Shown here: positions 1 through 64,000 of the stretch, piece by piece
Layout of the letters: every line of letters starts with the position of its first letter
Position numbering within the stretch: position 1 is the stretch's first letter
IMG/VR virus record: IMGVR_UViG_3300011008_000007
Length of the DNA: 64,000 bases
Source: a virus
Lineage: Duplodnaviria; Heunggongvirae; Uroviricota; Caudoviricetes
Strand: one strand, 5' to 3'
Notes under the pieces: generated by a model
Databases searched by the model: none
What the model was told of the DNA's origin: nothing
Seen by the model: the letters and a program-made list of their open reading frames with translations, nothing else
Program-made: the position numbers and the translations under genes

Positions 1-101
1 AGATAATTTAAGATATAACGGACGGTGATTCAATGGCGAGCTTTTTTATAGTAATTATTATTTTGGTTATTGCCGGCGCGGCAAACGTGCTCGGCAAATA
101 G

Positions 102-569
102 ATGGAGGATTCAATGGCGGAAAATTTAGAACAGTTAGTTAGAAATTTACCCTTTAATAAACGCATTAAAATAGGCTATATCTTAACAAATAAAACAAAC
201 AAGGACTTATTTAAGTCACTTAAAATAAACCTTGATTCGTCAATTACAAACCGTTTAAAGACGGATAAATTCACGATAAAGGAAAGAAAAAGTATTGGTA
301 AGGCGCTCGGAGCTAAGTTTAATTGCTCCATAAATTTCAGCGACGGATTTGAAGCCAGGGGCGTCTCTGCGCGAGCTTTAATTGAAGCCGCATTGCAACA
401 TCAAAAAATGACTTTGACCGAACTGAGCGAAAAATTCGGCACATACAAGCAAAATTTTGGGCTGAGGCTCAACAGAGGAAAATTTACAACGTCAGAGCTG
501 CGCGAGCTTGCAAGGCTTATGGGCGGCGAATACGAAGATTACTTTGACCTGGATGGCGTCAAGTTTTAA
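102..569 (+). CDS. hypothetical protein (possible small DNA-binding regulator)
   Basis: ORF track; first + strand ORF; no diagnostic motif beyond a helix-rich C-terminus. Confidence 0.45.
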   Translation: MEDSMAENLEQLVRNLPFNKRIKIGYILTNKTNKDLFKSLKINLDSSITNRLKTDKFTIKERKSIGKALGAKFNCSINFSDGFEARGVSARALIEAALQHQKMTLTELSEKFGTYKQNFGLRLNRGKFTTSELRELARLMGGEYEDYFDLDGVKF

Positions 570-629
570 ATTTGGCGCCTTATTCATACCATTGAAGTAA
601 AGTTTTTTAAAAAATATTTTATAAAATAC

Positions 630-658
630 TTGACAAATCCGTAAAAGTGTGGTATAAT
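630..658 (+). promoter_or_regulatory. sigma-A type promoter (TTGACA-N17-TATAAT)
   Basis: TTGACA at 630-635 and TATAAT at 653-658, 17 nt spacer, upstream A/T-rich tract. Confidence 0.55.
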
Positions 659-690
659 AGTGTCAACAAATCAAGAGAGGGATAAAGTTT

Positions 691-936
691 ATGAAAAACC
701 ATTATAAAATAATTGCTTGGAAATGGAACAAAAAAGAATATGAACCAACTCTTCTTTTGGATTCGCGCTTTAGTGAGGGAGGAATTTCTAAAGAAGAAAT
801 GATGAAATCTTTTAATAAAACAAAACTATCTATGGATATTGCGCGGATTGAGTTAATCGAATATGTGACAGAACAATGTCAAGGAATCGACATTCCTACG
901 GGAGAAGAAGAACTAATTGCCGAAAAAGATTTTTAA
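691..936 (+). CDS. hypothetical protein
   Basis: ORF with AGAGAGGGA Shine-Dalgarno upstream. Confidence 0.5.
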   Translation: MKNHYKIIAWKWNKKEYEPTLLLDSRFSEGGISKEEMMKSFNKTKLSMDIARIELIEYVTEQCQGIDIPTGEEELIAEKDF

Positions 937-940
937 TAAT

Positions 941-992
941 TTATAAACCTATCAAAAAAACTATTGACAAATATATACCGCTGTGTTATAAT
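941..992 (+). promoter_or_regulatory. promoter with conserved A-rich UP-like block ATAAACCTATCAAAAAAACTA + TTGACA(964-969)-N17-TGnTATAAT(987-992)
   Basis: Canonical hexamers with 17 nt spacing and an extended -10; block repeated about 10 times in the window. Confidence 0.6.
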
Positions 993-1030
993 AAGGACAC
1001 AGTAAATCAATTACTAAAGGAGAGTTAAGC

Positions 1031-1522
1031 GTGAGAGATTTACAGGAATATGCAATTAAATGTATGGATATGTTAGATAATATCGGCATCAACTACGGCA
1101 ATATCGTAGAGGTAGTTCCGAACACGAGAGCTAAAAAGCGCTGGGGACAATGTTGTAGAATCCCAGGTGGTTATTCAATCAATATCAATGTTGCTTTATT
1201 GAATGAGCGCAATAAAGAAGAGGGATTAATTAACACAATACTTCACGAACTTATCCATAGTTGCGAGGGCTGTATGAATCACGGCGAAAACTTTAAACGA
1301 ATTGCCGGCAAAATATTCAGAGCTTACGGATATAAAATCACGACCACAAGCTCCGCAGCCGACAAAGGTGTAATTGAAACAACGAGAAATATCGACTATA
1401 AATACGCGGTTCAATGCGGAGCCTGCATGAATATAGTACAGAGAATGAGAATGAGCGACCTTATTAAATATCCCGAATTTTTCCGCTGTAAGTGCGGTGG
1501 GAAGTTTATAAGGATTAGATAA
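1031..1522 (+). CDS. SprT-like zinc metalloprotease
   Basis: HExxH motif (ILHELIHSCEG) followed by a C-terminal Cys cluster (CGAC...CKCGGKF) typical of a SprT zinc ribbon; GTG start with AAGGAGAG SD. Confidence 0.55.
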   Translation: MRDLQEYAIKCMDMLDNIGINYGNIVEVVPNTRAKKRWGQCCRIPGGYSININVALLNERNKEEGLINTILHELIHSCEGCMNHGENFKRIAGKIFRAYGYKITTTSSAADKGVIETTRNIDYKYAVQCGACMNIVQRMRMSDLIKYPEFFRCKCGGKFIRIR

Positions 1523-1557
1523 TAAACCTAACAATAAAACCAAAGGAGAGAAATATA

Positions 1558-2442
1558 ATGTTATTAAATACACAGTTTATTGTAGTAAACGGACATCCGC
1601 AGGTTAAATTTGAGTTCGATAATCTTATGGGATTTTGTAAACCTTGGACTATGAATAAAAGAAGTATCAAAGCAAAAGGCAATATTCTCCAAATACCATA
1701 TGGCTCGTTTTGGGAGTTCGTCGATTGTAACAAAGATATTATCGGAGACGTATTTGAGATGCCTTTATCCAAAGATTCCGTTGATTGTTTCTATGGCTAT
1801 TGCCTTGATTCATATGAAGACAAGTGGGTATATTCCGCGCGACTCACAAAGAACTTTCTTGAAAAGTGGCTTGATTATGATTGCCCGCAACTTGTGAGAT
1901 ATGAGCCAAACAAGGGCAAGTCGGTTAATGCCCTCGGAATGAAAATGCCGGTATTTGAAACTACTCTTTACGAATGGGGCTACGGCGGAGCAGAGGCAGC
2001 CGACGATATTACAAAAGAAGAAATGGAATGCTTTGAAAAATATCTTCCTAACACTTCTTATTGTTATGAGAACATAAAAGAAGCCTATGAGATAGCGAAC
2101 ACAGATTATAACGTAGAGGAAATAAGCGATACGGTTTTGGATTACGAAAGAACAATTCAGAACGATATAAATAAACACAAAACCGAAATAAAGGCTTATA
2201 TGGAAACTCTGCCGGAGCGTCAGCTTGATTGCGGTTTTGCTTGGATTGTAACTTACAACAAAGAAATGCTACATCTGTTAGATGTTCTTAAAACAAAAGA
2301 AGCCAGGAGCTCCAACGATTTAAAAGTTGATTTTCCGACAGATTATTTCAGCACAATAAATTCGAGATTGGGATTCGAGAAATTTCTTGAATTAGAACCG
2401 AAGTATAAGGAAGAACTTTCAATGATAACAAGGTTAGATTAA
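1558..2442 (+). CDS. hypothetical protein
   Basis: ORF with AAAGGAGAG SD. Confidence 0.55.
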   Translation: MLLNTQFIVVNGHPQVKFEFDNLMGFCKPWTMNKRSIKAKGNILQIPYGSFWEFVDCNKDIIGDVFEMPLSKDSVDCFYGYCLDSYEDKWVYSARLTKNFLEKWLDYDCPQLVRYEPNKGKSVNALGMKMPVFETTLYEWGYGGAEAADDITKEEMECFEKYLPNTSYCYENIKEAYEIANTDYNVEEISDTVLDYERTIQNDINKHKTEIKAYMETLPERQLDCGFAWIVTYNKEMLHLLDVLKTKEARSSNDLKVDFPTDYFSTINSRLGFEKFLELEPKYKEELSMITRLD

Positions 2443-2453
2443 AGGTGGTTGCT

Positions 2454-2651
2454 ATGGGAAATATCGCAGTAGAATTAACTGAAAAAGAGAGGCTTACTGT
2501 ATGGGCTGCGTTGGCATACTTCGCAAAAGACTATGAAGTTGCTATGGACGAATATGAAAAAGAACGCGGGCAAGATAATGGCTGGCAGGAAATAAGAAAT
2601 AGGAGAGAATACTTCCAAAATTTAGCCAACAAATTTAAAAAGGAGAATTGA
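2454..2651 (+). CDS. hypothetical protein
   Basis: ATG 5 nt after AAAGGTGG; track ORF starts at GTG 2445. Confidence 0.4.
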   Translation: MGNIAVELTEKERLTVWAALAYFAKDYEVAMDEYEKERGQDNGWQEIRNRREYFQNLANKFKKEN

Positions 2652-2653
2652 TT

Positions 2654-3007
2654 ATGACAAATACAAGAAAACCTAAAATGAGAGTATGGTGGATTCCGCA
2701 AATCGGAATCGAGAAAACATTTTATATTCCCGTTGAGAGCGCCGAGGAAGGACAAAAGATTATAGACCTTTTAGCTGCCTATGATTGCTTTGAATACAAT
2801 CAGAATGTTAAACCGGATTACTGCAATACGGGCGGTTTGGAAGTATTCGACGAAGAGAGCGGCGAGTGGGAAGATTGGTATTACGATGGAGAAACCTGTT
2901 ACTTCGACTCTGACGAACTCGATGAGTATTGCAGGCTCGAATCCGAAAGAGCCACAGAGATTGAGAATTTTAGAAATGCACTTTATGAGCAGGTAGAATT
3001 TAGTTAA
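2654..3007 (+). CDS. hypothetical acidic protein
   Basis: ATG after AAGGAG; track ORF 2648 (TTG). Confidence 0.45.
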   Translation: MTNTRKPKMRVWWIPQIGIEKTFYIPVESAEEGQKIIDLLAAYDCFEYNQNVKPDYCNTGGLEVFDEESGEWEDWYYDGETCYFDSDELDEYCRLESERATEIENFRNALYEQVEFS

Positions 3008-3016
3008 AGGGGTATT

Positions 3017-3475
3017 ATGAATTATATATACACGGGAGTATTTTTTGATAAAGATTCTCTACACGAAATGGTAAATAAGTATTTGAATATATCAATGCTC
3101 GAAAGAGTAATTGAAAATCCGCACGTTACATTTGAGTACAAGCCGGTGAAAGTTGACGAGAGTTTATTTGGATTACCGATAAAGTTTGCTGTCACGGGTT
3201 ACGGCTATGACGGAAAAAACCAGGGTTTGTTAGTGGAACCTATTTTGCTGTGGACGGCACTCGAAGGAACGTTTAAGAAAATCAAAATGCCGCATATTAC
3301 ATTATCGGTAAGCGCAGACGGAAAACCCGTTGACACAGGAAAACTTATTTTTAGAAAAATTAAACACAGATTCTTTATTTGTGGCAGATATGGAGCTTAC
3401 AACGACAACGGAAAAGTTGTTATTAATAATCCGCAGACTAATAAGAAGTATGAATTGCAGATAATGAGTACATAG
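3017..3475 (+). CDS. hypothetical protein
   Basis: ORF with SD. Confidence 0.5.
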   Translation: MNYIYTGVFFDKDSLHEMVNKYLNISMLERVIENPHVTFEYKPVKVDESLFGLPIKFAVTGYGYDGKNQGLLVEPILLWTALEGTFKKIKMPHITLSVSADGKPVDTGKLIFRKIKHRFFICGRYGAYNDNGKVVINNPQTNKKYELQIMST

Positions 3476-3484
3476 GAGGAGAAT

Positions 3485-4024
3485 ATGGTTAGAGAAATTA
3501 TCACAAAAAACGATGCGGCTCACGAGTGGGTGAGAGAGTTTGATGCTGTTCGTCAGGAAATGATTTCCAAACTTATGGGATATGAACCGGACGATTGGCA
3601 GGAAGTAACTATGCCAAAGATTTGTGACCGAATATATTGCTATGAGGAAGAGGAACGCGGAGAAATTACCGGCATTGACGAAAACGAAGACGGCGATATT
3701 ATTTATGAAATCGAACTCGATAATGGAAAAATTGTCAACTATCCAGCGGACGATTTTGAAGTTGAATACGACGATTATCTTCCTATGTGGGGTACGATGT
3801 GGCAATTCCACGATAGCTGCGATAATTGGTGGTTCGAAGAAGACGGCGGCTTGAAAATTATGTCAGAGTGCGGCTTTAGAATATTTTACTCAGACGAGTT
3901 TGGATATTGGTTTGGCATTGACGGCGCCGGCTATGACTTCTATGAAGCACATTGGATTCCGCTTTATGAAAAGCGCGGATTAAAGTGGCACGACGAAAAC
4001 GAAGATGGAGATGGCAAAGAATAA
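3485..4024 (+). CDS. hypothetical acidic protein
   Basis: ORF with AGGAGGAG SD; D/E-rich. Confidence 0.5.
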   Translation: MVREIITKNDAAHEWVREFDAVRQEMISKLMGYEPDDWQEVTMPKICDRIYCYEEEERGEITGIDENEDGDIIYEIELDNGKIVNYPADDFEVEYDDYLPMWGTMWQFHDSCDNWWFEEDGGLKIMSECGFRIFYSDEFGYWFGIDGAGYDFYEAHWIPLYEKRGLKWHDENEDGDGKE

Positions 4025-4290
4025 TGTGGGAGTTAGATTACGTCAAACCGTCAACAACAGAAAATATCCGATATATAAAAAAGATTATTGTTTTGGATAG
4101 GGTTGTTTGGTTATATCGAGTAGATAATATCATCTATGATAATACTTTCACCAAACCGATAATGCACCAGAAATTTGAAACCGTAGAAGCTGCAAAAAAT
4201 TATTTACAGGGAATGATTGCCCTTGCATATAAGCTCGGCGAAAAAGTTGATGAATATGAGGTTGACAGAAAGCATATTAAGGAGGATTAA
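4024..4290 (+). CDS. hypothetical protein
   Basis: In-frame ATG at 4024 chosen over track start 3985 to avoid overlap. Confidence 0.4.
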   Translation: MWELDYVKPSTTENIRYIKKIIVLDRVVWLYRVDNIIYDNTFTKPIMHQKFETVEAAKNYLQGMIALAYKLGEKVDEYEVDRKHIKED

Positions 4291-4628
4291 TGCCCTATAA
4301 AGCGGAAAAAATAAAACTAAGTCGAGAACAAGACCGGCGCGTTAAGCTCACAGACGAACAGAGAGAAGAGATTAAACACAAATATTCAACAGGCTTGTAT
4401 TCTCAGCGAGCTTTAGCAAGGGAATACAATGTATCACGAAGATTAATAACATTTATTATTGACGACAATAAATACAAGCGAGCTAAAGAACAGTTCAAAG
4501 AGCGGCGAAAAGACGGCAGATATAAAGAAACCAAAGAAAAACACGCCGCAATTATGAGAGAACACAGACAATATAAGCACACACTATATAAAAGAGGTGA
4601 GCTTGTGGATGATGGTGAGGATAAATGA
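4290..4628 (+). CDS. hypothetical basic protein
   Basis: ORF with AAGGAGGA SD; K/R-rich. Confidence 0.45.
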   Translation: MPYKAEKIKLSREQDRRVKLTDEQREEIKHKYSTGLYSQRALAREYNVSRRLITFIIDDNKYKRAKEQFKERRKDGRYKETKEKHAAIMREHRQYKHTLYKRGELVDDGEDK

Positions 4629-5035
4629 AAGATAGAATGCACAAACTTATGGAAATTATCGGAGACACAAAGATAATGTTAATGCGTTCGGAGTTGGAAA
4701 CCTGCTTTAATTTCTATAGTAAGTTTACGCCGACAGAGGTAGAAATTATCTACTTTATTTCCTTGAACGATGGAATGACGTTTAAAGGTAGCTATGTGGA
4801 TTTAAGCGACGCACTTGGGCGCGGCAGAGGAACGGGAGCATCTACCTTATCAAATGTGCGCAAAGCTGTTCTTAAATTGGCTCAAAAAGGATTTATTATC
4901 TTGGATATAAAACAAATCAATAAGGTTCAAAAGGTTCAATCTATGGCTATTTCTGAGGACTTTATGAACATATTAAACGCTGAGGTTATCAGCGTGGAAA
5001 ATTTCAAACACAAAAACAAATTTAAAAATAATTAA
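4625..5035 (+). CDS. hypothetical protein
   Basis: ORF, translationally coupled. Confidence 0.45.
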   Translation: MKDRMHKLMEIIGDTKIMLMRSELETCFNFYSKFTPTEVEIIYFISLNDGMTFKGSYVDLSDALGRGRGTGASTLSNVRKAVLKLAQKGFIILDIKQINKVQKVQSMAISEDFMNILNAEVISVENFKHKNKFKNN

Positions 5036-5048
5036 AAGGAGATTAAAG

Positions 5049-5657
5049 ATGGGAACAAGAAATTTAACAATGGTTGTAATTGACGGAGAATATAAGGTTG
5101 CACAGTACGGACAATGGGATGGTTATCCTGAAGGACAGGGTAAGACCTGCTTGAACTTCCTGCATAAGCTGATGGAAAATTCTATGCTTGACGAATTTGC
5201 CGGCAAGGTTCGCAAGTTACGCGAATATACCAAAGAGGATATTGAATCTATCAACAAAAGAATTGATAGCGGCGAAATCGACAATTGGCAAAAGAAATAT
5301 CCTGCATTAACCAGAGATACAGGCGCCGAGATTTTGGATTTTATCCTCGATTCTCCCGATGGCGAAAAGGTTTATATCGACTTGAACTTTGCGGCGGATA
5401 GTCTTTTCTGTGAATGGGCTTGGCTTATCGACCTGGATAAAAAGACCTTTGAGGCTTACAGAGGATTCAACCACAAGCCTTTAACGGAAGAAGATAGATT
5501 TTACTTCCTTGTAAATAATGAAGCGGATTCAAGAGATTATCTAAGCGGCGAGCCTTATCACGCAATCGTAAAAATTGCAGAATGGGATTTGGAAAATCTG
5601 CCGACCGAGGAAGAGTTTTTAAATGCCAACGCCTTTAATGAGGATGAAGAGGACTAA
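5049..5657 (+). CDS. hypothetical protein
   Basis: ORF with AAAGGAG SD. Confidence 0.5.
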   Translation: MGTRNLTMVVIDGEYKVAQYGQWDGYPEGQGKTCLNFLHKLMENSMLDEFAGKVRKLREYTKEDIESINKRIDSGEIDNWQKKYPALTRDTGAEILDFILDSPDGEKVYIDLNFAADSLFCEWAWLIDLDKKTFEAYRGFNHKPLTEEDRFYFLVNNEADSRDYLSGEPYHAIVKIAEWDLENLPTEEEFLNANAFNEDEED

Positions 5658-5659
5658 TT

Positions 5660-6058
5660 ATGGACAGAAATACAGAAGATTTTATTCGCGCGATAAAACA
5701 TAGCTCAGGAGAATACAAGGAAGGCGCTATTCAATTTATGATGGAATATACAGCATCTCCGCGCGAATCATACACTACGGGAAATTTGTTTTCGGTAGTT
5801 AAAGATTATTTTCTTGATTATATCAAGACCGGAGATGCCGCCGAGGCAATGTACTATTTCTTTGAACACAAAAGGCGAGCCATTGCCACGATGGTTATGT
5901 ATCGTCCCAACTACAAAAATTGGAACGCTTGGACGGTAGAAAGCTATTGTGCGGAACTTGACACAGAATGTATGTTGTCTGCATTGGCTTTAACAACAGT
6001 TATGAAAGACGGAAAATATGTAAACGGATTTACAGATGTAAATAAAAGGGGAATTTGA
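5660..6058 (+). CDS. hypothetical protein
   Basis: ORF. Confidence 0.45.
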   Translation: MDRNTEDFIRAIKHSSGEYKEGAIQFMMEYTASPRESYTTGNLFSVVKDYFLDYIKTGDAAEAMYYFFEHKRRAIATMVMYRPNYKNWNAWTVESYCAELDTECMLSALALTTVMKDGKYVNGFTDVNKRGI

Positions 6059-6390
6059 TTGTGAGAAATAAAGATACACTTAACAAAGCGCCGGCACTAA
6101 AGATTATTAATCGCGGATTAACGAAAGGAATAAAAGAAGAATCGTGGGATTATGTCTATCTTATTGGGGACGGAGAAAAAGCTAAAGCAATCTTTACAGA
6201 TGGCGTTGTTCTTGTTGTTACTGAGTCGGAATGTTTGCCCACAATAGATGAAACCCTTATTAAAGACTCAAAGGATGCAGACTTTAATACTCAGGATTAT
6301 TGTCGAAAGTTTGTTGAATGGGCAAAGGGGTTGCCGAATAAAACATATGAGATAACCATCCCATCTAAGGAGTATATACACTATGAATAA
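6055..6390 (+). CDS. hypothetical protein
   Basis: ORF with TTG/GTG start; start uncertain. Confidence 0.4.
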   Translation: MIVRNKDTLNKAPALKIINRGLTKGIKEESWDYVYLIGDGEKAKAIFTDGVVLVVTESECLPTIDETLIKDSKDADFNTQDYCRKFVEWAKGLPNKTYEITIPSKEYIHYE

Positions 6391-6856
6391 TACAAAACTG
6401 TCAATTTTTGGCAGAGAATCTGCAATTAGATTCTGCCAAAAGAAACACGACTACGAAACTGTTATTATCTCAATATCAACTCCCGATGTGGATTACGAAG
6501 AATCTCCGTTTATTAGCGACGAAAACAAAGTAACGGAAATTTTGGGATTATCTTTCTGCGACGCAGATTATCCAAATACAAAAGACGTTTACGGAAAAAT
6601 AACTTCCGAATCGGAGCTTATGAACGACGAGGACGCCGACAGGGTTGTTAAGTTTACGGAAAAACATATTGGAAAACATATTATAGTACATTGCGACGCG
6701 GGAATATCTCGCTCATCCGGCGTGGCAGCGGCAATTTTAAAACACTACAACGGTGACGATAGCGCCGTGTTTGATAGCCGATGGTATGCTCCGAATCGCT
6801 GGTGTTACAGGAAAGTTTTAGAAGCATTTGAAAGGTTGAGTGATAATGAAACCTAA
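6383..6856 (+). CDS. protein-tyrosine/dual-specificity phosphatase-like protein
   Basis: CX5R active-site signature HCDAGISRSSG (P-loop of the Cys-based phosphatase family). Confidence 0.6.
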   Translation: MNNTKLSIFGRESAIRFCQKKHDYETVIISISTPDVDYEESPFISDENKVTEILGLSFCDADYPNTKDVYGKITSESELMNDEDADRVVKFTEKHIGKHIIVHCDAGISRSSGVAAAILKHYNGDDSAVFDSRWYAPNRWCYRKVLEAFERLSDNET

Positions 6857-7115
6857 AATAGAGTTTATGGCAGGATATTATGAATACCTGCTCTATGTAA
6901 ATGATGAGCTTATATATGCTTGGGGCGGTGATATTCGTGACGACTGGTATGAATCTTATGAACCCGATATAGAGGCGGAAAATATGATTTATTGCGCCAT
7001 AGAGGATATTAAAGAGTCGGATAAATCCTTAGTGAAAGTAAACATCATTGAAGAGAATAAGCCCGCAATACAAGAGATAATTAAGAATTATATAAAACGA
7101 GAACTATTGATATAG
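6846..7115 (+). CDS. hypothetical protein
   Basis: ORF; ATG 6846 in frame of track ORF 6840. Confidence 0.4.
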   Translation: MKPKIEFMAGYYEYLLYVNDELIYAWGGDIRDDWYESYEPDIEAENMIYCAIEDIKESDKSLVKVNIIEENKPAIQEIIKNYIKRELLI

Positions 7116-7126
7116 GAGAAATAACT

Positions 7127-7318
7127 ATGGGAGAACTCTATAAGTATGGTATGAGATTGCGCGGAGTGGCGCCAGGTTGTCAGCCTAAAGGATTGATTCG
7201 CTGTGAAGAGGACAGAGTTGGAAATTATCACAACATCATTACCTATGACAGAGAATTGACCGAACAGGAACTTTACGATTATGAATTGGATTATTTAGGA
7301 GAACCAATCAATGAGTAA
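7127..7318 (+). CDS. hypothetical protein
   Basis: ORF with SD. Confidence 0.4.
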   Translation: MGELYKYGMRLRGVAPGCQPKGLIRCEEDRVGNYHNIITYDRELTEQELYDYELDYLGEPINE

Positions 7319-7553
7319 ACATACACCTTTGGAAAAATTGAACAACTCTATAACAAAAATCCTTGATGAAGGTAAAATTCCTAAAGGATTAACTCAGTAT
7401 AATGCCCATCAGCTCATTTATTCTTATAATTGTATAACAGAAAACGGTAGTGTTTCGTTATTTGACGAAACCGTTAAGAATTATTTGGAAAAATTGGGCT
7501 TTAAGTCTGAGGCAGAGGGAATCGGTTGGAAAATTTGGTCGGAAGGAGAATGA
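7311..7553 (+). CDS. hypothetical protein
   Basis: ORF with SD. Confidence 0.4.
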   Translation: MSKHTPLEKLNNSITKILDEGKIPKGLTQYNAHQLIYSYNCITENGSVSLFDETVKNYLEKLGFKSEAEGIGWKIWSEGE

Positions 7554-7554
7554 A

Positions 7555-7722
7555 ATGATTGTGGAACTTGAAGAAGCCATAGAACATTGCTGGGAAGTGG
7601 CAGTTGGTAGAGGGGATTATGAATGTGCCTGCGCTGAATGCAAAGCTGACCATATGCAACTTATGAATTGGCTAAAAGAATTACAAGAATATAGAAAACG
7701 ATTTGGAAAAATTAAGTGGTAG
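7555..7722 (+). CDS. hypothetical small Cys-containing protein
   Basis: ATG 7555 after GGAAGGAG; track ORF 7450 overlaps the upstream gene. Confidence 0.35.
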   Translation: MIVELEEAIEHCWEVAVGRGDYECACAECKADHMQLMNWLKELQEYRKRFGKIKW

Positions 7723-7731
7723 GAGGCAACA

Positions 7732-8145
7732 ATGAAAAGTCTTAAACAATTAGTAGAATCAATGGGGGCGTGGGGTTATAGTGATAAAGATATAATTGCC
7801 GCATACTTTGAACAAGATGGATTGACTGGAGCGGTTGATATTTTAGTTGGGCTATTAAAAAACTCCATTGAAGAACTGGAAATGTTTAAGGAAACACAGC
7901 TTATGTGGCAGACAATGCCCTACGATTATTATTATAGATTATATCCAAAGGCAATAGCTCCAAAGCTCGACGCATTAACAAGAAAAAATATTTGTAAATT
8001 GCCCTTGTCTTCCGAAGATATTAAGTGGGCAAAAGAGAATATTCCTAAGTATTGCGTACACACAGCTATGTTTCAACCTTTGTTAGATGCATTTCACAAA
8101 GAGGGTATATATTTTAAAAACGAGAATCCGAATGATGATATATGA
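7732..8145 (+). CDS. hypothetical protein
   Basis: ORF with AGGAGG SD. Confidence 0.45.
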   Translation: MKSLKQLVESMGAWGYSDKDIIAAYFEQDGLTGAVDILVGLLKNSIEELEMFKETQLMWQTMPYDYYYRLYPKAIAPKLDALTRKNICKLPLSSEDIKWAKENIPKYCVHTAMFQPLLDAFHKEGIYFKNENPNDDI

Positions 8146-8339
8146 AAATTATCTATTATGGAAAAAACGACGGTGTTCAGCAATTTCAAGTTCATTGTGA
8201 TGGAAAATATTATGAATGTAGCTTATCCCGAACGCCGCAAGGATTGTTTGCAACTATGTTTGACGTTATCGGACATAAGATTGTGCCAGACGCAGATGTA
8301 GTTTTACAAGTCGCACGACTGTGCGTAAAAATGTTATAA
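8142..8339 (+). CDS. hypothetical protein
   Basis: ORF, coupled. Confidence 0.4.
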   Translation: MKIIYYGKNDGVQQFQVHCDGKYYECSLSRTPQGLFATMFDVIGHKIVPDADVVLQVARLCVKML

Positions 8340-8351
8340 AGGAATGACGAA

Positions 8352-9026
8352 ATGAAAGAACAGATAATATCTTCTAATTTAGAAGACGGAGAACTTGACT
8401 TAATCAATCAGTATTCAAGAAAACCTTTGACCGAGGATGAAGTATATGTTTTCTCTATGGTTTTGTGCGATAATGAAATAGATAAAGATTATGAAGTTTT
8501 TACAGCAGAATCGCTTGAACAACTCGGAAGATTACTTCTTGGAAAAACAGGATTCCTTGATAGTTCGGGCAGCATTAGTCAAACTGCGCGCATTATTAGT
8601 TGTACCATTGAGAGTATAGAAGATAAAAAAACACGCAGCGGAGAAGATTATATTAGGCTTTCTGCGCGAGCTTATATGCCCAAAACAACTTATAATAAAG
8701 AACTCAGAGACACAATCGACAATGGTGACATTAAAGAGGTTAGCGTGGGATGTGCGGTTGAGAAAACTATTTGTAGTATATGCGGCAAAGATATTAATTC
8801 GTCAAAGTGTTTACACATAAAAGGAAATACATATAACGATAAACTTTGTTATGGCAAACTTATAAATCCTACGGATGCCTATGAGTTTGCTTTTGTGCCG
8901 CAAGTTGAAACTATGCGAAAATTGGATGATATAAACGAAAGCACCAAAGATGCCGAAGAATTTAAAATGGTAACTATGGCAGAGGTAGAGGAAAAATTTG
9001 GCTGCAAGGTAGCCATAATTGATTAG
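8352..9026 (+). CDS. hypothetical protein (Cys cluster CSICGK...CLH)
   Basis: ORF with SD. Confidence 0.5.
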   Translation: MKEQIISSNLEDGELDLINQYSRKPLTEDEVYVFSMVLCDNEIDKDYEVFTAESLEQLGRLLLGKTGFLDSSGSISQTARIISCTIESIEDKKTRSGEDYIRLSARAYMPKTTYNKELRDTIDNGDIKEVSVGCAVEKTICSICGKDINSSKCLHIKGNTYNDKLCYGKLINPTDAYEFAFVPQVETMRKLDDINESTKDAEEFKMVTMAEVEEKFGCKVAIID

Positions 9027-9035
9027 GAGGAACAA

Positions 9036-9515
9036 TTGAGAGATAGGAATAATAGTACGCTTGGTTTGGTTGGATTTTTAAGAGGGAAAGGTAGCATTGG
9101 ATATATTGAAAATGCTATGACCGGAGCACTGCTTACATTAAGTAAGCCACAGTTAGAAGAATTAAAGTATAAGTATAGTTATGTGGGATTCTTATGCAAC
9201 GGTGAACTAACAGGTAATAGGATAGGAAATCAATTCTTTTATATGGAACACGGAACAAAATGTAATACCGAACTTCTTATGGATAAATTGAAAAAGGTGC
9301 TATTTAAAAAAGAGGGAGTATTCTACTACGATTTTGAAGTCAACAAATATCGTATGTACCCGATTATTTTTGAGTATGGTTCTTCTCTGTATTCTGTTAA
9401 AATGTTTAGCGAAACAGACCCCGACCATTCAAACACAGTATATATAATACATAAGCTTACATCCAGCGAAATTGAAAGAATCGAAGAAGAAAAAAAGGAG
9501 ACAGTATGCCAGTAA
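9036..9515 (+). CDS. hypothetical protein
   Basis: ORF; TTG start after AGGAGG. Confidence 0.4.
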   Translation: MRDRNNSTLGLVGFLRGKGSIGYIENAMTGALLTLSKPQLEELKYKYSYVGFLCNGELTGNRIGNQFFYMEHGTKCNTELLMDKLKKVLFKKEGVFYYDFEVNKYRMYPIIFEYGSSLYSVKMFSETDPDHSNTVYIIHKLTSSEIERIEEEKKETVCQ

Positions 9516-9712
9516 CATTTGAGGTAGTTAAGGAAAAGGGCGGACGTTGGTATGTGTGCAAGGCAAATAGTAATCAGCCTATTGCCGGCACATTTAGAAA
9601 AGATAAAAAGGATTGCTTCCATATCGCCGCAGACCTTATGGGTATTACATATAAAGAGTATCTTAAACTACGCAAAAATAATAAACAGAGCAAAAAAAGT
9701 ATTGACAATTAG
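9506..9712 (+). CDS. hypothetical protein
   Basis: ORF with AAAGGAG SD. Confidence 0.4.
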   Translation: MPVTFEVVKEKGGRWYVCKANSNQPIAGTFRKDKKDCFHIAADLMGITYKEYLKLRKNNKQSKKSIDN

Positions 9713-9730
9713 TATAAATTGTGCTATAAT
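9702..9730 (+). promoter_or_regulatory. sigma-A type promoter TTGACA-N17-TGcTATAAT
   Basis: Hexamers at 9702-9707 and 9725-9730. Confidence 0.55.
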
Positions 9731-9737
9731 TTAGTAA

Positions 9738-9860
9738 ATGATTTACTAATGCGGTGGCGGAATAGGTAGACGCAGTACACAAATGGCAATAACGTGGCGG
9801 GTTGAACAAACGCCTGTTCAATATCGGATGACCGCTCCCTTGTGAGGTGCAAATCCTCAC
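9738..9860 (+). ncRNA. candidate tRNA-like small RNA (about 120 nt)
   Basis: Starts about 8 nt after the -10. GCGGTGG...CACCCGC acceptor-like pairing, D-arm-like GCGGAATAGGTAGACGC, T-arm-like TGAGG-TGCAAAT-CCTCA. The central region holds an extra hairpin (TTGAACA/TGTTCAA), so about 70 nt lie between the D and T arms. Confidence 0.25.
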
Positions 9861-9886
9861 CCGCATTATGAGAAATAGGTGATTCT

Positions 9887-10429
9887 ATGAAATATTCAGA
9901 TATTCCGCAGTTTACACGCAGCGGAGCATATCAGGTAAATGTGCCACTTAATTATGTAGAGGAAGAAATAAATCATTTTATAAATGATAATGGGTTACAA
10001 TTAAACCCTGATTTTCAGCGCGGTCACGTTTGGACGAAAAAGCAACAAATTGCATTTGTAGAATTTTTATTGCGTGGCGGTAAATCTTCCAAAATAATCT
10101 ATTTTAACTGTCCTTCGTGGTTCAACGATAATAATGAAAGTGATTATAATGATTTTGTCGTTGTGGATGGTTTACAACGACTGACTGCGGTTCTTGCATT
10201 TGTTCACAATGAAATCCCTGTTTTCAATGCTTATTACAAGGATTATGAGGGTGGTATTCCAATTGACATAAATTTAATATTTAATGTTAATGACCTTAAA
10301 ACAAAAGCAGAAGTGTTAAAGTGGTATATTGAGATTAATTCTGGTGGAACACCTCATACAGATAGCGAGATAGAAAAGGTTAAGTCACTATTAAAAATAG
10401 AAGAATCAAAAGGAAACAAAAATGAGTAA
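9887..10429 (+). CDS. DUF262/ParB-like nuclease-domain protein
   Basis: FQRGHVW...VVDGLQRLTAV resembles the DGQQR motif of DUF262 (GmrSD N-terminal domain family). Confidence 0.45.
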   Translation: MKYSDIPQFTRSGAYQVNVPLNYVEEEINHFINDNGLQLNPDFQRGHVWTKKQQIAFVEFLLRGGKSSKIIYFNCPSWFNDNNESDYNDFVVVDGLQRLTAVLAFVHNEIPVFNAYYKDYEGGIPIDINLIFNVNDLKTKAEVLKWYIEINSGGTPHTDSEIEKVKSLLKIEESKGNKNE

Positions 10430-10922
10430 AAATATAGCAAGAAAAATATTGGAATTAGAACGACTGTGGCAGGAAACCGACAGTAACATAATAGGTGAAA
10501 CTGTTGAGTTGGAACTATTCGAGAAGGGTTATACGACACCTAATGCACAAATTAACAAACTAATGGAAATTACGAACTCTACTAAGCACGCTGTTTATGC
10601 TTGGCGCAATAATAGCAGGGGAAACGTAAAGATTCCATTTTTAAAATTATGTATGATTGCAGACAAATTAAACATTGATATTGAAAAAATAATTATCGGA
10701 GGAAACAATATGTATAAGACAAGATTTATTGTAAAGAGAACGGTTGGAAATGTTGATGAGGTTATTAAGTTTTTTGACGCAGAGGATAAGGATGCTGCCA
10801 TTGCATATGCAAAGAAAATATCTGATAAAAACGTGAACGGTATTATCGTATGCGCTAAAGGCTCCTATGACGACAGCGGCAAGGCTAAGGATAACAAAGA
10901 GGAAATCTTTGAGATTTACTAA
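10422..10922 (+). CDS. XRE-family helix-turn-helix protein
   Basis: Segment INKLMEITNSTKHAVYAWRNNSRGNVKIPFLKLCMIADKLNIDIEKII looks like a Cro/CI-type HTH. Confidence 0.45.
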   Translation: MSKNIARKILELERLWQETDSNIIGETVELELFEKGYTTPNAQINKLMEITNSTKHAVYAWRNNSRGNVKIPFLKLCMIADKLNIDIEKIIIGGNNMYKTRFIVKRTVGNVDEVIKFFDAEDKDAAIAYAKKISDKNVNGIIVCAKGSYDDSGKAKDNKEEIFEIY

Positions 10923-11104
10923 GCGCCGCGCCGCCGCTTCCCCCCCTTATAGGTTTTCGAGTTGTAACCAATATGTGTGCGGAAATGTTTTTATTTTAGT
11001 TATGTATATTGAATATTTCCGTACACAAAATCTTTAAACCAAAGAGGGAAAATACGCAGCATTTTGGGCGCAAAATATTTATAAAAGTCAATAGGTGCTG
11101 CGAC

Positions 11105-11312
11105 AATTATTATATAAGTGTTATAAGGTAAATATATTTATGTAAGTAAAGTTTGCTTATATAATAATTGTTTCTTATATAAGGAACTAATATTAATATA
11201 AGTTACTTATATAAGAAACTAACATAATATAAGTTACTTATATACACCACTAATATTATATATATAACTTATATTAGCTTATATTATATATACGCTAATA
11301 TAAGGAACTTTT
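11105..11312. repeat. AT-rich iteron-like direct repeats (CTTATATAAGRAACT family)
   Basis: At least five imperfect copies of TTATATAAG(G/A)AACT / ACTTATAT in a 435 nt ORF-free region. Confidence 0.5.
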
Positions 11313-11357
11313 AATAGCAATAAACCTAACAAAAAAACTATTGGGAGAGATATAAAA

Positions 11358-11780
11358 ATGAAACCTATGGTGTATCAACCGGAAAGAAAAATTGAAGTGT
11401 TGCACGATGGAGTGTATGAGGGTTATCACTATGCCATATTATCATACGGGACACATCCTTGTGCTTATGTAGAAATCCCGAAAGACCATCCGTATTACAA
11501 ATACAACACAGACAAAATTGAAGATATTATATCTTGCCATTGGGGAATTACCTATTGTCACAACTTTAAATCAAACCATAAAGACGCAAGCGCTCATATC
11601 TATGAAGTGTTCGGAAAGAGTAAGGTGATTGGTTGGGATTATGCGCATTGCTATGATTATTCCGGCACATATATAAAACGTCCTTCTGTATATTTTGATT
11701 CTTTAAAGAAGTGGACTACTGAGGAAATCTACGAGGAAGTTATTGAGGTAATCAAACAACTAAAGGGAGCGATAGAATAA
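11358..11780 (+). CDS. hypothetical protein
   Basis: ORF with SD. Confidence 0.45.
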   Translation: MKPMVYQPERKIEVLHDGVYEGYHYAILSYGTHPCAYVEIPKDHPYYKYNTDKIEDIISCHWGITYCHNFKSNHKDASAHIYEVFGKSKVIGWDYAHCYDYSGTYIKRPSVYFDSLKKWTTEEIYEEVIEVIKQLKGAIE

Positions 11781-12217
11781 TGGAAGATATGTTTTTCTTC
11801 TCCGAAAGATTTGAGCCAAAATCTAATTTAAAAAACCTAACCAAAGAAGAACTAAAGAATCGTTTGCGTTATTTTAAAAAGGTTGAAGATGACCATTCCA
11901 AACGTTGGCTTTGGTATAAGTTCCGTTTTAAGGATATTGATTTTGGAATTGTCGAATATTCCGATGAAAGAGGCAGAACACTTGTTAGAAGAATGACCTG
12001 GAATTGGGGAGTGGACAATGAAATAAGACCTTATCACAAAGGCTATAAATCTCCGCCAAAGAAATATCATTGCTTTAACGGCAAAAAGATTGACGATATT
12101 ATCCGAGCTATTCAGTTAGGGATTTTAATTATTGACGAATCTTCTAAGGGTTATTGCTTACAAGAGAACACAGAATGCTTTAGAACATATAGGGCGGCAA
12201 GAAAAGCTCTCACATAG
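11780..12217 (+). CDS. hypothetical protein
   Basis: ORF with SD. Confidence 0.45.
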   Translation: MEDMFFFSERFEPKSNLKNLTKEELKNRLRYFKKVEDDHSKRWLWYKFRFKDIDFGIVEYSDERGRTLVRRMTWNWGVDNEIRPYHKGYKSPPKKYHCFNGKKIDDIIRAIQLGILIIDESSKGYCLQENTECFRTYRAARKALT

Positions 12218-12352
12218 CTCTAATAAGCCGAGAATTAAATCCTGTGACAGTTTTATTAACAAGTAATATAAACTCTTATCTGCAACAAATAATGCGATAC
12301 AAGGCGAATCTAAGAGAGAAATATTAAATTTATAAGCCTAACAAAAAAACTA

Positions 12353-12381
12353 TTGACAAATATAATAAATTGTGTTATAAT
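12353..12381 (+). promoter_or_regulatory. promoter with A-rich block + TTGACA-N17-TGtTATAAT
   Basis: Hexamers 12353-12358 and 12376-12381. Confidence 0.55.
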
Positions 12382-12418
12382 GCAAATATAGTAAATGAGT
12401 TACTAAGGAGTGACGATT

Positions 12419-13345
12419 ATGGCACAGGTTGCACGGGTAAAATCTAAAGCAAAGATTATTGAACTGTTTCCGCAAGTTGTTGAGGAAACCAAAAAGGTAA
12501 GTTCAGCGCCTAATAATAAGAAAAAGGGAACTAAGTCGGAAGTGTTTGCGTTCAGAAGCATTGAGGACATTAAGAATGTTATCAATTACTTCTACAATCG
12601 CGGCGAGTGGATTCATTATCTTTATATTACTCTTGGTTTGAATCTTGTAAGACGTGTAGGGGATATGCTCACGCTGACTTGGGAAAACTTCTTTGACCCA
12701 CGCACAGGAAATTTCCGAGATGATATTCTTGAAATTTGCGAGGATAAGACAGACAAGTTTGCTAACCCGCATATCAATTCAGCTTGCAGAGATGCTATTA
12801 CCAATTATCTTGCTAAGGTTGGTTATGACCCTGCGGTTGATGATTACAAAATGCCTGTATTCTATCAGTTTACCGGCACGGCAAAAGGCAGAGTTCTTAG
12901 TCAGAGCGGCGAACTCAAAGCAATGAAGAGAGCTGCTGAATATCTTAACCTCACTTATAATATCGGAACTCATAGTCTGCGTAAAACATTTGGTAAGTGG
13001 AGCAGAATACTTCACCCATATGATAATGACAGTATGGAGCTTCTTAGAGCCATATACAACCATAGTGATACTAAAACTACAAGTCGTTATATTGGTTTGA
13101 CTAAAGAGAAGATTGATGATTATTATGACGATATGGGTTCATTCTATACCGATTATGTTGTAGGAGATAAGGAGTTTAAGCATAGCGCGGTTTCTCCGTT
13201 GGTTAGCATTGAGCGCAACGATATTATGGAAGTAGTTAAAATGGCTTATCAGCTCGGAAAAGAGTGTTCAGAGGAAACGGATTCCGAGGTTCATCTTGAT
13301 AATATGACCTCAATGCTTTCGATGATAGATGACCTTGCAAAGTAA
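12419..13345 (+). CDS. tyrosine recombinase/integrase family protein
   Basis: C-terminal catalytic signature GTHSLRKTFG ... YNHSDTKTTSRYIG (HxxR...Y of tyrosine recombinases). Confidence 0.6.
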   Translation: MAQVARVKSKAKIIELFPQVVEETKKVSSAPNNKKKGTKSEVFAFRSIEDIKNVINYFYNRGEWIHYLYITLGLNLVRRVGDMLTLTWENFFDPRTGNFRDDILEICEDKTDKFANPHINSACRDAITNYLAKVGYDPAVDDYKMPVFYQFTGTAKGRVLSQSGELKAMKRAAEYLNLTYNIGTHSLRKTFGKWSRILHPYDNDSMELLRAIYNHSDTKTTSRYIGLTKEKIDDYYDDMGSFYTDYVVGDKEFKHSAVSPLVSIERNDIMEVVKMAYQLGKECSEETDSEVHLDNMTSMLSMIDDLAK

Positions 13346-13356
13346 AGGAGTAGAAA

Positions 13357-13704
13357 ATGTCAATTGTAATAAAAGAATTGAATGATTTACCCATAGGGAA
13401 ACACAAAGTCACGATATTTGTTGACCCTACGGTTAAAAAGAAACGAATATTAATAGACAAATCTTATAAAGATGACAACGGACGGATAGTTGGAGATTAC
13501 CCAATATATGATTTTGATATTTTATCTAAAGAGTCTGGCGACTTAATTAGCCGAGATGATTTAATATCTAAATCTCATTATTCTACGTCAGTAGGGGTAA
13601 ATGTTCCAATAGAAGAAATTATAAATGCGCCCGCTGTCATTGAGGGAGAATCGAGCGAGATTGCAAGCGAAACACAGAACATAATAAATCTTTTTAATGC
13701 TTGA
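13357..13704 (+). CDS. hypothetical protein
   Basis: ORF with SD. Confidence 0.45.
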   Translation: MSIVIKELNDLPIGKHKVTIFVDPTVKKKRILIDKSYKDDNGRIVGDYPIYDFDILSKESGDLISRDDLISKSHYSTSVGVNVPIEEIINAPAVIEGESSEIASETQNIINLFNA

Positions 13705-13722
13705 ATTTGTATCGGAGTTAAT

Positions 13723-13914
13723 ATGGCAATTAAAGGAATACCCAAAGTAGAACAGATACAGGTTACGTTCACACGAGAGAACGGAGATGTGTTTATTACC
13801 ACAAGAAATAATCGCACAGGAGTGTGGTTTATGTATAAAGTCGAAAACGACGAGGCAACAAAGTTAGGTCAATCGAATGACCCGACAAAACTTGATGAGA
13901 AATTTATAAAGTAA
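13723..13914 (+). CDS. hypothetical protein
   Basis: ORF. Confidence 0.4.
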   Translation: MAIKGIPKVEQIQVTFTRENGDVFITTRNNRTGVWFMYKVENDEATKLGQSNDPTKLDEKFIK

Positions 13915-13925
13915 AGGAGAATTTT

Positions 13926-14393
13926 ATGGGAAACAGAGCGGTCATTACGACCAGAGAAAATTTTGACAACAACGGAGTAGGAGTTTATTTGCATTGGAAC
14001 GGCGGCAGAGATAGCGTAGAAGCGTTCTTAATGTATTGCAAAATCAAAGGTTATCGTTCTCCCGATATGGATAATTACGGTTGGGCTTATCTTGCTACGA
14101 CTATTGGTAATTATTTTGGAGATGGTTTATCTCTTGCCGTAGATAAGGTAGAGAACCTTGATTGCAACAATTTTGATAATGGTGTCTATATCATTAAAAA
14201 TTGGGAGATTGTTGACAGAGAATTTAAGGAGAACGGAGAACAACACGAATATGACCTTATAGAAATGTTGAAAGATATTAACGATTCGCAGCCTGGCAAG
14301 ATTCGGATGCTTGACAGCGAATTAGTTGAGGTAGCGGAAGCAATTTTGCGCAGCAAATCTGCTGAGAATAACGACAAGGAGGAAATAAAATGA
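13926..14393 (+). CDS. hypothetical protein
   Basis: ORF with SD. Confidence 0.45.
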   Translation: MGNRAVITTRENFDNNGVGVYLHWNGGRDSVEAFLMYCKIKGYRSPDMDNYGWAYLATTIGNYFGDGLSLAVDKVENLDCNNFDNGVYIIKNWEIVDREFKENGEQHEYDLIEMLKDINDSQPGKIRMLDSELVEVAEAILRSKSAENNDKEEIK

Positions 14394-14845
14394 TTGTTTT
14401 ATTATTTGGGTTAGCAATTGCGGCTTTAGCAACAGGAATAATTATTTATATCAAAGTGGATGATGATGTTGGTTTTACAATCAATGTTATTGCAATTGCT
14501 TCTTTGATAATTTTTATGGTTCCAGCTATTGTAATTGGAGCGTGTATTTCAGATAAAGCCTGCGCAGACGAAAAGATTAATCTCTATCAATCTGAAAACG
14601 ATAGAATTGAAAGAGAAATAAGTATAATAGTTGAAAATTATAAAGATTATGAAAAAGACACTTTTGCTGAATTTAAAGGTAAAGATGCAACGACATTGGT
14701 TACAATGTTTCCAGAGCTTAAATCCGATAAACTTGTAAGCAAGCAGATTGATATATATAACAAAAACAAGCAGAAAATTGTTGCTTTAAAAGAAGATAAA
14801 ATAAGTATTAAACCATTAAGATGGTGGCTATACTTTGGTTCATAA
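14390..14845 (+). CDS. hypothetical membrane protein
   Basis: Two hydrophobic N-terminal segments. Confidence 0.45.
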   Translation: MIVLLFGLAIAALATGIIIYIKVDDDVGFTINVIAIASLIIFMVPAIVIGACISDKACADEKINLYQSENDRIEREISIIVENYKDYEKDTFAEFKGKDATTLVTMFPELKSDKLVSKQIDIYNKNKQKIVALKEDKISIKPLRWWLYFGS

Positions 14846-14905
14846 ATGGTTTTCGTTACAAAAATTAACTATTATTACGAGTTTATAAACATATCATAAA
14901 AACTA

Positions 14906-14934
14906 TTGACAAACTTGTAACTTTATGTTATACT
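14906..14934 (+). promoter_or_regulatory. promoter TTGACA-N17-TGtTATACT
   Basis: Hexamers 14906-14911 and 14929-14934. Confidence 0.5.
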
Positions 14935-15078
14935 ATACCCACAATCACACGAAGATTGTATAATATACTCAAATTAGCTTTGAAAGGTGGAGATATTGTA
15001 ACACTATAACTTAATAAACATATGAATACATAGTATCATTGGCGTTACATATAACTACCAGCCAAAGAGGGTGAAACT

Positions 15079-15471
15079 ATGTATAACAAGAACAATTCAA
15101 TAAGACCGAAGTTTGGAGAAATATGGATGTGTAACCTTTATGCAGAAGGTAGCATTCAGAGGGGATATAGACCGGTACTCATTATATCTAACAACCAAAA
15201 TAATACATACTCTCCGACAATCAATGTAATTCCATTGACAACTAAAATGAATAAAAAGAAGTTGCCTATTCACGTTGAGTTGTGGAACTATCAAGAGTAT
15301 GGATTAAAGGCTCCGAGTACAATATTGGTTGAACAAATCACAACGATTCCTCTTGAAAATTTGACTAAGAGAATCGGCAAGATAGACGACAGTTATACTT
15401 TAGGCGCAATTTATCAAGCGATGAGTATTCAATTCCCCATATTGAGTGTTATTAATATGCACATAGCATAA
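15079..15471 (+). CDS. PemK/MazF-like endoribonuclease toxin family protein
   Basis: RPKFGEIWMCNL...GYRPVLIISNN...INVIPLTTK matches the MazF/PemK fold pattern (GDI..dF, RPalVvs, vvvaPiTs). Confidence 0.55.
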   Translation: MYNKNNSIRPKFGEIWMCNLYAEGSIQRGYRPVLIISNNQNNTYSPTINVIPLTTKMNKKKLPIHVELWNYQEYGLKAPSTILVEQITTIPLENLTKRIGKIDDSYTLGAIYQAMSIQFPILSVINMHIA

Positions 15472-15491
15472 TAAATCTGTCAAAAAAACTA

Positions 15492-15520
15492 TTGACAGCT
15501 CATTATAACTGTGTTATTGT
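15492..15520 (+). promoter_or_regulatory. promoter TTGACA-N17-TGtTATTGT
   Basis: Hexamers 15492-15497 and 15515-15520 with the A-rich block upstream. Confidence 0.45.
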
Positions 15521-15543
15521 ATATATGAAAGTGAGGTTATAGT

Positions 15544-16545
15544 ATGCCAAAAATTTCTACCAAAGAGTTAATAGACGAATATTTTGACAGCATTAAGTAT
15601 GATGTAGCGAAGAATACTCTTCCTAAAGTTAAGCCAACTGTTGACCGTCCCGAGCTCTATACTTATGAGATAAAGATTGGAAAGCAGCTTGTCGAAATGA
15701 ACGCAGATGAAATATTGGATATGTTGTTTTATATAGAAACTCATTCAACAACATTTTCAGCCAATACTTCTATTACAATGTCAAGCGTATATGCTCGTAT
15801 ATCTCAGTATCGGAATATCGTCAATTATTACATTGACCACTATGAGGTAATAAAGAATCCTTTTAACGACAAAAAATTAAAAGGAAAAAATGTATCTGAT
15901 TATATGAACAGTAAGGTCAAGGGGTTATCGGTAGAGGATGTCGAGAGAGCTATCGAGGCTATTCAAAACGCCTACATAGATTATCGGCGCGATTATTATG
16001 AATGTGTTGTTCGATTGTTTTATGAGGGTGTTGCAACTCCACAAGAATTAATTGATATAAAGAAAGAACATATTAATTTTGAAACCAAAGAAATATCAAT
16101 AAATAATAAGGTAATCAGGTTATCAGAAAGATGCTTTGAGTTATTTATTAGGCAACACAATGCAACTCAGGTTGAGGCTTGGCGAGGCTATTATGACGCA
16201 ATTCCTTATCGCGGCAGTTTTATAAAATTCTATGTGAGGTCGCAAAGTGTTCCAGAGTTTGACGATTTGGATGTTGGACAGATAACTTCAAAGATAAGCA
16301 AAATAATAACCAAATGTATTAGACAGGATTTACACATTGATATTAAATCTTATAGAGAGATATATGGACTTGGTTTTTATAATTTCTTTGTAAAGAAAGT
16401 TGGAAATAAAGACAAGGCTGATGAGATTATTAATTCTGTCCGAAATGCAGAATATGTTGAAATTATTATGCAAGCTGCAAAAGAATATGGTGTATCAGCA
16501 ACAAACTCTTCGCAAGTAAAAGAGATATTGCGTAAATATATATAA
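15544..16545 (+). CDS. hypothetical protein
   Basis: ORF with SD. Confidence 0.5.
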   Translation: MPKISTKELIDEYFDSIKYDVAKNTLPKVKPTVDRPELYTYEIKIGKQLVEMNADEILDMLFYIETHSTTFSANTSITMSSVYARISQYRNIVNYYIDHYEVIKNPFNDKKLKGKNVSDYMNSKVKGLSVEDVERAIEAIQNAYIDYRRDYYECVVRLFYEGVATPQELIDIKKEHINFETKEISINNKVIRLSERCFELFIRQHNATQVEAWRGYYDAIPYRGSFIKFYVRSQSVPEFDDLDVGQITSKISKIITKCIRQDLHIDIKSYREIYGLGFYNFFVKKVGNKDKADEIINSVRNAEYVEIIMQAAKEYGVSATNSSQVKEILRKYI

Positions 16546-16620
16546 ATAATACAAGGCTGAGTGTTCAGCCTTGGTTATTAAATTTATAAACCTATCAATA
16601 AAATTAAAGGAGGGTTATAT

Positions 16621-17277
16621 GTGGCGTTTTTATTATTTGATGGTAAAAACAAGTATCTAAGAAGAGATGCACAGGGTAATTTTATTCCTGTCAAAAAGAA
16701 AGTTCTTGCCGAGGCTTGGGATAATAGGCAAACTGCGCAGAACATTTTAAAAAATAGTGTGTCTAAGAATCTGAGGCATAGATACAGAGTAGTAGAAGTA
16801 GAGGATGTTTCTCCGCCGCCAATAATTAATAAGCAGTCGGCTGATAATAATCAGGGGGATGGGAATAAACCAACTCAACAGCTTAGTATTTCGGTGGCTT
16901 TCAAAGAGGGAGAGGTAGATGATTCCGAATTAATCGAATGGTGTAATAAGCTCAATACCTTTACAAGTTTTGTGCAGGAAGCAGAAGACCGGAAGAAAGA
17001 ATTGAGCGATATGTTAAGTGAAGTTGACCAGGAATTAAGTGACATAGACCACAGGCTCGAACAAAAACCTTTCAATGCGTCGCAGGGTTGTATTTATGCG
17101 AATATGCGCAGAGAAAGATTGCTAAGGCGCCGCAAAATTAAGAACGAACTTACTATTTTAACTTGGCTCGGAGAATGCAAAGTTAATACTTCTATGATTT
17201 TGGATATTAAGAAAGAAGTATCAAGGCTCAATGGTCGTACATATCAACCAAGAAGATTAATTGGGCTATTTGAGTAA
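16621..17277 (+). CDS. hypothetical protein
   Basis: GTG start 7 nt after AAGGAGGG. Confidence 0.45.
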   Translation: MAFLLFDGKNKYLRRDAQGNFIPVKKKVLAEAWDNRQTAQNILKNSVSKNLRHRYRVVEVEDVSPPPIINKQSADNNQGDGNKPTQQLSISVAFKEGEVDDSELIEWCNKLNTFTSFVQEAEDRKKELSDMLSEVDQELSDIDHRLEQKPFNASQGCIYANMRRERLLRRRKIKNELTILTWLGECKVNTSMILDIKKEVSRLNGRTYQPRRLIGLFE

Positions 17278-17286
17278 GGAGTTAAA

Positions 17287-17751
17287 ATGAAGTTAGAAGA
17301 AATCAGAATTAGCAAAGCGTTTCAAAAACATACTCCCTCAGAGCGCAAGATGGAGAGGTTTAGACGTTTTTATGAAGAAAATGGTTGTATAGATAAACCC
17401 CTTGTGTTAAATAGGACAAACATTCTTCTTGATGGTTATGCACGCTATTTGGTTCTCAAAGAGTGTGGGGTAGAGGAAACCGAACAGATTACATATAATG
17501 AGAATTTTGCCAAATACCGAACAGAAGAAACCACATATGTGTATGCCAAACACCATGGTATTGAGAGAGAATTTGTTTGGAGAGTTCCAAAGCACAGAAT
17601 AGATTTATCAGACCTAAAAGTTGGAGATGATATAGTCGTTCGGACAAAATACGGAACCAAGAAAGTAACAATTTCTCGCATAGAACAAGCAAAAATTCCG
17701 CCAACTACGCAGCCTATTAAAAGAGTGGTTAAAAAGTGCAAAGAAGATTAG
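17287..17751 (+). CDS. ParB-like nuclease N-terminal domain protein (tentative)
   Basis: KPLVLNRTNILLDGYARYLVLKECG resembles the ParB/Srx-fold core. Confidence 0.35.
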   Translation: MKLEEIRISKAFQKHTPSERKMERFRRFYEENGCIDKPLVLNRTNILLDGYARYLVLKECGVEETEQITYNENFAKYRTEETTYVYAKHHGIEREFVWRVPKHRIDLSDLKVGDDIVVRTKYGTKKVTISRIEQAKIPPTTQPIKRVVKKCKED

Positions 17752-17762
17752 GGTGATATTAA

Positions 17763-18560
17763 ATGGCTATTATTGGTTCTATTATAGGAGACATAGCGGG
17801 TTCAGTAATTGAATTTGGAAAACCAAAAGACTATAATCCAAAAACTGCCAAGCTGTTTACAGACGATAATGAATTTACAGACGATACTGTTTTATCTATT
17901 GCTACAAAATATGCAATTGAAAATGCTCGTTATGGAGTTCCCGATTATGCCGGAGCATATCACGAATTTGGATTAAAATACCCATATTGCGGATATGGCG
18001 AAATGTTTATGGATTGGTTGGAATCCGACAATCCTCTCCCTTATGGAAGTTACGGAAACGGTTCGGCAATGAGGGTATCATATATTGCAGACTATTATTC
18101 TGGATTTGGAGAGATTAAGAGGCAGGCAGAACGTTCAGCAGAATGTACCCATAACCACGAAGAGGGAATTAAAGGCGCTATGGTTGCAGCGACTTGTATT
18201 TGGGTTGCTAAAAATGGCACAAGAAAAGATGACGTATTGAGATTTGGGAAGAGGTTTTATCCAAAATCTGAATACCCATATAGTTGCGAATATTCTTTAG
18301 ATGAACTTAGAGAGTTCTATAAGTGGGATGCGACTTGTCAAGGTTCTGTTCCTTTGGCTATTAGATGTATATATGAAGCAGACAATTATGAGGAATTTTT
18401 AAGAAATGTATTCAGCGTTGATTGCGATGCCGATACCGTAGCCTGTATTGGCGGCGGAATCGCAGAAGAATTGTTTGATGGAACGGGGTTCGACAACAAG
18501 GAAATACTTGAAAAGTATTTGCCGGAAGAATTATATAAACAAATATCAATACTTTTATAA
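17763..18560 (+). CDS. ADP-ribosylglycohydrolase (DraG/ARH family)
   Basis: N-terminal GSIIGDIAGSVIEF (GxxxGDAxG...E) and GNGSAMR, both hallmarks of ADP-ribosylglycohydrolases. Confidence 0.6.
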   Translation: MAIIGSIIGDIAGSVIEFGKPKDYNPKTAKLFTDDNEFTDDTVLSIATKYAIENARYGVPDYAGAYHEFGLKYPYCGYGEMFMDWLESDNPLPYGSYGNGSAMRVSYIADYYSGFGEIKRQAERSAECTHNHEEGIKGAMVAATCIWVAKNGTRKDDVLRFGKRFYPKSEYPYSCEYSLDELREFYKWDATCQGSVPLAIRCIYEADNYEEFLRNVFSVDCDADTVACIGGGIAEELFDGTGFDNKEILEKYLPEELYKQISILL

Positions 18561-18577
18561 ACATAGCAAAAAAATTA

Positions 18578-18606
18578 TTGACAGACTTATGAAAATATGG
18601 TATAAT
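18578..18606 (+). promoter_or_regulatory. promoter TTGACA-N17-TGgTATAAT
   Basis: Hexamers 18578-18583 and 18601-18606. Confidence 0.55.
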
Positions 18607-18684
18607 AAGACCATAGTGAAAAAGGTTTTAGCACTATCTTTTTTATCATTTACAAACCTATCAAAAAAAATAAAGGAAAGAAGA

Positions 18685-19311
18685 ATGAATATGACAAATG
18701 TAAATGTAGTTAATAATGTTCCAGATATTAATGTTAATATCGACAAATCAAAAAGCGGTATTTCTATCACCATAACTCAGAAATTAGGCAAATCCCTAAA
18801 GGATTATAAACCAGGTGAAACAGCAAAGATTGGGGATAGAGAATACATTGTACTCGAACAGATGGATGACAAAACGGCTGTTCTTGATAAAAATGTTGTT
18901 GAGAAGATGGAGTTTGGCAAAGATGCTAAATGGAACGGCAGCAACGTCGAAAAATATTGTGAGGGAGAGTATTATAATTCTCTTGCCAAAGTAGTAGGAA
19001 AAGATAATATTTTATCTCACACAGTAGACCTTATGTGCGATGATGGCTCTAATAAAGGTGTATTTTCTACAAACAATGTTTCGGTATTAACTCCCGAACT
19101 ATACCGTAAGTATAGAGAATTGATTCCTTTGGTTGATATTTCTTGTTGGACGCCTAATGGTGTAACGGTTCTCGATGAAGATTATGCGCGCTGCGTTTGC
19201 ATTGTCATCTGCAATGGCATCCTGGATTGGGGTGTCTGTGATTGGACTCATGGTGTGCGCCCGTTTTGTATCTTGAAATCTAACGTCTTGACCTCACAAT
19301 TAGATGAATGA
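18685..19311 (+). CDS. DGR target (variable) protein with C-terminal VR, CLec-fold-like C-terminus
   Basis: ATG 18685 after AAAGGAAAG. C-terminus ...ARCVCIVICNGILDWGVCDWTHGVRPFCILK carries VR 19185-19265, which differs from the downstream TR only at TR adenines. Confidence 0.65.
   Translation: MNMTNVNVVNNVPDINVNIDKSKSGISITITQKLGKSLKDYKPGETAKIGDREYIVLEQMDDKTAVLDKNVVEKMEFGKDAKWNGSNVEKYCEGEYYNSLAKVVGKDNILSHTVDLMCDDGSNKGVFSTNNVSVLTPELYRKYRELIPLVDISCWTPNGVTVLDEDYARCVCIVICNGILDWGVCDWTHGVRPFCILKSNVLTSQLDE
19185..19265 (+). repeat. DGR variable repeat (VR)
   Basis: 81 nt aligning to TR 19702-19782; about 12 mismatches, all at adenines of TR; GC-rich 3' end GGTGTGCGCCCG identical in both. Confidence 0.75.
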
Positions 19312-19673
19312 GTAATGAAAATAAATTTTTAATAGGTAATAAAGCCGAAAAATTATATTTTGATATTTTAGATAAAACAACTAATAGAAAGAAATATCCC
19401 GTAAAATTTCGGAGGCTTGCCGATAAGTTACAAGAAACTTCTTTAGAAATTTATTCTTGTGTTATTGATGCAAATGAGATTACACCCAATACATTATCTC
19501 GCAAACAATGCAAATTTGATATGCAGACAAATGCAATATCGGGTTGTAAAAAATTAAACAGCTTGATTAAGTATTGTTTACATTCAAGTCTTATTAGTAA
19601 TGCTGTTGGTGAGTATTGGAGCTCGTTGGCAACAGAAATTAAGAAAATGACTTTAGCTTGGCGAAAGATTTGA
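19308..19673 (+). CDS. DGR accessory variability determinant (Avd)-like protein
   Basis: About 120 aa helical protein between the target gene and TR, the canonical Avd position. Confidence 0.5.
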   Translation: MSNENKFLIGNKAEKLYFDILDKTTNRKKYPVKFRRLADKLQETSLEIYSCVIDANEITPNTLSRKQCKFDMQTNAISGCKKLNSLIKYCLHSSLISNAVGEYWSSLATEIKKMTLAWRKI

Positions 19674-19701
19674 TTGATTGATTCTTTAGGTTATGTGCTG
19701 T

Positions 19702-19782
19702 AACGCGCAACGTTTGCATTGTCAACTACAATGGCATCCTGAATTGGAATGACTGTAATTGGACTCATGGTGTGCGCCCGTT
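19702..19782 (+). repeat. DGR template repeat (TR)
   Basis: Intergenic, between avd and RT; cognate of VR. Confidence 0.75.
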
Positions 19783-19893
19783 CTGGTTTATTAGCGAGGT
19801 CTATAAGCTGCTAAGGCGGCTACAAGGAGTGCTACAAAATATCAAAAGAGTACATAACCTTTCTCAAATATTATGGGATAAATACAAAAGAAT

Positions 19894-20928
19894 ATGGGAG
19901 ATTTTCAGAAACTAATAGATTTTGGAAACCTATATAATTCCTGTCAAGTCTCTCTTAAAGGCAAAGGAAAGAAACAAAGTGCTATAAAATTTAATATAGA
20001 TGCCTTGGAAAATATTTTGCTTATGAAGCAAGAATTAATCCAACGTACATATCAAATTGGTAAGTACAATGAATTTGTTGTTTCTGAGCCGAAACGAAGA
20101 ATAATTAAATCAGGTACTTTTCGTGATAAGGTTCTTCAACATTGCCTATGCGACTACGTTCTATTACCCAAATTAAAAGATATTTTTATTTTGGATAATT
20201 ACGCTGGTCAAATAGGCAAAGGAACTTTATTTGGATTAAATCGTTTATCAGAAAATCTAAGTAATTTCTATGGCGAATTTGGCTATAGTGGATATATTTT
20301 AAAGTGTGATATTACTAAATTCTTTTATAGTATTAATCACACCTTAATGAAAATCTGTGTAAATAAATATTTTAAAGACCCTGATATACGTTGGGTTTGT
20401 GGATTATTTATAGATAGTACAGATGGGGATGGACTTCCATTGGGCAACCAAGTAAGCCAAGTTTTTGGTTTAATGTATCTCAATGGATTAGACCACTACA
20501 TTACAGAAGAATTAGGAATTAAATACTATGGACGGTATATGGACGATTTTTATTTAATATCGGAAAGTAAAGAAAAATTAAAAAATTGTTTACGGAAAAT
20601 AACGGAATTATTAGAAAAGATAAAGCTAACATTAAATAATAAAACAGAAATTGTACCTATAACAAAAGGAATTAGATTTTTAGGTTTTCATACATATTTA
20701 ACCGAAGAAGGAAAAGTAATAAGAAAATTAACTGGAGATAATAAACGCCAGATAAAAAAGAGATTGCGAAAATATGCCAATTTCGTAAAACTTGGCAAAA
20801 TGTCAAGAAAAGAATTTGATGAAAAATATATTGCTTGGAAGAATCATGCTTCACACGGCAATTGTTATAGATTGATTTGTAGTATGGATGAATTTGTAGA
20901 ATCTTTGTTTAATCAAAAAGGAGAGTAA
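19894..20928 (+). CDS. DGR reverse transcriptase
   Basis: RT motifs including YGRYMDDFYLI (YxDD); position downstream of TR. Confidence 0.8.
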   Translation: MGDFQKLIDFGNLYNSCQVSLKGKGKKQSAIKFNIDALENILLMKQELIQRTYQIGKYNEFVVSEPKRRIIKSGTFRDKVLQHCLCDYVLLPKLKDIFILDNYAGQIGKGTLFGLNRLSENLSNFYGEFGYSGYILKCDITKFFYSINHTLMKICVNKYFKDPDIRWVCGLFIDSTDGDGLPLGNQVSQVFGLMYLNGLDHYITEELGIKYYGRYMDDFYLISESKEKLKNCLRKITELLEKIKLTLNNKTEIVPITKGIRFLGFHTYLTEEGKVIRKLTGDNKRQIKKRLRKYANFVKLGKMSRKEFDEKYIAWKNHASHGNCYRLICSMDEFVESLFNQKGE

Positions 20929-20933
20929 TATTA

Positions 20934-21998
20934 ATGAGAAAATACATTGACGGTAAAAACCGCTTTGTTGAAGTTTTTAATCCCAAAACGGGGTTTTATA
21001 TGAGAACGGGTATTATTGACAAAGAGGGGAAAGATACAGGTGTTGACCCCTTTATGCGCTCTTATCCTGCATTAATTGATATTGGAATTATGGAGCGCTG
21101 CGTGTGTGCCCACAAGTGTAAAGTAGATTGTTATCAAAAGGCTTGTGACCGAAATGGCGAAAATATGAGCCTTGAAGATTACACTTGGATTATGGAACAG
21201 AGTAAAGGTAAGCTCCAGCAGGTGGCTTTGGGCGGCGCTGGCGACCCCGATACCCACGAAAACTTTGAGGATATTTTAAAAGTAACACGAGAATATGGTA
21301 TTGTTCCCAATTTTACAAGTTCAGGTATTACTTTCACAAAAGAAAAGGCTAAGTTGTGTAATAAATATTGCGGAGCGGTAGCAATCAGTTGGCATAATGA
21401 GGATTATACATTTAATTCAATCCAAATGCTATTGGAAGCGGGAGTTAAAACAAATATTCATTATGTTCTTTCCTCTAAATCTATTGATGACGCAATAGAT
21501 AGATTAAAGAATAATGGCTTCCCAAAGGGTATTAATGCAATTGTATTTCTTCTTTATAAACCTATTGGACTCGGCAAAATTGAGAATATATTAACTGCTA
21601 ATAATCCAAAGCTCAAAGAATTTTTTGATTTAATAGATAACGGGGATTTTAATTTTAAAATTGGATTCGATTCTTGTACTTGCCCTGGAATTATTAATAA
21701 TACTCAGAACATAAATCTCGACAGTATAGATTACTGTGAGGGCGGACGTTTTTCAATGTATATATCTGCCGATATGAACGCAATGCCTTGTTCTTTTGGA
21801 AATCAAAATCCAAAGTGGTATGTAAACCTTAGAGAGAATACCATTCAAGAGGCTTGGGATGGAGCTATATTTGAGAGATTTAGAAACTCATTAAGATATT
21901 CTTGCCCGAATTGTTTAAAGCGTGCAGGTTGCGCAGGCGGCTGTCCAATTTGCAGAGATATTGTTTTGTGTAACAAGGAGTGTAAGGAACTAATATGA
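20934..21998 (+). CDS. putative radical-SAM-like / SPASM-type Cys-rich protein (tentative)
   Basis: N-terminal Cys cluster CVCAHKCKVDC, GGAGDP (GGE-like) motif, C-terminal CPNCLKRAGCAGGCPIC cluster. Confidence 0.3.
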   Translation: MRKYIDGKNRFVEVFNPKTGFYMRTGIIDKEGKDTGVDPFMRSYPALIDIGIMERCVCAHKCKVDCYQKACDRNGENMSLEDYTWIMEQSKGKLQQVALGGAGDPDTHENFEDILKVTREYGIVPNFTSSGITFTKEKAKLCNKYCGAVAISWHNEDYTFNSIQMLLEAGVKTNIHYVLSSKSIDDAIDRLKNNGFPKGINAIVFLLYKPIGLGKIENILTANNPKLKEFFDLIDNGDFNFKIGFDSCTCPGIINNTQNINLDSIDYCEGGRFSMYISADMNAMPCSFGNQNPKWYVNLRENTIQEAWDGAIFERFRNSLRYSCPNCLKRAGCAGGCPICRDIVLCNKECKELI

Positions 21999-22345
21999 GC
22001 TTTATGTATAATTGTGGAATTAAACGTTTATATCCGCCACATAATTTCATCCATTATAATGTTGGTTCAGGTTATAAAAATGAAATAGACATTGACGAAT
22101 GTTTAGAAAAGGAAATCTTAGACCTGTGGAGCAGAGGAATAAAGACAATGGGATGTTGTTGTGGTCACGGACTGCGATTGGGTTTTATTCAAGTGGAAGA
22201 TGATTGTATAGAGAAAATGTTAGAACTTGGTTATCAAAACTACATATATGATGATAAATTTGGCGGCAAAGAAAGAAAAGATGCCTTTATTCCTAAAACC
22301 ACAAAGCATATTTATAAAGGTTATAGAAAAGGATTTTGGTGTTGA
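21995..22345 (+). CDS. hypothetical Cys-rich protein (MGCCCGHG)
   Basis: ORF, coupled. Confidence 0.4.
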   Translation: MSFMYNCGIKRLYPPHNFIHYNVGSGYKNEIDIDECLEKEILDLWSRGIKTMGCCCGHGLRLGFIQVEDDCIEKMLELGYQNYIYDDKFGGKERKDAFIPKTTKHIYKGYRKGFWC

Positions 22346-22346
22346 A

Positions 22347-22574
22347 ATGGAAAGATTAACATATAAAAGTTCAATGGGAGACTACGGTTCAACGAAAGAA
22401 TACGATAGTCCGATGGCAGAGATTCAAGCTCTGCGGAATGCTTTGGGTAAGTATGAGGATTTAGGAATGACACCAGAGGTAATTCAGCAAATGGAAGACT
22501 GTTTTTCCGAGGCTTCAATTCAACAGTTATTAAGCAAATTTAGGAAGTCAGGAACAACAGATGTTCATAATTAA
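22347..22574 (+). CDS. hypothetical protein
   Basis: ATG 22347 in frame of track ORF 22227. Confidence 0.35.
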   Translation: MERLTYKSSMGDYGSTKEYDSPMAEIQALRNALGKYEDLGMTPEVIQQMEDCFSEASIQQLLSKFRKSGTTDVHN

Positions 22575-22584
22575 GGAGGATTAA

Positions 22585-23253
22585 ATGAAGTTAAGACCGG
22601 CAACGATAGTCGTTTGTTTGGTCGCAATAATGGGTTTAGTAACATTACATACTTTAGCGACTGGCAACGGGCAGACTGAAAAGGTCGAGGGTAAGGTAAT
22701 TACCAAAAAACTTTCAAAGTCTGCTAACAAAGAAACTAAGGAAATTAAGAAAAAGGAAGTAACCGAACCAAAAGAAACCGAGAAACCAACGGAGAAACCT
22801 ACTGAAAAGCCAACAGAAGAAGAAACAGAGGCTATAACGGAAGAGTTTTTAATCGATACCGACAACGTAGATTATAACTATCACGGTCAGCCGTTATATC
22901 TTTCAGACAGCGAGCGCACAGAATTAGCTCATCTTATTATGGGCGAAGCTGGCGGTGAGGGTTTTGAGGGTTGTTGTTTATTGGCTCAATGTGTTCGGGA
23001 TGCAATGGTTTATCGCGGGTATAATACCATACAAGAAGTCATTGATGGTATGACTTACTATGGATATAAATACGAAACCTGCGAAGACGTTGAAAATGCA
23101 ATTGATTACATATTTGTCGAAGGAAATTCGGCGGTTCAACACAGAATTTTAGTTATGTATGCAAGTGACTTATGTAATGGAAGTTGGCACGAAACCCAAA
23201 ACTTCGTTTATCAACACAATTATGTACGATTTTTTGATATGTGGGAGGAATAA
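22585..23253 (+). CDS. secreted cell-wall hydrolase (SleB/CwlJ-like domain) with TEKP repeat linker
   Basis: N-terminal signal/anchor, (TEKP)n linker 22780-22830, and SleB-like core ERTELAHLIMGEAGGEGFEGCCLLAQCVRDAM. Confidence 0.6.
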   Translation: MKLRPATIVVCLVAIMGLVTLHTLATGNGQTEKVEGKVITKKLSKSANKETKEIKKKEVTEPKETEKPTEKPTEKPTEEETEAITEEFLIDTDNVDYNYHGQPLYLSDSERTELAHLIMGEAGGEGFEGCCLLAQCVRDAMVYRGYNTIQEVIDGMTYYGYKYETCEDVENAIDYIFVEGNSAVQHRILVMYASDLCNGSWHETQNFVYQHNYVRFFDMWEE

Positions 23254-23256
23254 ACG

Positions 23257-23475
23257 ATGGTTCATAATATGGGATTATTTATAGCAGCCATTTCTATGGT
23301 GATTTTTGGAGTGGGACATGCGGCTTTTTCTTACTCTTCTTGTAAAAGGATAGAAAGAATGAAAAATCCGATTCCTTTTTATAAAGAATTATATAGCCAA
23401 ATGAGAATAACCATTGGTGGTGGAATAGCCACAGCACTATTTGGAATTGGTTTTGTTTTTGTATCATTTATTTAA
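23257..23475 (+). CDS. holin-like small membrane protein
   Basis: 72 aa, two predicted TM helices, immediately after the hydrolase. Confidence 0.45.
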   Translation: MVHNMGLFIAAISMVIFGVGHAAFSYSSCKRIERMKNPIPFYKELYSQMRITIGGGIATALFGIGFVFVSFI

Positions 23476-23494
23476 GTATTCGTAACGAATAGGA

Positions 23495-24208
23495 GTGGTT
23501 TTTATGTGTGCCGATTTATTACCTCCTCCCACATTTGAATTATTAAGAAGAGAAGAATTAAAACCATTTAAAGTCAAATATGCGGGGGATGGGGGCGTCA
23601 ATAATAATATGCTCAAAAGCTATTATGAAAGTGATAAAAACAAAAAAGCAGAAGAAGAGATTTTAAAATTTATGGACGCTCTTGCAACGACTGATAAGGA
23701 GGAAAACAATATGGAGAAAATGATTGGAGCCTTTAAAAAAATTGTTGACGATTGGGAAAAAGAACAAAATTTATATGCAGGAGATATTTATGAGGAAGCA
23801 GAAAGAAACATTCTCAACAAAGACCCTGTTTTCGATTATTTAAGAAATCAAAAGAAAATTTTTGTTGAAGAAGCCTATCGTTACATAGCAGAAAATTGCG
23901 CAGAAGAAGATAAAGAGGATATTAAAAAAGCATATTATACACAGTTTAAAAGAATATATGATGGATATGTTGAATTATTATCTTCGAGAACGCATAAATC
24001 ACATGCCGAATTGGATGGAAGATATAAAAAAGTGTTGATTAAGATTCGCACTCACGCAAAAAATGTTCGTATGCTACTTGATACTATTACAACTCACGAG
24101 CAGGGAATGGATATTTTGCACGCCAATCATATTACAGATAGGAAAGAGTTTGTAAGCGAGATTTGCAGATATGTTTGGACAAAAGAAGAAATCCTACCGA
24201 AAGAATAA
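23495..24208 (+). CDS. hypothetical protein
   Basis: ORF with SD. Confidence 0.5.
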   Translation: MVFMCADLLPPPTFELLRREELKPFKVKYAGDGGVNNNMLKSYYESDKNKKAEEEILKFMDALATTDKEENNMEKMIGAFKKIVDDWEKEQNLYAGDIYEEAERNILNKDPVFDYLRNQKKIFVEEAYRYIAENCAEEDKEDIKKAYYTQFKRIYDGYVELLSSRTHKSHAELDGRYKKVLIKIRTHAKNVRMLLDTITTHEQGMDILHANHITDRKEFVSEICRYVWTKEEILPKE

Positions 24209-24261
24209 GCAAAAATAAGTATAGTAAATAAAATACAGATTTTATCGACGTTTTGACCACA

Positions 24262-24288
24262 ATATGTTGTGTTTATAGATTATTTTAA
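24262..24288. promoter_or_regulatory. inverted repeat TTGTGTT-N13-AACACAA upstream of the NAD module (candidate operator)
   Basis: Perfect 7 bp inverted repeat overlapping a TTGACC...TAGATT promoter-like sequence. Confidence 0.3.
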
Positions 24289-24336
24289 CACAATATATAG
24301 TGGTATAAAAATCATAAAAACACAAGGAGAAATAAA

Positions 24337-24870
24337 ATGACAAAATTACTTGTAGTTGTTGATATGCAGAACGATTTTATTGATGGTGCGCTCGGCACGA
24401 AAGAAGCACAGTCTATAGTCGGTAATGTTGTTAAGAAAATCAACAGTTGGAATGGAAATATTATTGCTACACTTGACACACATTATGAAGACTATCTTAC
24501 AACCAACGAGGGAAAACATCTACCGGTTGAACATTGCATTGTCGGCTCTGATGGTCACGAACTAAATAAAGATATTCACAACGCTTTATTGAATGGTTCC
24601 GGAAAGTTAATGCTTGTTGAGAAACCTTCGTTTGGAAGTACGAGTCTTCCAAATCTAATTGATGACCAAGAGGTAGATTATATTGAGATAGTGGGTTTAT
24701 GTACTGACATCTGCGTGGTGTCCAATGCGTTAATGCTCAAAGCATTTCATCCAGAGATAAAAATTGTTGTTGACCCTTCTTGTTGTGCTGGAGTAACACC
24801 AGAGCTACACAGGGCGGCACTTGATGTAATGAAATCTTGTCAAATTGATATTCTTAATGCGGAGGACTAA
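24337..24870 (+). CDS. pncA: nicotinamidase/isochorismatase-family hydrolase (PncA-like)
   Basis: VVDMQNDF N-terminal motif and catalytic Cys context GLCTDICVVSNA, both typical of PncA/cysteine hydrolases. Confidence 0.6.
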   Translation: MTKLLVVVDMQNDFIDGALGTKEAQSIVGNVVKKINSWNGNIIATLDTHYEDYLTTNEGKHLPVEHCIVGSDGHELNKDIHNALLNGSGKLMLVEKPSFGSTSLPNLIDDQEVDYIEIVGLCTDICVVSNALMLKAFHPEIKIVVDPSCCAGVTPELHRAALDVMKSCQIDILNAED

Positions 24871-24876
24871 TAATAA

Positions 24877-25701
24877 ATGATTAAGATAAATGGCGAAGAA
24901 ATTATAATCGAAAGATTTTATGACGGTACACCGAGAATTAAAGTTAATGAGAAATACGGCGAATTAAGAAGCGTAACTCTTGACTGGATTTATGAGAATG
25001 ATGCTGAACTTGTAAGTCTTATAATGATTAACGGTCATTTAAGAGAACACGGTGTTGAAAAGATATTCTTAAATATGCCTTATTTACCCAATGCAAGAAT
25101 GGACAGAACAGAAAATGAAGAGGAAGTTTTTACACTTAAATATTTCTGTAAAGTGATTAATGGTATGAGTTTTGATGGGATTACGGTTTATGACGCTCAT
25201 TCGAGGGTCGGAGTTGCCTTATTGGACAAGGTTGTTGATATAAACCCAAAGAATGATGTTATCATAGTATTGATTAAGATTGGTGCCTTAGACGAATATT
25301 TAAATATTATTGATGATAATTTCATTTTGTATTTTCCTGACGATGGCGCCGCAAAAAGATATTCTAAAATGTTTCCTAATATCCCATTTGCTTATGGAGA
25401 TAAGGATAGGGATTGGAAAACAGGTAAGATAATTGATACCAAAGTCAAAGACAACGGTATTGACCTTGCAGGCAAGAACGTCCTCATTATTGATGATATA
25501 TGCAGTAAGGGCGGCACATTCTATTATAGTTCCAAGAAACTCAAAGAACTTGGCGTACATAAAATTAATCTCTTCGCCACGCATTGCGAAAATATTGTAT
25601 TAGAGGGTCAAATTTTAGATAGTGGGCTGATTGAAAAATTATATACGGTTGACACTATTTTTACAAAAACACATCCAAAAATTGAGGTGATTCCATATTG
25701 A
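24877..25701 (+). CDS. ribose-phosphate pyrophosphokinase (Prs)-like protein (possible ADPR-pyrophosphate synthetase Adps)
   Basis: MPYLPNARMDRT (Prs IPYxGYARQDR motif) and PRPP-binding loop NVLIIDDICSKGGT; 274 aa, shorter than canonical Prs. Confidence 0.6.
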   Translation: MIKINGEEIIIERFYDGTPRIKVNEKYGELRSVTLDWIYENDAELVSLIMINGHLREHGVEKIFLNMPYLPNARMDRTENEEEVFTLKYFCKVINGMSFDGITVYDAHSRVGVALLDKVVDINPKNDVIIVLIKIGALDEYLNIIDDNFILYFPDDGAAKRYSKMFPNIPFAYGDKDRDWKTGKIIDTKVKDNGIDLAGKNVLIIDDICSKGGTFYYSSKKLKELGVHKINLFATHCENIVLEGQILDSGLIEKLYTVDTIFTKTHPKIEVIPY

Positions 25702-27272
25702 AACCGATAGTTCCTACGCTTTTAATTGATTTTTATAAAGGTGTTCACGCTGAAATGCTCCCTAAAAAGATTGAAAAATCCGTTTCTTATTTTACTCCGA
25801 GAATGAGCAGGGTAAAACGTTGGAAATATGTAGTTTTCTTTGGTTTACAGGGATTTATCAAAGAGTATCTTAGAGATTATTTTAATGAGCATTTCTTTAT
25901 AAGAGGTACCAATGAGGTTGTAAATGAGTATAAAAGAGTAATGGACAATACTCTTGGCGAGGGTATCTATGGAATTGAAAAAATTGAGAAACTGCATAAG
26001 CTCGGCTATTTGCCAATTGAAGTAGTTGCACTTCCCGAAGGCACAAGAGTTCCTATGCACGTTCCTATGTTTGGAATAACTAATACACATCCTGACTTTG
26101 CTTGGCTTCCGCAGGCTCTTGAAAGTTTAATTTCAGCAGAGGTTTGGCATCCTATGGTCGCGGCTACGGTTGGAGATACATATCGCCAAATTGTAAACAA
26201 GTATTATAAAGAAACTTGCGACGACAACATTTCGAGAGCGCGAGCTTTGGGTAGTTTTGACTTCCGTGGAGATGAAGGACTTGAAAACGCAACAAAAACA
26301 GGCGCAGCTTGGTTGTTGTCTTTCTTGAATACGGCTACTGTACCGGCAATTCCATACCTTGAAGAATACTATAATTGTGATTGTACAAAAGAGCCTGTTG
26401 GTTTTGGTTCTCCATCTACTGAGCATTCTGTTATGTGTAGCAACTATGCCGTAGACGGTGATGAGACTACTTTGCTTCGCAGATTATTGACCGAAATTTA
26501 CCCAAATACTTCTTTCTCGGCAGTTCTTGATAGTTACGACTACTGGAACGTAATTGACAATATTCTTCCTCAGTTAAAACCTGAGATTATGTCACATAAC
26601 GGCTGTATGCTTATGCGCGGTGATAGCGGAGATTGCGTTGATGTTGTAACCAAAACAGTATTCAAGCTATGGGATATTTTTGGTGGCACAACGAACAGTA
26701 AGGGATATAAAGTTCTCGACCCGCACGTTAAAGCTATTTATGGAGATAGCATTACTGTTCAGCGCTGCGAGCAGGTTTATCAAATTTTAAAAGATAACGG
26801 ATTTGCCGCGTCAAACGTGGCGCTTGGAGTTGGTTCTTTCTCAATGCAATGTATTGAAGAGGAAGAGGAAATCGGAGTTTTAATTCCTGGCGGAACAGAG
26901 ATATACAGACAGGGCAACACCGTTTCTACAATTGAGGGAGATACAAAATTCATTTGTACAATGCCTATTTTAAAGCCATTCACAAGAGACACATTTTCTA
27001 TGGCTATTAAAGCAACATATTGTGAAGTTGATGGTAAGCCCGTTCCCATTTTCAAAAATCCAAAAGACGGCGGATTTAAGAAATCTCAAAAAGGCTGTTG
27101 TGTTGTAGAAGAGGATGCATTTGGCGGTTTACAATATAAAGATAATTACACTTGGGAAGAGGCACAGAATAACAAAAATCAACTTCTCAAAACAGTTTTT
27201 ATAGACGGAACAATGGAAAAAGAACATTCTCTTTCGGAGATTAGAAATAGACTTCACAAAGGTGATTTTTAA
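25698..27272 (+). CDS. NAMPT-family phosphoribosyltransferase (NadV/Namat-like)
   Basis: Several blocks co-linear with nicotinamide phosphoribosyltransferase: FYKGVHAEMLP, VVFFGLQGFIKEYL, LPIEVVALPEGTRVP, FDFRGDEG, IYGDSIT. Confidence 0.7.
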   Translation: MKPIVPTLLIDFYKGVHAEMLPKKIEKSVSYFTPRMSRVKRWKYVVFFGLQGFIKEYLRDYFNEHFFIRGTNEVVNEYKRVMDNTLGEGIYGIEKIEKLHKLGYLPIEVVALPEGTRVPMHVPMFGITNTHPDFAWLPQALESLISAEVWHPMVAATVGDTYRQIVNKYYKETCDDNISRARALGSFDFRGDEGLENATKTGAAWLLSFLNTATVPAIPYLEEYYNCDCTKEPVGFGSPSTEHSVMCSNYAVDGDETTLLRRLLTEIYPNTSFSAVLDSYDYWNVIDNILPQLKPEIMSHNGCMLMRGDSGDCVDVVTKTVFKLWDIFGGTTNSKGYKVLDPHVKAIYGDSITVQRCEQVYQILKDNGFAASNVALGVGSFSMQCIEEEEEIGVLIPGGTEIYRQGNTVSTIEGDTKFICTMPILKPFTRDTFSMAIKATYCEVDGKPVPIFKNPKDGGFKKSQKGCCVVEEDAFGGLQYKDNYTWEEAQNNKNQLLKTVFIDGTMEKEHSLSEIRNRLHKGDF

Positions 27273-27742
27273 TGATTAGGATTGTTGATGGCGATTTATT
27301 AGAAAGTAAAGCTAACATTATTGCACATCAAGTTAATTGTCAAGGAGTAATGGGTTCGGGTGTGGCAAAAGCCATAAAAAAGAATTATCCGTATGCTTTT
27401 AAATGTTATAAAGAATACATAAAAGAAAATTCTCCCGAATTGGTATTTGGATTTTGTCAGCTTGTACCCATTTATCTTCCGTCTGGAAAACCAAAATATA
27501 TAGCAAATTTATTTGGACAGTTTGATTATGGATATAACGGAGATTGCTACACAAACATAGACAAGCTCCGCACGGCTTTTCTTGCATTAAATGAATTTGC
27601 AGAAGAAGAAAACCTAACCGTTGCTATGCCATATAAAATTGGCTGTGTTCGTGGCGGCGCAAACTGGAACGAGGTTTTAAAAATGATTTGCAATATTTTT
27701 CAAAACGTTTACGTCGAAATTAGGCGTTTAGATAGAGGTTAA
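27272..27742 (+). CDS. macro domain protein (ADP-ribose binding/hydrolase)
   Basis: IIAHQVNCQGVMGSGVAKAI matches the Macro-domain Gly-rich ADP-ribose pocket motif. Confidence 0.55.
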   Translation: MIRIVDGDLLESKANIIAHQVNCQGVMGSGVAKAIKKNYPYAFKCYKEYIKENSPELVFGFCQLVPIYLPSGKPKYIANLFGQFDYGYNGDCYTNIDKLRTAFLALNEFAEEENLTVAMPYKIGCVRGGANWNEVLKMICNIFQNVYVEIRRLDRG

Positions 27743-27744
27743 TT

Positions 27745-28503
27745 ATGTATGATATGATTACGAAAATAAAAGAAGATTGCGTTAAATGGATTAGCTCGTG
27801 GTTTAATAAGAATGGTTGGCAATGTAATGCAATCGTTGGTATTTCTGGTGGAATTGATTCAAGTGTAGTTGCCGCTCTTTGTGTAGAAGCTCTCGGCAAA
27901 GAACGTGTTATTGGTGTATTGATGCCGAATGGAGTTCAGCCAGATATTGATTATGCTTATAAGCTCATCAATCATTTAGGAATCGAGAGTATAGAAATCA
28001 ACATTAAAGATTCCGTAGATAATATCATAAAACAGATAGACAATGCTTCGGAGCAGACATTGATTAATTTGCCGGCACGAATTAGAATGTCAACATTATA
28101 TGCGGTTTCTCAAAGTAATAACGGCAGGGTAGCAAACACTTGTAATTTATCAGAAGATTATATTGGTTACTCAACAAGATATGGAGATAGTGTTGGTGAT
28201 TTTAGCCCATTGGCTCACTTTACTAAATCGGAAGTATTGTTGATTGCAGATAAATTGGGATTGCCTAAAGAACTAATTGAAAAGGTGCCGACAGATGGAT
28301 TGAGCGGCAAAACCGATGAAGAGAATTTTGGATTTACATACGAACAATTGGATAAGGAGATTAGAGGTTGTTATAATTATCCAAAGACCAATTTAGAGAG
28401 AGAAATCACAAATAAGATTGATGAACTACACAAGAAAAATGAGTTTAAATTAAAGCCTATGGATTGTTATGATTTCCACGGATTTAAACATTATACAAGC
28501 TAA
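27745..28503 (+). CDS. nadE: NH3-dependent NAD+ synthetase
   Basis: PP-loop GISGGIDSSVV and overall NadE-like length and order. Confidence 0.7.
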   Translation: MYDMITKIKEDCVKWISSWFNKNGWQCNAIVGISGGIDSSVVAALCVEALGKERVIGVLMPNGVQPDIDYAYKLINHLGIESIEINIKDSVDNIIKQIDNASEQTLINLPARIRMSTLYAVSQSNNGRVANTCNLSEDYIGYSTRYGDSVGDFSPLAHFTKSEVLLIADKLGLPKELIEKVPTDGLSGKTDEENFGFTYEQLDKEIRGCYNYPKTNLEREITNKIDELHKKNEFKLKPMDCYDFHGFKHYTS

Positions 28504-28528
28504 TCATTGATTTTGGAAAGGGCAATAT

Positions 28529-28816
28529 ATGATAAATTATGATAATCTTGTAAATTATTTAAAAGTTAATGCTTTAGGTAAATCAAACCCAATAACAAGC
28601 AGAGTAATATGTAATTATTTTGGTTGTTCTTCTGCGGATTTAAGAAAAAATGTTAATCTTGCGCGCAATAACGGATATGGGATTTGTTCTTCTGTAAAAG
28701 GATATTATTATGCGACCAACAAGGAAGATATAAATGAAACTATTAACCAATTGCGCAGCAGAATTGCAAAAATAAAGGAAGCAATTAGCGGCTTAGAAGA
28801 GGGTGCTTGTGTATGA
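28529..28816 (+). CDS. hypothetical protein
   Basis: ORF with SD. Confidence 0.4.
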   Translation: MINYDNLVNYLKVNALGKSNPITSRVICNYFGCSSADLRKNVNLARNNGYGICSSVKGYYYATNKEDINETINQLRSRIAKIKEAISGLEEGACV

Positions 28817-29283
28817 AATTCAGAACCGATTTTGTAACAAACAGTAGTTCAAGTAGTTTTATTCTTGGTTTTAAATCAGAGGATTCAATAAAGGAAGAAT
28901 TGGAATATAGTGCCGGACTTGGTGCGGACTATGTATTCAACGATATAAAAGACCTTAAAAGATTAAGTGTTGACGAGCTTAAAGATTTAATCAGAGAAGA
29001 ATATATTTGGAACGCTCGATATAAGATTGAGCACGCCTACGAAAGAGAGCATAGATGTTCATATTCTGAGGCTTATGAGTATGTTAAATCCGATGAGGGT
29101 AAAAAGGCTGTTGAAGATTATCTTAATTGTCTTGTCAACAGAATAATGGAAACCATTAAACGCAACGGATATACGGTATTTGTTGAAACCTCTTATTGCG
29201 ACCACGACCCGATTGAATCTCAGCTTGAACATATGATTATGCCCGATTCAGCTAATACGCTGCTCACAATTAATAATCATTAA
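28813..29283 (+). CDS. paralog 1 of MKxRTDFVTNSSSSSF family
   Basis: N-terminus MKFRTDFVTNSSSSSFILGF; rest unrelated to the other paralogs. Confidence 0.55.
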   Translation: MKFRTDFVTNSSSSSFILGFKSEDSIKEELEYSAGLGADYVFNDIKDLKRLSVDELKDLIREEYIWNARYKIEHAYEREHRCSYSEAYEYVKSDEGKKAVEDYLNCLVNRIMETIKRNGYTVFVETSYCDHDPIESQLEHMIMPDSANTLLTINNH

Positions 29284-29295
29284 TGAGGTTGATAT

Positions 29296-29613
29296 ATGAA
29301 AATTAGAACTGACTTTGTGACCAATTCCAGTAGCAGTAGTTTTGTAATCTGCAAAAAGGATATTGATAAAGAAAAAATTGAATATATAGAAAGAAAATTC
29401 GAGAGGGTTACAAGTAAAGAATTATTGGAAATGTGTAGAAATTTCGATGTTTGTTATGCGACATATTTTCTTGTTGATTATGAGCCCTGCGATGAAGAAA
29501 TGCACATTTGGGTAAGACGAGACGAGGCAATGTATGATGAATATATAGACGATACTCTTTATGACAAAGATTGCAGTTGCGACATTGAACCCAAATTCGA
29601 TTATCACTATTAA
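29296..29613 (+). CDS. paralog 2 of MKxRTDFVTNSSSSSF family
   Basis: MKIRTDFVTNSSSSSFVICK... Confidence 0.55.
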   Translation: MKIRTDFVTNSSSSSFVICKKDIDKEKIEYIERKFERVTSKELLEMCRNFDVCYATYFLVDYEPCDEEMHIWVRRDEAMYDEYIDDTLYDKDCSCDIEPKFDYHY

Positions 29614-29622
29614 GGAGTCATT

Positions 29623-29895
29623 ATGAAGATAAGATATGATTTCGTAACCAATAGTAGTTCTTCAAGTTTTGTTATATCCAAAAGTGTTTTATCGCCGCGA
29701 CAAATTGAGATAATCAAAGACCATATCAATTACGCTAAAAAGCATAATTTTGATAATTATTGTTGTGCAGAAGACGCTTGGAATGTATATGAAAACGAAA
29801 AAGATATTAACGTTTGGTCAATTTTGGATAATTTCGATATGTATTCTTTCTTAATTGAAATCGGAGTTAAACCAGAAGATATAAAGGATGAATAG
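29623..29895 (+). CDS. paralog 3 of MKxRTDFVTNSSSSSF family
   Basis: MKIRYDFVTNSSSSSFVISK... Confidence 0.55.
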   Translation: MKIRYDFVTNSSSSSFVISKSVLSPRQIEIIKDHINYAKKHNFDNYCCAEDAWNVYENEKDINVWSILDNFDMYSFLIEIGVKPEDIKDE

Positions 29896-29897
29896 AA

Positions 29898-30491
29898 ATG
29901 AAATATAGATTAGATTTTGTAACAAATTCAAGTAGTTCGAGTTTTGTTTGTGAAATTTGCGGTAGGGAAGAATGTGGATTTGACCTTAGTTTAAGCGATT
30001 GCGAAATGGCAGAATGTGTAAATGGTCACATTTTCTGCGTTGACGAAATGCTACCCACTCCAAATAAAGAAGAACTCATAAAAATCATATTGGATAATGA
30101 ATTAAATACAGACCGTTGGGATGATACAATTAAAGAATATCGAGATTTTACTGCCGAAGAATTGAAAACCAAGTCAAAAGAAATTTTGTTTGAGGAATTT
30201 TGTTCTGAGGGCGGCAATTATGAGGTACCTGAATGTGTTTGTCCGATTTGTCAATTTATTGAATATTCCGAAAAAGATTTGAGCAAATACCTTGAAAAAG
30301 AATATGGGGTAAGTAGAGATGAAATTTTTGCTAAAATAAAAGAACTGAATAGGCGCCGCCGCAAATTATATGATAGCGAATACATAACAGAGGTGTGTCA
30401 AAGATTTAACCTCAAACCAGCCGAAATAGTTTCAGAGTGGAAAGAGAAATTCAACTCATATGAAGAGTTTTCCAAATATATTATGGAGTAA
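29898..30491 (+). CDS. paralog 4 of MKxRTDFVTNSSSSSF family (Cys-pair rich)
   Basis: MKYRLDFVTNSSSSSFVCEICG...; multiple CxxC pairs. Confidence 0.55.
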   Translation: MKYRLDFVTNSSSSSFVCEICGREECGFDLSLSDCEMAECVNGHIFCVDEMLPTPNKEELIKIILDNELNTDRWDDTIKEYRDFTAEELKTKSKEILFEEFCSEGGNYEVPECVCPICQFIEYSEKDLSKYLEKEYGVSRDEIFAKIKELNRRRRKLYDSEYITEVCQRFNLKPAEIVSEWKEKFNSYEEFSKYIME

Positions 30492-30496
30492 GTATA

Positions 30497-30913
30497 ATGA
30501 AAATAAGAACAGATTTTGTAACCAATAGTTCAAGTAGTAGTTTTATAATTGCATATAAAGATATTCCTCCAGAGAATCCAAGTGATTTGTACTATAATCT
30601 TTATAAAGAAATCATTAACGGGATTGTAACAAGTGAATCCGGTGACACATCCGAGGCAACGGTTTATACGACCAAAGAAGAACTTGATAAACGTTTTCTA
30701 TCTTGTTATACGTTTGGCGACGAAACTTTAGAGGATTTATTCGAGGATGATGAATATCTTAAAGACCTTTACAAAAAAATTGCCAAATATTTGGATAAAG
30801 GTTACTCTATAATGGATAAGAGTATTGATTATAACGATAACGGACTCATTAGCTTAATACAAACAATAGCGCAAGGAAATGAGAACTTCGTTATTATTGA
30901 TGAAGGAGAATAA
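30497..30913 (+). CDS. paralog 5 of MKxRTDFVTNSSSSSF family
   Basis: MKIRTDFVTNSSSSSFIIAYK... Confidence 0.55.
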   Translation: MKIRTDFVTNSSSSSFIIAYKDIPPENPSDLYYNLYKEIINGIVTSESGDTSEATVYTTKEELDKRFLSCYTFGDETLEDLFEDDEYLKDLYKKIAKYLDKGYSIMDKSIDYNDNGLISLIQTIAQGNENFVIIDEGE

Positions 30914-30938
30914 TTTTATAAACCTATCAAAAAAACTA

Positions 30939-30967
30939 TTGACAAATTGATAAAAGTATGCTATAAT
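30939..30967 (+). promoter_or_regulatory. promoter with A-rich block + TTGACA-N17-TGcTATAAT
   Basis: Hexamers 30939-30944 and 30962-30967; followed by a 250 nt structured leader before the flotillin gene. Confidence 0.55.
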
Positions 30968-31214
30968 ACATACTGTAATCAAGAGAGTAACAAATTGAGT
31001 GGTGAGTAAAAAGCCTTTTGACAAATGGAGAAATTTTATTAGAATAAGTTAATTCCTCTCCCTTGAAAGGAGAAAATTTCGGTTAAAGCCCGAAATAAGA
31101 TTTTAAAGTTTGGATAAAGAAAAAGATAACGTCGCGCGAGTTATCTCCTATAGGTGTAAGTCCTATGGCTCAATTTTACATAGATAAACTAAAGATTAAG
31201 GAGTTTATTTTACT

Positions 31215-32804
31215 ATGTTTGAAAACATTTTACCGTATTTGACAATCGGGGGCGTTGTTCTGGCTATTGTTCTTGCAATAATTATTTTCCTTTGCAAGAT
31301 TTACAAGGTAGCGGACATCGACAAAGCTCTCATTATTACGGGTGGTAAGGAACCCATTATTAAGGTTTCCGGCGGCAGTTTCGTAGTTCCGATTTTCCGC
31401 AAGGCACAGTATTTCGACTTGTGTATGCTAACGGTAACGGCGGATGAAGACGAAGTAAAAACCAGTACGTCAGTTCCTATCATTATTGATTGGACAGCTC
31501 AAATTAGACCTGATATTCACAACTTAGAGAATCTAAGAAAAGCAATTATCTCGTTTAAAGAGAGAGGTCAAGATGGAATCATTAATGACGTTGGTTTAAC
31601 TCTTACTGGCGTAGTTCGTGACATTGTTGCTTCAATGACACCAGAGGAAGTCCAGAGAGATAAAGTCACTTTTGCCGAGAACGTAAGAAATAACGTTGCG
31701 GACGAAATGATTAATATGGGTATGGAAATCGTTTCTCTTAATATCCAAGACATTAGCGATAACAATGGTTATTATGACAATATTGCTCGTCTTGATATGG
31801 AAGATAAACGTCGAGAGGCTGAAAATAAGATTGCTGCTGTTGACCAGTCGGTTCGCACACAGAAAGCCGAATCCGAAAAGATTGCCTCTCAGAATGAGCT
31901 CGACTCAGAGCTTGCCGTAGCCGAAAAGCAGAGAGATAATAATATCAAAATTGCGGGATTTAAGGCAGAAACCGATAAAGCTAATGCCGATGCTTCAATT
32001 GCCGGCGAATTGCAGAAAACCAAAAGGCAGCAGGAGATTGCTAAGGAACGTGGTCAAGTACAAGTAGTTGAACAGGAACAGGCAAATCTTGCGGCGCAAA
32101 AGGAAAAAGAAGTAATTGCGACAAGAGCAGCGGCAGAAAAGCAGAAGAAAGAAATCGACGCAGAGGCAGAATCTAATGTAAATAAGATTTCCGCTGACGC
32201 AAGAGTTTCGGTTGCCGAAAAGGACGCTAACGCGGTTAAGATTACCGCAGACGCTAATGCCGAGAAAATCCGCAAAGAAGGTATGGCTGAGGCAGACATT
32301 ATTAAGGCTAAAGGTCTTTCTGAGGTCGAGATTGCCAAATCAAAAGGTATGGCAGAAGCCGAAGTTGAAAAGCAGAAACTTATGGCGCAAGCTGAAGGTG
32401 AAAGAGCACTTGCTGAGGCTCGTGCGGCAAATGAGAAAGTCAACTTTGAGATTGAAAAACTCAAAATTGAGAATGATGCTAAGATTACCATTGCAACCAA
32501 GACGGCTGAGATTATGGCTAATATCGGTCAGAATGCTGAGTTCGTTAATATTGGCGGAAATGGCGGAGCAGGTAGCACAGGAAATGTGCTTATCGACACT
32601 CTCAATGCGGTGCCAGGTCTTATGAGGTCGCTTAATGCACAAAATGAGGCATTAAATGGTCGCTCAATTAACGAAGAGCTCAATAATTTGGTTTCAAGCG
32701 TTGCCGCACCAATCAAGGGTTTGCTTTCAACCTCAGAAACAACCAATATCAATACGAGTGAAGAATCAAAACTTCCGAGTAGCGATGCGGTTGAAGAGGA
32801 CTAA
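31215..32804 (+). CDS. flotillin-like SPFH/band-7 protein
   Basis: N-terminal TM, SPFH-like core, then a long Ala/Glu/Lys-rich coiled coil (KAEAEAEVEKQK...) as in bacterial flotillins (YqiK/FloA). Confidence 0.6.
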   Translation: MFENILPYLTIGGVVLAIVLAIIIFLCKIYKVADIDKALIITGGKEPIIKVSGGSFVVPIFRKAQYFDLCMLTVTADEDEVKTSTSVPIIIDWTAQIRPDIHNLENLRKAIISFKERGQDGIINDVGLTLTGVVRDIVASMTPEEVQRDKVTFAENVRNNVADEMINMGMEIVSLNIQDISDNNGYYDNIARLDMEDKRREAENKIAAVDQSVRTQKAESEKIASQNELDSELAVAEKQRDNNIKIAGFKAETDKANADASIAGELQKTKRQQEIAKERGQVQVVEQEQANLAAQKEKEVIATRAAAEKQKKEIDAEAESNVNKISADARVSVAEKDANAVKITADANAEKIRKEGMAEADIIKAKGLSEVEIAKSKGMAEAEVEKQKLMAQAEGERALAEARAANEKVNFEIEKLKIENDAKITIATKTAEIMANIGQNAEFVNIGGNGGAGSTGNVLIDTLNAVPGLMRSLNAQNEALNGRSINEELNNLVSSVAAPIKGLLSTSETTNINTSEESKLPSSDAVEED

Positions 32805-32885
32805 TTTTTAAGGGCAATAAACCTAACAATAAAATTAGTGCAAGAAACATAAAGAAAAGGGAGAGTGTAATTCTCTCCCACATAC

Positions 32886-32960
32886 TGAGCCGTCGCCAAG
32901 CGGTAAGGCACAGGACTTTGACTCCTGCACTCGTGGGTTCAAATCCCGCCGGCTCAGCCA
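32886..32960 (+). tRNA. tRNA-Gln(TTG)
   Basis: Hand-folded cloverleaf: acceptor TGAGCCG/CGGCTCA, anticodon loop CTTTGAC, T-arm GTGGGTTCAAATCCCGC, CCA encoded. Confidence 0.7.
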
Positions 32961-33261
32961 ATAGGTTCTCATTGACCTTAGAATAATGGGCGAGACCAAA
33001 TGAGAAGCAGGTATAAATCTCCGTCAGCAGAGAAAGTTGAGAGAATGGCTGCGTGTTATGTGTTATCTTTTATAGTTTTTCATAGGACTTTAGCGTGAAT
33101 AAAGAAGTAAGTAAAAACTATATATGGCGAGTTCAGTAATAGATGACGCAATATACAAAGTATATTGTTTGAAAGTATAAAATCCCAGGGCTCTTTTATA
33201 CGAGTAAATAATACAAAAATATCGGGGCAGTACCGAGGCTCGTTCACCAACTTAAAAATAT

Positions 33262-33729
33262 GGGGCAGTTCTGGTATTCGACAGGCTGTTGAAAGAATAA
33301 ACTTCGCAGGTAAGCTACAACCTTAATGTGCAAACTTAAAAATAAACGACAAAACTGTTGTAACACTTCATCCTGCTCTTGTAGCAACACTCTCACAGAG
33401 GGCTGCCGCATAAGCAAATTTGGATGCCAAAACAATACTCCTGCTATTCGGTAAGTATTTGAGGTTTAGGATAGAGTAGCAAAATGGTTTCTTGCTTCCA
33501 CAAAAAGTAAGTGGTGGATTTGGTTTGACGAAACTTGTCATCCCCATTCGGAATATCACGAGACCGTCACCGAATTAAAATATAAGGAGTATTATTATGG
33601 AATGCGATTAATTTAATAAAACTATGAGAACGGTAGAGGCTCGGACGGCAAAAAGAATACCTATTGCGTAAAAAGAGTTTATTTAAGTATGTAGTTTGGA
33701 CACGAGTTCGATTCTCGTCTGCTCCACCA
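33262..33729 (+). ncRNA. ssrA: tmRNA (SsrA)
   Basis: 5' GGGGCAGTTCTGGTATTCGACAGG (tmRNA consensus GGGGCUGAUUCUGGAUUCGACGGG). 3' GGACACGAGTTCGATTCTCGTCTGCTCCACCA (T-arm + acceptor pairing with the 5' end + CCA). Candidate tag ORF 33330-33413 ending ...QRAAA-stop; length 468 nt is long. Confidence 0.6.
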
Positions 33730-33802
33730 GTTGTTGTTGCCAAATATTAACATTGTAAACAACGATAGGTTTTATCATTTTCCTAACAAAAAAATGATTT
33801 AT

Positions 33803-33895
33803 GGCGCAGTAACCCTAATTGGTAAGGGAGCAGTTTGCTAAACTGTGAGTAACCGAGCAATCGGCTTGTAGGTTCAAGTCCTACCTGTGCCGCCA
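33803..33895 (+). tRNA. tRNA-Ser(GCT), type II
   Basis: Acceptor GGCGCAG/CTGTGCC, anticodon loop TTGCTAA, long variable arm, T-arm GTAGGTTCAAGTCCTAC, CCA. Confidence 0.65.
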
Positions 33896-33912
33896 CATTT
33901 GGAGGATATAGC

Positions 33913-34683
33913 ATGATTTACATCACGGGTGACTGTCACGCAAAATTCGATAGATTTTCAACTAAAAGATTTCCCGAACAAAAGGAAATGACCAAAGATG
34001 ATTATGTTATCATTTGCGGCGATTTTGGCGGAGTATGGAATCATTCTGTATCAACCTCGGAAGAAAAGTATTGGCTTGATTGGCTCAATGACAAACCTTT
34101 CACAACATTATTTGTTGACGGTAATCACGAGAATTTTGACCGACTGAAAGATTTTCCTCGCAAAAATTGGAACGGAGGAATGGTACACGAAATTAGACCA
34201 AGTGTTCTCCATCTAATGAGAGGTTATGTGTTCGATTTAGGGGGAAAGAAATTCTTTACCTTTGGTGGAGCTAAAAGTCACGATATTCAAGATGGTATTT
34301 TAGACCTAAAAGATTATAAAAGCCTTTCTGATTTGGTTAAAGATTATAATCTTCGCACATTTCATTTAAGACAAATGTTGAGAATAAACCATTATTCTTG
34401 GTGGAAAGATGAACTTCCGACAACCGCCGAAATGGAACGAGGAATTAAAAATTTAAACAAAGTTGATTTTAAGGTCGATTATGTGATTTCACATTGCCCA
34501 CCAAGAGAAGTAAATGCTTGGCGAGGATATTATGACCAAGACAGATTAACAAAGTATTTTGATAAACTGCTCGAAATAGGATTAAGCTTCAAAGAATGGT
34601 GGTCAGGACACATTCATTGTAATGAATACGGAGTGTTCAGTAAATATAATGTTATCTATGAAGATATTAAGAGGTTAGTTTAA
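33913..34683 (+). CDS. calcineurin-like metallophosphoesterase
   Basis: Motifs ITGDCH, ICGDFGG, DGNHEN of the metallophosphatase fold. Confidence 0.6.
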   Translation: MIYITGDCHAKFDRFSTKRFPEQKEMTKDDYVIICGDFGGVWNHSVSTSEEKYWLDWLNDKPFTTLFVDGNHENFDRLKDFPRKNWNGGMVHEIRPSVLHLMRGYVFDLGGKKFFTFGGAKSHDIQDGILDLKDYKSLSDLVKDYNLRTFHLRQMLRINHYSWWKDELPTTAEMERGIKNLNKVDFKVDYVISHCPPREVNAWRGYYDQDRLTKYFDKLLEIGLSFKEWWSGHIHCNEYGVFSKYNVIYEDIKRLV

Positions 34684-34994
34684 TGATAAAAATAGTCAGA
34701 GCCGCCATTAGATTTAAACAACTTAATTCGGATAGATACTCTTCCGACGAGTATCGAATTAAATATGGTTGGCGACACCATTTGATTTTTCAAGAAATGC
34801 AAAATGAGGGTATTGTTTATAATCGTAACGATTATCAATCTGGCTTTATAACAAACGAACATCCTATACATTTTGTAGATAGAGAAGAAGCTGCAAAAAT
34901 TGCCTATAAAGCCGGACAAACGCCAATATTAAAAGAAACTTTGTTTTCTGAGGATTTATGGAATATTGACGGAACATTGGTGTACGAAAAATAA
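34683..34994 (+). CDS. hypothetical protein
   Basis: ORF, coupled. Confidence 0.4.
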   Translation: MIKIVRAAIRFKQLNSDRYSSDEYRIKYGWRHHLIFQEMQNEGIVYNRNDYQSGFITNEHPIHFVDREEAAKIAYKAGQTPILKETLFSEDLWNIDGTLVYEK

Positions 34995-35008
34995 TACAAT
35001 AAAAATGC

Positions 35009-35084
35009 GAGCATAGTGTAGCTGCATAGCATATTTGCCTTCCAAGCAAATGGCGCGGGTTGGAATCCCGCTGTTCGCTCCACG
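35009..35084 (+). tRNA. tRNA-Gly(TCC)
   Basis: 76 nt cloverleaf; anticodon loop CTTCCAA; T-loop TTGGAAT is atypical; CCA encoded. Confidence 0.55.
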
Positions 35085-35516
35085 GAAGTTTAAGATTAAA
35101 TACAGTCCACAAGAACTAACATATCCTTATTCTATGGTTCTTACTCACGACTGGCGCCTGCGCTGGTAAGTTAAGGTTCTTATTGCCGAAGTACAAGGTG
35201 GCTGTTGCCTAAACAGATATGTAAATTTGGGGTCGAACTGCCCTTAGCCAAAATAGTTTTTCGCCAACTGAATGAAGTTGTTGGGGTTTTGCATATGACC
35301 AAATACATATGTGAGGTTTGTATTCTCGGATATACAGGTTAAACATTCAACCACAAAATGTTCGGCGTTTGGTTCGTATCGTCGAGAGGAATATAATGAA
35401 CAAGGTGAGATTCAAACCTTTTAAATATGTGCTTTTCGAGTTGGCTACGAAGTTGCTACATATAGGAATTAGGATAGCAACCTACTTTGGCGGCGGTCAA
35501 GATAACAGCTATATAT

Positions 35517-35591
35517 GTGGTCGTTGGTGTAACGGTAGCACGTTTGTTTGTGGCACAAAAGGAGTGAGTTCGATTCTCACACTTCCAACCA
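35517..35591 (+). tRNA. tRNA-His(GTG)-like (acceptor stem irregular)
   Basis: Anticodon arm TTTGT-TTGTGGC-ACAAA and T-arm GTGAGTTCGATTCTCAC are clear; the acceptor strands could not be paired cleanly by hand. Confidence 0.35.
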
Positions 35592-35594
35592 TAA

Positions 35595-35663
35595 GTCCGT
35601 ATAGTTTAAGGAACAAAACACCGCAAGATTGCGGAAACGTGGGCTCGGTACCCACTATGGGCA
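35595..35663 (+). pseudogene. degenerate tRNA-like element
   Basis: 7 bp acceptor-like pairing GTCCGTA/TATGGGC, D-like GTTT/AAAC, T-like stem GTGGG/CCCAC with non-canonical loop CTCGGTA, no canonical anticodon loop. Confidence 0.25.
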
Positions 35664-35771
35664 AACATAGTTGATGGCGCTATGGTCAGTAAGCTATCCG
35701 CGTTTGATTGTAGGCGTAGAGGTTGACATCTAACTACAATCTGGCACCTCGGAAAGACGGGGCATATATGT

Positions 35772-35846
35772 GGCGGGTTAGTCAAGTGGCTAAGACACTA
35801 CCCTTTCACGGTAGTAGCACGGGTTCGAGTCCCGTACCCGTCACCA
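35772..35846 (+). tRNA. tRNA-Glu(TTC)
   Basis: Acceptor GGCGGGT/ACCCGTC, anticodon loop CTTTCAC, T-arm ACGGGTTCGAGTCCCGT, CCA. Confidence 0.65.
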
Positions 35847-36020
35847 TTTGAGAAACATCAAAGGGAAGATTAAACATTAAAGACTACGACAGGGATTATC
35901 GCTGAAAAGTCGGTTAAGCGATTAATAAAGTTCCGAACTCGAAAAAGCGTTTTTGATAACAAACGGTAAACATTATCATCGCAACTAATCAAGCGGTTGT
36001 AGTAAAACAAAAGAGGCTAT

Positions 36021-36320
36021 ATGAGAATGAATAGGCTGATACGAGATATGAGAAAGAATAGACTGACACGCAAAGAAAAGAAAATGGCACACCAGCAATG
36101 TAAAAACTGCCGGCACTTTGGTGAGGGTTGTTGGAATGTTGATGGAGATTGTGTTAATTATCTTTCTAATACCGATACCAATTTTATTGTTATTGATATG
36201 ACTGTTGAAGTTAATAAAGATGTCGATGTGCGTATATTTTCTCAATATTTAACTAATTGGTTTGATTCTCACGGTTGGTCTTACTGTGGTTCAATAAAAC
36301 CATACGACGAAAAAGAATAA
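36021..36320 (+). CDS. hypothetical Cys-rich protein
   Basis: ORF with SD; CKNCRHFGEGC motif. Confidence 0.4.
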   Translation: MRMNRLIRDMRKNRLTRKEKKMAHQQCKNCRHFGEGCWNVDGDCVNYLSNTDTNFIVIDMTVEVNKDVDVRIFSQYLTNWFDSHGWSYCGSIKPYDEKE

Positions 36321-36325
36321 TATTT

Positions 36326-36401
36326 GCGCCATTAGCTCAGTTGGTAGAGCACTCGGCTTTTAATCGAGGTGTCCGGAGTTCGAGCCTCCGATGGCGCACC
36401 A
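36326..36401 (+). tRNA. tRNA-Lys(TTT)
   Basis: Acceptor GCGCCAT/ATGGCGC, D-arm TAGCTCAGTTGGTAGAGCA, anticodon loop CTTTTAA, T-arm CGGAGTTCGAGCCTCCG, CCA. Confidence 0.75.
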
Positions 36402-36590
36402 TTAAAGCACTAACAGCAAAATTATATAATAATTTAGGGTACAATTAATTATTTAAAGTGCTTTGAAAAGACGCGCACAGCAGTTAAATACATAATAATT
36501 TTGTTTTTGTTTTCTCATATGTTATTTACTCCTTTTAAAATATAGTGTTGATTGTAAGCGTCTTGACAAAAAAAGAAAGGATTTTGTATT

Positions 36591-38165
36591 ATGTCATTTT
36601 TTAACGAACTTAGAAAGAACATTGATGAGATTAATAATCTCCAAAAGACCGAAAACGGAGCAGTAGGTTATAAAACTACTGGCAAGAAGTTGTTGGATAT
36701 GAACTTCTCGATTCCCAAGTACAGAAAGGCAAATGAGGCTGAAATTATAGCCGATTTTGAACAGTCATTTAACGAGAACGAGATTCTTGCTATTCTTTGG
36801 ATGTTTTTCGCAAGAGATGTTCGTGGCGGACTTGGCGAAAGAAGATTATTCCGCATTTTATTCAACTGGTTTTGCAAAGAGCACACCAAGTATGCAAAAG
36901 AGTTGCTTGAATGTGTAGCAGAATATGGTCGCTGGGACGACCTTGTTAAAGCTACGGACAACACTCCTGTATGGGATGATGCGGTAGTGCTTATCAAAAA
37001 GCAGCTCACAGAAGACTTATTGAATTTTGAGGCTTCTAAAAGTATCTCACTTTTGGCTAAGTGGCTTCCGAGTGAAAGGACTTCAAGTCAGAAAACGAGA
37101 ATCCTTGCCCGCAAGTTAGCAAAGGCGCTTTCAATCAACATTGCTGATTATAACCGCATTTGTGTTAAGCTGCGCAAGTATCTTGATGTAACTGAAATCA
37201 AGATGAGCGCAAAAGAGTGGGAGAATATCAATTATTCTACGGTTCCTTCGGGCGCAAATGTAAAGTACAACAATGCTTTTCTGCGCAATGACGAAGAAAG
37301 ACGCAGAGCATATTTGGAGTCTTTGAAAAAGGGCGAAACTAAAATCAATGCTTCTGCTTTGTTCCCACACGACATTGTACATAAGTATAGCAAAAATTCT
37401 TATTGGCACGGTTCAGTAGGCTCATATGACGAAGCTCTTGAACAGTTGTGGAAGGCTCTTCCCGATATGGGCGGACTCGAAAACACGATTGTTGTTGCCG
37501 ACGGCTCTGGTTCAATGACTTGTAGAGTTGACCCAAATAGTACAACTTCTGCGCTTGAAGTAGCCAATGGTTTAGCTTTGTATTGTGCTGAACATTGCAA
37601 GGGAGAATTTAAGGATAAATATATCACATTCTCATCCAGACCTCAGTTTGTAGATTTGAGCAACAAAATCTCACTACACGACAAATTGGCTGAGGCTTAC
37701 AGACACGACGAGTGTTCAAATACCGACATCCAGGCTGTATTTGACCTTATACTCCATACTGCAACTTCAACCAATGCCAAACAAGAGGATATTCCTAAGA
37801 CTATTCTTATTGTTTCCGATATGGAGTTCGATGCCGCAACAAGTACAGGCGGTTGGTATGGTTCATCATCTTCTCTCACTCCGTCACTTTTTAAAGTAAT
37901 TGACAGAAAATATAAGGAAGCAGGTTATCAGTTGCCGCGCCTTGTATTTTGGAATGTAAACTCTCGCACAGGCACAATTCCAATGAAAGAGAATGACCTT
38001 GGAGTAACTTTGGTTAGTGGCTTCTCAATTTCGATTGTGCAGATGGTGCAGAACGGCGAAACCGACCCATACCTCAATCTTGTCAAGGTTCTTATGGGAG
38101 ATAGATATATGCCCATTTGTGCAAAATTACTCGGAAATACATTTAATAAGGAGAACTACAAATGA
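36591..38165 (+). CDS. vWA-domain protein, Ro60/TROVE-like (Rsr-like) candidate
   Basis: MIDAS motif VVADGSGSMT about 300 aa in; C-terminal blocks (IVSDMEFDAA...LPRLVFWNVNSRTGT...LGVTLVSGFS) co-linear with the Ro60 vWA region; about 520 aa like Ro60. Confidence 0.45.
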   Translation: MSFFNELRKNIDEINNLQKTENGAVGYKTTGKKLLDMNFSIPKYRKANEAEIIADFEQSFNENEILAILWMFFARDVRGGLGERRLFRILFNWFCKEHTKYAKELLECVAEYGRWDDLVKATDNTPVWDDAVVLIKKQLTEDLLNFEASKSISLLAKWLPSERTSSQKTRILARKLAKALSINIADYNRICVKLRKYLDVTEIKMSAKEWENINYSTVPSGANVKYNNAFLRNDEERRRAYLESLKKGETKINASALFPHDIVHKYSKNSYWHGSVGSYDEALEQLWKALPDMGGLENTIVVADGSGSMTCRVDPNSTTSALEVANGLALYCAEHCKGEFKDKYITFSSRPQFVDLSNKISLHDKLAEAYRHDECSNTDIQAVFDLILHTATSTNAKQEDIPKTILIVSDMEFDAATSTGGWYGSSSSLTPSLFKVIDRKYKEAGYQLPRLVFWNVNSRTGTIPMKENDLGVTLVSGFSISIVQMVQNGETDPYLNLVKVLMGDRYMPICAKLLGNTFNKENYK

Positions 38166-38995
38166 GTAAGAATTACAGCGAATTTGACAAACGAATGAAA
38201 AAATATGAGTTTGTCACAAGAACACATTTGATGACACGAACTCCTGCTATTATTAGAATTGACGGAAAGGCTTTCCATACGTTTACAAAGGGATTTAAAA
38301 AGCCTTTCGACGAAGTTCTGCAAAACAGTATGCAGGAAACAATGAAGTATTTATGTGAGAATATCCAGGGATGTGTTCTTGGATATGCGCAGTCTGATGA
38401 AATCACTTTGGTTTTGACAGATTATAAGACTCTCGAAACTTCGGCTTGGTTCGATTATAACATTCAAAAGTGCGCAAGTGTTGCGGCAAGTATGGCGACT
38501 ATGGCATTTAACAGAGCATTCCGCAAGAATGTTTTTGACTGGATGGAAGCTAATAACCCCGAAGATAAGTCTAATAATGAAGAAACTATAGCATACCATA
38601 ATCAGTTCGGTTCATATAACGCAGCATTTAATAGGGGAGCTCTATTTGATGCAAGGGTATTCAATATTCCCAAAGAAGAAGTTTGTAACAACATTCTTTG
38701 GCGCCAACAAGATGCTATCAGAAATTCTATCCAAATGGTAGGACGTTCATTCTATTCCGACAAAGAGCTTTTCGAGAAATCCACAAAGGATATTCAGGAA
38801 ATGTTATCTACGGACAAGAAAATAAATTGGGCTGAGGATTATCCTATTAGATTTCAGCGTGGTAGTTGCTGCATTAAGAAGTATGATGAGAATACCGGTC
38901 ATAATGAGTGGGTAATTGATAATGAAATCCCTATTTTCAAAGAAGAGGGAAGAGCATATATTGATAATCTTGTATTTTGCGGCGAAAATTTATAA
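38162..38995 (+). CDS. Thg1-like protein (tRNA-His guanylyltransferase family / 3'-5' polymerase)
   Basis: IIRIDGKAFHTFTKGFKKPFDE ... VLGYAQSDEITLVL matches Thg1 catalytic blocks (RxDGxxFHxF, xKPxDxR, YGQSDEYSF). Confidence 0.65.
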   Translation: MSKNYSEFDKRMKKYEFVTRTHLMTRTPAIIRIDGKAFHTFTKGFKKPFDEVLQNSMQETMKYLCENIQGCVLGYAQSDEITLVLTDYKTLETSAWFDYNIQKCASVAASMATMAFNRAFRKNVFDWMEANNPEDKSNNEETIAYHNQFGSYNAAFNRGALFDARVFNIPKEEVCNNILWRQQDAIRNSIQMVGRSFYSDKELFEKSTKDIQEMLSTDKKINWAEDYPIRFQRGSCCIKKYDENTGHNEWVIDNEIPIFKEEGRAYIDNLVFCGENL

Positions 38996-39036
38996 ATAAA
39001 ACTTGCATTTTATTTATAAAACTATCTAAAAAATTA

Positions 39037-39065
39037 TTGACAAATCAATAAAAATATGCTATAAT
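39037..39065 (+). promoter_or_regulatory. promoter TTGACA-N17-TGcTATAAT
   Basis: Hexamers 39037-39042 and 39060-39065. Confidence 0.55.
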
Positions 39066-39157
39066 ACAGTTGTAATGAGGGCGAGGGTAAGTTTAACAAC
39101 TCAAACTCCCTCGCCTTTATTGGAAATAATAAACCTATCAATAAAATTAGAGGAAAT

Positions 39158-39343
39158 ATGTATTATAAATTTATTTGTCCAAAGTGCGGAAAGCATATTG
39201 AGTTACAGATACCGATTTCACAATATAGTTCGGAAGGGCATTTTTGTGAATGCGGAGCCGAATTACAACGTGACCCAAGCGACTTCTGTACAAACAGTAA
39301 AAGGAATATAGATGGATTCTTCGGAACGTCAACCAAAAGTTAA
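39158..39343 (+). CDS. small zinc-ribbon protein
   Basis: CPKCGK...CECGAEL pairs; RBS AGAGGAAA. Confidence 0.4.
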   Translation: MYYKFICPKCGKHIELQIPISQYSSEGHFCECGAELQRDPSDFCTNSKRNIDGFFGTSTKS

Positions 39344-39346
39344 TAT

Positions 39347-39429
39347 GCGGGTGTGGCGAAATTGGCATACGCGCGAGATTTAGGTTCTCGTGTTTCGGCG
39401 TGCAGGTTCAAGTCCTGTCACCCGCACCA
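39347..39429 (+). tRNA. tRNA-Leu(TAG), type II
   Basis: Acceptor GCGGGTG/CACCCGC, anticodon arm CGAGA-TTTAGGT-TCTCG, long variable region, CCA. Confidence 0.6.
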
Positions 39430-39627
39430 AAATATAAGACACATACAGCAATCAATACATAAATTTGGCTCAAACTTTTAATTTGAATACCTTTTTATAG
39501 TGTCTTGGAGTATAAATTCCTTTCATTTTATAAATAAGGCGCACACAGCGATTTTACAATGGATTAATAAAAGCTCTTGAAAAGTTTTTTAGAGGGTTCA
39601 AGTCCCTCAACCGCGTCTTGAAATATG

Positions 39628-39703
39628 CACCATTAGTACAATCGGTTAGTACAGTCGGCTGATAATCGACAGACTGTGGTTCAAATCCACGATGGTGTAC
39701 CAG
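39628..39703 (+). tRNA. tRNA-Ile(GAT)
   Basis: Acceptor GCACCAT/ATGGTGT (G1-U72), D-stem GTAC/GTAC, anticodon loop CTGATAA, T-arm TGTGGTTCAAATCCACG, CCA. Confidence 0.6.
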
Positions 39704-39749
39704 TGTGTTTGATTTAGCACACAAATTCAATCGTTTTATTATTTTTTTC
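39704..39749 (+). terminator. intrinsic terminator
   Basis: Hairpin GTGTGTTTGATTTAGCACAC followed by T-tract TTTTATTATTTTTTT. Confidence 0.55.
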
Positions 39750-39799
39750 ATAAGAAAAATATCTGTTGCTTGCTGTCCGGTTTAAAGCAACAGGTATAT

Positions 39800-39894
39800 G
39801 GCAGCCTAACCCTAATTGGTAAGGGAGTAGTCTTGAAAACTACCAGTAATCGCCGAGAGGTGGTGTCTCGGTTCAAGTCCGAGGGCTGTCGCCA
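39800..39894 (+). tRNA. tRNA-Ser(TGA), type II
   Basis: Acceptor GGCAGCC/GGCTGTC, anticodon arm GTAGT-CTTGAAA-ACTAC, long variable arm, T-arm CTCGGTTCAAGTCCGAG, CCA. Confidence 0.65.
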
Positions 39895-40569
39895 ATGACC
39901 TGATGGCGCGTCAGGACGGTTTGGGATTAGCCCATCACAGCCGATACCGTAAAAACAGAAGACCTCTCAATAATAAAAGTATTAACTGGATTATTGAAGT
40001 CGCCCACCTGTTCCAAAGTCGGTGTTTAAAATAGATAGTCAATGTTGCGAATATAGACGGGGCAATTTTCATATAAGCAAGATGAACTCAATAGAGAACC
40101 CATCGGCAAAGTCCTCGTTAGCCACCTCCGCGGGCACTGCTTCTATGGCTGATGGTGCCTATTGACTTCCATATAAACGAGAAGAACGCAACTCTCTGTT
40201 CGGGTCGAAATGATATATACCCGTTCGGTGCTGATACCTATCAGACGGTTATATGGCGTTACACTCCTACCAATACGATAAATTGGGGAAACACAATAGG
40301 GAGAAGAATAATGAAAGCACATTACAACAAGCAATTTTCAAACTATGGACGATTGATTGTGCATTCGGTGTGGTTGCATTTATCATAGGGCACAAATTGC
40401 GACAATTAAATAATTAGTTGGAAGAAAAGGGCGAAAAAGACATAAGCTATGACTTCCCGATAATCTTCAAGGTGTGGACGTGGTGTTGGCTATGCAAACC
40501 AACTGATAGTGTTTAGGCATAGAGTAGAAATTATCTCTTCCAGCTAATTGTTTTGATTGTTTTAGATAT

Positions 40570-40655
40570 GCGGGTGTGATGGAATTGGCAGACATAAGGG
40601 ACTTAAAATCCCTTGGGTTTATCCCGTATCAGTTCGAGTCTGATTACCCGCACCA
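40570..40655 (+). tRNA. tRNA-Leu(TAA), type II
   Basis: Acceptor GCGGGTG/TACCCGC, anticodon arm AGGGA-CTTAAAA-TCCCT, variable hairpin, T-arm ATCAGTTCGAGTCTGAT, CCA. Confidence 0.65.
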
Positions 40656-40743
40656 AAGCAAGAATATTATAATAAAGTTTATACCCTTTGCGGGTCTTAT
40701 AAAAAAGTTTTAATTCTTGCACAGACACAGACAGCAAACCTTA

Positions 40744-40813
40744 AACGAATTAGTCAAACGGTAAGACACACCTCGAAACGGTGCAATTGTGGGTTCAACT
40801 CCCATATTCGCAA
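40744..40813 (+). pseudogene. degenerate tRNA-Phe-like element (anticodon loop TCGAAAC, C33)
   Basis: T-arm GTGGGTTCAACTCCCAT and anticodon GAA-like loop, but only 5 bp of acceptor pairing and C at position 33. Confidence 0.3.
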
Positions 40814-40839
40814 AGCGTGTCTGGAAACAATTGAATATG

Positions 40840-40967
40840 AGGGGTATAGCTCAATTGGTAGAGCGCTGTAATTTTTCAGTATCTTGCAAAAGATACATAC
40901 AGCAAACCATTACATAAAATAATGCTTAGGGAGCCAGATGTTACAGGTTCGAGTCCTGTTGCCCCTC
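40840..40967 (+). ncRNA. atypical tRNA-like gene 1 (128 nt; Ala-like 5' half; internal Cys-like TTGCAAA hairpin)
   Basis: Canonical acceptor AGGGGTA/TGCCCCT, D-arm AGCTCAATTGGTAGAGC and T-arm ACAGGTTCGAGTCCTGT, but about 77 nt between them. Contains hairpin GTATCTTGCAAAAGATAC + ACAGCAAACC. Confidence 0.45.
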
Positions 40968-40975
40968 GCAAATAT

Positions 40976-41097
40976 GCCGGTGTAGCCCAATGGTAGAGCA
41001 GCGGACGCATAATGTGTCTTGATTTAGAAAACACTTGCAGCAATTAAGCGGTCAAGAAAACCGTGTGTTGGAGGTTCGATTCCTCTCCGCCGGCACC
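40976..41097 (+). ncRNA. atypical tRNA-like gene 2 (122 nt; Thr-like ends)
   Basis: Acceptor GCCGGTG/CGCCGGC-A-CCA, D-arm TAGCCCAATGGTAGAGC, T-arm GGAGGTTCGATTCCTCT. Central insert with outer helix CGCATAAT/ATTAAGCG, hairpin GTGTCTTGATTTAGAAAACAC + GCAGCAATT. Confidence 0.45.
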
Positions 41098-41100
41098 AAA

Positions 41101-41220
41101 TGGGAGCGTAGCTCAGTTGGTAGAGTAATAGTAATGAAAAGTTGTCTTGTAAAGACAATAACAGCAATCTATTAAGTTCCAAACTATGTGTCGCAAGTTC
41201 GATTCTTGTCGCTCCCTCCA
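41101..41220 (+). ncRNA. atypical tRNA-like gene 3 (120 nt). Equals tRNA-Gly(TCC) if a 43 nt insert between positions 31/32 is removed
   Basis: Acceptor GGGAGCG/CGCTCCC-T-CCA. With the insert AATGAAAAG-TTGTCTTGTAAAGACAA-TAACAGCAAT-CTATTAA excised, anticodon arm ATAGT-GTTCCAA-ACTAT. The insert itself holds a Tyr-like hairpin TTGTC-TTGTAAA-GACAA. Confidence 0.5.
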
Positions 41221-41223
41221 TAT

Positions 41224-41363
41224 GGGGATGTAGCTCAGTCGGTTAGAGCAGCGTTAAAATTTATTAAGTGTCTTGTTTGTAAAGATACACCCAGCAATCT
41301 TATTTTAATGAAGAAAATAGCTTGTTAAGCCGCAGGTCGTAGGTTCGAGCCCTACCATCCCCA
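41224..41363 (+). ncRNA. atypical tRNA-like gene 4 (140 nt). Resembles tRNA-Asn(GTT) with a 66 nt insert 5' of the anticodon loop
   Basis: Acceptor GGGGATG/CATCCCC. 3' half ...TTGTTAA-GCCGC-AGGTC-GTAGGTTCGAGCCCTAC is Asn-like. Insert has outer helix TTAAAAT/ATTTTAA, hairpin GTGTCTTG...AAAGATACAC + CCAGCAATC. No CCA encoded. Confidence 0.45.
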
Positions 41364-41376
41364 CTCTCCTTTATTA

Positions 41377-41461
41377 GGGCGGGTCGCATAGTGGCAATTG
41401 CGGTGGGCTGTAAACCCACTTCGGTAACGATTCGTAGGTTCGAGTCCTACTCCGCCCACCA
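41377..41461 (+). tRNA. tRNA-Tyr(GTA), type II
   Basis: Acceptor GGGCGGG/TCCGCCC, anticodon arm GTGGG-CTGTAAA-CCCAC, variable arm, T-arm GTAGGTTCGAGTCCTAC, CCA. Confidence 0.65.
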
Positions 41462-41545
41462 AACCCTTTTGTGGCAATCTAAGTCAATATCATAAGATGT
41501 GAGTCCATAATAAATTATTCCTTGCTTTGGGTACAAGGAAAACAT

Positions 41546-41619
41546 ACAGGGTATGGTGTAATGGTAACACACTACATTTGGGATGTAGGGTCGCGGTTCA
41601 AATCCGATACCTTGTGCCA
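41546..41619 (+). tRNA. tRNA-Pro(TGG) (weak T-stem)
   Basis: Acceptor ACAGGGT/ACCTTGT-G-CCA, anticodon arm CTACA-TTTGGGA-TGTAG; T-stem has only 3 clean pairs. Confidence 0.45.
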
Positions 41620-41738
41620 GTCTGTGAAAGCAGACCAAAGGTACTGACATATTCACCTATCAAGTGGTGGGGCAAAACCCTACTACGAAAGAAGTTGGGG
41701 GAACTTCTATAAAAAACCCCGTCCAATCCTATTTATAT

Positions 41739-41825
41739 GGGAGCGTGGTGGAACTGGCAGACACGCGGGACTCAAACTCCCGCGCCGTTCGCGGCGTATG
41801 GGTTCAAATCCCATCGCTCCCACCA
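41739..41825 (+). tRNA. tRNA-Leu(CAA), type II
   Basis: Acceptor GGGAGCG/CGCTCCC-A-CCA, anticodon arm CGGGA-CTCAAAC-TCCCG, variable hairpin GCCGTTCGCGGC, T-arm ATGGGTTCAAATCCCAT. Confidence 0.7.
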
Positions 41826-41851
41826 AATCAAAATAATAAGGAGATAAAATT

Positions 41852-42553
41852 ATGCCTACAAGAAATGAGAACTTAGAAAAGATTCTTAAAAATCCTACAA
41901 GGGAAACAATAACTGTGTACGATGGAAAAGTGGAATATCCAATCGGTGAAATGTGCGTTGCGGATTCATTGCCGATTCTTCCTGTGGATGAACTTAGTCC
42001 TAAACCTATTGTGGCAAAAGAAACCAAAGATAAACTGGGTCGCAAACAAAAGATTACCAAGGGCTTTTTTTATGGGGATTGGTGTAACATTGTCCTTGAA
42101 ACATATTATCAAGGTTGTTTGTTCAATATATATTCGCTGATACCCGAAATTACTGATGTTTCTGTCAAAAATAAGAGCGCGATTATTGTTTCGTTTGGAG
42201 ATGGCACGAAAGAAAAGGCAATTTTACATAAAGATGATACATTCTCGCTTGAACAGGGTATTTCAATTTGCATTTCTAAGAAACTTCTTTCCGAGATGAC
42301 AGAGGGCAGAGGAAATTCTGCATACAACAAACTTGTTCGATATGGTTTAAAGAGGTACAAAGAGTGCGAGAAAAATAAGTCGGAGCAAAAGAAGAAAAAA
42401 GAGGAAGCCAAAAAGCAAAAGGCTCTTCGTGAAGAAAAACGAAAGAAGAAGAATGAAAAGAAAAAAGAGCGAGAGATAAACATTCGTAAGGAAGCATATC
42501 TTCGTGCAATGCGCGAAATGGAGAATAGCAAAAGCCCTGAGCGCGAATCATAA
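41852..42553 (+). CDS. hypothetical protein with Lys/Glu-rich low-complexity C-terminus
   Basis: ORF with AAGGAG SD; KKKKEEAKKQK... tail. Confidence 0.5.
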   Translation: MPTRNENLEKILKNPTRETITVYDGKVEYPIGEMCVADSLPILPVDELSPKPIVAKETKDKLGRKQKITKGFFYGDWCNIVLETYYQGCLFNIYSLIPEITDVSVKNKSAIIVSFGDGTKEKAILHKDDTFSLEQGISICISKKLLSEMTEGRGNSAYNKLVRYGLKRYKECEKNKSEQKKKKEEAKKQKALREEKRKKKNEKKKEREINIRKEAYLRAMREMENSKSPERES

Positions 42554-42606
42554 GTAGCATTTAGGGAGTTATTTAAACTCCCTATTTTTATTTTAAGGAG
42601 AAAAAT

Positions 42607-42870
42607 ATGGCAATCAAGATAAATAATTGCAGAGAAAAAGAAATGGCTAATTCTATTAGGAGTATTGGAGAACTACTTATAGCGAAAGCCGATGATATAG
42701 TCAAAGATATTGATAAAGATTATGTTTCGGGTGTAACGATTTATGCAAGTCTTACTGGAGATTGGGGTTCAGCTCCCTCTGTAAGTATTTCCAAAGATTA
42801 TATTGTAATTGGCGAGCCAAAACAAAAGGTTGAAGTGATAAACTTCCCTAAAGCAAAAGGAGATGATTAA
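42607..42870 (+). CDS. hypothetical protein
   Basis: ORF with AAGGAG SD. Confidence 0.4.
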   Translation: MAIKINNCREKEMANSIRSIGELLIAKADDIVKDIDKDYVSGVTIYASLTGDWGSAPSVSISKDYIVIGEPKQKVEVINFPKAKGDD

Positions 42871-42871
42871 T

Positions 42872-43039
42872 ATGCCGGTTTGGTTGACACATTTACTTAT
42901 TTTTATTATCGGTACTGGTTTCGGCGTATTTTTCTTTTCCTTATTGTGTGCTTCTCATAGAGAAGATGACCTTGAATTACAAGCAAAAGCACTAAAAGAA
43001 TATAGAGATAGTAAAGTCAAAGATAGGAATGAGTTTTAA
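42872..43039 (+). CDS. small membrane protein (55 aa; not in ORF track)
   Basis: ATG 42872 8 nt after AAAGGAGATG; one hydrophobic helix LLIFIIGTGFGVFFFSLL. Confidence 0.4.
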   Translation: MPVWLTHLLIFIIGTGFGVFFFSLLCASHREDDLELQAKALKEYRDSKVKDRNEF

Positions 43040-43040
43040 T

Positions 43041-43334
43041 ATGAACATAGATATATTTTTAACGGTGCGCGCCTTGTGTGGTGTGGCAATTATGATTAAT
43101 CTTGCTTTGTATTTTTTGTTTAGACATAAAGAGTATTCAGCTTTGATTTATTCGGTAGTTTTAGGCGGCATTTTTACCATAGATTTTATTGCAGCGCTTA
43201 ATGAAGGTACAGTTTGGCGCCCTCTAATATTTGGCATAGGTTTGATAGCAATAATCTTTTTAATTGCCGCAGATATAAATTTTTATTTATCTGATGATGA
43301 ATATGAAGAACTGGAGCAGAACGATACGGAATGA
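43041..43334 (+). CDS. small membrane protein
   Basis: Two hydrophobic segments; ATG 43041 preferred over track start 43029. Confidence 0.4.
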
Positions 43335-43876
43335 ATATAACAAAAATCAGTCGCTATTTAAGTATGATACTAAGACATAAGCCAGAAGAAATTGGAATTA
43401 CACTCGATGAACACGGATGGGCAAACACCAAAGATATTCTTGCTGGATTAAAAATTGATATGCCGACACTACAACATATTGTAAAAACCGATAATAAACA
43501 ACGTTATTCATTTAACAAAGATGAGAGTAAAATTCGGGCAAATCAAGGACATTCTATTCCTGTTGACGTTGAACTCGAAGAAGTAATGCCACCAGCCGTT
43601 TTATATCACGGAACCGGTAAGAAATATGTAGATTCTATTGATAAGCAAGGATTAATACCAAAATCTCGCCTATATGTTCATTTGTCTTTGGATAAAGAAA
43701 CTGCATATGAAGTGGGTAAGAGGCACGGTTCTCCTTATATTTATAAGGTTGATTCGGAAGCTATGCACAAAGATGGATATAAATTCTTCCTGTCTGTAAA
43801 TGGTGTTTATTTAACTAAAGAAGTTCCTACAAAGTATTTGAGTTTGGATTACAGTATGTTTTCAAGAGGTATTTAA
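43331..43876 (+). CDS. RNA 2'-phosphotransferase Tpt1/KptA family
   Basis: [28 protein letters not shown] ... [28 protein letters not shown] matches the KptA/Tpt1 signature (LRH, HGT, VHLS). Confidence 0.65.
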
Positions 43877-43877
43877 A

Positions 43878-44180
43878 ATGTTGCATACATTAAATAAAGC
43901 CTGGGCAAAATGTTTAGCTCGTCGTGCAGACAAAAAGATAATGTTTGTTTATTCAACAAATGAAGAATTGGATATAATTATCGAAGCGCTTGACGAAGCC
44001 AATAAAGAAATTGGTGATACTTGTTTTTGCTGGGTTATTGATAAAAATGGTGTTGAGGAAATGATGAATGACGGTGTTGACTTTGAAATGCAAGATGACA
44101 TTTTAATATCGCACGATATTCATTATAAAATATTTTTGAATGATTATCTTGGGCGGCATTGTAAAAGGAAGTGTTGTTAG
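43878..44180 (+). CDS. hypothetical protein
   Basis: ORF with SD. Confidence 0.4.
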   Translation: MLHTLNKAWAKCLARRADKKIMFVYSTNEELDIIIEALDEANKEIGDTCFCWVIDKNGVEEMMNDGVDFEMQDDILISHDIHYKIFLNDYLGRHCKRKCC

Positions 44181-44368
44181 TGAGAATATTAGATGAATGT
44201 AGATATTATGCTCCGTGCGGATTATGCACATATTATAATAAACCCTGCAATGAAGTGTGCGGAAGAAAACCGAAGTATAATGGCACAAATGCACTTACAC
44301 CAATAGATAATCCTCCGCGCGAAAAGATAAGTCCTATTTGGTATGGGCAGCAGGACACGACCCCATAA
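44177..44368 (+). CDS. hypothetical small Cys-rich protein
   Basis: GTG start; track ORF 44171. Confidence 0.3.
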   Translation, partial: LVRILDECRYYAPCGLCTYYNKPCNEVCGRKPKYNGTNALTPIDNPPREKISPIWYGQQDTTP

Positions 44369-45039
44369 AAATAAACAAAAAGACGGTGATTAATATAATT
44401 AAAGTCTATAAGAAAACAAGTATAGTGTATAGTAATTCGCAGAAAACAAATATTCAAAAATCAGAAATTATTATCTCCGATGATAGCTTAATTTCAACAA
44501 AACCAAGAAAAACACAATTTAGTAGTTTTGATTTATTTGAAAAAACTCTAATTGATATATTTGTTAGAACTTGTCAACCGGATTTATTTCAATACAAAAT
44601 AAACATTTTAAAAAATGAGTTCACACAAGACGGTTCTTGGATTGAGATAGAATATAAAGAAGCAGATAAATGCTTAGATTTTACTATAAATGATATTTTA
44701 AATTATCCAAATCATAAAGTCGCATTACAGTATTTAGAGCAATTTTTGCAGAAAGGAAATAAAGAAAATATGGGTTCAAAAGATTTTATTTTGAAAGTTA
44801 AAGAACTTGTTGCGGAGTATGCTAATGAGCGTTTGGACAAGTCCGATAATAAGCAGATTACAGTAGATGATGTCTTTATCGTTTGGTCTTGCAAAACCTT
44901 GCAAAATAATAAGGCACTTGCAAGTACCACGCTGTTTGACGGTATGTACTATGAAATTACATATAATGGCGACAAGAACGAAATCTACTTTGATGCCTAC
45001 AAAAAGTGGGAGAACAAGTGCATCAAGTTAGGTGAGTAA
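44338..45039 (+). CDS. hypothetical protein (start uncertain; TTG 44338 or GTG 44383)
   Basis: No in-frame ATG until far downstream. Confidence 0.4.
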   Translation: MVWAAGHDPIKINKKTVINIIKVYKKTSIVYSNSQKTNIQKSEIIISDDSLISTKPRKTQFSSFDLFEKTLIDIFVRTCQPDLFQYKINILKNEFTQDGSWIEIEYKEADKCLDFTINDILNYPNHKVALQYLEQFLQKGNKENMGSKDFILKVKELVAEYANERLDKSDNKQITVDDVFIVWSCKTLQNNKALASTTLFDGMYYEITYNGDKNEIYFDAYKKWENKCIKLGE

Positions 45040-45736
45040 AATGAAAAAGAAAAAGAATACAGAAACATTTAATGAAATGGTTGGATTAAAAATTATTGTT
45101 TCAGATGAAATCTTAAAAAGAAAAGCTCGAAAATACCGTGAGCTTGCAGGAAAGCAAGGCATTATTCATAGTGTATGGGAAGATAATATGGGTATTGAAA
45201 TTGAAAATGAACGAAATAATTCTTCTTCGTTCGGATATTTTTATTTGAAGTCAAACGAGTTTTGTATTTTAAATCAAAAAGATAATGAAATAAAAGGAGC
45301 AAATGAAATGAGTGTTAATAATTACAATAATTATAAGGGCAATTACAAAATAGCAAAAGTTAGATTTTTAGATGGTAATTCAGAAATTACATATCGCATT
45401 TATAATGATGGATTTCAGTATGATATTGATACTATTGTTGTCGTGAAACCCGCAAATCATTGTATAACGATTGCAAAAATAATTGATATATATGATTCTG
45501 AAACAGATGTGGATTGCAGTTGTGATAGAGAAATAGTTTGCCCCGTTGATATGAGCAAATATACTGAGCGCAAAGAAAAAGCAAAAGAAATTGTTAAGTT
45601 GAAGAAACAAATGGATGAAAAAGTTAATGAATTACAGGGAGTTGCACTTTATGAGTTAATGGCGCAAAACTCACCTGAATTAAGAGAAATGCTCGATAAA
45701 TTTACTCAATTAACGCAATCCAACAAGGAAAAATAA
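45032..45736 (+). CDS. hypothetical protein
   Basis: ORF with SD. Confidence 0.45.
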   Translation: MSKMKKKKNTETFNEMVGLKIIVSDEILKRKARKYRELAGKQGIIHSVWEDNMGIEIENERNNSSSFGYFYLKSNEFCILNQKDNEIKGANEMSVNNYNNYKGNYKIAKVRFLDGNSEITYRIYNDGFQYDIDTIVVVKPANHCITIAKIIDIYDSETDVDCSCDREIVCPVDMSKYTERKEKAKEIVKLKKQMDEKVNELQGVALYELMAQNSPELREMLDKFTQLTQSNKEK

Positions 45737-45737
45737 T

Positions 45738-46339
45738 ATGAATTATTACATATCAGACACTCATTTCGGTCACGCAAACATCATCGGGTTCGATAAACGT
45801 CCTTTTCAAAACACATTAGAAATGGAAGAGAAGATTATTGAGAACTGGAACAAGAGAGTAACTAAAGACGATGTGGTTTACATATTAGGTGATTTTTGTT
45901 GGGGTACTGAAAAAGAGTGGTTACGGATTCTCGATTTGCTTAACGGTGAAAAGTTTTAATTAGGGGAAATCACGACATAAAAAGTCCTTCAGCTCAATTA
46001 AAAAAGAAGTTTAGGCAAATTTGTGATTACAAAGAAATTACCGATTGTCGCAAACGCATTATTATGAGTCATTATCCCAATCTGTTCTATCGAGCAAGCT
46101 ACGGAGATAATACTTGGCATTTTTGCGGACATACTCATAATAGAACCAACGAAGAATCGAAAAGACGGAAATATGTTTGGGATTTGGTTACAAGCTGCCG
46201 CGAGGACTCTGACAATAGAGGTCATATTATCAACGTCGGATGTATGATGGATTATATGGATTACACTCCGCGAACTGCGGACGAATTAATAAGCTGGTGG
46301 AAGCAATATTATGTTGTTGACGACCAAACATTCGGTTAA
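45738..46339 (+). pseudogene. calcineurin-like metallophosphoesterase interrupted by a -1 frameshift near 45950
   Basis: Frame 0 gives MNYYISDTHFGHAN...ILGDFCWG then stop 45957. Frame -1 continues ...IRGNHD...MSHYPNL...FCGHTHN (GNHD and GHTH motifs). The junction lies in a homopolymer run GAAAAGTTTTAA. Confidence 0.5.
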
Positions 46340-46399
46340 AATGCGAAAAATCGGCTATTTTTACAAATGTAAATAAAATGGCAATTTTATTGACAAAAT

Positions 46400-46747
46400 A
46401 TGCCTCATAAACCCTCTAAAATAGGGGGTTTAGAATTTTGGCAAAAAGGAGATTACATAATTTTGGACTATAAAGCGTGGGCTGAGGAATATTTTGCCGA
46501 AGCTGAGAAAATTAGGGTTATAAAAGAAAAATACGAAGCACTTCAAACTCAAAAAGGAATAAACCAAGAGAAAGTAAATAAGATGGCGTTGTTCTACTCA
46601 AATCAATACTATGACTTAATCAATACTGGGCAAATGTTACTCGGGCGAGCCAACGGAGAAGATTGGGCTAAGAGTTCACCAATTGGAGGAATGACGTTTA
46701 GACAAGGTAATGATTTGATGAGCATTAAGAATAGGGTTAATACATAG
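46400..46747 (+). CDS. hypothetical protein (start probably downstream of 46400)
   Basis: Track ATG sits inside a promoter/hairpin-like element; AAAGGAG at 46443 suggests a later start. Confidence 0.35.
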   Translation: MPHKPSKIGGLEFWQKGDYIILDYKAWAEEYFAEAEKIRVIKEKYEALQTQKGINQEKVNKMALFYSNQYYDLINTGQMLLGRANGEDWAKSSPIGGMTFRQGNDLMSIKNRVNT

Positions 46748-46757
46748 AGGAAAAGAA

Positions 46758-47087
46758 ATGAAAACAAATAGAGGATTTGAAGTAATTATTTTTAAAGATG
46801 GATATGAAGAAGAATGTCATTTACAGGAAAGTAGCGCTTGCGACCCTCATATTTGGCTTGGGATTCCTCGTCCAGAATTGAAGATTATGTATAAAGACGC
46901 TATCGCCAATGGCTTGAATTTGAAAAAAGAATGTCCAGAAACCAATGAGTGTGGATGGTGTGAGTTTCCTATTCCCGAAGAGGTGCTGATTAAAAGTATG
47001 ATGCATCTCAATCAAGAACAAGCAAAATGGTTAGCGGATAAACTAAACTATTTTGCTGAAACTGGTTATTTGGAAGAGGAAATGTAG
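46758..47087 (+). CDS. hypothetical protein
   Basis: ORF with SD. Confidence 0.45.
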   Translation: MKTNRGFEVIIFKDGYEEECHLQESSACDPHIWLGIPRPELKIMYKDAIANGLNLKKECPETNECGWCEFPIPEEVLIKSMMHLNQEQAKWLADKLNYFAETGYLEEEM

Positions 47088-47089
47088 AT

Positions 47090-47272
47090 ATGAAAAAGCA
47101 GAGTGTTTACAAAGGATTTTTGGATTGGCAATCAGAATTTAGTCATAGATATGCTTGTTGGGCAAATAATCATAATGGCTGGGCTAAAGCAAAGAAATCA
47201 AATAAAAAGATTGCAAAGAAGAGAGAGCGCCGGAAGTGGAAGAAAGAAATTGAAAATGAAATGTCCGTTTAG
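47090..47272 (+). CDS. hypothetical basic protein
   Basis: ORF with SD. Overlapping alternative ORF 47103..47438; a possible separate Cys-rich ORF 47259..47438. Confidence 0.3.
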   Translation: MKKQSVYKGFLDWQSEFSHRYACWANNHNGWAKAKKSNKKIAKKRERRKWKKEIENEMSV

Positions 47273-47434
47273 AACTATAGTAAATCATACAGACGCATAC
47301 AGTTATGGCTACAGGTATCACCCTGCACAAACCATTACAGAGTTTGCAGAATGTTATAAAGAACAATGCCCTTGTTATGACAAGGGGAATTGTATGAGGA
47401 TTAAACAAAATGAGAAAGTAAAGGAAGAAAATGT

Positions 47435-47722
47435 ATGAATGTTTCCAAAACAGTTAATGGGTTAAGATTTATTAGAGAGCAGCTTTATGCAAGTCCTTAT
47501 TCTGACAAAGTTGACTGTGTTACTGAGGCAATTAAACTAATAGAAGCGCATTATAAACCCGAACCTCTTATGTATGAAGGTGACGGCTATAGTGATGGGG
47601 AATTGGTTTATGATACTGCAATTTGTCCAAGGTGTCATAAAGATTTTGAAGTGGATTACGATGAACATTCAAAATTTTGCCCCAATTGTGGACAAGCATT
47701 AGATTGGGAAAAGGAAGAATAA
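47435..47722 (+). CDS. zinc-ribbon protein
   Basis: CPRCHK...CPNCGQ. Confidence 0.45.
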   Translation: MNVSKTVNGLRFIREQLYASPYSDKVDCVTEAIKLIEAHYKPEPLMYEGDGYSDGELVYDTAICPRCHKDFEVDYDEHSKFCPNCGQALDWEKEE

Positions 47723-47725
47723 ATT

Positions 47726-48013
47726 ATGAAAAAGAAAGTTATATTAACAATTGTTGCATTAGTTTGTGCGGTTTTATGTATTTTAATAAGTGGTGCAAGC
47801 TGTTCAAGCTGCGACAGAATGGGTAAAAGTATCAACTCTAATATGAGCGGTGGATTAGATAGAATTGTAAATGTGTATTCATATTCTGGTAAAAAAATTG
47901 CATCTCACGAAGGCAAACTTGATTTACAAGATAATGAAGACAAAGTATTGTTCGATATGAATGGTAAAAGATATGTTTATTATAACGCGGTGGTAGAAGT
48001 AATTGAAAAGTGA
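47726..48013 (+). CDS. putative lipoprotein
   Basis: Signal peptide with lipobox-like LISGASC. Confidence 0.45.
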   Translation: MKKKVILTIVALVCAVLCILISGASCSSCDRMGKSINSNMSGGLDRIVNVYSYSGKKIASHEGKLDLQDNEDKVLFDMNGKRYVYYNAVVEVIEK

Positions 48014-48473
48014 AACCAATCGGAAGCAAATAACCGCACGGCTTTCACAGCTTCTTGAAAAATATATACATATTTCAGATACGAGAATATATTGGGCTAA
48101 AGAAGTGACCTTTGATTATTCTACCTCTCATAGAATACGAATAGATTATATGAGATTTAAACCAAAGAATAATACCGTTTCGGGTATCGAAAAAGGCGAT
48201 TTTTACTGTTATGAAATTAAGTCTTGTGTTGATGATTTTAAATCCAAGAATGGTCATAATTTCATTGGCGACTACAATTACTATGTTATGGAACAAGAGT
48301 TATTTGAAAATGTTAAAACACAAATTCCTTTTGGAATAGGGGTTTTAGTTCCTGCAAAGTATAATACTTTAGAATCTATTAGGAAAGCAAAAAGATTAGA
48401 TAGGACGCGACCCGTATGCGAAATGCTTTTAATGATGTTTAGGTCGGCAAACCGAGATAGGGGCAAAAAATGA
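48003..48473 (+). CDS. hypothetical protein (possible PD-(D/E)xK-like nuclease; tentative)
   Basis: TTG start; D...E.K-like spacing (RIDYMRF...CYEIKSC) only. Confidence 0.3.
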   Translation: MKSETNRKQITARLSQLLEKYIHISDTRIYWAKEVTFDYSTSHRIRIDYMRFKPKNNTVSGIEKGDFYCYEIKSCVDDFKSKNGHNFIGDYNYYVMEQELFENVKTQIPFGIGVLVPAKYNTLESIRKAKRLDRTRPVCEMLLMMFRSANRDRGKK

Positions 48474-48510
48474 GGAATTTTATAATTGAATTTTCATAGG
48501 AGGTATAAAT

Positions 48511-48846
48511 ATGGATATTGATTTTAGGGGTTACAACGAAAATGTAGTAACATTTTTAGCTGATGAAACCGTAACCGCTGGTAAATTTGTAGTTATGAGC
48601 GATAATAATTTTAAGGTTACAGCGGCAGGGAGCGGTGATGAAATTTTTGGTTACTGCATAAGTGTAAGAGATGGTTATGCGGCTGTGCAAATATCGGGAT
48701 ATATTGAAGCTCCACGCGCTGGCAAAATTGGGCTTGGCTTAGTTGGTTTAGTTACAAATAGAGGATTGTCGGTAATGGAGAATCCAACGGCTATTAAGCA
48801 TAGGGTGATTTTTGTAGATGATACTACAATTGGATTTATGATATAA
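48511..48846 (+). CDS. hypothetical protein
   Basis: ORF with AGGAGG SD. Confidence 0.4.
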   Translation: MDIDFRGYNENVVTFLADETVTAGKFVVMSDNNFKVTAAGSGDEIFGYCISVRDGYAAVQISGYIEAPRAGKIGLGLVGLVTNRGLSVMENPTAIKHRVIFVDDTTIGFMI

Positions 48847-48862
48847 GGGGAGAACACATATA

Positions 48863-49720
48863 ATGGATAAAAATTGGGTTGAACAAAAAAATGCAGAACA
48901 ACACCAAAAATTAAATTCCGAAATTCAAAGTTTAAGAGAATACCTTGAAGATAAGTCACCATTGCTTCCAAGTGAAATAGAAACTGCAATAACTGAAATC
49001 TTAGATATGTGCAAATTTGGTGATTTGCCCGCGTCTGACGCCGCACCATTTTGGAGTATTGCCGACAAAAGACACAAATATTATAATGATGAAAATGTTT
49101 ATACTCAATTTGTCGGAGAATTATTTAGGTCTGTTAAAGGTTTTCTTGGAAGATACAAAAAGATTATATCTTGCTATCACGACTATGATAGATATTTAGA
49201 TTCAGAACCTATTGAATTTGATGGTAATATCATTATTACAGACCCTTGCTATATAATTAGAGCCGAGCATCACGGTACAAAGCCAATTACAAAAGACGAT
49301 TGGAAAGCGTGTAATGGCGGTTCCAATATGGAAGCACTTGGAATTAACCATTATATGACCAGAGATACTATTTATGGCGATTGGAGTTGTACGACATTTA
49401 ACTCCAATACAAACGAAGTGATTGGAGAATTTTGTGCGGATGCTGGGTTGGTATCTGTATTTCTACTTGATGAAGTTTTAAAATATAATCCCGACTTTAA
49501 TTATCATATTGAACGTCCGTGGACTACTACTTTAATTAACGATTTTAAAGGTACGGTTCAGTTTGTTGTCAAACAAGTAAAAGGTACATATGAATCCGAT
49601 TCAAAATATTGGAATGCGGGCGATACTTGGGTTGATTATGAGGTTGAAGTTGTTGGTAAAGGTATTAATAAAGTTACTGGCAAACCATTAAATTTTATCG
49701 GAACGCAAACCGGTTTATAA
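48863..49720 (+). CDS. hypothetical protein
   Basis: ORF with SD. Confidence 0.5.
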   Translation: MDKNWVEQKNAEQHQKLNSEIQSLREYLEDKSPLLPSEIETAITEILDMCKFGDLPASDAAPFWSIADKRHKYYNDENVYTQFVGELFRSVKGFLGRYKKIISCYHDYDRYLDSEPIEFDGNIIITDPCYIIRAEHHGTKPITKDDWKACNGGSNMEALGINHYMTRDTIYGDWSCTTFNSNTNEVIGEFCADAGLVSVFLLDEVLKYNPDFNYHIERPWTTTLINDFKGTVQFVVKQVKGTYESDSKYWNAGDTWVDYEVEVVGKGINKVTGKPLNFIGTQTGL

Positions 49721-49746
49721 GCTGTTAATAATAAGGAAGTTGTATA

Positions 49747-50889
49747 ATGAAAGATAGTTTAATTTCAGTATATAAGCAAAATCAATATTTGATATTTGAG
49801 TTTGAGAATAACAAAACAGTTAAATATGATTTTGCAACCAAACGGTCAATTGGCAAAAACGGTAAGCCAGTTAAAGATTTAAAAAGCCAATTAAGCGGAA
49901 TCACCACATATCAAATAAGAAAATTATGTAAAGATGAAAAATATGCTCGATTTTTAGAGTTTGTTGAAAATTGCGGAAGTTCTTTAGGGTATAACATATA
50001 TAATATTGGAACCATATTAAATAATGTTTCAAGATGGAGCAAATTTGAACAAATATTTTCTTCCGGCATCACGAGAATTTCGTCCGATTTTAAACATTCT
50101 ATTCAAGATATTCCTCGCGGTTTATTAAATATATGTAAAGAAAATAATTTGGAACTAACAAATTATTTTTATGATTGTTATTTATCAAACCCTGACGCTT
50201 ATTATTTGGGGTTTCATAAAGATTATATTGAACTTCCTCCACAAAAAATGTATCAAGCATTGATTTCATCTGTTTCTATCAGGTTTGATAATACATATCG
50301 TTGGATTTCTAAATCCATTGTTAATGTTTTAATAGAAGATTATGGTTATACGGCAAATGCTCTTTTTGACTATATAGACTATTGCTATACTTTTGAGGCA
50401 ATTGAAGATACAAATCATTTAATGCAGGAATTATTGGATTATGTAAGAATGATGAAGGAAATAAGTAACAAATTCGACAAATATCCAAGACACTTTTTGA
50501 CAACACATAAAATAGCAATAAGAAACTATAATAGATTACAAAAAGAGTTTGAAGAAGAAAAGTTTAAAGCCCGTATTGACAAATCGTTAGAATGTAAAAT
50601 TGGCGACTATGTTTTTATTTATCCCAAAACAACACAGGAGATAAAAGATGAAGCTGTCCAACAAAACAACTGTGTTGCATCTTATATATCCAGAGTAATC
50701 AATGGGGATTGTCATATATTATTTATGAGATACATCAAATCCCCCGAAAAGAGTTTGGTAACTTTGGAAATCAGGAACAATCAAATCGTTCAAGCAAAAA
50801 GAAGGTTTAATGATTATCCTACTTCAAATGATAAATTGGCAATTAAAGAATGGAATGTGTTACATAGTAATAATAGGGAGGTTGTTTAA
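49747..50889 (+). CDS. hypothetical protein
   Basis: ORF with SD. Confidence 0.5.
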   Translation: MKDSLISVYKQNQYLIFEFENNKTVKYDFATKRSIGKNGKPVKDLKSQLSGITTYQIRKLCKDEKYARFLEFVENCGSSLGYNIYNIGTILNNVSRWSKFEQIFSSGITRISSDFKHSIQDIPRGLLNICKENNLELTNYFYDCYLSNPDAYYLGFHKDYIELPPQKMYQALISSVSIRFDNTYRWISKSIVNVLIEDYGYTANALFDYIDYCYTFEAIEDTNHLMQELLDYVRMMKEISNKFDKYPRHFLTTHKIAIRNYNRLQKEFEEEKFKARIDKSLECKIGDYVFIYPKTTQEIKDEAVQQNNCVASYISRVINGDCHILFMRYIKSPEKSLVTLEIRNNQIVQAKRRFNDYPTSNDKLAIKEWNVLHSNNREVV

Positions 50890-52127
50890 TGAACAATAAA
50901 TGGATTAGAGCTGCGATTCCAGCCTTGATGATTCATTGTTCAGTTGGCACGGTTTATTGTTGGTCAACTTTCAAACAGGCAATAGCAGAACAAATCGGAA
51001 TGAACCAATTTGCGGTAGGCTGGGCTTTTTCGTTGGCGATATTCTTCTTGGGTATGTCGGCTGCTTTTGCCGGCAAATTCGTAGAAAAAGATATACATAA
51101 ATCTTCGCTAATAGCCTGCATATGTTTTACCGTAGGAATGCTCGGCACGGGCGCCGTAATTCAATTTGCGACAGGTTGGGTTGCGTTAATTGGTATTTAT
51201 TTATTCTACGGATGTATTATGGGTGTCGGATTAGGAGTAGGATATTTAACTCCCGTCAAAACTCTAATGCTTTGGTTTAGTGACAATAAAGGTTTAGCAA
51301 CAGGAATTTCAATTATGGGCTTTGGTTTAGCAAAAGCAATCGCTACTCCTTTTATGGATTGGATTTCTGGTAGCTTGGGAATCTCTGCAATGTTTTATAT
51401 TTTAGGTGCAGTTTACTTCATATTAATGTTCATAGCGCACCTTATCTTGAAGAAACCTGCAAATTGGACAGAAGAAACCAATAAGACGAAATCCTCAGCA
51501 TTATCTATATTTAAGAATAGAGAGTTCATTGGAATTTGGTTGATGTTCTTCCTTAATATCCATTGCGGACTTATGATTATCAGTTATGAGAAACAGATAT
51601 TGACCGCAGCTTTTGCGGGACTTGCAGTTCTCGGAGCAATCGTAAGTATTGTTCCATCATTTAGTGCGGGATTTAACGCATTGGGTAGAATTGGTTATTC
51701 TTCATTATCGGATAAACTAAAACAACGCAATACTGTTTATCGCGCGATTTTTATAAGTTGTATTTTAATTACTGCAATTACACTTTGGACTCATTCATTG
51801 TCGGGAGCAACTACATTCATTCTTGGTGCGATTGTAATACTGTTCTTGTTTGTAATTAACGCTGGATATGGCGGCGGTTTTTCAACTTTGCCGGCATTGC
51901 TATCAGAACGTTTTGGTATGAAAAATATTAGTGAAATTCACGGATTAGCACTTTCTGCCTGGGCTGTGGCAGGATTAACAGGAAACAATACTTCTGAAAT
52001 TATTTTGGGAGTAACCAACGGTAATTATGAAGTAATTTTATTTGCAGGAATCGCATTGTATTGTGCGGCACTATTGATTTGTATGTTTATGGTTAGAGAA
52101 CACAAGGAAGTTAAAAATGAAACTTGA
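50889..52127 (+). CDS. MFS-type transporter (oxalate/formate antiporter-like)
   Basis: About 12 hydrophobic segments; N-terminal GTVYCWSTF motif typical of OFA-family MFS transporters. Confidence 0.55.
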   Translation: MNNKWIRAAIPALMIHCSVGTVYCWSTFKQAIAEQIGMNQFAVGWAFSLAIFFLGMSAAFAGKFVEKDIHKSSLIACICFTVGMLGTGAVIQFATGWVALIGIYLFYGCIMGVGLGVGYLTPVKTLMLWFSDNKGLATGISIMGFGLAKAIATPFMDWISGSLGISAMFYILGAVYFILMFIAHLILKKPANWTEETNKTKSSALSIFKNREFIGIWLMFFLNIHCGLMIISYEKQILTAAFAGLAVLGAIVSIVPSFSAGFNALGRIGYSSLSDKLKQRNTVYRAIFISCILITAITLWTHSLSGATTFILGAIVILFLFVINAGYGGGFSTLPALLSERFGMKNISEIHGLALSAWAVAGLTGNNTSEIILGVTNGNYEVILFAGIALYCAALLICMFMVREHKEVKNET

Positions 52128-52434
52128 AAAACTTGTCTATGATGATATAAATGCAACTACCAAAAAAGAATCCGAATTGCCTAAAAATATAAAAATATCG
52201 GTTAGTCCTGAAACAATAAATTTTGAGGCAACAGAAAGATGTGCTACGCTGGTAATAACCCCTATATATGTGGGGAATAAAAGCAGAATTATTTATCAAT
52301 GTCGCAATTGCGGAGTAAAAATAACTGGCGTAGATAACTTATATGACGATGGCACTTTTAAATATTGTATGAAATGTGGCGCAAGATTTATGAAAGAAGA
52401 GTACAATAAGCCACAATATATACCACCTATTTGA
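52117..52434 (+). CDS. zinc-ribbon protein
   Basis: CRNCG...CMKCG. Confidence 0.4.
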   Translation: MKLEKLVYDDINATTKKESELPKNIKISVSPETINFEATERCATLVITPIYVGNKSRIIYQCRNCGVKITGVDNLYDDGTFKYCMKCGARFMKEEYNKPQYIPPI

Positions 52435-52451
52435 AAAATGAGGTAGAGTAA

Positions 52452-52784
52452 ATGATTAATATTATTAAGATTTACAATTGCTTATCGGGCGAAATGGTTG
52501 AACAGGGTTATATCGAAGACGATATTAGTGTGATATTTAATCCCGAAGATTATTATGATTTATGTAATTGGAGCTGTTATTCCAATAATAAACCTCATAA
52601 TTTGCACTCTAATATTGAGTATTGCAATCACGGAGTATGTTTTTACAATCCGGCGACTGACAAATATTATTTGGCATTAACAAAAGGATGGTTAATTGGT
52701 TCTGAGCATAGAATTAAAACCTACATTAAGAAGAATAAAGATAAGATGTGTTGGTGGAACGAAAATGATAGAGTTGTATGTTGA
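52452..52784 (+). CDS. hypothetical protein
   Basis: ORF with SD. Confidence 0.4.
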   Translation: MINIIKIYNCLSGEMVEQGYIEDDISVIFNPEDYYDLCNWSCYSNNKPHNLHSNIEYCNHGVCFYNPATDKYYLALTKGWLIGSEHRIKTYIKKNKDKMCWWNENDRVVC

Positions 52785-54789
52785 ACAGATAAAAGATTTA
52801 ATTGAGCGCCTAAATAAATATAGAGATGCTTATTATAATGATAATCAATCTTTAATTTCCGATATGGAGTATGATAGTTTATACGACCAGCTTGTTGAAA
52901 TGGAAAATAAATATGGAGTGATTATGTCAAATTCTCCAACCCAAACAGTAGGCTATGATGTTGTTAGCGAGCTCAAAAAAGTAAAGCATAACCATCCTTT
53001 ATTGTCATTGGCTAAAACAACTGAGATTACCAAATTTGTTGATTATTTCCGCAATCAAGGAAATATGCTTCTTATGGCAAAGTTGGATGGTCTTACTTGC
53101 TCTTTATATTACAACAATGGTGAACTCGTGCGCGCTGAAACCCGTGGCAATGGCGAAATCGGAGAAGATATTACTCATAATGCAAAAATGTTTTCTAATA
53201 TTCCGTTACACATTGATTATAAAGATGAGTTAATTGTTGATGGTGAGTGTATTATCACAACAGATGAGTTCGATAGAATCAATGAGAGAGAAAATACACA
53301 ATACAAGAATCCGCGCAATTTAGTTAGCGGTACTGTTAGGCAGCTCGATAATAAGGTGGTAAAAAATCGTAATGTTCAATTCCTTGCTTGGAAGCTATAT
53401 TCAATGGGTGAGGATAAGAAAATAGATTCGCATTATCGCAGATTGTTTGCCCTAAGCAACCTTGGATTCGATATTGTTCCTTGTGATTATTTTGATACAA
53501 AGGTAAACCCAATCAATAATGAGAGCTGTCAATTGGGAATTGAAATAATTAAAGAGAAGTGCAAAGTTCTGAATACGCCTATTGATGGTATTGTTGGAAT
53601 GTTCGATTCTAAATCTTATGGCGATTATCTCGGCAAAACTGGACACCATCCTCGACACTCTCTTGCATATAAGTTTTACCAAGAAGAGAACGAAACCACA
53701 TTGACCGATATTGAGTGGTCAACGAGCCGAACAGGTTCAGTCAATCCTGTGGCAATTTTTGAACCAGTTGAAATTGACGGAACCACAGTTTCGAGAGCCA
53801 CACTTAACAATGTGAGTTGCATAAAAGAACTCGAATTGGGTATTGGAGATACAATTACTGTAATAAAGTCTAATCAGATTATTCCTATGGTCACACAGAA
53901 TTTAACCAGAAGCAACACATATAAGATACCCTCGGTTTGCCCTTGTTGTGGCGAGCCTACTGTTATCAAAAATGATAACGGACGAGAAATGCTTTATTGT
54001 GTCAATAAAGATTGTGCAGCAATTTTACACGATAGAATTGCGAATTTTGCGGCAAGAAACGGAATGAATATAGTTGGTATTTCTGAGGAACGCTTAAAAA
54101 TATTGATTGACAATGGTTATATAAAATGTTTTAAAGACTTGTACCATCTTTATGAACATAAAGACGAAATAGTAGGTCTTGACGGTTTTGGTAAAAGTAG
54201 TGTTGATAACATTTTAAAAGCCGTTGAGGAAAGTCGTAAATGCACATTAACCAACATTTTGGTTGCAATAGGAATACCCAATATCGGTAAATCTACAGCA
54301 AAAACTATTTCCGAGCATTGCGAAAAGAAATATATAGAAGATTCGGATATTTACAAGAATCCATTTGATTATTTTTTGAGCTGTATTGAGTATCGGCAGA
54401 ATTGGAGCAGTTTGCCAGCAATTGGTAAATTGACAAGTGAAGTAATAAACAATTACGTTGAAGAAAATATTTTTGATATATATGACCTTCTATACGAATT
54501 AGAGGTTGAATTGGAGTTTGTTGATTCGGATTCCAAGCAAAAGCCTTTTGCTGACAAGTTGTTCTGTATCACAGGTAAACTCAATTACTTTACAAATAGA
54601 AATGCTTTGATTGAAGAAATTGAAAAATTGGGTGGCAAAGCTACTTCGTCGGTTACTTCTAAAACAGATTATTTAATAACAAATGATAAAGATAGTGGTT
54701 CAAGTAAAAATAAAAAAGCGCAGCAATATGGCACAGAAATAATTTCTGAGGATGAATTTATAAAACTATCTAAAAAATTATTGACATAA
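52765..54789 (+). CDS. ligA: NAD+-dependent DNA ligase
   Basis: N-terminal LigA Ia domain (YRDAYYNDNQSLISDMEYDSLYDQL), adenylation KLDG lysine motif, Zn finger CPCCGEP...C, C-terminal BRCT (FCITGKL...YLITND). ATG 52765 in frame of track ORF 52696. Confidence 0.85.
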   Translation: MIELYVEQIKDLIERLNKYRDAYYNDNQSLISDMEYDSLYDQLVEMENKYGVIMSNSPTQTVGYDVVSELKKVKHNHPLLSLAKTTEITKFVDYFRNQGNMLLMAKLDGLTCSLYYNNGELVRAETRGNGEIGEDITHNAKMFSNIPLHIDYKDELIVDGECIITTDEFDRINERENTQYKNPRNLVSGTVRQLDNKVVKNRNVQFLAWKLYSMGEDKKIDSHYRRLFALSNLGFDIVPCDYFDTKVNPINNESCQLGIEIIKEKCKVLNTPIDGIVGMFDSKSYGDYLGKTGHHPRHSLAYKFYQEENETTLTDIEWSTSRTGSVNPVAIFEPVEIDGTTVSRATLNNVSCIKELELGIGDTITVIKSNQIIPMVTQNLTRSNTYKIPSVCPCCGEPTVIKNDNGREMLYCVNKDCAAILHDRIANFAARNGMNIVGISEERLKILIDNGYIKCFKDLYHLYEHKDEIVGLDGFGKSSVDNILKAVEESRKCTLTNILVAIGIPNIGKSTAKTISEHCEKKYIEDSDIYKNPFDYFLSCIEYRQNWSSLPAIGKLTSEVINNYVEENIFDIYDLLYELEVELEFVDSDSKQKPFADKLFCITGKLNYFTNRNALIEEIEKLGGKATSSVTSKTDYLITNDKDSGSSKNKKAQQYGTEIISEDEFIKLSKKLLT

Positions 54790-54810
54790 ACTATAAAATA
54801 CGCTATAATA
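54782..54810 (+). promoter_or_regulatory. promoter TTGACA-N17-TATAAT
   Basis: Hexamers 54782-54787 and 54805-54810. Confidence 0.5.
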
Positions 54811-54989
54811 CAAGAAGTGACAAAGAAATTTTCTTTTTAACGTCATTCATCCTTAAAATCCCCCTAAAATAGAGTCTTTGATTTTTTAGCAAGTGACAAT
54901 TTTGTTTCTTGATATTCTAAAAATCCTCTAAAATAGAGGGTCAGAATGTCAATAAAAAGAAAATTTTATGTAGACAAGGACTAAACGTT

Positions 54990-55841
54990 TTGAGTCTATG
55001 TGATGGTATGAGCGGAGGACAAATTGCCCTAAAAGAGCTTGGCATTCCAATCAACAAATATTTTTCTTACGAAATTAAACCATCTGCAATCAAAGTCACT
55101 CAATTGAATTTTCCGAATACAATACAATTAGGTGATGTGCGCAATTTTGATATAAGCGATTTACAGAACGAAGATATAGATTTGTTTTTATGTGGTTCTC
55201 CTTGTCAGAATATGAGCTTGATTAATATTACCGGCAAAGTCGGAGTTGATGGTGAAAAATCAAGTTTGATTTACATATGTGCCGATATTTTCAAAAAAGT
55301 TAAACCAAAGTTTTTTCTATTTGAAAATGTCGGTTCTATGACGAGAGCTGATAAAAAAGTATTTAACCAACTAATTGGTTGTGAGCCGATACAAATTAAT
55401 TCTTCATTGGTTTCAGCCCAAAAACGCAATAGACTCTATTGGACTAATATACCTTGCGACATTCCGCAAGACCGAAAAATATTACTTAAAGATATTTTAG
55501 ATGAAAATCCACAAAGAGAAGAGAAATGGTCAGACAAGAAAAGGGCTTTTGTAAATCGTAAGCGAAGCGGAACTATGTATGTGCAGGTTAATGGTGAAAA
55601 ATCAATTCCCATTACAGCTCGTGGATATGCTGCGTGGAACACTCAGTTTATTGAAGATAAAAATGGATTAAGAGATTTAACCACAAATGAATACCGTAAA
55701 TTGCAGACTGTGCCAGATTGGTATAATTTTGGAGATTTAAGAAAATCAGCTATAACAAATTTGATTGGCGATAGTTGGACGATTGAAGTTATCGTTCATA
55801 TTTTTAAGTATTTACAAACCTATCACAAAAATTATAGTTAG
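54990..55841 (+). CDS. DNA (cytosine-5)-methyltransferase
   Basis: Motif I LSLCDGMSGG, IV GSPCQNMS, VI ENV, VIII QKRNRLY. TTG start; an out-of-frame ATG (54946, MSIKRKFYVDKD-stop) precedes it across an A-run. Confidence 0.65.
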   Translation: MSLCDGMSGGQIALKELGIPINKYFSYEIKPSAIKVTQLNFPNTIQLGDVRNFDISDLQNEDIDLFLCGSPCQNMSLINITGKVGVDGEKSSLIYICADIFKKVKPKFFLFENVGSMTRADKKVFNQLIGCEPIQINSSLVSAQKRNRLYWTNIPCDIPQDRKILLKDILDENPQREEKWSDKKRAFVNRKRSGTMYVQVNGEKSIPITARGYAAWNTQFIEDKNGLRDLTTNEYRKLQTVPDWYNFGDLRKSAITNLIGDSWTIEVIVHIFKYLQTYHKNYS

Positions 55842-55862
55842 GAGTATAGAGGCGCGGTTTAA

Positions 55863-56138
55863 ATGATTATTATAAAAAAAGGTAAGAGTGTGCAACAAGA
55901 AGAAAAATACTATAAAGCAGAATGTAATTGCGGCTGTGTGTTTGCATTTAAGGAAGAAGATTTTATTAGAATAAAAAACATAGGCTACTACAATATTGCC
56001 CAAAAAGCAAAAGTATTTCCTAAAGCTAATATATATATTAGATGCCCCGAATGCACACGAACTATTTTGAAAAAGAAGTGTATAGAAATCACTAATTCTC
56101 AATATAAAAAGGATTTGTTGAAATATGGTACTCAATAG
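55863..56138 (+). CDS. small zinc-ribbon protein
   Basis: CNCGC...CPEC. Confidence 0.45.
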   Translation: MIIIKKGKSVQQEEKYYKAECNCGCVFAFKEEDFIRIKNIGYYNIAQKAKVFPKANIYIRCPECTRTILKKKCIEITNSQYKKDLLKYGTQ

Positions 56139-56651
56139 AATTTGGGCGATGCCCAATAAGAATACTTTTAGCATAAAACCGATTAGGGAATTGATTGAAA
56201 AATATCTTCCTTCGGGGGAGATAAGAATATAGTTGACCCTTTTGCTAATGAATCTACATACGGAACTATTACAAATGATTTAAACCCAAGATTTGATACA
56301 GATTACCATATGGACGCCTTGGATTTCTTGAAAATGATAAGTAGCAATACTGCGGATATGGTTTTGTATGACCCACCATACTCTCCGAGGCAGGTTAAGG
56401 AGTGCTATGACGGAATTGGAGTAAAGGTTACGGCTGACGACACAAAGGCGTCCTGGAGAGCAAGGCATTTAGATGAGATTCAAAGAATACTAAAACCAAA
56501 TGGAATATGTATTAGTTTTGGTTGGAACACCAATGGTGTAGGTAAAAAGCGAGGGTTTGAAATTATTGAAGTATTACTTGTTCCTCACGGCGGCAGTAAA
56601 AACGATACATTGTGTACAGTAGAAAGAAAGGTAAATGATGTCAGAAAATAG
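56125..56651 (+). pseudogene. DPPY-motif (N6-adenine/N4-cytosine) DNA methyltransferase with a frameshift at a G5 tract (56214-56218)
   Basis: Frame 1: MVLNRIWAMPNKNTFSIKPIRELIEKYLPSGEIRI-stop. Frame 0 continues GDKNIVDPFANE...DPPYSPRQ. One extra G would restore LPSGGDKNIVDPF. Confidence 0.55.
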
Positions 56652-57633
56652 AACTATTCCTACTTCTAAAAATCGTTGGAACGTTAAGTTTGTTGGTAGC
56701 TCACATATCTGTAAAATATATGCTAATTCTGAGCAAGAGGTTTTTGATTTATTCAAGGACGAAGAAATTGAGAGTATTACTCCATTCGATGATTTCGGTT
56801 ATGTTGACTTAATTGAAACAATGAAAAACCATTCTAAACTGATTGGAAGCTATTCTATACGAAATGGCACAAAAGAAATTTATATGTACCCTTGGGGTGC
56901 GGATTGTGTAATTTTTAGATTATATAAAGATTTTGATGGCGGGTATTACGATATTGCAGAATACCAAGAGCGCGGCGGTCAGCTAATGGTTCCGATTACG
57001 TTCACCTATTCAAATCCCACAGATTTGTATGAAAAATATTTTAAAAATGAGATTGAGAAAGCGTTGTTAGATGGATTACTTTCTGCGAAAGAGCTAAAGA
57101 AAACCAAAGCAAAACTGTTTAGTCGCAAAAACGGAAATAAATTTTGGGTAGATAAAGATGGATATTTCTATGATTGCGAAAATTACTATTACCCAAATAA
57201 AGATAACAAAGCAGAATACAATGAATTTCACGACGAACCTAATGCAGTTTATGTAAAAGCTGACTATGCAGCGCCACAAGGAAGTAACACAGAGCTAAAG
57301 TGGTGGCACAGTTTAGATGATTTTCTTTTGGAGTTTTCCTTAAAAATAAAGAATGTTCCAGGCACATATGGTTCTTCTAAATATAAGGTGAAAAAGAGGG
57401 GCTATAAAAAATTGCCGCCAGAAGAGCGCAAAGTTATTTATAGATACCCTTATTTGAATATAGACAGACAATTAGATGAAGGTCATTCTCCCGAACATAT
57501 TGCAAATATTTGGGTGCAAATGCTGAATCCGAAGTATTTCCAATCGGGAGACGTGTTTGGTTTTGAAAGCCATATTTGTAATATGGTGAAATATTATCAA
57601 GATTATAGGAGTAAAAACGATGTTAATAAGTAA
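56635..57633 (+). CDS. hypothetical protein
   Basis: ORF, coupled. Confidence 0.5.
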   Translation: MMSENRTIPTSKNRWNVKFVGSSHICKIYANSEQEVFDLFKDEEIESITPFDDFGYVDLIETMKNHSKLIGSYSIRNGTKEIYMYPWGADCVIFRLYKDFDGGYYDIAEYQERGGQLMVPITFTYSNPTDLYEKYFKNEIEKALLDGLLSAKELKKTKAKLFSRKNGNKFWVDKDGYFYDCENYYYPNKDNKAEYNEFHDEPNAVYVKADYAAPQGSNTELKWWHSLDDFLLEFSLKIKNVPGTYGSSKYKVKKRGYKKLPPEERKVIYRYPYLNIDRQLDEGHSPEHIANIWVQMLNPKYFQSGDVFGFESHICNMVKYYQDYRSKNDVNK

Positions 57634-58675
57634 TGAGATAGTATTCAAAGGGCATCCAGACAAGGTTGCCGACCAAATAAGCGATGCTTTGCTTGACGCA
57701 TATCTATCAGAAGACCCAAATAGTCGCTGTGGAATTGAAGTAGTTGGCGGCAAAGGCAAAATATTTGTTACGGGCGAAGTTTCTTCCTCTGCTGAGGTTT
57801 ATGTTGAGGGAGTAGTGAAGTATGCTTTATGCAAAGCTGGTTATTACGAAGATTATGAAATAATAAATAATCTCGGAGTGCAATCACCTGATATTGCACA
57901 GGGAGTAGATACTGGTGGCGCCGGCGACCAAGGAATTATGATTGGTTTTGCCTGCAACGAAACAAGAGAAATGCTTCCAAAGGCACAGGTGATTTTGCAG
58001 GAATTTGCAAAACAGTATGATGAATTGCGCCAAAAAGACAAAAGATTCTTACCCGATGGCAAAGCTCAAATCACGGGCTATTACGATAATATTGATGAAA
58101 TTCTGAGATTAAGACTAATCGAAGAGTTTGTTATTTCCTATCAAAACACGGAGGAAGATAGGAAAGCAACAGACAAAATCATTATCAAAATGGCGCAAAA
58201 GATTTGTAAAAAATATGGAGTAGAAACCAATAAGAAAAAGTTTATTATAAATCCCACGGGCAAATTCTTAATAGGTGGTTTTCAGGGTGATGCTGGACTT
58301 ACAGGGCGCAAAATTGTTGTAGATAACTATCAAGCGTTTTCTTCTGTAGGTGGCGGGGCATATTCAGGTAAGGATTGCACAAAAGTTGACCGTTCTGCCG
58401 CATACAAGGCGAGGCAAGTTGCAAAGAGATATGTTTCTATGACAGGCGCCTCTTGGTGCAGAGTGTCGGTATCTTATGCGATTGGATTAGAAAAACCGAT
58501 GTCAATTCGTATCGAAACAAATAAAGGAGATATTTGTTTTAGAGATGAACTGTATGAGAGCTTTAAGCCAAAGAATATTATTGAAGACCTTGGGTTAAGA
58601 AAAGTAAAATATTATCCAACTTCTCAGTTTGGACATTATGGCAACAAAGAGTTCCCTTGGGAACAAATTAAGTAA
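57620..58675 (+). CDS. metK: S-adenosylmethionine synthetase (MetK-like)
   Basis: GHPDKVADQISDALLDA, GAGDQGIMIGFACNET, GGGAYSGKDCTKVDRSAAY, all matching MetK signature blocks. Confidence 0.7.
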   Translation: MLISNEIVFKGHPDKVADQISDALLDAYLSEDPNSRCGIEVVGGKGKIFVTGEVSSSAEVYVEGVVKYALCKAGYYEDYEIINNLGVQSPDIAQGVDTGGAGDQGIMIGFACNETREMLPKAQVILQEFAKQYDELRQKDKRFLPDGKAQITGYYDNIDEILRLRLIEEFVISYQNTEEDRKATDKIIIKMAQKICKKYGVETNKKKFIINPTGKFLIGGFQGDAGLTGRKIVVDNYQAFSSVGGGAYSGKDCTKVDRSAAYKARQVAKRYVSMTGASWCRVSVSYAIGLEKPMSIRIETNKGDICFRDELYESFKPKNIIEDLGLRKVKYYPTSQFGHYGNKEFPWEQIK

Positions 58676-58681
58676 AGGAAA

Positions 58682-59011
58682 GTGATTTATATGTTTGGTA
58701 AAAAGAAGAAGAAAGATAAGACAAGAACGCATAGGGTTTATGTAGAACTCGATTCCCATCAAAAGGTGGCAGATTTCACAAATGCTTGTAATTCTATTCC
58801 TGAGAATGTATTTTTACGCGGAGTAGATGAAAACGGCGTAGCGTGGGAAACCAATGCAAAGAGTTTATTGTTTAATTTGGCTATTGCAGGCATTTTGAAC
58901 GATAAGGAAAGAATAAACAAGGCGGCAAATGTTGCAAAAGTCGATTGGAACTCTGTTTATGTTGAGAGTGAAGCCGATATTTATGGCGTGCTGAAGGACT
59001 TTGCAAAATAA
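58682..59011 (+). CDS. hypothetical protein
   Basis: GTG 58682 or ATG 58691 after AAGGAAAG. Confidence 0.45.
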   Translation: MIYMFGKKKKKDKTRTHRVYVELDSHQKVADFTNACNSIPENVFLRGVDENGVAWETNAKSLLFNLAIAGILNDKERINKAANVAKVDWNSVYVESEADIYGVLKDFAK

Positions 59012-59114
59012 CGCAATCAAATATTATTTTTATTTATCATTTTTAAATAAAAACCCCTTATTTACTACGTTTTTTATTTCCTAATTTTGATTGACTGAAA
59101 TATTATTAGATTTG

Positions 59115-59140
59115 AAACCCTCTATTTTTGAGGGTTTTCT
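59115..59140 (+). terminator. intrinsic terminator hairpin AAACCCTC-TATTTTT-GAGGGTTT + T-run
   Basis: 8 bp perfect stem followed by TTTTCT. Confidence 0.5.
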
Positions 59141-59147
59141 TACCTAA

Positions 59148-61376
59148 TATGTCAATAAAAATAATAATTCAAAAGGATATGAATTAGTTAATTTTTGTGA
59201 GTTTGATAAATTTGCTGCGGCAAGTTATTGTGCAGTACATGGAGTAGACGAAAGCCTTAATCTTGGAGATATAACGAAGGTAGATGAAACTAAAATCCCG
59301 CCATTTAATATGATTTGCGGTGGGAGTCCATGTCAAGATTTCAGCGTTGCCGGCAAACAAGCGGGTAGCAAATGGAGATGTAAAGATTGTGGTCATGAGT
59401 ATAATCCTCTAACTGTTCATTTTTCTAAAAGGCACAAGTGTCCAAAATGTGAAAGCGAAGATTTGGATAAAAGTCGGAGTTCTCTATTGGTTGAATGGCT
59501 GAGAGTTATTCGCGCCAATAAACCCAATTGGGGAATATATGAAAATGTTAAAAATATTGTTGGCAAAAAGTTTGAAGATACTTTTAATATGTTTTTAGAT
59601 GAGCTCCACGAATATGGCTATAATACTCACTACCAAGTGCTAAATGCCAAAGATTATGGTATTCCTCAGAATAGAGAAAGAGTTTATCTAATTATTATTA
59701 AAAAAGAATTAGATAATGGTCAGTTTAAATTTCCCGAACCTTTCGATAACGGTCTGCGATTAAAAGATATGTTAGAAGAAGAGGTAGATGAAAAGTATTA
59801 TATTAATACCGAGAAATCCCAAGCCCTTATAAATGAGCTTATCGAGAGCGGTAAATTAGAAAAAGACGTTTCTAATTCCGTAAGGGTCGGGGGGAGAGGA
59901 AGTATAGACCGACATCAATGGGATATGGTTCAAGCGTGAAAACAGTAGGTTTTTTAGATAAAGGAACTGGTAAGCATCAATCCAATATGGTTTATGATAG
60001 CCTTGGTTTGGGTAGATGTTTAAATGCTTGCGATTATAAATCTCCGACTACTATTCTTGATTTAGAGGAATAAGATGTATTTATTTGCACAGGTTTTGAA
60101 ATATCAAAGAACCGAATATGGAAAGTCAATTCGTAAGGCTTATGAAAAAGGAATAATAAAAGAAAGACGCAATAATATGAGAGAATATGTCCCCCGAAAA
60201 GACGGAATAAGCAACACGTTGACTACCGTATTAAAAGATAATTACTTACTGATGAGAGAAGATGGCAGATAAAAATAATACTGTCCTCATAGGCAATGTT
60301 TACGGAAAACAATTCGGAACAGGATATGCCGGCAATGTGTGGGATAAAGAATACTATTGTCCGACAATCCGCACTTGCCAGGGGGAGGAAATCAACCGAT
60401 GGTTATTGTAAAGGAAGAAAGAAATGAAAAAAGGTAGTGGAATCAGGGTTATTGGTTCACTCAACCCACAAAAAGAAGTACAAGATAGAGTTCGCGTACT
60501 CTCGCCTGGGGGAGATGTCAATCTCTAAGGGCAACGGATTACAAAGACCCACCAAAAATTTTGGTGTTGGTTAAGGAGAAATCAAATGAGAACACCAATA
60601 TGTTTGTTGACTCCAAATAATTTTGCTCACAAAGCGGGTGACGGAACTAAAACCAGAAAGAGAGAGGTTAGATTTATTCATCCCGCGCTTCAAGCTAATT
60701 GCGGAGCAACACAAGCAACGTATTTATTAGAACGTTGGACGCAAGAAAAACATAAGGGAATTATTCAAATTGGTAATTTATATAAAGATAGACCTAATTT
60801 TTCAAACCCACAATGCGGCAGGGTTTATTCCATAGATGGGGTATCACCCACTATTAATACCTGTCAGGGGGAGAAAGACAACCTAAAATAGTAGTTCCTA
60901 TAAAAATAAAGGATGATTAGCATATGGTTATAAAACATACTGAGATACCTTGCTTCTTTGACGACAGAGATAAAGGCTGGGGGGAGAAGACTATGGACTA
61001 CTGCCCTACGCAAAGAGCTAATAGGAGTGGAATAAAAATGATAAATAATTCTGATGTTGGTTATAGGATTAGAAAGCTCACACCAAAAGAATGTTGGCGA
61101 CTAATGGGATTTTCGGACGAAGCATTTGAAAGAGCTGAAAATGCCGGTATTAGTAATACGCAGTTATATAAACAAGCCGGAAATTCAATAGTAACCAACG
61201 TGTTATATTACATATACAAAAATTTATATGAGGCAATGCCTTATTTATTTGATGATTTAAAAGTCAGCAGTTACTTTTCTGGAATAGGTGCTTTTGAAAT
61301 TGGATTGGATAGATTGTTTGAAGATATAAACAAAACAACGTCTTCCGGAGCAACAGATTTCGGGGGAGAGAAATAA
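59148..61376 (+). pseudogene. fragmented multispecific-type C5-cytosine methyltransferase locus. Motifs IV-VIII at 59148-59939, several TRD-like fragments, motifs IX-X at 60924-61200, then a motif-I fragment at 61250-61330
   Basis: In 59310..59939: GGSPCQDFS, ENV, QNRERVY. Repeated TRD cores: DGISNTLTT (60075..60272), YYCPTIRTCQGE (about 60355), GVSPTINTCQGE (60586..60891), CPTQRANRSG, then RIRKLTPKECWRLMGF...GNSIV (60924..61376). A further fragment GIAVCLTAQ lies at 61505..61705. All are in different frames separated by stops. Confidence 0.45.
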
Positions 61377-61729
61377 TTGTTTATGACGACTATAACAGTC
61401 GAGTTAGAGCCGACCAAAATACAATAGGCACGATTACCACTATGGTTGGCAGTTCGAGTTTAAGGTCATCATACAAGATAATAGAGAACGGAAAGGCAAC
61501 TTAAATGAAGAAAGATAAAAACTTCGGGGGGAGTTCAGAATCCAACATTCCTATTTTTCTTGGTGGTTTGGGTAAAAGAAATTTTGGCAAACAGTTTCGG
61601 CAAGGAAATAGGGTGTATAGCGCAGACGGCATAGCTGTATGTTTAACGGCGCAGCCTCTCGGTAATATTGGTGGGTACTCTTCTTTATATATTATTAAAA
61701 AATAATTTATAAACCTAACTATAAAATTG

Positions 61730-61758
61730 TTGACAAAATTATAAATTTATGCTATAAT
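61730..61758 (+). promoter_or_regulatory. promoter with A-rich block + TTGACA-N17-TGcTATAAT
   Basis: Hexamers 61730-61735 and 61753-61758. Confidence 0.55.
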
Positions 61759-61798
61759 ACAATCAATAAACATAGCATAAAAACTTTAGGAGGTAATT

Positions 61799-62353
61799 AT
61801 GAACTCGAAAACAAAATTAGGACTAATTATTGTGGCAATAATAGCGGCATTTACATTACTTTTTGTTGGTGTTGGTTTCGGTATTCAAAATACGGCTATT
61901 TCATATGAAGAGCAAATAAAGGATTCCAACTCAAATATTAAGGTTCAAGAAAAGCGCAGAGCCGACCTTATTCCGAATCTTGTTGATTGTGTGAAAGCCT
62001 ATGATAAACACGAATATCAAACAATAATGGATGTGGTTAAAGCAAGAGGTAGTTCCTCTGACGAAGCCGCAGCGGAAGTTCAAACAATGATTAGCGCCGT
62101 TGCTGAGGCTTATCCCGAACTCAAAAGTAATTCAAATTATAAAGAATTAATGAATGAGTTGACCATTACAGAAAATCACATTGCTAATTACCGAAGTAGT
62201 TACAACGGAGTAGTTAAGGAATACAAGCAATTTGTACGAAAATTTCCAAACTCTCAATTTCTCGGTTTGTTTGGTTATCAAGTTGAGAACTATGAATATT
62301 TAAGTTACAACACAAGTCAGGATGCACCAACAAATTTATTTGGAGATAAGTAA
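61799..62353 (+). CDS. LemA-family membrane protein
   Basis: N-terminal TM then RRADLIPNLVDCVKAYDKHEYQT matching LemA core (RRxDLIPNLVxxVKxY). Confidence 0.6.
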   Translation: MNSKTKLGLIIVAIIAAFTLLFVGVGFGIQNTAISYEEQIKDSNSNIKVQEKRRADLIPNLVDCVKAYDKHEYQTIMDVVKARGSSSDEAAAEVQTMISAVAEAYPELKSNSNYKELMNELTITENHIANYRSSYNGVVKEYKQFVRKFPNSQFLGLFGYQVENYEYLSYNTSQDAPTNLFGDK

Positions 62354-63096
62354 TGTCTGAAATAAAAGATTTGCTTAAAGAATATGTAACCAAAAGAGAA
62401 GTAATATTTAGCTTTGTAATTATAGCTGTTATGTTGTTGGTTGGCTTCTTTATATCGAACGGCATAAATAACGCTTTAATTTCAAAGTATAGAGAATATG
62501 ACACCGCACTACAAATTGATAATGACCAAAATTTGTTTGAATACAGTATGAGAACAGATACAGGCAATGCCTTTGTTTATGGCGAACTTAAATGTCTTGA
62601 CCCCGTTACATATCCTGAAATTGGTGGTGCATACTCTCACGTTGAAAAGGTTAAAGAGAGATATACAATGCACACAAGGGTTGTCACTTATACAGATGGT
62701 AAGGGACACACCCACACCCGCACAGAAACCTATTGGACTTGGGATGAGGTTGGCAGTTGGGATGTTTATGCTACAAAAATATCTTTTTTGAATGTAGAAT
62801 TTGAATATGGGGCAATACCCTTTTCGGGTAAACATTATATAACCACAGTTAATGAATCTTCTGATGTAAGATACAAATATTATGGTAGTCCCATAAAAGA
62901 ATGCGGAACCTTATATTCAAATCTCAAAAATAACGGGATTAATGATAGTAAATTTTATAATAACAAAAATATACAAGAAACAATTGAATGGCTCAAATCT
63001 AATTATCAAACCGTAATCTTTTGGGTTTCTTGGGTTATCTTAATGATTGTAGCTTTAGTTGGTTTCTTTTATATAGACAATAGATGGTTAGAATAA
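62353..63096 (+). CDS. membrane protein (N- and C-terminal TM helices)
   Basis: ORF coupled to LemA gene. Confidence 0.5.
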   Translation: MSEIKDLLKEYVTKREVIFSFVIIAVMLLVGFFISNGINNALISKYREYDTALQIDNDQNLFEYSMRTDTGNAFVYGELKCLDPVTYPEIGGAYSHVEKVKERYTMHTRVVTYTDGKGHTHTRTETYWTWDEVGSWDVYATKISFLNVEFEYGAIPFSGKHYITTVNESSDVRYKYYGSPIKECGTLYSNLKNNGINDSKFYNNKNIQETIEWLKSNYQTVIFWVSWVILMIVALVGFFYIDNRWLE

Positions 63097-63124
63097 CCAA
63101 AATAATATTAAGGAGAAATTAATT

Positions 63125-63739
63125 ATGACAGAAATGTTTAATGGAATGTTTGGCAAAGTTCAGAACGGTATGTGCAGGCTTTCATATAGTGGAGGTATTG
63201 CAGTTAAGACAAATAACGGATATAAATCTTATAATGTCAAAACCGGCAAATTAACTAACTGTACAAACTTTGCCCTCGACGTAGGAAATGACTTCTTCTT
63301 CGTTATTCCGACTAATAAGGTTGCAAAGGGAGATATTATTCTCGTTGATAGAAAACCTAAGTGCGTAATCGAAGCAAGCAAGAACTCAATTAAAGTTGTG
63401 GATTACGAAGATTCTTCAATTAAGGATATTATTCCCGAACGTCACGTTTTTATGGGTAATACATATTTTTATGGCAAGATAGTTTCTATGTTTGGTAGCA
63501 ACTTTGCAAAAGGCAAGAGTGGTATGAATAAGATTATGTCTTATATGCTTATGTCTGAAATGTTTAAGAGCAATGACCATACTTTCGGAGCCACTAACAA
63601 CTCCGGAATGGGCGCAATGCTTCCATTTATGCTTATGGGTGGCGGAAACGGTTTTGCCGATATGTTTGAGGGTATGTTTGATTTCGACATTGAAGAAGAT
63701 AATGAAGAGGTTGAAGAAGCAGAGGAGGCGACTGCATAA
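63125..63739 (+). CDS. hypothetical protein with acidic C-terminus
   Basis: ORF with AAGGAG SD. Confidence 0.45.
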   Translation: MTEMFNGMFGKVQNGMCRLSYSGGIAVKTNNGYKSYNVKTGKLTNCTNFALDVGNDFFFVIPTNKVAKGDIILVDRKPKCVIEASKNSIKVVDYEDSSIKDIIPERHVFMGNTYFYGKIVSMFGSNFAKGKSGMNKIMSYMLMSEMFKSNDHTFGATNNSGMGAMLPFMLMGGGNGFADMFEGMFDFDIEEDNEEVEEAEEATA

Positions 63740-64000
63740 TGGGCGGCGGAGCTTGGAATTTTTCCGACTATACAAGTTATTCCACCTCGGTGGGTCGAAC
63801 AGTAAATGCGGTTACAATGTCGCTTGATGATAGTTATGATGCACAAGACCTTTTTACTGCACGTTTTATCCAAAAGGAACTGAAACCTTACAATGTGATG
63901 CGAGAGTGTTGTGATTCCGAGGAACATCCCAATACCGTTCCAGTAATTCTTGCTCTTGACGTTACTGGAAGTATGGGCGAAGGAGCGGCAGAGGTTGCTA
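63739..64000 (+). CDS. vWA-domain protein, N-terminal part (runs off window)
   Basis: ATG 63739 after GAGGAGG; MIDAS-like ALDVTGSMGEG near the window end. Confidence 0.45.
   Translation, partial: MGGGAWNFSDYTSYSTSVGRTVNAVTMSLDDSYDAQDLFTARFIQKELKPYNVMRECCDSEEHPNTVPVILALDVTGSMGEGAAEVA

Follow-up and report, generated by a model that had tools for sequence, protein, structure and literature searches.

Five consecutive phage proteins with largely dissimilar bodies share one N-terminal tag of 17 residues, and a gene for a radical SAM (rSAM)/SPASM enzyme accompanies this tag in thousands of genomes, both phage and bacterial. The five genes and the enzyme gene lie in a stretch of viral DNA of 64,000 nt, referred to here as the window (Table 1). 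On the basis of genomic and predicted links, we propose with moderate confidence that the enzyme, which would be a dedicated protein maturase, recognises the tag and modifies it. The wider reading is that these genes represent an unrecognised rSAM system for post-translational modification at the protein level, in which a portable 17-residue tag with a T-N-S5 core serves the maturation of phage effectors; we regard this as about evenly balanced between right and wrong. If the tag is modified, it marks a large and so far unnoticed enzyme–substrate system, and rSAM/SPASM chemistry would extend beyond small peptide natural products to diverse proteins of full length.

Five tagged genes in tandem

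The original prediction described five tandem genes with a common N-terminus, each preceded by its own Shine-Dalgarno sequence. This arrangement was confirmed: five consecutive ORFs occupy the + strand from 28813 to 30913 with intergenic gaps of 2–13 nt, and Shine-Dalgarno-like purine runs are present 5' of all five starts. Their N-termini read M-K-(F/I/Y)-R-(T/Y/L)-D-F-V-T-N-S-S-S-S-S-F-(I/V). The shared sequence had been called an invariant 17-mer, which overstates the case, as the invariance covers 14 of the first 16 residues across the five paralogs and not the full 17. A degenerate DNA pattern for DFVTNSSSSSF matched the window five times, compared to 0.00 expected from 100 shuffles, and a scan of both strands found no further copy. 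Any two copies differ at 4–7 of the 14 invariant codons, and the Ser codons of the tag alternate between the AGY and TCN boxes among the five genes. As the copies use different synonymous codons, the tag is conserved at the peptide level, as had been predicted.

Table 1. Positions of the tagged genes, their tags and the associated genes in the window.
Feature	Coordinates	Strand	Length (aa)	Tag	Remarks
95-aa ORF	28529-28816	+	95		stop overlaps paralog 1 start (ATGA)
Tagged paralog 1	28813-29283	+	156	28813-28863	
Tagged paralog 2	29296-29613	+	105	29296-29346	acidic, 6 Cys, C-terminus DYHY
Tagged paralog 3	29623-29895	+	90	29623-29673	
Tagged paralog 4	29898-30491	+	197	29898-29948	11 Cys in CxxC pairs
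Tagged paralog 5	30497-30913	+	138	30497-30547	body a generic alpha/beta sandwich
Radical SAM/SPASM enzyme	20934-21998	+	354		divergent; predicted maturase/partner of the tagged proteins

Past the tag, the five proteins could not be aligned and fell into five separate BLAST clusters. The claim that their bodies are completely dissimilar nevertheless has to be softened, as all five are acidic (body pI 4.1–4.8) and two modelled bodies are alike in layout (see below). The body family of paralog 1 has conserved Y-x-D-H, L-E-H-x-I-M-P and C-terminal (S/N)-H-H motifs, and D/H/E residues are conserved near its C-terminus. Paralog 2 forms its own BLAST cluster of 5, and the cluster of paralog 3 has 14 members. 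The CxxC pairs of paralog 4, the first of which immediately follows the tag, are possibly a zinc ribbon, and this body type is the most widespread among the viral loci (60). The paralog 5 family contains no invariant body residue at all, and conservation of at least 90% is confined to I18, A19, G102 and F131. When the five proteins were compared with Pfam, NCBIfam, PHROGs and PADLOC, nothing was found except an N-terminal match to phrog_7397; the Pfam scan of the bodies detected no sulfatase and no other domain. Paralogs 2–5 matched only the first 24–64 positions of the phrog_7397 profile (E 2e-4 to 0.06); by this partial match, what they share with phrog_7397 is the tag and not family membership. 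The 95-aa ORF in front of paralog 1 is possibly associated with the tagged genes; it matched no family, and only about 10 related loci contain it. The tagged genes sit in a region of NAD-salvage or anti-defence type.

Register and spread of the tag

Beyond this genome, the strict pattern was found in 108 viral stretches, and a profile of the tag matched 12,614 protein clusters, almost always at residue 1. The consensus is M1-K2-x-R4-x-D6-F7-V8-T9-N10-S11-S15-(F/Y)16-(I/V/L)17. The start codon lies exactly 8 residues upstream in 310 of 320 core matches, and all 310 in-register tags are on the same strand as the enzyme. In 176 distinct N-termini, K2, R4, T9, N10 and S11-14 are invariant. Within clusters, the mean pairwise identity is 0.81–0.93 in the tag versus 0.21–0.57 in the bodies. 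The fixed distance to Met1 suggests that the enzyme reads a free N-terminus. Tagged proteins range from 73 to 712 aa (median about 140 aa) and are covered by no Pfam, NCBIfam or PADLOC family. Together they are a very large, unannotated group of small acidic proteins that is defined by a portable N-terminal tag.

An exposed, strictly N-terminal motif in a fixed register, kept across phages of very different hosts, might also be a linear signal that the host reads, such as a degron, a chaperone or protease signal or an element that affects translation through the nascent peptide. Its link to the rSAM gene would then be indirect. We consider this very improbable: the tag was seen in Firmicute, Bacteroidota, Proteobacteria and possibly archaeal assemblies, a spread that disfavours a single host factor, and a host-read signal leaves unexplained both the near-obligate enzyme partner and the co-variation of tag and enzyme described below.

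Bodies behind the tag

The tagged proteins fall into about 49 body clusters that are mostly unrelated and uniformly acidic, and that include BRCT, LRR and membrane-anchored types. Alignment with hhalign linked only 3 pairs of clusters; together with the BLAST clustering, this rules out at the sequence level that the bodies form one recognisable family. Two confident AlphaFold models were obtained, including one of paralog 1 (pLDDT 89.5). In both, residues 1–11 have pLDDT values below 50 (35–44) and are predicted to be disordered, a value that is common at N-termini and does not prove an exposed motif, and residues 13–20 form strand 1. Both modelled bodies continue from strand 1 through a helical insert to a strand-helix-strand unit.

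These models bear on the possibility that the tag is a structural element, i.e., that it begins strand 1 of an ancient, diverged alpha/beta fold, or contributes to a ligand or metal site together with a His-rich tail, and that the enzyme, although encoded by a functional neighbour, does not recognise it. The original prediction had named the first strand of a common fold as the finding that would overturn it. Part of this is borne out, as residues 13–20 are strand 1 and the two models share a layout, whereas residues 1–11, which are the best conserved, lie outside the predicted fold. The D/H/E residues near the C-terminus of the paralog 1 family, the acidity of all bodies and the C-terminal tails that recur on unrelated body clusters (SHH, C-x-HMG and HY) would suit a structural role. 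However, the tag also occurs on membrane-anchored, BRCT, LRR and 700-aa bodies, most body clusters are unrelated by hhalign, the paralog 5 family has kept no invariant body residue, and variants of the tag co-vary with the enzyme subtype. We therefore think a purely structural role quite unlikely. Modification by the enzyme, for its part, does not account for the recurrent SHH and C-x-HMG tails on unrelated bodies.

Coupling of tag and enzyme

When loci were searched from the tag towards the enzyme, an rSAM/SPASM gene was found on the same strand in 62 of the 66 viral loci with at least 1.5 kb of sequence upstream of the first tagged gene, and in 43 of 45 tag loci in which the upstream sequence extended over 3 kb or more. 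In 63 of the 66, the enzyme lies upstream of the tagged genes; the gap between them has a median of 734 nt. The reverse search, from the enzyme to the tag, found 1–7 tagged ORFs on the enzyme's strand in 77 of 80 viral loci, and in full-length loci 210 of 218 tagged ORFs are downstream of the enzyme. In one locus (L249), the 2.5 kb downstream of the enzyme contain no tagged gene. The distance from enzyme to tagged genes is 6.8–24 kb in the window and in Escherichia coli phage RB16. In cellular genome assemblies, the enzyme was found on the same strand in 80 of 101 tag loci. Compact pairs in which the tagged gene precedes an enzyme with a canonical CxxxCxxC motif occur in Sporomusa, Arenibacter and a deltaproteobacterial MAG, and no phage genes were seen within the fetched 8 kb around the Sporomusa and Arenibacter pairs. 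Tag and enzyme also agree in their distribution: among 50,697 GenBank phage records, 171 contain an enzyme homolog, 174 contain the tagged gene RB16p106 and 175 contain RB16p111, with near-identical genus breakdowns.

The tag also varies together with the enzyme. Enzymes with the Cx3Cx2C motif are accompanied by NSSSTSF in 12 of 13 tagged genes, and enzymes with a non-canonical motif pair with NSSSSS(F/Y), with NSSSTSF in only 6 of 309; related genomes contribute to these co-variation counts, as they do to those of co-occurrence, and the data points are not phylogenetically independent. The T4-like enzyme, which is 31% identical to that of the window, pairs with a tag variant with G6 and S9. 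One option put forward from the window alone had been that a modifying enzyme recognises the leader and that the poly-Ser run could be the modified site. The two-way coupling, the phyletic pattern and the co-variation now give the tie between leader and enzyme strong genomic support, and from them we infer the modification.

The same coupling data would be expected if the tag were a docking peptide that binds the enzyme, perhaps as a pseudo-substrate, and remains chemically unaltered while the bodies steer the enzyme to its targets, which could be host proteins or nucleic acids. Bodies that resemble interaction modules (BRCT, LRR and the CxxC-pair type, possibly a zinc ribbon) and the 1–7 alternative bodies per locus fit interchangeable specificity subunits. 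Still, we judge docking without modification to be unlikely. The invariant run of five Ser with the preceding T-N resembles a reaction site more than a binding epitope, the loci share no conserved candidate for a third-party substrate, and the named enzymes to which it shows partial matches (MftC, WgkB, PqqE, StrB-type enzymes and anSME) all act on co-encoded peptides or proteins.

A divergent radical SAM/SPASM enzyme

These peptide and protein maturases are the nearest named relatives of the window enzyme, for which homologs were found in more than 4,400 clusters. In Pfam, the enzyme matched SPASM above the cut-off (6.3e-6) and Radical_SAM at 3.4e-3 (18 bits, cut-off 29.5), and its Arenibacter ortholog matched Radical_SAM with 56.5 bits. 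Partial matches to the W-cofactor maturase, PqqE, NirJ2 and StsB in NCBIfam were all far under the cut-offs, and among the PADLOC models, which left the tagged proteins unmatched, the enzyme had only a weak match to a generic viperin-type rSAM model (25 bits). A profile search of the PDB matched the SPASM/twitch regions of PqqE, BtrN and anSME (E 6e-4 for the anSME chains), and a single-sequence search gave no match. Matches to pentatricopeptide repeats in the profile search were spurious.

The canonical rSAM motif consists of three Cys in the arrangement CX3CX2C that bind the SAM-cleaving [4Fe-4S] cluster. The Cys triad of the window enzyme has a non-canonical spacing, C56(x1 C58)x3 C62 x3 C66 followed by Y-Q, and the three conserved Cys of the main phage subtype are spaced Cx7Cx6C, whereas cellular orthologs that are paired with the same tag have the canonical CX3CX2C. 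The glycine-rich SAM-binding motif is present: all of the 12 aligned orthologs retain L99-G100, and at least 90% of them also have G101 and G103. It reads ALGGAGD in the window enzyme versus ALGGGNP in the cellular orthologs. SPASM domains are recognised by 7–8 C-terminal Cys that include CX2CX5CX3C and bind two auxiliary [4Fe-4S] clusters, and the enzyme has conserved C248, C268, C286, C324-x2-C327-x5-C333-x3-C337 and C346. Families of pseudo-rSAM/SPASM proteins are among its weak NCBIfam matches. As such families exist and the Cys triad is non-canonical, the phage enzyme may have lost SAM chemistry. Two orthologs carry an intein-like insert that adjoins the GGxGD motif, which is consistent with a functional enzyme gene without proving it. 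No RiPP recognition element (RRE) is evident, and the segment before the rSAM core, of about 55 residues, seems from the sequence to be shorter than a typical RRE would need.

A reverse transcriptase gene beside the enzyme was considered as a possible link to the tagged genes and rejected, as it belongs to a separate diversity-generating retroelement that is restricted to about 7 related loci.

Comparison with known maturases and proposed mechanism

Dedicated SPASM enzymes whose genes adjoin genes with a short shared sequence are also found in the PqqE/PqqA, MftC/MftA, StrB/StrA, WgkB and sactipeptide/ranthipeptide systems, and arrays of several precursors are common to these systems and the tag system. 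Like them, the loci described here encode motif-sharing candidate substrates together with the enzyme. In contrast to the peptide systems, the "precursors" are predicted folded proteins with about 49 unrelated body families, the conserved element is a stretch of only about 17 residues that occupies the very N-terminus and keeps a fixed register, the phage enzymes have a non-canonical Cys spacing, and there is no conserved RRE, protease or exporter. Among the sense-strand neighbours of the cassette, no conserved protease or transporter/exporter cluster was found. The features that define a RiPP cluster, i.e., a short leader/core precursor, a protease and/or exporter and an RRE, do not describe these loci. 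A second parallel is anSME, whose SPASM region matches that of the tag-system enzyme. As proposed for the tag, anSME acts on a short motif close to the N-terminus, within a full-length protein and not a peptide natural product, and the residue that it converts may be Ser. The target motif of anSME in sulfatases is (C/S)-x-(P/A)-x-R. Unlike in the anSME system, this motif is absent from the tag consensus, the bodies are not sulfatases, and one enzyme is associated with many unrelated bodies.

If the tag is modified, its flexible and exposed first 12 or so residues, anchored by strand 1 (residues 13–20) to any body, would thread N-terminus first into the barrel of the enzyme. Reductive cleavage of SAM would give a 5'-deoxyadenosyl radical that abstracts a hydrogen from the T9-N10-S11-S15 stretch, and the two auxiliary SPASM clusters could then complete an oxidation or a cross-link. 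The product might be formylglycine formed from Ser, as in anSME, or an ether or C-C link that involves F7, T9 or N10. As the cassette is without a conserved protease or exporter, the modified proteins would remain uncleaved and intracellular. They are probably a polymorphic set of phage effectors, as suggested by their acidity, their tandem arrays and the NAD-salvage or anti-defence-type neighbourhood. If this is true, folded proteins tagged at residue 1 are a new class of rSAM substrate, and a single enzyme matures a changeable set of effectors in phages that range from gut Firmicute phages to T4-like coliphages. The 17-residue tag, placed on unrelated proteins, could also serve as a genetically encodable means of site-specific modification, comparable to the formylglycine "aldehyde tag".

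The tag system in T4-type phages

The enzyme and two tagged proteins occur in GenBank phages that include E. coli phage RB16 and Klebsiella phage KP15. Phages similar to RB16, RB43 and KP15 have the same system with the variant tag MKIRSGFVSNSSSSSF. Their enzyme is represented by RB16p156, a "putative radical SAM protein" (phrog_7293) that aligns with the window enzyme over 93% of its length. RB16p111 matches phrog_7397 over its full length (5.7e-118) and is homologous to the paralog 1 family (hhalign probability 98.2%, E 4.9e-14, 140 columns). The body of RB16p106 matches phrog_132, which is labelled "head-tail adaptor" (E 3.3e-10). In contrast to the tandem array of the window, the RB16 system is dispersed over about 24 kb, with 20–24 kb between the enzyme and the tagged genes. 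The true tags of RB16 were located by a scan of the whole genome. The string DHFVYNSN in RB16p155, the ORF after the RB16 enzyme, was considered as a degenerate tag and rejected, as it is not conserved in KP15 or phi5. Neither blastn with the region nor tblastn with paralogs 4 and 5 identified a close cultured relative of the window among GenBank phages.

The T4 internal proteins IPI-III are likewise small, tandemly encoded proteins with a short common N-terminus and unrelated bodies, and the original prediction had likened the tag to their capsid-targeting signal. The tag would then direct the proteins into the prohead, where the prohead protease would remove it, and the proteins would be injected as anti-defence effectors. 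In addition to this architecture, the "head-tail adaptor" match of RB16p106 and the anti-defence-like neighbourhood would fit such a route, and an effector role is plausible. Capsid-targeting peptides of the T4 type end in a prohead-protease site, (L/I)-x-E. The tag has no such site, and Glu is absent from the six commonest residues at every position from 1 to 18 in the 176 distinct N-termini. Furthermore, packaging does not explain the obligate rSAM partner, tag and enzyme occur in cellular loci without visible phage genes, tagged bodies include membrane-anchored, BRCT and LRR types, and tagged genes occupy non-structural regions, which in RB16 are well removed from the head genes. This makes a capsid-targeting signal extremely improbable. 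Searchable literature contained no virion proteomics of RB16- or KP15-like phages, and queries with the tag motif or on phage rSAM/SPASM systems did not uncover any paper that describes the tag. The GenBank annotation of the RB16-type genes is limited to hypothetical, "Fe-S oxidoreductase" or "head-tail adaptor". Maturation by the enzyme would provide dozens of "hypothetical" genes with a function that can be tested, both in gut phages and in cultured phages used in therapy work (RB16, RB43-like phages, KP15 and other Slopekvirus).

A shared tag on unrelated proteins

Five consecutive ORFs in the window (see table) begin with the same N-terminal block, here called the tag, with the consensus M-K-(F/I/Y)-R-(T/Y/L)-D-F-V-T-N-S-S-S-S-S-F-(I/V). 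As originally predicted, the remainders of the proteins (the bodies) are unlike, and no alignment extends past residue ~20. The predicted invariance of the whole 17-mer was too strict: the tag is shared by all five paralogs, but invariance covers 14 of the first 16 residues. A degenerate DNA pattern for DFVTNSSSSSF occurred five times in the window and never in 100 shuffles, and a six-frame search found this peptide nowhere else in the window. Copies of the tag differ pairwise in 4-7 of the 14 invariant codons, and their Ser codons alternate between the AGY and TCN boxes. Conservation is thus at the peptide level, as had been proposed, and the DNA of the tag is not conserved. The five genes are separated by 2-13 nt, and we found no convincing candidate for a promoter or terminator inside the array.

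Features of the window and of phage RB16 discussed in the text
Feature	Position	Strand	Remarks
Tagged paralog 1	28813-29283	+	ORF starting with tag
Tagged paralog 2	29296-29613	+	ORF starting with tag
Tagged paralog 3	29623-29895	+	ORF starting with tag
Tagged paralog 4	29898-30491	+	ORF starting with tag
Tagged paralog 5	30497-30913	+	ORF starting with tag
Radical SAM/SPASM gene	20934-21998	+	354 aa
RB16p106	RB16 66610-67077	enzyme's strand	155 aa, variant tag MKIRSGFVSNSSSSSF
RB16p111	RB16 70488-71000	enzyme's strand	170 aa, variant tag MKIRSGFVSNSSSSSF
DGR variable repeat	19187-19268		3' end of ORF 18448-19311
DGR template repeat	19704-19785
DGR reverse transcriptase	19894-20928
Phage-encoded tmRNA	33262-33729		76 bits
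524-aa protein	36591-38165		DUF7788 (4e-44) and DUF2828 (1.7e-33)

Structure models of paralogs 1 and 5 were built on alignments of homologs taken from the database (pLDDT 89.5 and 88.6, respectively; pTM 0.80 for both). In both models the best conserved residues, 1-10/11, had pLDDT < 50 and no secondary structure, and the first strand of the body comprised residues 13-20 (SSSF and the next four). The possibility raised originally, that the leader is the first beta-strand of a common fold, therefore holds in the models for residues 13-20 but not for the residues before them. The models agree with a tag that would be a flexible linear motif anchored to the rim of a folded domain.

Spread and register of the tag

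A search of other genomes, suggested with the original prediction, showed that the tag is widespread. Its strict pattern (ATG-AAR-...-TTY) matched 108 stretches among IMG/VR viral contigs, which were mostly 50-500 kb long and commonly carried 2-5 tandem copies, and over 120 stretches in genome assemblies of bacteria and archaea. The cellular hosts were mainly anaerobes (Clostridia, Erysipelotrichaceae, Coriobacteriia, Deltaproteobacteria, Sporomusa, Arenibacter and one CPR bacterium); Methanoculleus had one match, with the enzyme described below absent from the fetched piece. The five N-termini were turned into a 30-position profile and searched against 1.84 billion proteins (E <= 0.001). The profile matched 12,614 representatives of 50%-identity clusters, including variants such as MKIR-x-GFVSNSSSSSF, and among the 150 best proteins the match almost always began at residue 1.

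When enzyme-anchored loci were scanned for the core [TSA]-N-[ST]4+ without requiring a start codon, 310 of 320 ORF matches had a start codon exactly eight residues before the core. All 310 were on the enzyme's strand, and the remaining matches were stray antisense. Across 176 distinct N-termini, M1, R4, T9, N10 and S11-14 were invariant and K2 (175), S15 (174) and D6 (166) nearly so, with F or Y at position 16 and I, V or L at position 17. Because methionine aminopeptidase should not remove Met1 when Lys follows it, the mature N-terminus would be Met-Lys. Some database proteins (P0201, P0203, P0295 and P0200) have two tagged units, each beginning M-K-x-R, within a single ORF; they may be genuine fusions, or reflect stop codons that were missed or that the source phages recode.

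Bodies of the tagged proteins

The 369 distinct tagged proteins formed 49 body clusters (73-712 aa), of which hhalign linked only three pairs. Within clusters, mean pairwise identity was 0.81-0.93 for the tag versus 0.21-0.57 for the bodies. Body types include a BRCT-domain family, CxxC-pair types, two types with a membrane helix immediately after the tag, and one family whose LRR match is weak and below threshold (20.8 bits versus a cut-off of 27.7); searches of the tagged proteins against Pfam, NCBIfam and PADLOC found no family. The one property common to the bodies is acidity (median pI 4.49, 89% below 5, versus 6.4 and 22% for the other window ORFs). Certain C-terminal tails recur across unrelated clusters (loci L001-L229), namely (R/K)RFSHH, ESHH, R(I/V)SHH, C-x-HMG, GAGR(D/N)G and DYHY. 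His lies within the last four residues of 94 of the 369 proteins, and the terminal residue is His in 61 and Gly in 60. These tails may serve as a further site of recognition or reaction.

The tag is coupled to a radical SAM/SPASM enzyme

Clustering all ORFs of tag-bearing loci singled out one gene without a tag, which is orthologous to the window's radical SAM/SPASM gene. This enzyme is the tag's obligate genomic partner. It lies on the same strand in 62 of 66 loci where the sequence before the first tagged gene is 1.5 kb or longer (43 of 45 for 3 kb or longer). In 63 of 66 loci it is upstream of the tagged genes, and the gap has a median of 734 nt; with 6.8 kb, the window is an outlier in spacing. 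Starting from the enzyme alignment, 77 of 80 viral loci had 1-7 tagged ORFs on the enzyme's strand, 210 of 218 of them downstream. Two of the three others end within 500 nt of the enzyme, and the third, L249, is a real exception, with no tagged gene in its 2.5 kb of downstream sequence. In genome assemblies, the enzyme was on the same strand in 80 of 101 tag loci.

Judged by sequence, the window gene encodes a divergent radical SAM/SPASM protein (Pfam SPASM 6.3e-6, Radical_SAM 3.4e-3), with partial, sub-threshold NCBIfam matches to peptide and cofactor maturases only. Its conserved features include SPASM cysteines C324-x2-C327-x5-C333-x3-C337 and a GG-x-G-D/N motif, and a profile search of solved structures matched PqqE, BtrN and anSME in the SPASM region. 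The first Cys cluster is unusual in phage enzymes (Cx1Cx3Cx3C in the window type, Cx7Cx6C in the commonest); in cellular orthologs that occur with this tag the spacing is the canonical CxxxCxxC, and the best matches of these orthologs, still sub-threshold, are MftC, WgkB, ScmE, PqqE and StrB-type peptide maturases. The protein database holds at least 4,413 clusters of the enzyme, named only 'radical SAM protein with 4Fe4S-binding SPASM domain' or similar. Orthologs in two loci (L107 and L043) carry a ~420-aa insert directly before the ALGGAGD (GGxGD) motif that, by eye, resembles an intein whose middle part is homing-endonuclease-like. In Klebsiella phage Kpn35c1, a GIY-YIG homing endonuclease is reported to split the enzyme homolog (PMC9960720).

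Tag and enzyme also vary together. NSSSTSF was found in 12 of 13 tagged genes accompanying canonical Cx3Cx2C enzymes; NSSSSS(F/Y) accompanies non-canonical enzymes, with the T variant in only 6 of 309 tagged genes (raw counts, shared ancestry included). This co-variation weakens a purely structural role for the tag, as do the disorder of residues 1-11 in the predicted models and the presence of the tag on membrane, BRCT and (weakly matched) LRR bodies.

The most economical reading is that these genes probably form a maturase-substrate system, in which the SPASM enzyme recognises the N-terminal 17-residue tag and probably modifies it. The link to an enzyme in the original prediction of a modification leader is thus supported by genomic coupling and co-variation; the modification itself we infer, and the tag may instead dock on the enzyme without being modified. 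On this reading, many unrelated acidic proteins would have gained or retained the tag. If modification occurs, relatives of the enzyme suggest by analogy Ser oxidation (as in anSME) or a cross-link. Neither a protease nor an exporter is conserved alongside the cassette among tag loci, so the products are probably intact intracellular proteins rather than secreted peptides. SPASM maturases such as anSME or PqqE with cognate substrates are already known as a general kind. What would be new here is a set of substrates made up of entire, varied proteins that carry their tag at residue 1, in a very large system expanded into arrays in phages; full-text searches turned up no account of either the tag or the tag/enzyme system.

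The system in cultured T4-like phages

The tag/enzyme system exists in cultured, tractable phages. With tblastn, an enzyme homolog (31% identical over 93% of its length) was found in 171 GenBank phage records, all T4-like Straboviridae (RB16, KP15, Miller, CfP1, phiEap-3 and others); a published account names no substrate for it (PMC9960720). No tagged gene adjoins the homolog in these phages. Scanning the whole RB16 genome revealed exactly two, RB16p106 and RB16p111, both acidic and 20-24 kb from the enzyme RB16p156. They occur in 174 and 175 GenBank records, respectively, and their distribution over genera is that of the enzyme. RB16p111 belongs to phrog_7397 (5.7e-118), the family that matched the window N-termini, and is homologous to window paralog 1 over its whole length (hhalign 98.2%).

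The body of RB16p106 matches phrog_132, 'head-tail adaptor' (3.3e-10), an automated family name. This label would agree with the original suggestion that the tag targets proteins to the capsid, as in T4 IPI-III. That suggestion is not supported, as the tag has no protease site and capsid targeting leaves both the enzyme partner and the cellular occurrences unexplained. We found no virion proteomics of RB16- or KP15-like phages in the literature.

Genomic neighbourhood

In the window, the array is preceded by an NAD-salvage block (isochorismatase-type nicotinamidase, PRPP-synthase-like, NAMPT, Macro and the NAD synthase NadE) and followed by an SPFH gene. This placement suggests, by inference only, an effector or anti-defence role. 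NAD-related genes, a set that includes an ADP-ribosylglycohydrolase, are located at 17763-18560 and 24337-28503, the block being described as between enzyme and array. In RB16, an NMN adenylyltransferase/Nudix gene and an SPFH gene lie no more than ~12 kb from the tagged genes, and a nicotinate phosphoribosyltransferase is encoded elsewhere in the genome. In Sporomusa sp. KB1 (L127, 3313-6808), a tag-plus-enzyme pair is flanked by proteins with 'integron cassette protein' (PF21648) and PRTase-CE (PF24390) domains, types often reported in conflict or defence islands.

A classical diversity-generating retroelement (DGR) lies just upstream of the radical SAM gene (18448-20928). Its 82-nt repeats are 88% identical, with mismatches, by eye, at template adenines; its reverse transcriptase accompanies the enzyme in only ~7 loci. 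Directly after the array are the window's one perfect sigma-70-type promoter (TTGACA-17-TATAAT with TG) and then a tRNA-Ser(UGA) (30939-31103), one of four tRNA-Ser genes in the window (three UGA, one GCU). ARAGORN called 16 tRNA genes in 31032-41825, where Rfam gave 18 tRNA matches. The tRNA array at 38995-41852 contains no plus-strand ORF of at least 90 aa. Three long Rfam matches (40840-40967, 40976-41095 and 41102-41217; 116-128 nt), uncalled by ARAGORN, may contain introns. The 524-aa protein has an ortholog in ~8 related loci.

Follow-up and report, generated by a model that had tools for sequence, protein, structure and literature searches.

The window, a stretch of 64 kb out of a phage genome of ~162 kb, contains an island at positions 32886–41825 in which a tmRNA, tRNAs and atypical tRNA-like RNAs are co-located with genes for a metallophosphoesterase, a Ro60-like protein and a Thg1-like enzyme, as originally predicted. 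The RNAs of the window discussed here, and the genes for these proteins and for the flanking enzymes, all lie on the + strand. The island as first defined opens with tRNA-Gln(UUG) (32886–32960; ARAGORN and Rfam), and its last genes are tRNA-Tyr, tRNA-Pro and tRNA-Leu(CAA) (41377–41825; ARAGORN and Rfam). The tmRNA (33262–33729, 468 nt) matches Rfam RF00023 at 76 bits (gathering score 47, E = 1e-27), with a plausible tag frame ending in DKTVVTLHPALVATLSQRAAA before the stop. ARAGORN makes 15 tRNA calls in the island, all on the + strand, and one more at 31032. Rfam gives 18 tRNA matches at gathering score, three of which are 116–128 nt long (40840–40967, 40976–41095 and 41102–41217). The tRNA cluster is real, but ~12 of its members are ordinary tRNAs rather than the predicted number of about 14; two ARAGORN calls (39547–39617 and 40744–40813) are rejected as ordinary tRNAs, both being payloads of the modules described below. 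Nor are the three named proteins the only ones encoded, as had been stated. Further small genes are called at 34683–34994 (T4_Y16D family), 36027–36320 (97 aa as called, 99 aa from an alternative start at 36021) and 39158–39343 (zinc ribbon).

The gene at 36591–38165 encodes a Ro60-like RNA-binding protein. Its Pfam families are DUF2828 (1.7e-33) and DUF7788 (4e-44), not TROVE, for which the Pfam profile search gave no match, and PDB sequence searches reach TROVE chains only at E ~1. Structure prediction, which had been set beforehand as the test that might refute the Ro60 assignment, instead upholds it. The AF2 model (pLDDT 79) shows a predicted helical-repeat ring with a vWA/MIDAS domain, i.e. 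the architecture of Ro60. The top Foldseek match is 9kop (E = 9.5e-7, 513 aligned columns), the crystal structure of the phiLo phage TROVE protein (PMC12135203), and human Ro60 (9nf8_A, E = 4.5e-4) is a further top match; TM-scores against Ro60 are just 0.44–0.53. The predicted MIDAS motif DGSGSM is located at residues 304–309 and is invariant or nearly so among 36 homologues, D304, S306 and S308 being invariant and G307 near-invariant. Mycobacteriophage members of the DUF2828 family are annotated 'Ro-like RNA binding protein'. We regard the island as probably a phage tRNA/tmRNA operon region that additionally encodes a Ro60-like ribonucleoprotein system.

At least eight RNAs of the island have in common a conserved element that we call the handle. 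This is a stem of 7–10 bp, the 5′ strand of which is followed by N2-3 and then by a near-invariant CAGCAA(U); the paired strands of the stem commonly read AAGRNNN and NNNYCUU, with a G after the latter. Four of the eight are free-standing modules, in which the two ends of the RNA form the stem and the payload inside is a mimic of either an anticodon stem-loop or an entire tRNA. Module 1 (36402–36466; UUAAAGCACU-AA-CAGCAAA-[37 nt]-AGUGCUUUGA) precedes the Ro-like gene by 125 nt, and loci L022, L024 and L026 have modules at the equivalent position. Module 2 (39435–39507; UAAGACAC-AUA-CAGCAAU-[48 nt]-GUGUCUUG) contains the anticodon-stem-loop mimic UCAAA-CUUUUAA-UUUGA, and its orthologue in L022 (12875) has a compensatory change within the payload stem. 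Module 3 (39536–39620; AAGGCGC-ACA-CAGCGAU-[payload]-GCGUCUU-G, read from the sequence) has the variant core CAGCGA, its payload being the 71-nt ARAGORN 'tRNA-Ser(tga)' with an anticodon-like hairpin and a T arm. Module 4 (40722–40823; CAGACAC-AGA-CAGCAAA-[79 nt]-GUGUCUG-G) carries the degenerate 'tRNA-Phe(gaa)', and L022 holds a block 85% identical to it.

The other four are tandem units (40840–41366) in which the handle, with a small closing loop, interrupts the tRNA between positions 29 and 30. The remainder is a complete cloverleaf: acceptor, D and T arms are all present, and the anticodon stem, a composite of 5 bp, bears a 7-nt loop. The free-standing and tandem forms share one architecture, of which they are circular permutations. 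Unit 1 (40840–40970, loop UUAGGGA; Rfam tRNA 46.5 bits, model R1 116 bits) has a 66-nt insertion relative to the Rfam tRNA and is included in alignment A3. Units 2 (40976–41098, loop CAAGAAA; 36.8 and 92.7 bits) and 3 (41102–41220, loop UUCCAAA; 48.3 and 108.4 bits) both encode CCA. Unit 4 (41224–41366, loop UUGUUAA) scores 101.3 bits with R1 and is absent from the Rfam tRNA matches at gathering score.

The handle is genuine, and it works at the level of RNA. Across 18 DUF2828 loci (378 kb), the gene strand carries 95 modules, compared with 33 for the other strand and 25 ± 5 for shuffled sequence; module stems pair by construction because the search requires complementarity, and the evidence is this excess over controls, not pairing as such. 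In 16 handle-bearing tRNA-likes 96.9% of cells pair (slid controls ~45%), with compensatory changes in 23 of 26 pairs, including all seven of the handle hairpin. The composite anticodon stem, the inner pairs of which sit in columns fitted to no structure, is 85% paired (25–45% in slid controls), and for every A·C pair in the handle and anticodon stems of the tRNA-like units there are 12 G·U pairs. The tRNA-likes first described as degenerate or insertion-bearing are not decayed tRNAs that await processing; they make up an RNA family that is conserved, shows covariation and is tied to the Ro-like gene.

This tie extends across phages. Of the 95 modules, 39 are no further than 1 kb from the DUF2828 gene, on its strand, and they are spread over 16 of the 18 metagenomic loci searched; L011 and L020 have no clear module close to the gene. 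All 16 high-scoring handle-bearing tRNA-likes have a DUF2828 gene close by: they lie no more than ~6 kb upstream or 3 kb downstream of it, and for most the distance is at most 1.5 kb. Strict modules occur at 11.6 per 100 kb in DUF2828 loci and at 1.6 in 120 unrelated viral loci. Five of the 120 have two or more on one strand, and four of these are exactly the four that encode DUF2828, with the modules on the DUF2828 strand. A clear handle is found in 8 of 10 cultured phages tested, from the Felix O1-like, Listeria P100-like and mycobacteriophage cluster L groups and from Staphylococcus, Enterococcus, Bacillus, Aeromonas and Synechococcus phages. Modules lie directly beside the gene in Aeromonas PX29, Salmonella BPS17W1, Mycobacterium Acquire49, Listeria LP-124, Staphylococcus S-CoN_Ph7, Enterococcus EfsSzw-1, Bacillus Thrax2 and Synechococcus BUCT-ZZ01; Vibrio R10Z and Pseudomonas Astolliot gave ambiguous results. 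Since the DUF2828 gene lies within a tRNA cluster in many loci, tRNA operons might account for some of the co-location. The loci with modules near DUF2828 include tRNA-free ones (e.g. L003, L005 and L018). The T5 tRNA island (25 tRNAs, with no DUF2828 in 1–50 kb), the sole DUF2828-negative tRNA island compared, has no modules.

Canonical Y RNAs have a 5′–3′ stem beside a GNCGAA bulge and are encoded no more than 4 kb from Ro60, on its strand (PMC4201824; PMC12135203). The tRNA-like RNAs adjoin the Ro-like gene, as was expected for Y RNAs, although the phage handle has a different motif (CAGCAAU). Co-location and analogy make it reasonably likely that the handle RNAs are Y-RNA analogues of a divergent Ro60 family. 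A conserved handle beside the DUF2828 gene in many unrelated phages suggests that these Y-RNA-like tRNA mimics form a class not described before. YrlA topology is seen at L151 (6522–6644) and L150 (8806–8932), this version in related phages comprising a T arm, a closed acceptor hairpin and a D arm. The Rfam YrlA model gives 39.8 bits for L151 and 24–31 bits in the window, all under the 69-bit threshold. The anticodon loops of the handle-bearing units are intact, and interrupted, functional tRNA genes would also fit. If the handle RNAs are Y-RNA-like, they would be co-transcribed with the tRNAs and freed by tRNA-processing enzymes. The Ro-like ring would bind the handle in the manner of canonical Ro60 with its bulged GNCGAA helix, leaving the tRNA-shaped part to engage tRNA-directed proteins; this part may anchor a nuclease or repair enzyme on the ring, or bait host anticodon nucleases.

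The Thg1-like 3′–5′ nucleotidyltransferase gene (38162–38995; Pfam Thg1 4.9e-31, PHROG 4717 1.1e-85) overlaps the stop of the Ro-like gene with its start. The enzyme belongs to the bacterial TLP type, with 4kgk (E = 4.7e-58) as closest solved relative, and would complete tRNA 5′ ends, including G-1 on the phage tRNA-His. That tRNA-His(GUG) (35518–35591; ARAGORN) is a candidate substrate. It has A73, a G at −1 and two mismatches in the acceptor stem, and in the related locus L026 there is no G at −1; maturation of the phage's own tRNA-His would be a simpler role for the enzyme than tRNA repair. A full-length Tpt1/KptA equivalog, an NAD+-dependent RNA 2′-phosphotransferase, lies 1.5 kb downstream of the island as predicted (43331–43876; Pfam 6.6e-46, PDB 7kw8 1.2e-47, NCBIfam NF002014 242 bits for a cut-off of 239). 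Tpt1 uses NAD+ as a substrate, with an ADP-ribose-phosphate as by-product. Upstream the functional neighbourhood continues with the SPFH/Band-7 gene described below and with an NAD+ salvage/synthesis block (24337–28503, from profile searches of ORFs) encoding nicotinamidase-like, PRPP synthetase-like, NAPRTase/NAMPT, Macro domain (27272–27742) and NAD synthase proteins; the block also adjoins the island in L022 and L026. From the known Tpt1 chemistry and PMC7824862, we infer that the block supplies substrate to Tpt1, with the Macro protein handling the by-product. The calcineurin-like phosphoesterase (33913–34683; Pfam Metallophos 3.6e-11, PHROG 1649 2.9e-34), for which the PDB search gave no close solved relative, had been counted among the repair proteins but is a generic metallophosphoesterase without a link to RNA ends.

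A tRNA supply and repair toolkit is plausible, with Thg1 and Tpt1 upheld and comparable phage RNA repair already described (PMC7824862). It is supported only in part because, as originally noted, the ~50 ORFs scanned in the 64-kb window of the ~162 kb genome yielded neither an RNA ligase nor a polynucleotide kinase. Thg1, the metallophosphoesterase, tmRNA and tRNAs, together with Tpt1 and its associated NAD+ salvage and Macro functions, would fit a putative module sustaining translation under host tRNA attack, and ties of these enzymes to the Ro-like ribonucleoprotein are likewise putative. The suite of Band-7, Ro-like, Thg1, Tpt1 and NAD+ salvage genes recurs in related and cultured phages, some of which add an RNA ligase, RtcB or PNK. 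L021 has an Rnl1-type ligase just upstream of DUF2828 with one small ORF intervening, and LP-124 has RtcB and an RNA ligase near DUF2828. Mycobacteriophage LeBron has Band-7, PNK and RNA ligase (PMC13148394). The SPFH/Band-7 (flotillin-like) gene of the window (31215–32804; Pfam Band_7 2.6e-17, NCBIfam FloT under cut-off) has counterparts near DUF2828 in L022, L026 and Acquire49. An AU-rich tRNA-like RNA (31032–31103; ARAGORN, Rfam tRNA 48.3 bits) that folds with a non-canonical T loop lies 112 nt upstream of it, an arrangement resembling the 'b7a-tRNA' cited in 10.1101/312249.

ARAGORN makes 16 tRNA calls in the plus strand between 31032 and 41825, and 18 tRNA matches in the window reach the Rfam gathering score. 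Three of the latter are long (116-128 nt), lying at 40840-40967, 40976-41095 and 41102-41217, and a fourth long copy at 41224-41366 is recognised partially by the Rfam tRNA model (23.3 bits). These four tandem tRNA-likes are termed units 1-4. The tmRNA is at 33262-33729 (Rfam RF00023, 76 bits against 47, E 1e-27), with tRNA-like ends and CCA, the terminus ...CUCCACCA and a tag frame closing in AAA-stop. At 468 nt it is unusually long; the tmRNA of a related phage (L026, 6919-7407) holds a match to the wcaG RNA at 7123-7215 (48 bits against a gathering score of 42). A calcineurin-like metallophosphoesterase (33913-34683), generic by its Pfam family match, is followed by a vWA protein of 524 aa with the sequence DGSGSM (36591-38165, here the Ro-like protein) and by a Thg1-domain protein (38162-38995) whose start overlaps the stop of the Ro-like gene. 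Tpt1/KptA lies at 43331-43876. ARAGORN, Rfam and Pfam thus confirm the tmRNA and tRNA island with phosphoesterase, vWA and Thg1 proteins and a nearby Tpt1 that had been noted originally; the island was said to hold just three protein genes, and there are three small called ORFs in it too. Upstream of the island is an SPFH/Band-7 gene (31215-32804). We note a block of NAD+ salvage and synthesis genes directly upstream (24337-28503; isochorismatase-type, PRPP synthetase-like, NAPRTase/NAMPT, Macro and NAD synthase), which is syntenic in the relatives L022 and L026. The window is a piece of a large phage, the whole being ~162 kb. No near-identical cultured phage was found, DNA matches being confined to part of the Thg1 gene in Fusobacterium phages.

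The main result of this analysis is that the atypical tRNA-likes belong together as a conserved family of RNAs, one tied to a Ro-like protein of wide occurrence. All four units contain GUGUCUUG-loop-AAGACAC-NNA-CAGCAAU. We call the conserved element the handle, a stem of 7-10 bp with N2-3-CAGCAA(U) following one of its strands. A covariance model built from eight handle-bearing units finds 16 units at 80-123 bits in the window and in related and unrelated phages, while ordinary tRNAs score 65 bits or less. In the alignment of the 16 units 96.9% of cells are paired, compared with about 45% when the partners are slid, and compensatory changes are seen in 23 of 26 pairs, including all seven of the handle hairpin. 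There is no matching family for the handle in Rfam 15, and no description of the RNA was found in the literature searched.

The tRNA-like domain (T arm, D arm and acceptor-like stem) is complete in units 1-4, and units 1-3 score 36.8-48.3 bits with Rfam RF00005, for which the threshold is 29. The anticodon arm is not the uninterrupted 5-bp stem and 7-nt loop of an ordinary tRNA. Its 5′ strand is interrupted between positions 29 and 30 by an insertion of 45-95 nt, and on the 3′ side of the handle there is a tRNA-type 7-nt loop on a 2-bp closing stem. After the D arm comes a 3-bp stem on which this short stem is stacked, with one continuous 3′ strand common to both. The composite anticodon stem is 85% paired, against 25-45% in slid controls, and its inner pairs sit in columns that the model had fitted to no structure. 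It follows that the units are complete cloverleaves with an arm of 45-95 nt at 29/30. Deleting all possible segments as a form of 'splicing' and submitting the products to ARAGORN was too permissive to discriminate, and direct pair counts were used instead. A complete tRNA with an extra arm at 29/30 is an unusual structure, and worth solving.

In the spacers of the island the two halves are reversed, as AAGACAC-AUA-CAGCAAU-[payload]-GUGUCUUG, making a terminal stem around the payload. There are four such free-standing modules, at 36402-36466 (125 nt upstream of the Ro-like gene), 39435-39507, 39536-39620 and 40722-40823; the last two enclose the ARAGORN 'degenerate tRNA' calls Ser(tga) and Phe(gaa) respectively. 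Often the payloads mimic an anticodon stem-loop, such as UCAAA-CUUUUAA-UUUGA in module 2 and AUUGA-CUUUUAA-UCAAU in the locus L024, and others are tRNA-likes with a T arm. Hairpins resembling an anticodon stem-loop are found in 19 of 46 payloads, compared with 8.2 ± 2.4 in shuffled payloads. A single design, circularly permuted, underlies both the free-standing and the inserted form. In it a helix has CAGCAAU running on from the 3′ end of one of its strands, on the inner side, and this is joined to a tRNA-derived module. G.U pairs outnumber A.C pairs by 12 to 1, so the structure acts in RNA of the plus strand. A reading of TCTTG...CAGCAA as a promoter was rejected; the halves covary as a helix with strand-specific G.U pairs, and the free-standing modules have them in the opposite order.

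The handle is found with genes encoding DUF2828, the domain family of the Ro-like protein. In 18 metagenomic DUF2828 loci (378 kb) there are 95 modules (stem of at least 7 bp) on the strand of the gene, 33 on the opposite strand and 25 ± 5 in shuffles. Of the 95, 39 are no more than 1 kb from the gene, spread over 16 of the 18 loci, and in four loci that are free of tRNA (L003, L004, L005 and L018) modules are still found about 50-900 nt from it. A search with the pattern TAGAGC..TCTTG..CAGCAA was too loose, returning 120 mostly chance viral loci, and these were reused as a blind control. The density of strict modules is 1.6 per 100 kb of strand in these unrelated loci and 11.6 in the DUF2828 loci. 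Two or more of them share a strand in only 5 of the 120 blind loci, and four of those five are exactly the four loci of the blind set that encode DUF2828 by tblastn, on the strand of the modules. As a control for tRNA islands the 120 loci were uninformative (one DUF2828-negative locus), and T5 was used instead. Its tRNA island, with 25 tRNAs and eight annotated stable RNAs, contains no handle module, and no DUF2828 gene was found in T5 1-50 kb.

Modules are present beside the DUF2828 gene in eight of ten cultured phages. They abut the gene in Aeromonas PX29, Salmonella Felixounavirus BPS17W1, mycobacteriophage Acquire49 and Listeria LP-124, and also in Staphylococcus S-CoN_Ph7, Enterococcus EfsSzw-1, Bacillus Thrax2 and Synechococcus BUCT-ZZ01. 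One unit of PX29 is annotated in GenBank as a two-piece tRNA-Leu. The remaining two, Vibrio R10Z and Pseudomonas Astolliot, are ambiguous. In Astolliot a weak handle, GGGAAU-C-CAGCAAU ... AUUUCC (L159 4914-5026), seems to flank an annotated and apparently normal tRNA-Arg. A tRNA-like of PX29 annotated 'tRNA-OTHER' (L148 9009-9125) has two T-arm-like hairpins and is the first of three atypical tRNA-likes arranged in tandem downstream of the DUF2828 gene; the second of them has the variant core CCGCAAU.

The Ro-like protein contains DUF2828 and DUF7788 by Pfam, with no match to the TROVE profile. No significant similarity to a solved Ro60 was found by phmmer against the PDB, and a profile of 36 homologues gave a best E of 1.1 (TROVE chains 9l5y and 9kop), which is not significant. 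Because these sequence comparisons were insignificant the matter was taken to structure. A model predicted from the alignment of the 36 homologues (pLDDT 79) has an N-terminal ring of helical repeats followed by a vWA domain. Compared with the PDB by Foldseek, its first match is the TROVE crystal structure 9kop over the full length (E 9.5e-7) and its second is human Ro60 (9nf8_A, E 4.5e-4). The MIDAS motif DxSxS is D304-G-S306-G-S308, and its three residues are invariant in the 36 homologues. Lack of a TROVE fold in this protein was among the grounds on which the original proposal was to fall; given the Foldseek matches and the invariant MIDAS, the predicted structure does not refute it. The family corresponds to PHROG 850, 'RNA-binding protein', and DUF2828 proteins are found in 709 cultured phage records, among them workhorses such as Felix O1-like, Listeria P100/A511-like and cluster L mycobacteriophages. 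The fold assignment is nothing new, since mycobacteriophage records already carry the annotation 'Ro-like RNA binding protein'. No RNA partner of the DUF2828 family was described in the literature searched.

Ro60 and its Y RNAs, which include YrlA and Yrn1, are conserved from bacteria to humans. Among phages, Ro60 or Y RNA are known in mycobacteriophages, Caulobacter CcrColossus, Bacillus phage G and Thermus phiLo (Yrl1/Yrl2). The canonical partner RNAs have a stem formed by their 5′ and 3′ ends beside a conserved GNCGAA bulge, their genes lie within 4 kb of Ro60 on the same strand, and the YrlA class has a tRNA-like domain (PMC4201824; PMC12135203). The window protein resembles Ro60/Rsr in its predicted ring of helical repeats with vWA and MIDAS, although it is a DUF2828/DUF7788 protein without a Pfam TROVE match. 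Like Y RNAs, the handle RNAs are small and are encoded on the strand of the protein gene, no more than a few kb away and often more than once, and combine a terminal stem beside a short conserved unpaired motif with a variable tRNA-mimic module. However, the motif is N2-3-CAGCAA(U), and GNCGAA is not found near the 5′ end; the copy number (eight in the island) is also higher than at known Y RNA loci. Unlike YrlA the units of the window are unpermuted tRNAs with native 5′ and 3′ ends, an intact anticodon loop and the handle at 29/30.

The exact YrlA order of T arm, closed acceptor hairpin and D arm is found in BPS17W1 (L150 8806-8932) and Acquire49 (L151 6522-6644). The Rfam YrlA model (RF02553) gives 39.8 bits on the tRNA-free Acquire49 locus, below the threshold of 69. 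Its matches in the window (24-31 bits, also below 69) were rejected, as each runs from the 3′ half of a unit into the 5′ half of its neighbour. Tandem tRNAs are known to yield such false matches (Chen et al., PMC4201824), and the stem covariation favours a local hairpin in each unit over pairing between neighbours. The handle RNAs follow the logic of Y RNAs with a different motif, a likeness drawn from genes, predicted fold and RNA pairing. The whole is best read as a divergent Ro60/Y-RNA system, in which tRNAs and anticodon stem-loops bearing the handle would bind the Ro-like protein, with stability and function presumed from the same comparison. Non-tRNA stable RNAs are also found among the tRNA genes of T5 (RNA1, RNA2 and RNA3) and T4 (species 1/2). 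Some of these are tRNA-like; those of T5 differ from the handle RNAs in having no CAGCAA handle.

The Thg1-like enzyme matches the Pfam Thg1 family (4.9e-31). In the PDB it matches the 'Thg1-like' entry 4kgk at 4.7e-58 and eukaryotic Thg1 at only 1e-5, and its closest solved relative is the Thg1-like protein of Bacillus thuringiensis. Judged by sequence it is a member of the bacterial TLP subgroup, known for templated 3′-5′ repair of tRNA 5′ ends. We infer that addition of G-1 to the phage's own tRNA-His would be the most economical role. The tRNA-His of the island (35518-35591) has A73 and a G at -1, with acceptor mismatches U.U at 4-69 and C.U at 5-68. That of L022 (9046-9119) has C73 and U.U at both of these pairs, and that of L026 (9132-9205) has a U at -1, and so no G-1.

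Tpt1/KptA matches the equivalog NF002014 of NCBIfam over its full length (242 bits, cut-off 239), the Pfam family at 6.6e-46 and PDB 7kw8 at 1.2e-47. Together with the NAD+ salvage and Macro genes it fits the NAD+-dependent removal of a 2′-phosphate and clean-up of the by-product outlined in PMC7824862. The gene set resembles those in that survey (Iyer et al. 2021), with a tRNA array, Thg1, KptA/Tpt1, a Ro/TROVE-type protein, calcineurin-like phosphoesterase, NAD+ salvage and Macro; the survey lists these genes as counter-measures to host attack on tRNAs, and does not describe the handle RNAs. Family profiles for Thg1 and KptA found their matches in the window ORFs, while those for TROVE, RNA ligase and kinase did not. 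A Pfam scan of about 50 ORFs, in a window that has some 50 small ones besides and ~98 kb of genome beyond it, found no ligase or kinase, and no enzyme that would create a 2′-phosphate junction was seen in the scanned ORFs. To our knowledge the core of every described repair system is an RNA ligase with a kinase or phosphatase (such as T4 Pnkp/Rnl1 acting against PrrC), and in this the scanned part of the window differs from them. The suggestion that the island provides both supply and repair of tRNA is sound in its first half; the second is plausible by precedent and incomplete, with no ligase or kinase in the scanned ORFs. Elsewhere, an Rnl1-type ligase lies near DUF2828 in the viral locus L021, RtcB and an RNA ligase are near it in Listeria LP-124, and mycobacteriophage LeBron carries DUF2828 with Band-7, PNK and RNA ligase (PMC13148394).

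In the window Band-7 shares the neighbourhood of the Ro-like gene and tRNA-like RNAs. A tRNA-like (31032-31103) lies directly upstream of the Band-7 gene at a distance of 112 nt, as in the 'b7a-tRNA' system, a prediction of Burroughs and Aravind (2016) as summarised in 10.1101/312249. Unlike that system, as the summary gives the original model, there is no RtcB beside the Band-7 of the window. The tRNA-like is AU-rich, with the loop CUUGAAA and a non-canonical T loop. In Acquire49 a Band-7 gene (L151 3098-3976) is about 1 kb upstream of the Ro-like gene.

Several other explanations have to be set against a divergent Ro60/Y-RNA system. Chief among the rivals is the idea of a new tRNA intron in the form of the inserted handle, and a lesser one is punctuation of tRNA operons. 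It is scarcely credible that the atypical tRNA-likes are merely decaying pseudogenes with random insertions, the motif being a remnant of recent duplication. Units 1-4 do lie side by side and could be recent duplicates, and some loops are non-canonical (A33 in unit 2), but the units diverge widely in sequence and yet keep every helix by compensatory change, and the architecture with its CAGCAA core recurs in phages whose DUF2828 proteins are 32-46% identical. The blind control, the covariation and the modules of cultured phages already contradict decay. Alternatively the modules might be processing sites for host or phage RNases, attenuators or terminators within tRNA operons, unrelated to DUF2828 and near the gene merely through its place in tRNA clusters. 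Many of them do lie between tRNA genes or a few nt upstream of a tRNA (L007, L001), with up to about nine copies in the 21-kb L007 locus, and the conserved end ...CUUG could be a cleavage site. This is nevertheless quite unlikely. The four tRNA-free viral loci, with no tRNA within 10 kb, retain modules close to the gene, as does Acquire49 with none within 5 kb, while the T5 tRNA island has no modules and the multi-module loci of the blind set were, with one exception, the DUF2828 encoders. Moreover the payloads are themselves structured and tRNA-like, and the single-stranded motif of 6-7 nt is invariant across phages of Actinobacteria, Firmicutes, Proteobacteria and Cyanobacteria, so that a phage-encoded reader is favoured over the diverse RNases of the hosts.

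Archaeal tRNA introns are known at non-canonical positions, and bacterial group I introns in anticodon loops. If the inserted handles were new, protein-dependent introns, units 1-4 would be interrupted tRNA genes with anticodons that include GUU (Asn) and CCA (Trp), which are otherwise absent from the island. Excision of the 45-95 nt at 29/30 would leave two halves for a ligase to join with formation of a 2′-phosphate, to be stripped by Tpt1 using NAD+ with the Macro domain clearing the by-product. As in intron-containing tRNA genes, the insertion has a fixed position in the anticodon arm of an otherwise complete tRNA. The composite 5-bp stem with a tRNA-type 7-nt loop (U33, purine 37) is present in 11-13 of the 16 units, CCA is encoded in units 2 and 3, the standard tRNAs of the island include neither Asn nor Trp, the Tpt1, Macro and NAD+ synthesis genes are all in the window, and the PX29 homologue is annotated as two pieces. 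On the other hand the handle also stands free in many phages without tRNA exons, so that, unlike known tRNA introns, the insertion shares its conserved core with free-standing RNAs. It is in the 5′ strand of the stem, not in the loop, and lacks the length of a group I ribozyme; intron families gave no match with E up to 1, no bulge-helix-bulge motif is evident by eye, and neither splicing endonuclease nor RNA ligase was found in the scanned ORFs of the window. Anticodon and body also appear mismatched, by eye, when judged by synthetase identity elements: Leu GAG loops occur in bodies whose variable region is short, CCA goes with U73 in unit 3, and A33 with a Thr-like acceptor in unit 2. Unit 1 duplicates a tRNA-Pro that is intact at 41546. 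We consider an intron unlikely. A strong form of the repair proposal, in which the Ro-like protein, Thg1-like enzyme, phosphoesterase and Tpt1 make up one pathway that heals and reseals tRNAs cut by host anticodon nucleases, the ring and the tRNA-like RNAs serving as scaffold to a ligase from another part of the genome, is less likely than not; it overlaps with the Ro60/Y-RNA reading and is not exclusive of it. The genes co-occur in related phages, ligase, RtcB or PNK accompany DUF2828 in L021, LP-124 and LeBron, and the pairing of a Ro/TROVE protein with a tRNA-like RNA is a proposed platform for RNA repair, both in phages (PMC7824862) and, beside RtcB, in bacteria (10.1101/312249). However, Thg1, Tpt1 and phosphoesterase differ in order and adjacency to DUF2828 from one relative to the next (in L022 Thg1 lies 8.7 kb upstream, in L026 3.6 kb downstream), at many DUF2828 loci these enzymes are all absent from the vicinity, the phosphoesterase is generic, and Tpt1 is needed only after a ligation that forms a 2′-phosphate, for which the scanned part of the window offers no ligase.

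Returning to the divergent Ro60/Y-RNA system, a broader reading would have tRNA mimics held by their handle on a Ro60-like ring through CAGCAA. The mimics would be whole tRNAs with the 29/30 arm, or bare anticodon stem-loops (CUUUUAA, anticodon UUU, Lys), deployed by phages of at least four bacterial phyla. They might be baits or sensors for host anticodon nucleases, or guides bringing repair or decay enzymes to tRNAs; alternatively the handle might be a protein-dependent intron, which would explain Tpt1. Taken as a whole this is unlikely. We infer that payloads in the form of an anticodon stem-loop may act as decoys. Should either the mimic or the intron version be true, it would supply a function for a protein family known from more than 700 genomes of cultured phages, and also for the 'pseudo-tRNAs' now discarded by annotation pipelines. 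Many phage tRNA calls labelled 'tRNA-OTHER', 'intron-containing' or 'degenerate' may be functional mimics. There is a connection to tRNA-targeting defences and phage tRNA counter-measures (PMC10264068, PMC11464382, PMC11555353). A stem with CAGCAA beside the gene provides a testable ligand, defined by sequence, in tractable phages.

Other RNAs were noted in the vicinity. A GOLLD RNA (L006 8552-8997, 198.8 bits) is 1 kb upstream of the DUF2828 gene of a viral contig, as is a sub-threshold ROOL match in LP-124 (L152 3462-4013, 87.4 against 99.1 bits). tRNAs with a CUA anticodon, of the amber-suppressor type and labelled 'Pyl' by ARAGORN, lie near DUF2828 in three viral contigs (L002 7854-7929, L006 7479-7552 and L012 11525-11599), which hints at stop-codon recoding in these phages. 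In the window a non-coding block of ~400 nt (39895-40300) follows tRNA-Ser and has a counterpart in L026 (13305-13730). Conserved and variable stretches alternate, with 80% column identity and at least one compensatory change (CCUGA/UCAGG to CCUAA/UUAGG). It has no Rfam match and an ordinary folding energy (z about 0), and may be an unknown structured RNA.

Among the protein genes of the window, a reverse transcriptase lies beside a SPASM-domain protein (19894-21998), a tyrosine recombinase is encoded at 12419-13345 and a GmrSD N-terminal-domain protein at 9887-10429, and an ORF at 15544-16545 has a weak recombinase match far below threshold. A PcfJ-like protein (49747-50889) has a counterpart in a viral contig that is unrelated (L003 4665-6560), where it lies a few kb upstream of DUF2828.

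Follow-up and report, generated by a model that had tools for sequence, protein, structure and literature searches.

A putative over-long tmRNA gene with a distinctive 21-residue tag in a large, tRNA-rich phage

Genes for tmRNA (ssrA) are already well known in phages. They have been documented in Bxz1-like mycobacteriophages, Bacillus phage G and DS6A (PMC4131195), huge phages also carry them (PMC7162821), and a tmRNA is present in 402 of 18,146 phage genomes (PMC9004378). The published censuses of phage tmRNAs relied on ARAGORN (PMC7162821, PMC9004378). Here we describe a tmRNA locus in a 64,000-nucleotide stretch of viral DNA, referred to below as the window. What is new at this locus is the over-long gene, the failure of ARAGORN to report it, and a 21-residue tag that, among the sequences scanned, is common only to phages and prophages.

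The predicted molecule resembles E. coli SsrA and the Rfam family RF00023 in its G3·U acceptor, T-arm, long helix 2 and a pseudoknot 1 placed before the resume codon, as well as in an A-rich stretch (AUAAAC here) immediately 5' of that codon, a short tag whose C-terminus is non-polar, and further pseudoknots predicted 3' of the tag. It differs from bacterial SsrA in being phage-carried, in its length of 468 nt compared to a 374-column consensus, in an expanded pseudoknot-4 region, and in a GAC (Asp) resume codon followed by a 21-residue tag that lacks a YALAA-type ending. With the tmRNAs of the Bxz1 group, Bacillus phage G, Melnitz-like marine phages and huge phages it shares a complete ssrA gene in a large tRNA-rich genome with no nearby smpB, and with Bxz1 (tag ATDTDATVTDAEIEAFFAEEAAALV) it shares a long tag. 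The Bxz1 tag reportedly differs from that of its host. Unlike those phage tmRNAs, to whose tags it is unrelated in sequence, the tmRNA described here belongs to a probable host group of rumen and gut Clostridia and is too long for ARAGORN. Tags of more than 20 residues are also seen in the long-tag tmRNAs of Mollicutes and Chlamydiae, with a weak similarity to Ureaplasma and an R-x-A-A ending in Chlamydia, although this similarity, at the motif level only (local score 25), points neither to common descent nor to the Lon-specific recognition of Mycoplasma tags. The ssrA of mycobacteriophage DS6A, which is limited to the tRNA-like domain, is a possible parallel only for a 26-nt copy upstream of our gene (33224–33249), in which the tmRNA 5' end is repeated and which finishes in CACCA; this copy, however, is much smaller than a tRNA-like domain would have to be and has neither acceptor pairing nor a T-loop.

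The window is part of a 161,988-bp contig (ENA ERZ3810914 NODE_9) in which the tmRNA gene lies at ~68 kb, near the middle. This mid-contig position in a 162-kb phage-like genome, together with syntenic relatives in IMG/VR, bears out the phage origin that had been proposed in an earlier reading of the sequence alone (the sequence-only reading). The plus strand carries 94 of the 96 window ORFs, 74 ORFs match 70 PHROG families, GC content ranges from 31 to 43% across the window, and phage-type genes flank the tmRNA gene for 30 kb each way on the same strand. Pfam matches include DNA methylases, an NAD-dependent ligase, a reverse transcriptase, NAMPT, NAD synthase, PRPP synthetase, ADP-ribosylglycohydrolase, a macro domain, Thg1, Tpt1/KptA and a TROVE-like protein. 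A MazF/EndoA-like toxin is encoded at 15079–15471 and a tyrosine recombinase at 12410–13345, 20 kb from the tmRNA gene, and the phage is probably temperate. Pfam searches of 84 window ORFs detected no SmpB, and neither did tblastn with approximate queries in the window and all of the loci. The tmRNA gene is surrounded by a tRNA island with 19 Rfam tRNA matches, and a scan of its vicinity for promoters and terminators found neither. No similar tmRNA was present in 50,697 deposited phage genomes.

A search with RF00023 gives a match that spans 33262–33729 on the plus strand exactly and covers model positions 1–374, with 76 bits compared to a gathering score of 47 (E 1e-27), far beyond chance level. 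The sequence-only reading had recognized a tmRNA here and suggested an Infernal search with tmRNA models; that search recovers the gene at full length and above the gathering score, and both the covariation and an ARAGORN call on a shortened gene (see below) agree. The ends that it quoted, GGGGCAGTTCTGGTATTCGACAGG at the 5' side and GAGTTCGATTCTCGTCTGCTCCACCA at the 3' side, were located at 33262 and 33729 respectively. From these comparisons, we consider 33262–33729 to be very probably a functional-looking one-piece tmRNA gene belonging to the phage itself, the phage being large, tRNA-rich and probably temperate, with a Ruminococcus-like Clostridium of the rumen as its likely host. The features of the locus are shown in Table 1.

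Table 1. Predicted features of the tmRNA locus, in window coordinates; tmRNA numbering starts from 33262.
Feature	Coordinates	Strand	Elements	tmRNA numbering	Basis or support
tRNA-Gln(ttg), upstream neighbour	32886..32960	+			ARAGORN, Rfam
Conserved non-coding spacer	32961..33130	+	~170 nt; runs directly into tmRNA 5' end in relatives		Alignment
Relic-like partial copy	33224..33259	+	GGGGCAGT, then ACCGAGGCTCGTTCACC, then AACTTAAAAATA	Copies of 1-8 (GGGGCAGT) and 72-83 (AACTTAAAAATA)	
One-piece tmRNA (ssrA) gene, CCA encoded	33262..33729	+	468 nt		RF00023, nhmmer homologues, ARAGORN after shortening
Acceptor stem	33262..33268 with 33719-33725	+	GGGGCAG with CUGCUCC	1-7/458-464	98% of cells paired, 2 double-change pairs
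Helix 2, 5' strands	H2a 33283-33289, H2b 33296-33304, H2d 33305-33308	+	Partners in 33665-33697	22-28/430-436, 35-43/414-422, 44-47/404-407	91-100% paired
Pseudoknot 1	33309..33331	+	P3 33309-33311/33320-33322, P4 33314-33319/33327-33331	48-50/59-61, 53-58/66-70	83-87% paired, 3 double-change pairs
Tag frame	33348..33413	+	Resume GAC 33348-33350, 21 codons DKTVVTLHPALVATLSQRAAA, stop TAA 33411-33413	87-152	Translation, ARAGORN, relatives
Pseudoknot 2	33434..33481	+	P6 33434-33439/33454-33459, P7 33442-33449/33474-33481	173-178/193-198, 181-188/213-220	Backed among close relatives
Pseudoknot 3	33491..33517	+	P8 33491-33497/33505-33511, P9 33498-33501/33514-33517	230-236/244-250, 237-240/253-256	Backed among close relatives
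Expanded pseudoknot-4 region	33546..33648	+	Stem 33546-33551/33570-33575, enlarged loop, AU-rich insert 33576-33643		Alignment gaps relative to 400-nt relatives
T-arm, acceptor 3' strand and ACCA	33702..33729	+	T-arm 33702-33718, acceptor 33719-33725, ACCA 33726-33729	T-arm 441-457	T-stem pairing
tRNA-Ser(gct), downstream neighbour	33803..33895	+			ARAGORN, Rfam

Homologues were sought by pattern scans of IMG/VR, JGI metagenomes and GTDB genomes, and with nhmmer; the exact 5' and 3' end sequences of the window gene had no match in IMG/VR. The close homologues (L050/L056 from Ruminococcus sp. YE282, L055, L057/L060, L058 and L053) adjoin counterparts of phage genes that the window itself carries, with flanking-gene identities of 71% for the reverse transcriptase, 75% for NAMPT, 71% for SPFH, 60–62% for the TROVE-like protein, 64% for Thg1 and 70% for a phosphoesterase. 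These syntenic relatives are on IMG/VR contigs of 54–171 kb, and L053 is on the 171-kb contig that also carries the closest phosphoesterase relative. In YE282 the IMG/VR provirus takes up ~113 kb at the end of a 207-kb contig, and it is this prophage relative that suggests Ruminococcus as the host genus. When loci were instead collected through the downstream phosphoesterase gene, none of the 31 recovered had a tmRNA within 4 kb; the relatives carry their tmRNA elsewhere in the tRNA island than near this gene.

A second and distant group of homologues, which we refer to as the CCNA10 type (L032, L034–L037, L039–L047, L049, L051, L052 and L054), consists of copies of ~50% GC and 404–405 nt in gut prophages. 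Genes next to these copies encode a YonO-like RdRP-domain protein (phrog_8308, E 8e-262), an HNH endonuclease and an exonuclease, and there are other PHROG-matching genes and tRNA arrays alongside. RF00023 scores 87.5 bits for L053, 76.9 bits for L050 and 90.3 bits for L035. Using a strict tag pattern, only two of 185,579 GTDB species representatives have the tag in a tmRNA, and both of these are prophages; a third match to the pattern lies within a protein-coding region and is unrelated. Within the collections scanned by this strict pattern, which variant host tags would escape, the predicted tmRNA lineage is confined to phages and prophages. We considered whether the tag mimics a host tag, with the YE282 and CCNA10 copies being host ssrA genes, and rejected this since tblastn, Pfam and PHROG searches show both loci to be phage-borne.

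Pairing was assessed in an alignment of 15 distinct sequences, using as controls the same helices with their 3' partners slid by 1–3 columns. Standard pairs occupy 80.9% of the cells compared to 33–44% in the slid controls, and double changes occur in 29 pairs compared to 2–8. The observed covariation score was reached by none of 500 shuffles. Compensatory changes among the 14 homologues back H1, H2, pseudoknots 1 to 3 and the T-arm, including 11 such pairs in H2a, H2b and H2d together. The 7-bp acceptor with one G-U pair that had been proposed from the sequence is present, and the G·U is pair 3 (G3·U462), an alanine identity element that is invariant in all 15 sequences; the acceptor 3' strand is followed by a discriminator A and an encoded CCA. 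The T-arm was also correctly noted, and can be written ACGAG-UUCGAUU-CUCGU, with a 5-bp stem paired in 100% of cells, two compensatory pairs and a canonical 7-nt loop.

Pseudoknot 1 sits just 5' of the resume codon. In P7 of pseudoknot 2, double changes in L053 preserve the pairing. The pseudoknot 3 unit is present twice in L053. We note as a separate observation that this unit is similar to the Rfam wcaG motif. P11, a pairing proposed for pseudoknot 4 (tmRNA 303–307/383–387), is paired in only 44% of cells and is specific to the window, without comparative support in the 15-sequence alignment. In three of the close relatives (L055, L057 and L058) the T-loop departs from the canonical form, reading GGCGGTT or GGCAGTT, and RF00023 gives only 50.8 bits, which hints that the tRNA-like domain is not uniformly constrained across the lineage.

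The sequence-only reading had placed the tag frame at 33330–33413. This frame is indeed open and translates as stated, but it begins six codons early, and the peptide given as (A)NLKINDKTVV... is replaced by (A)DKTVVTLHPALVATLSQRAAA; the predicted resume codon is GAC 33348, not GCA 33330. In the RF00023 alignment the consensus resume codon falls on GAC 33348–33350, and ARAGORN run on the shortened window gene reports the tag DKTVVTLHPALVATLSQRAAA at tmRNA 87–152. It reports tags in the same frame in homologues L050 (DTTVVTLHPALLAVLGQRAVA*) and L035 (DDTVVMIHPAFAAFVANRVAA*). The first six codons of the longer frame start within pseudoknot 1, which contains GCA 33330 and whose 3' strand they overlap, and run on into the bases that follow it. 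Moreover, because in-frame stops occur upstream of the GAC in relatives, by two codons in L034 and L032 and by four in L055, the six extra N-terminal codons cannot belong to the tag of the family. In E. coli the resume context is AUAGUC|GCA, to which AUAAAC|GAC is parallel.

The window and L053 tags differ by eight synonymous and four non-synonymous codon changes, the variable sites of the tag are distributed 4/1/11 over the three codon positions with a third-position bias, and the stop (TAA or TGA) is at the same codon in all sequences. Residues D1, T3, V4, V5, H8, P9, A10, A13, R18 and A21 are invariant across both groups of homologues, giving a common 21-codon pattern D.TVV..HPA..A....R..A. 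As judged by these comparisons, the predicted tag frame evolves like coding sequence in the whole lineage, and the putative tag of the window is not a one-off, being the conserved tag of a phage-carried tmRNA lineage.

We compared the tag to the list built into ARAGORN, which contains 1,269 name-tag pairs. Translation and this comparison both uphold the description of the tag as atypical and long, ending in RAAA and without YALAA. Neither HPA nor TVV occurs in any of the 1,269 listed tags, and the best local similarity is a weak one (score 25) to Ureaplasma ...VELNPAFMASA.... An R-x-A-A ending is listed for Chlamydia (RVAA), Wolbachia (RVAA) and Nautilia (RAAA). Among Clostridial tags, the list gives DNDNFAMAA and also GHGYFAKAS for Ruminococcus albus, ANEDNYALAAA for Clostridium thermocellum, and AKDNVIRVNFGRSEEALAA for Ethanoligenens harbinense. 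Relative to the 1,269 listed tags, the predicted tag forms a new family and does not copy known Clostridial tags. A DNDNFAMAA pattern for native Ruminococcus ssrA had no match in the IMG/VR scan. We argue that since the tag is conserved at the peptide level in two unrelated phage groups and is unlike the short tags of the DNDNFAMAA type, its particular sequence is of importance to the phage, and a conserved tag unlike known Clostridial tags suggests a sequence-specific role for it.

The gene had been described as unusually long at 468 nt, and this is correct: most homologues are 400–405 nt, and the window gene exceeds them by 63–68 nt, with the related phage L053 having a gene of 489 nt. Three expansions can be seen in the alignment. 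A 10-nt extension of pseudoknot 2 (~33427–33436) is not in the closest relatives and is common to the CCNA10 type; the loop at ~33551–33563 is larger by 13 nt than in the 400-nt relatives; and ~40 nt of AU-rich sequence within 33576–33643 is partly common to L053. The extra ~68 nt are assigned to putative expansions of pseudoknots 2 and 4, with the predicted pseudoknot-4 region contributing the larger share. Shuffled versions of the insert fold equally well (z +0.5), which led us to discard it as a folded element, and it matches no Rfam family. An SD-like AAGGAG followed by an AUG mini-ORF (MECD) in the insert is not conserved in L053 and is regarded as chance. In E. coli the pseudoknot region downstream of the tag tolerates replacement.

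ARAGORN reported 16 tRNAs and no tmRNA in the window, and relaxed thresholds gave spurious calls only. With at least 40 nt cut from the insert (gene of 428 nt or less), default settings called a tmRNA with exactly the same ends. Since the gene is detected once it is 428 nt or shorter, the miss reflects a length ceiling of ~430 nt and not a defect of the gene. With such a ceiling, expanded tmRNAs are missed, as exemplified by the window gene and its 489-nt relative.

The partial 5' duplicate (GGGGCAGTACCGAGGCTCGTTCACCA, 33224–33249) reported upstream of the gene is real, albeit with no fold of its own and absent in relatives. The octamer GGGGCAGT occurs at two places only in the 64 kb, at the tmRNA 5' end and in the upstream copy, where 17 nt separate it from AACTTAAAAATA. 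The copy is at the end of a 133-nt insert (33129–33261) that relatives do not have, and no copy was found upstream of the tmRNA in L050, L053, L055 or L058. It lacks both acceptor pairing and a T-loop, and shuffled sequences fold equally well (z +0.8). Alignments to tRNA-Ser and to tmRNA were non-significant beyond the exact 8-nt and 12-nt matches, and the copy was rejected as a decayed form of either. It is probably the relic of a partial duplication, although it may act as a leader. The conserved spacer that follows tRNA-Gln has no Rfam match; RNAalifold on four sequences predicts 41 pairs, nine of them with compensatory changes, and the spacer may serve as a leader or form a structured RNA in its own right. 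The tRNA-Ser(gct) gene is downstream of the tmRNA here and upstream of it in relatives.

The most likely role of the gene, as read from its sequence, would be trans-translation using the AlaRS, SmpB and EF-Tu of the host. In the proposed scheme, the tmRNA would be transcribed together with the neighbouring tRNAs and trimmed at G1, its CCA end being gene-encoded. Host alanyl-tRNA synthetase would charge it with alanine via G3·U, and host SmpB, assumed because no smpB was found in the window, would deliver the charged molecule to ribosomes stalled on broken mRNAs. The ribosome would resume at GAC 33348, add A-DKTVVTLHPALVATLSQRAAA and terminate at UAA. Ribosomes would thereby be freed for phage translation, and the truncated protein would be marked, presumably for proteolysis via its non-polar C-terminus. 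We infer that the phage would benefit from its tmRNA, which would keep ribosomes available as mRNAs are cleaved, be it through host shut-off, through RNases of defence systems, or through the MazF/EndoA-like protein that the phage itself encodes.

An alternative that we regard as unlikely is that the molecule is mainly a decoy or sensor, which titrates host SmpB or competes with host tmRNA, so that quality control in the host is disabled, or which reports stalling to the lysis–lysogeny decision. There are precedents, since DS6A has little beyond the tRNA-like domain of tmRNA and molecules of this kind act as tmRNA inhibitors, perhaps through titration of SmpB (PMC4131195), and phages are said to sense the state of their host through tmRNA (PMC7162821). 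The probable temperate lifestyle and the lack of SmpB in the window and loci fit as well. A decoy, however, needs no tag, yet here the 21-codon frame, its stop and the upstream context are under coding-type constraint.

Still less probable is that a captured host ssrA is decaying in the phage, as a functionless passenger derived from imprecise excision beside an ssrA attachment site. In its favour, ssrA is a frequent integration site of temperate phages, and imprecise excision has been suggested as the way in which phages captured the gene (PMC9004378); the window also encodes a tyrosine recombinase, the gene contains insertions, a relic-like copy is present upstream, and the T-loops of some relatives are aberrant. 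Nonetheless, the gene is kept in at least six diverged relatives (55–75% neighbour protein identity) as well as in a second phage group, compensatory changes maintain its helices, tag changes are mainly synonymous, and in the window copy the G3·U pair, the canonical T-loop, the ACCA end and the context of the resume codon are all intact; the recombinase is also 20 kb away from the gene. A chromosomal ssrA of the bacterial host, with the window being bacterial DNA or a prophage border, is very improbable, for although one homologue comes from the Ruminococcus sp. YE282 assembly and another from the complete Clostridiales bacterium CCNA10 genome, phage genes flank both of those loci, phage-type genes run on the same strand for 30 kb to each side of the window gene with no smpB or rnr neighbourhood and a GC content that stays at 35–40%, and the tag pattern is in the tmRNA of only the two species representatives noted above.

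Returning to a phage tmRNA that takes part in trans-translation, we tentatively propose a further reading, which is possible and falls well short of the confidence placed in the gene itself: that a phage-only tmRNA lineage circulates between large phages which infect rumen and gut Clostridia and are unrelated to each other, and that its tag, rather than copying the host tag, is a phage-specific signal which gives the products of stalled host ribosomes a different fate. As a corollary of this phage-only reading, if true, ARAGORN-based surveys would systematically miss phage tmRNAs longer than ~430 nt. If the phage-specific signal is real, it would involve another protease or adaptor, or an escape from ClpXP, and the phage tmRNA would represent a takeover of trans-translation rather than a top-up. 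A lineage with a conserved and distinctive tag offers a clean handle on the purpose of phage tmRNAs, and there is a cultured entry point in Ruminococcus sp. YE282, which holds a prophage relative in which tagging is directly testable.

The third pseudoknot unit of the window tmRNA (GGUUUCUUGCUUCC...AAGUAAGUGGUGG) bears a close likeness to the wcaG RNA consensus in Rfam (RF01761), with a score of 23 bits against a gathering score of 42. In the tmRNA of the related phage locus L053 this unit is duplicated, and RF01761 reaches 48 bits, above the gathering score. These sequence matches suggest a possible relationship between the wcaG motif and tandem pseudoknots of the tmRNA type. The insert of the window tmRNA also contains a strong Shine-Dalgarno-like AAGGAG followed 7 nt on by AUG GAA UGC GAU UAA (MECD*); this combination is probably a chance occurrence, because it is not conserved in L053.

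Three phage relatives (L055, L057 and L058) carry tmRNAs in which the T-stem is retained and the T-loop reads GGCGGUU or GGCAGUU in place of UUCGAUU, and the Rfam score falls to 50.8 bits. To go by their sequences, these tmRNAs may be disabled, or may be built on a different architecture of the tRNA-like domain. Directly 5' of the tmRNA in the window's phage group lies a conserved spacer, for which RNAalifold analysis of four sequences gives 41 pairs, nine of them with compensatory changes. An Rfam search with this spacer returned no match at E<=1; the spacer may serve as a leader for the tmRNA or represent a structured RNA not described before.

The permuted tmRNAs found on L033 and L038, with tags ANDSVFAEDLRLAA and ANDAFYGEELRLAA, are unrelated to the window tmRNA family; both contigs entered the sample through a 3'-end pattern common with that family.

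Features of the window and of the compared loci (bare coordinates refer to the window)
Feature	Location	Context
Pseudoknot-3 unit	33460-33525	window tmRNA
Duplicated pseudoknot-3 unit	L053:3476-3568	relative of the window phage
AAGGAG and MECD* mini-frame	33584-33611	within tmRNA insert
tmRNA with non-standard T-loop	L055:6714-7116; L057:7826-8228; L058:9953-10355	three phage relatives
Conserved non-coding stretch, ~170 nt	32961-33130; L050:4795-4972 (YE282 prophage); L055:6540-6713; L058:10356-10530 (-)	directly 5' of tmRNA
Permuted (two-piece) tmRNAs	L033:362-774; L038:5759-6151 (-)	two small IMG/VR contigs
Over-long tRNA matches, 116-129 nt	40840-40967, 40976-41095, 41102-41217; L058:6852-6980, L058:7279-7405	
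Tpt1/KptA RNA 2'-phosphotransferase, phage-encoded	43331-43876	near long tRNAs
Thg1, phage-encoded	38162-38995	near long tRNAs
Reverse transcriptase, then SPASM-domain protein	19894-21998	
MazF/EndoA-like endoribonuclease	15079-15471	separate from reverse transcriptase locus
824-880-aa protein with eukaryote-type RdRP domain (PF05183; phrog_8308, E 8e-262)	L049:897-3539; L043:6302-8776	second group of tmRNA-carrying prophages
ADP-ribosylglycohydrolase, PRPP synthetase-like protein, NAMPT, NAD synthase	17763-18560, 24877-28503	NAD-related gene set

The over-long tRNA matches in the window and L058 were missed by standard ARAGORN, and its intron mode models two of the three in the window with hairpin-containing inserts of 43-47 nt in the anticodon loop, a length well below that of group I introns. 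The proximity of Tpt1/KptA and Thg1 to these long tRNA matches is a hint that tRNAs may be processed or repaired by an unusual system.

The window reverse transcriptase is 71% identical to the YE282 prophage copy. No obvious antitoxin was called for the MazF/EndoA-like endoribonuclease. The RdRP-domain protein of the second prophage group is similar to YonO, the single-subunit RNA polymerase of SPbeta.

Conservation of the NAD-related genes in L055 is 75% for NAMPT and 55% for NAD synthase; the same set may also include an isochorismatase and a macro domain encoded at other places in the window. Together, the set could constitute an NAD-replenishing counter-defence module.
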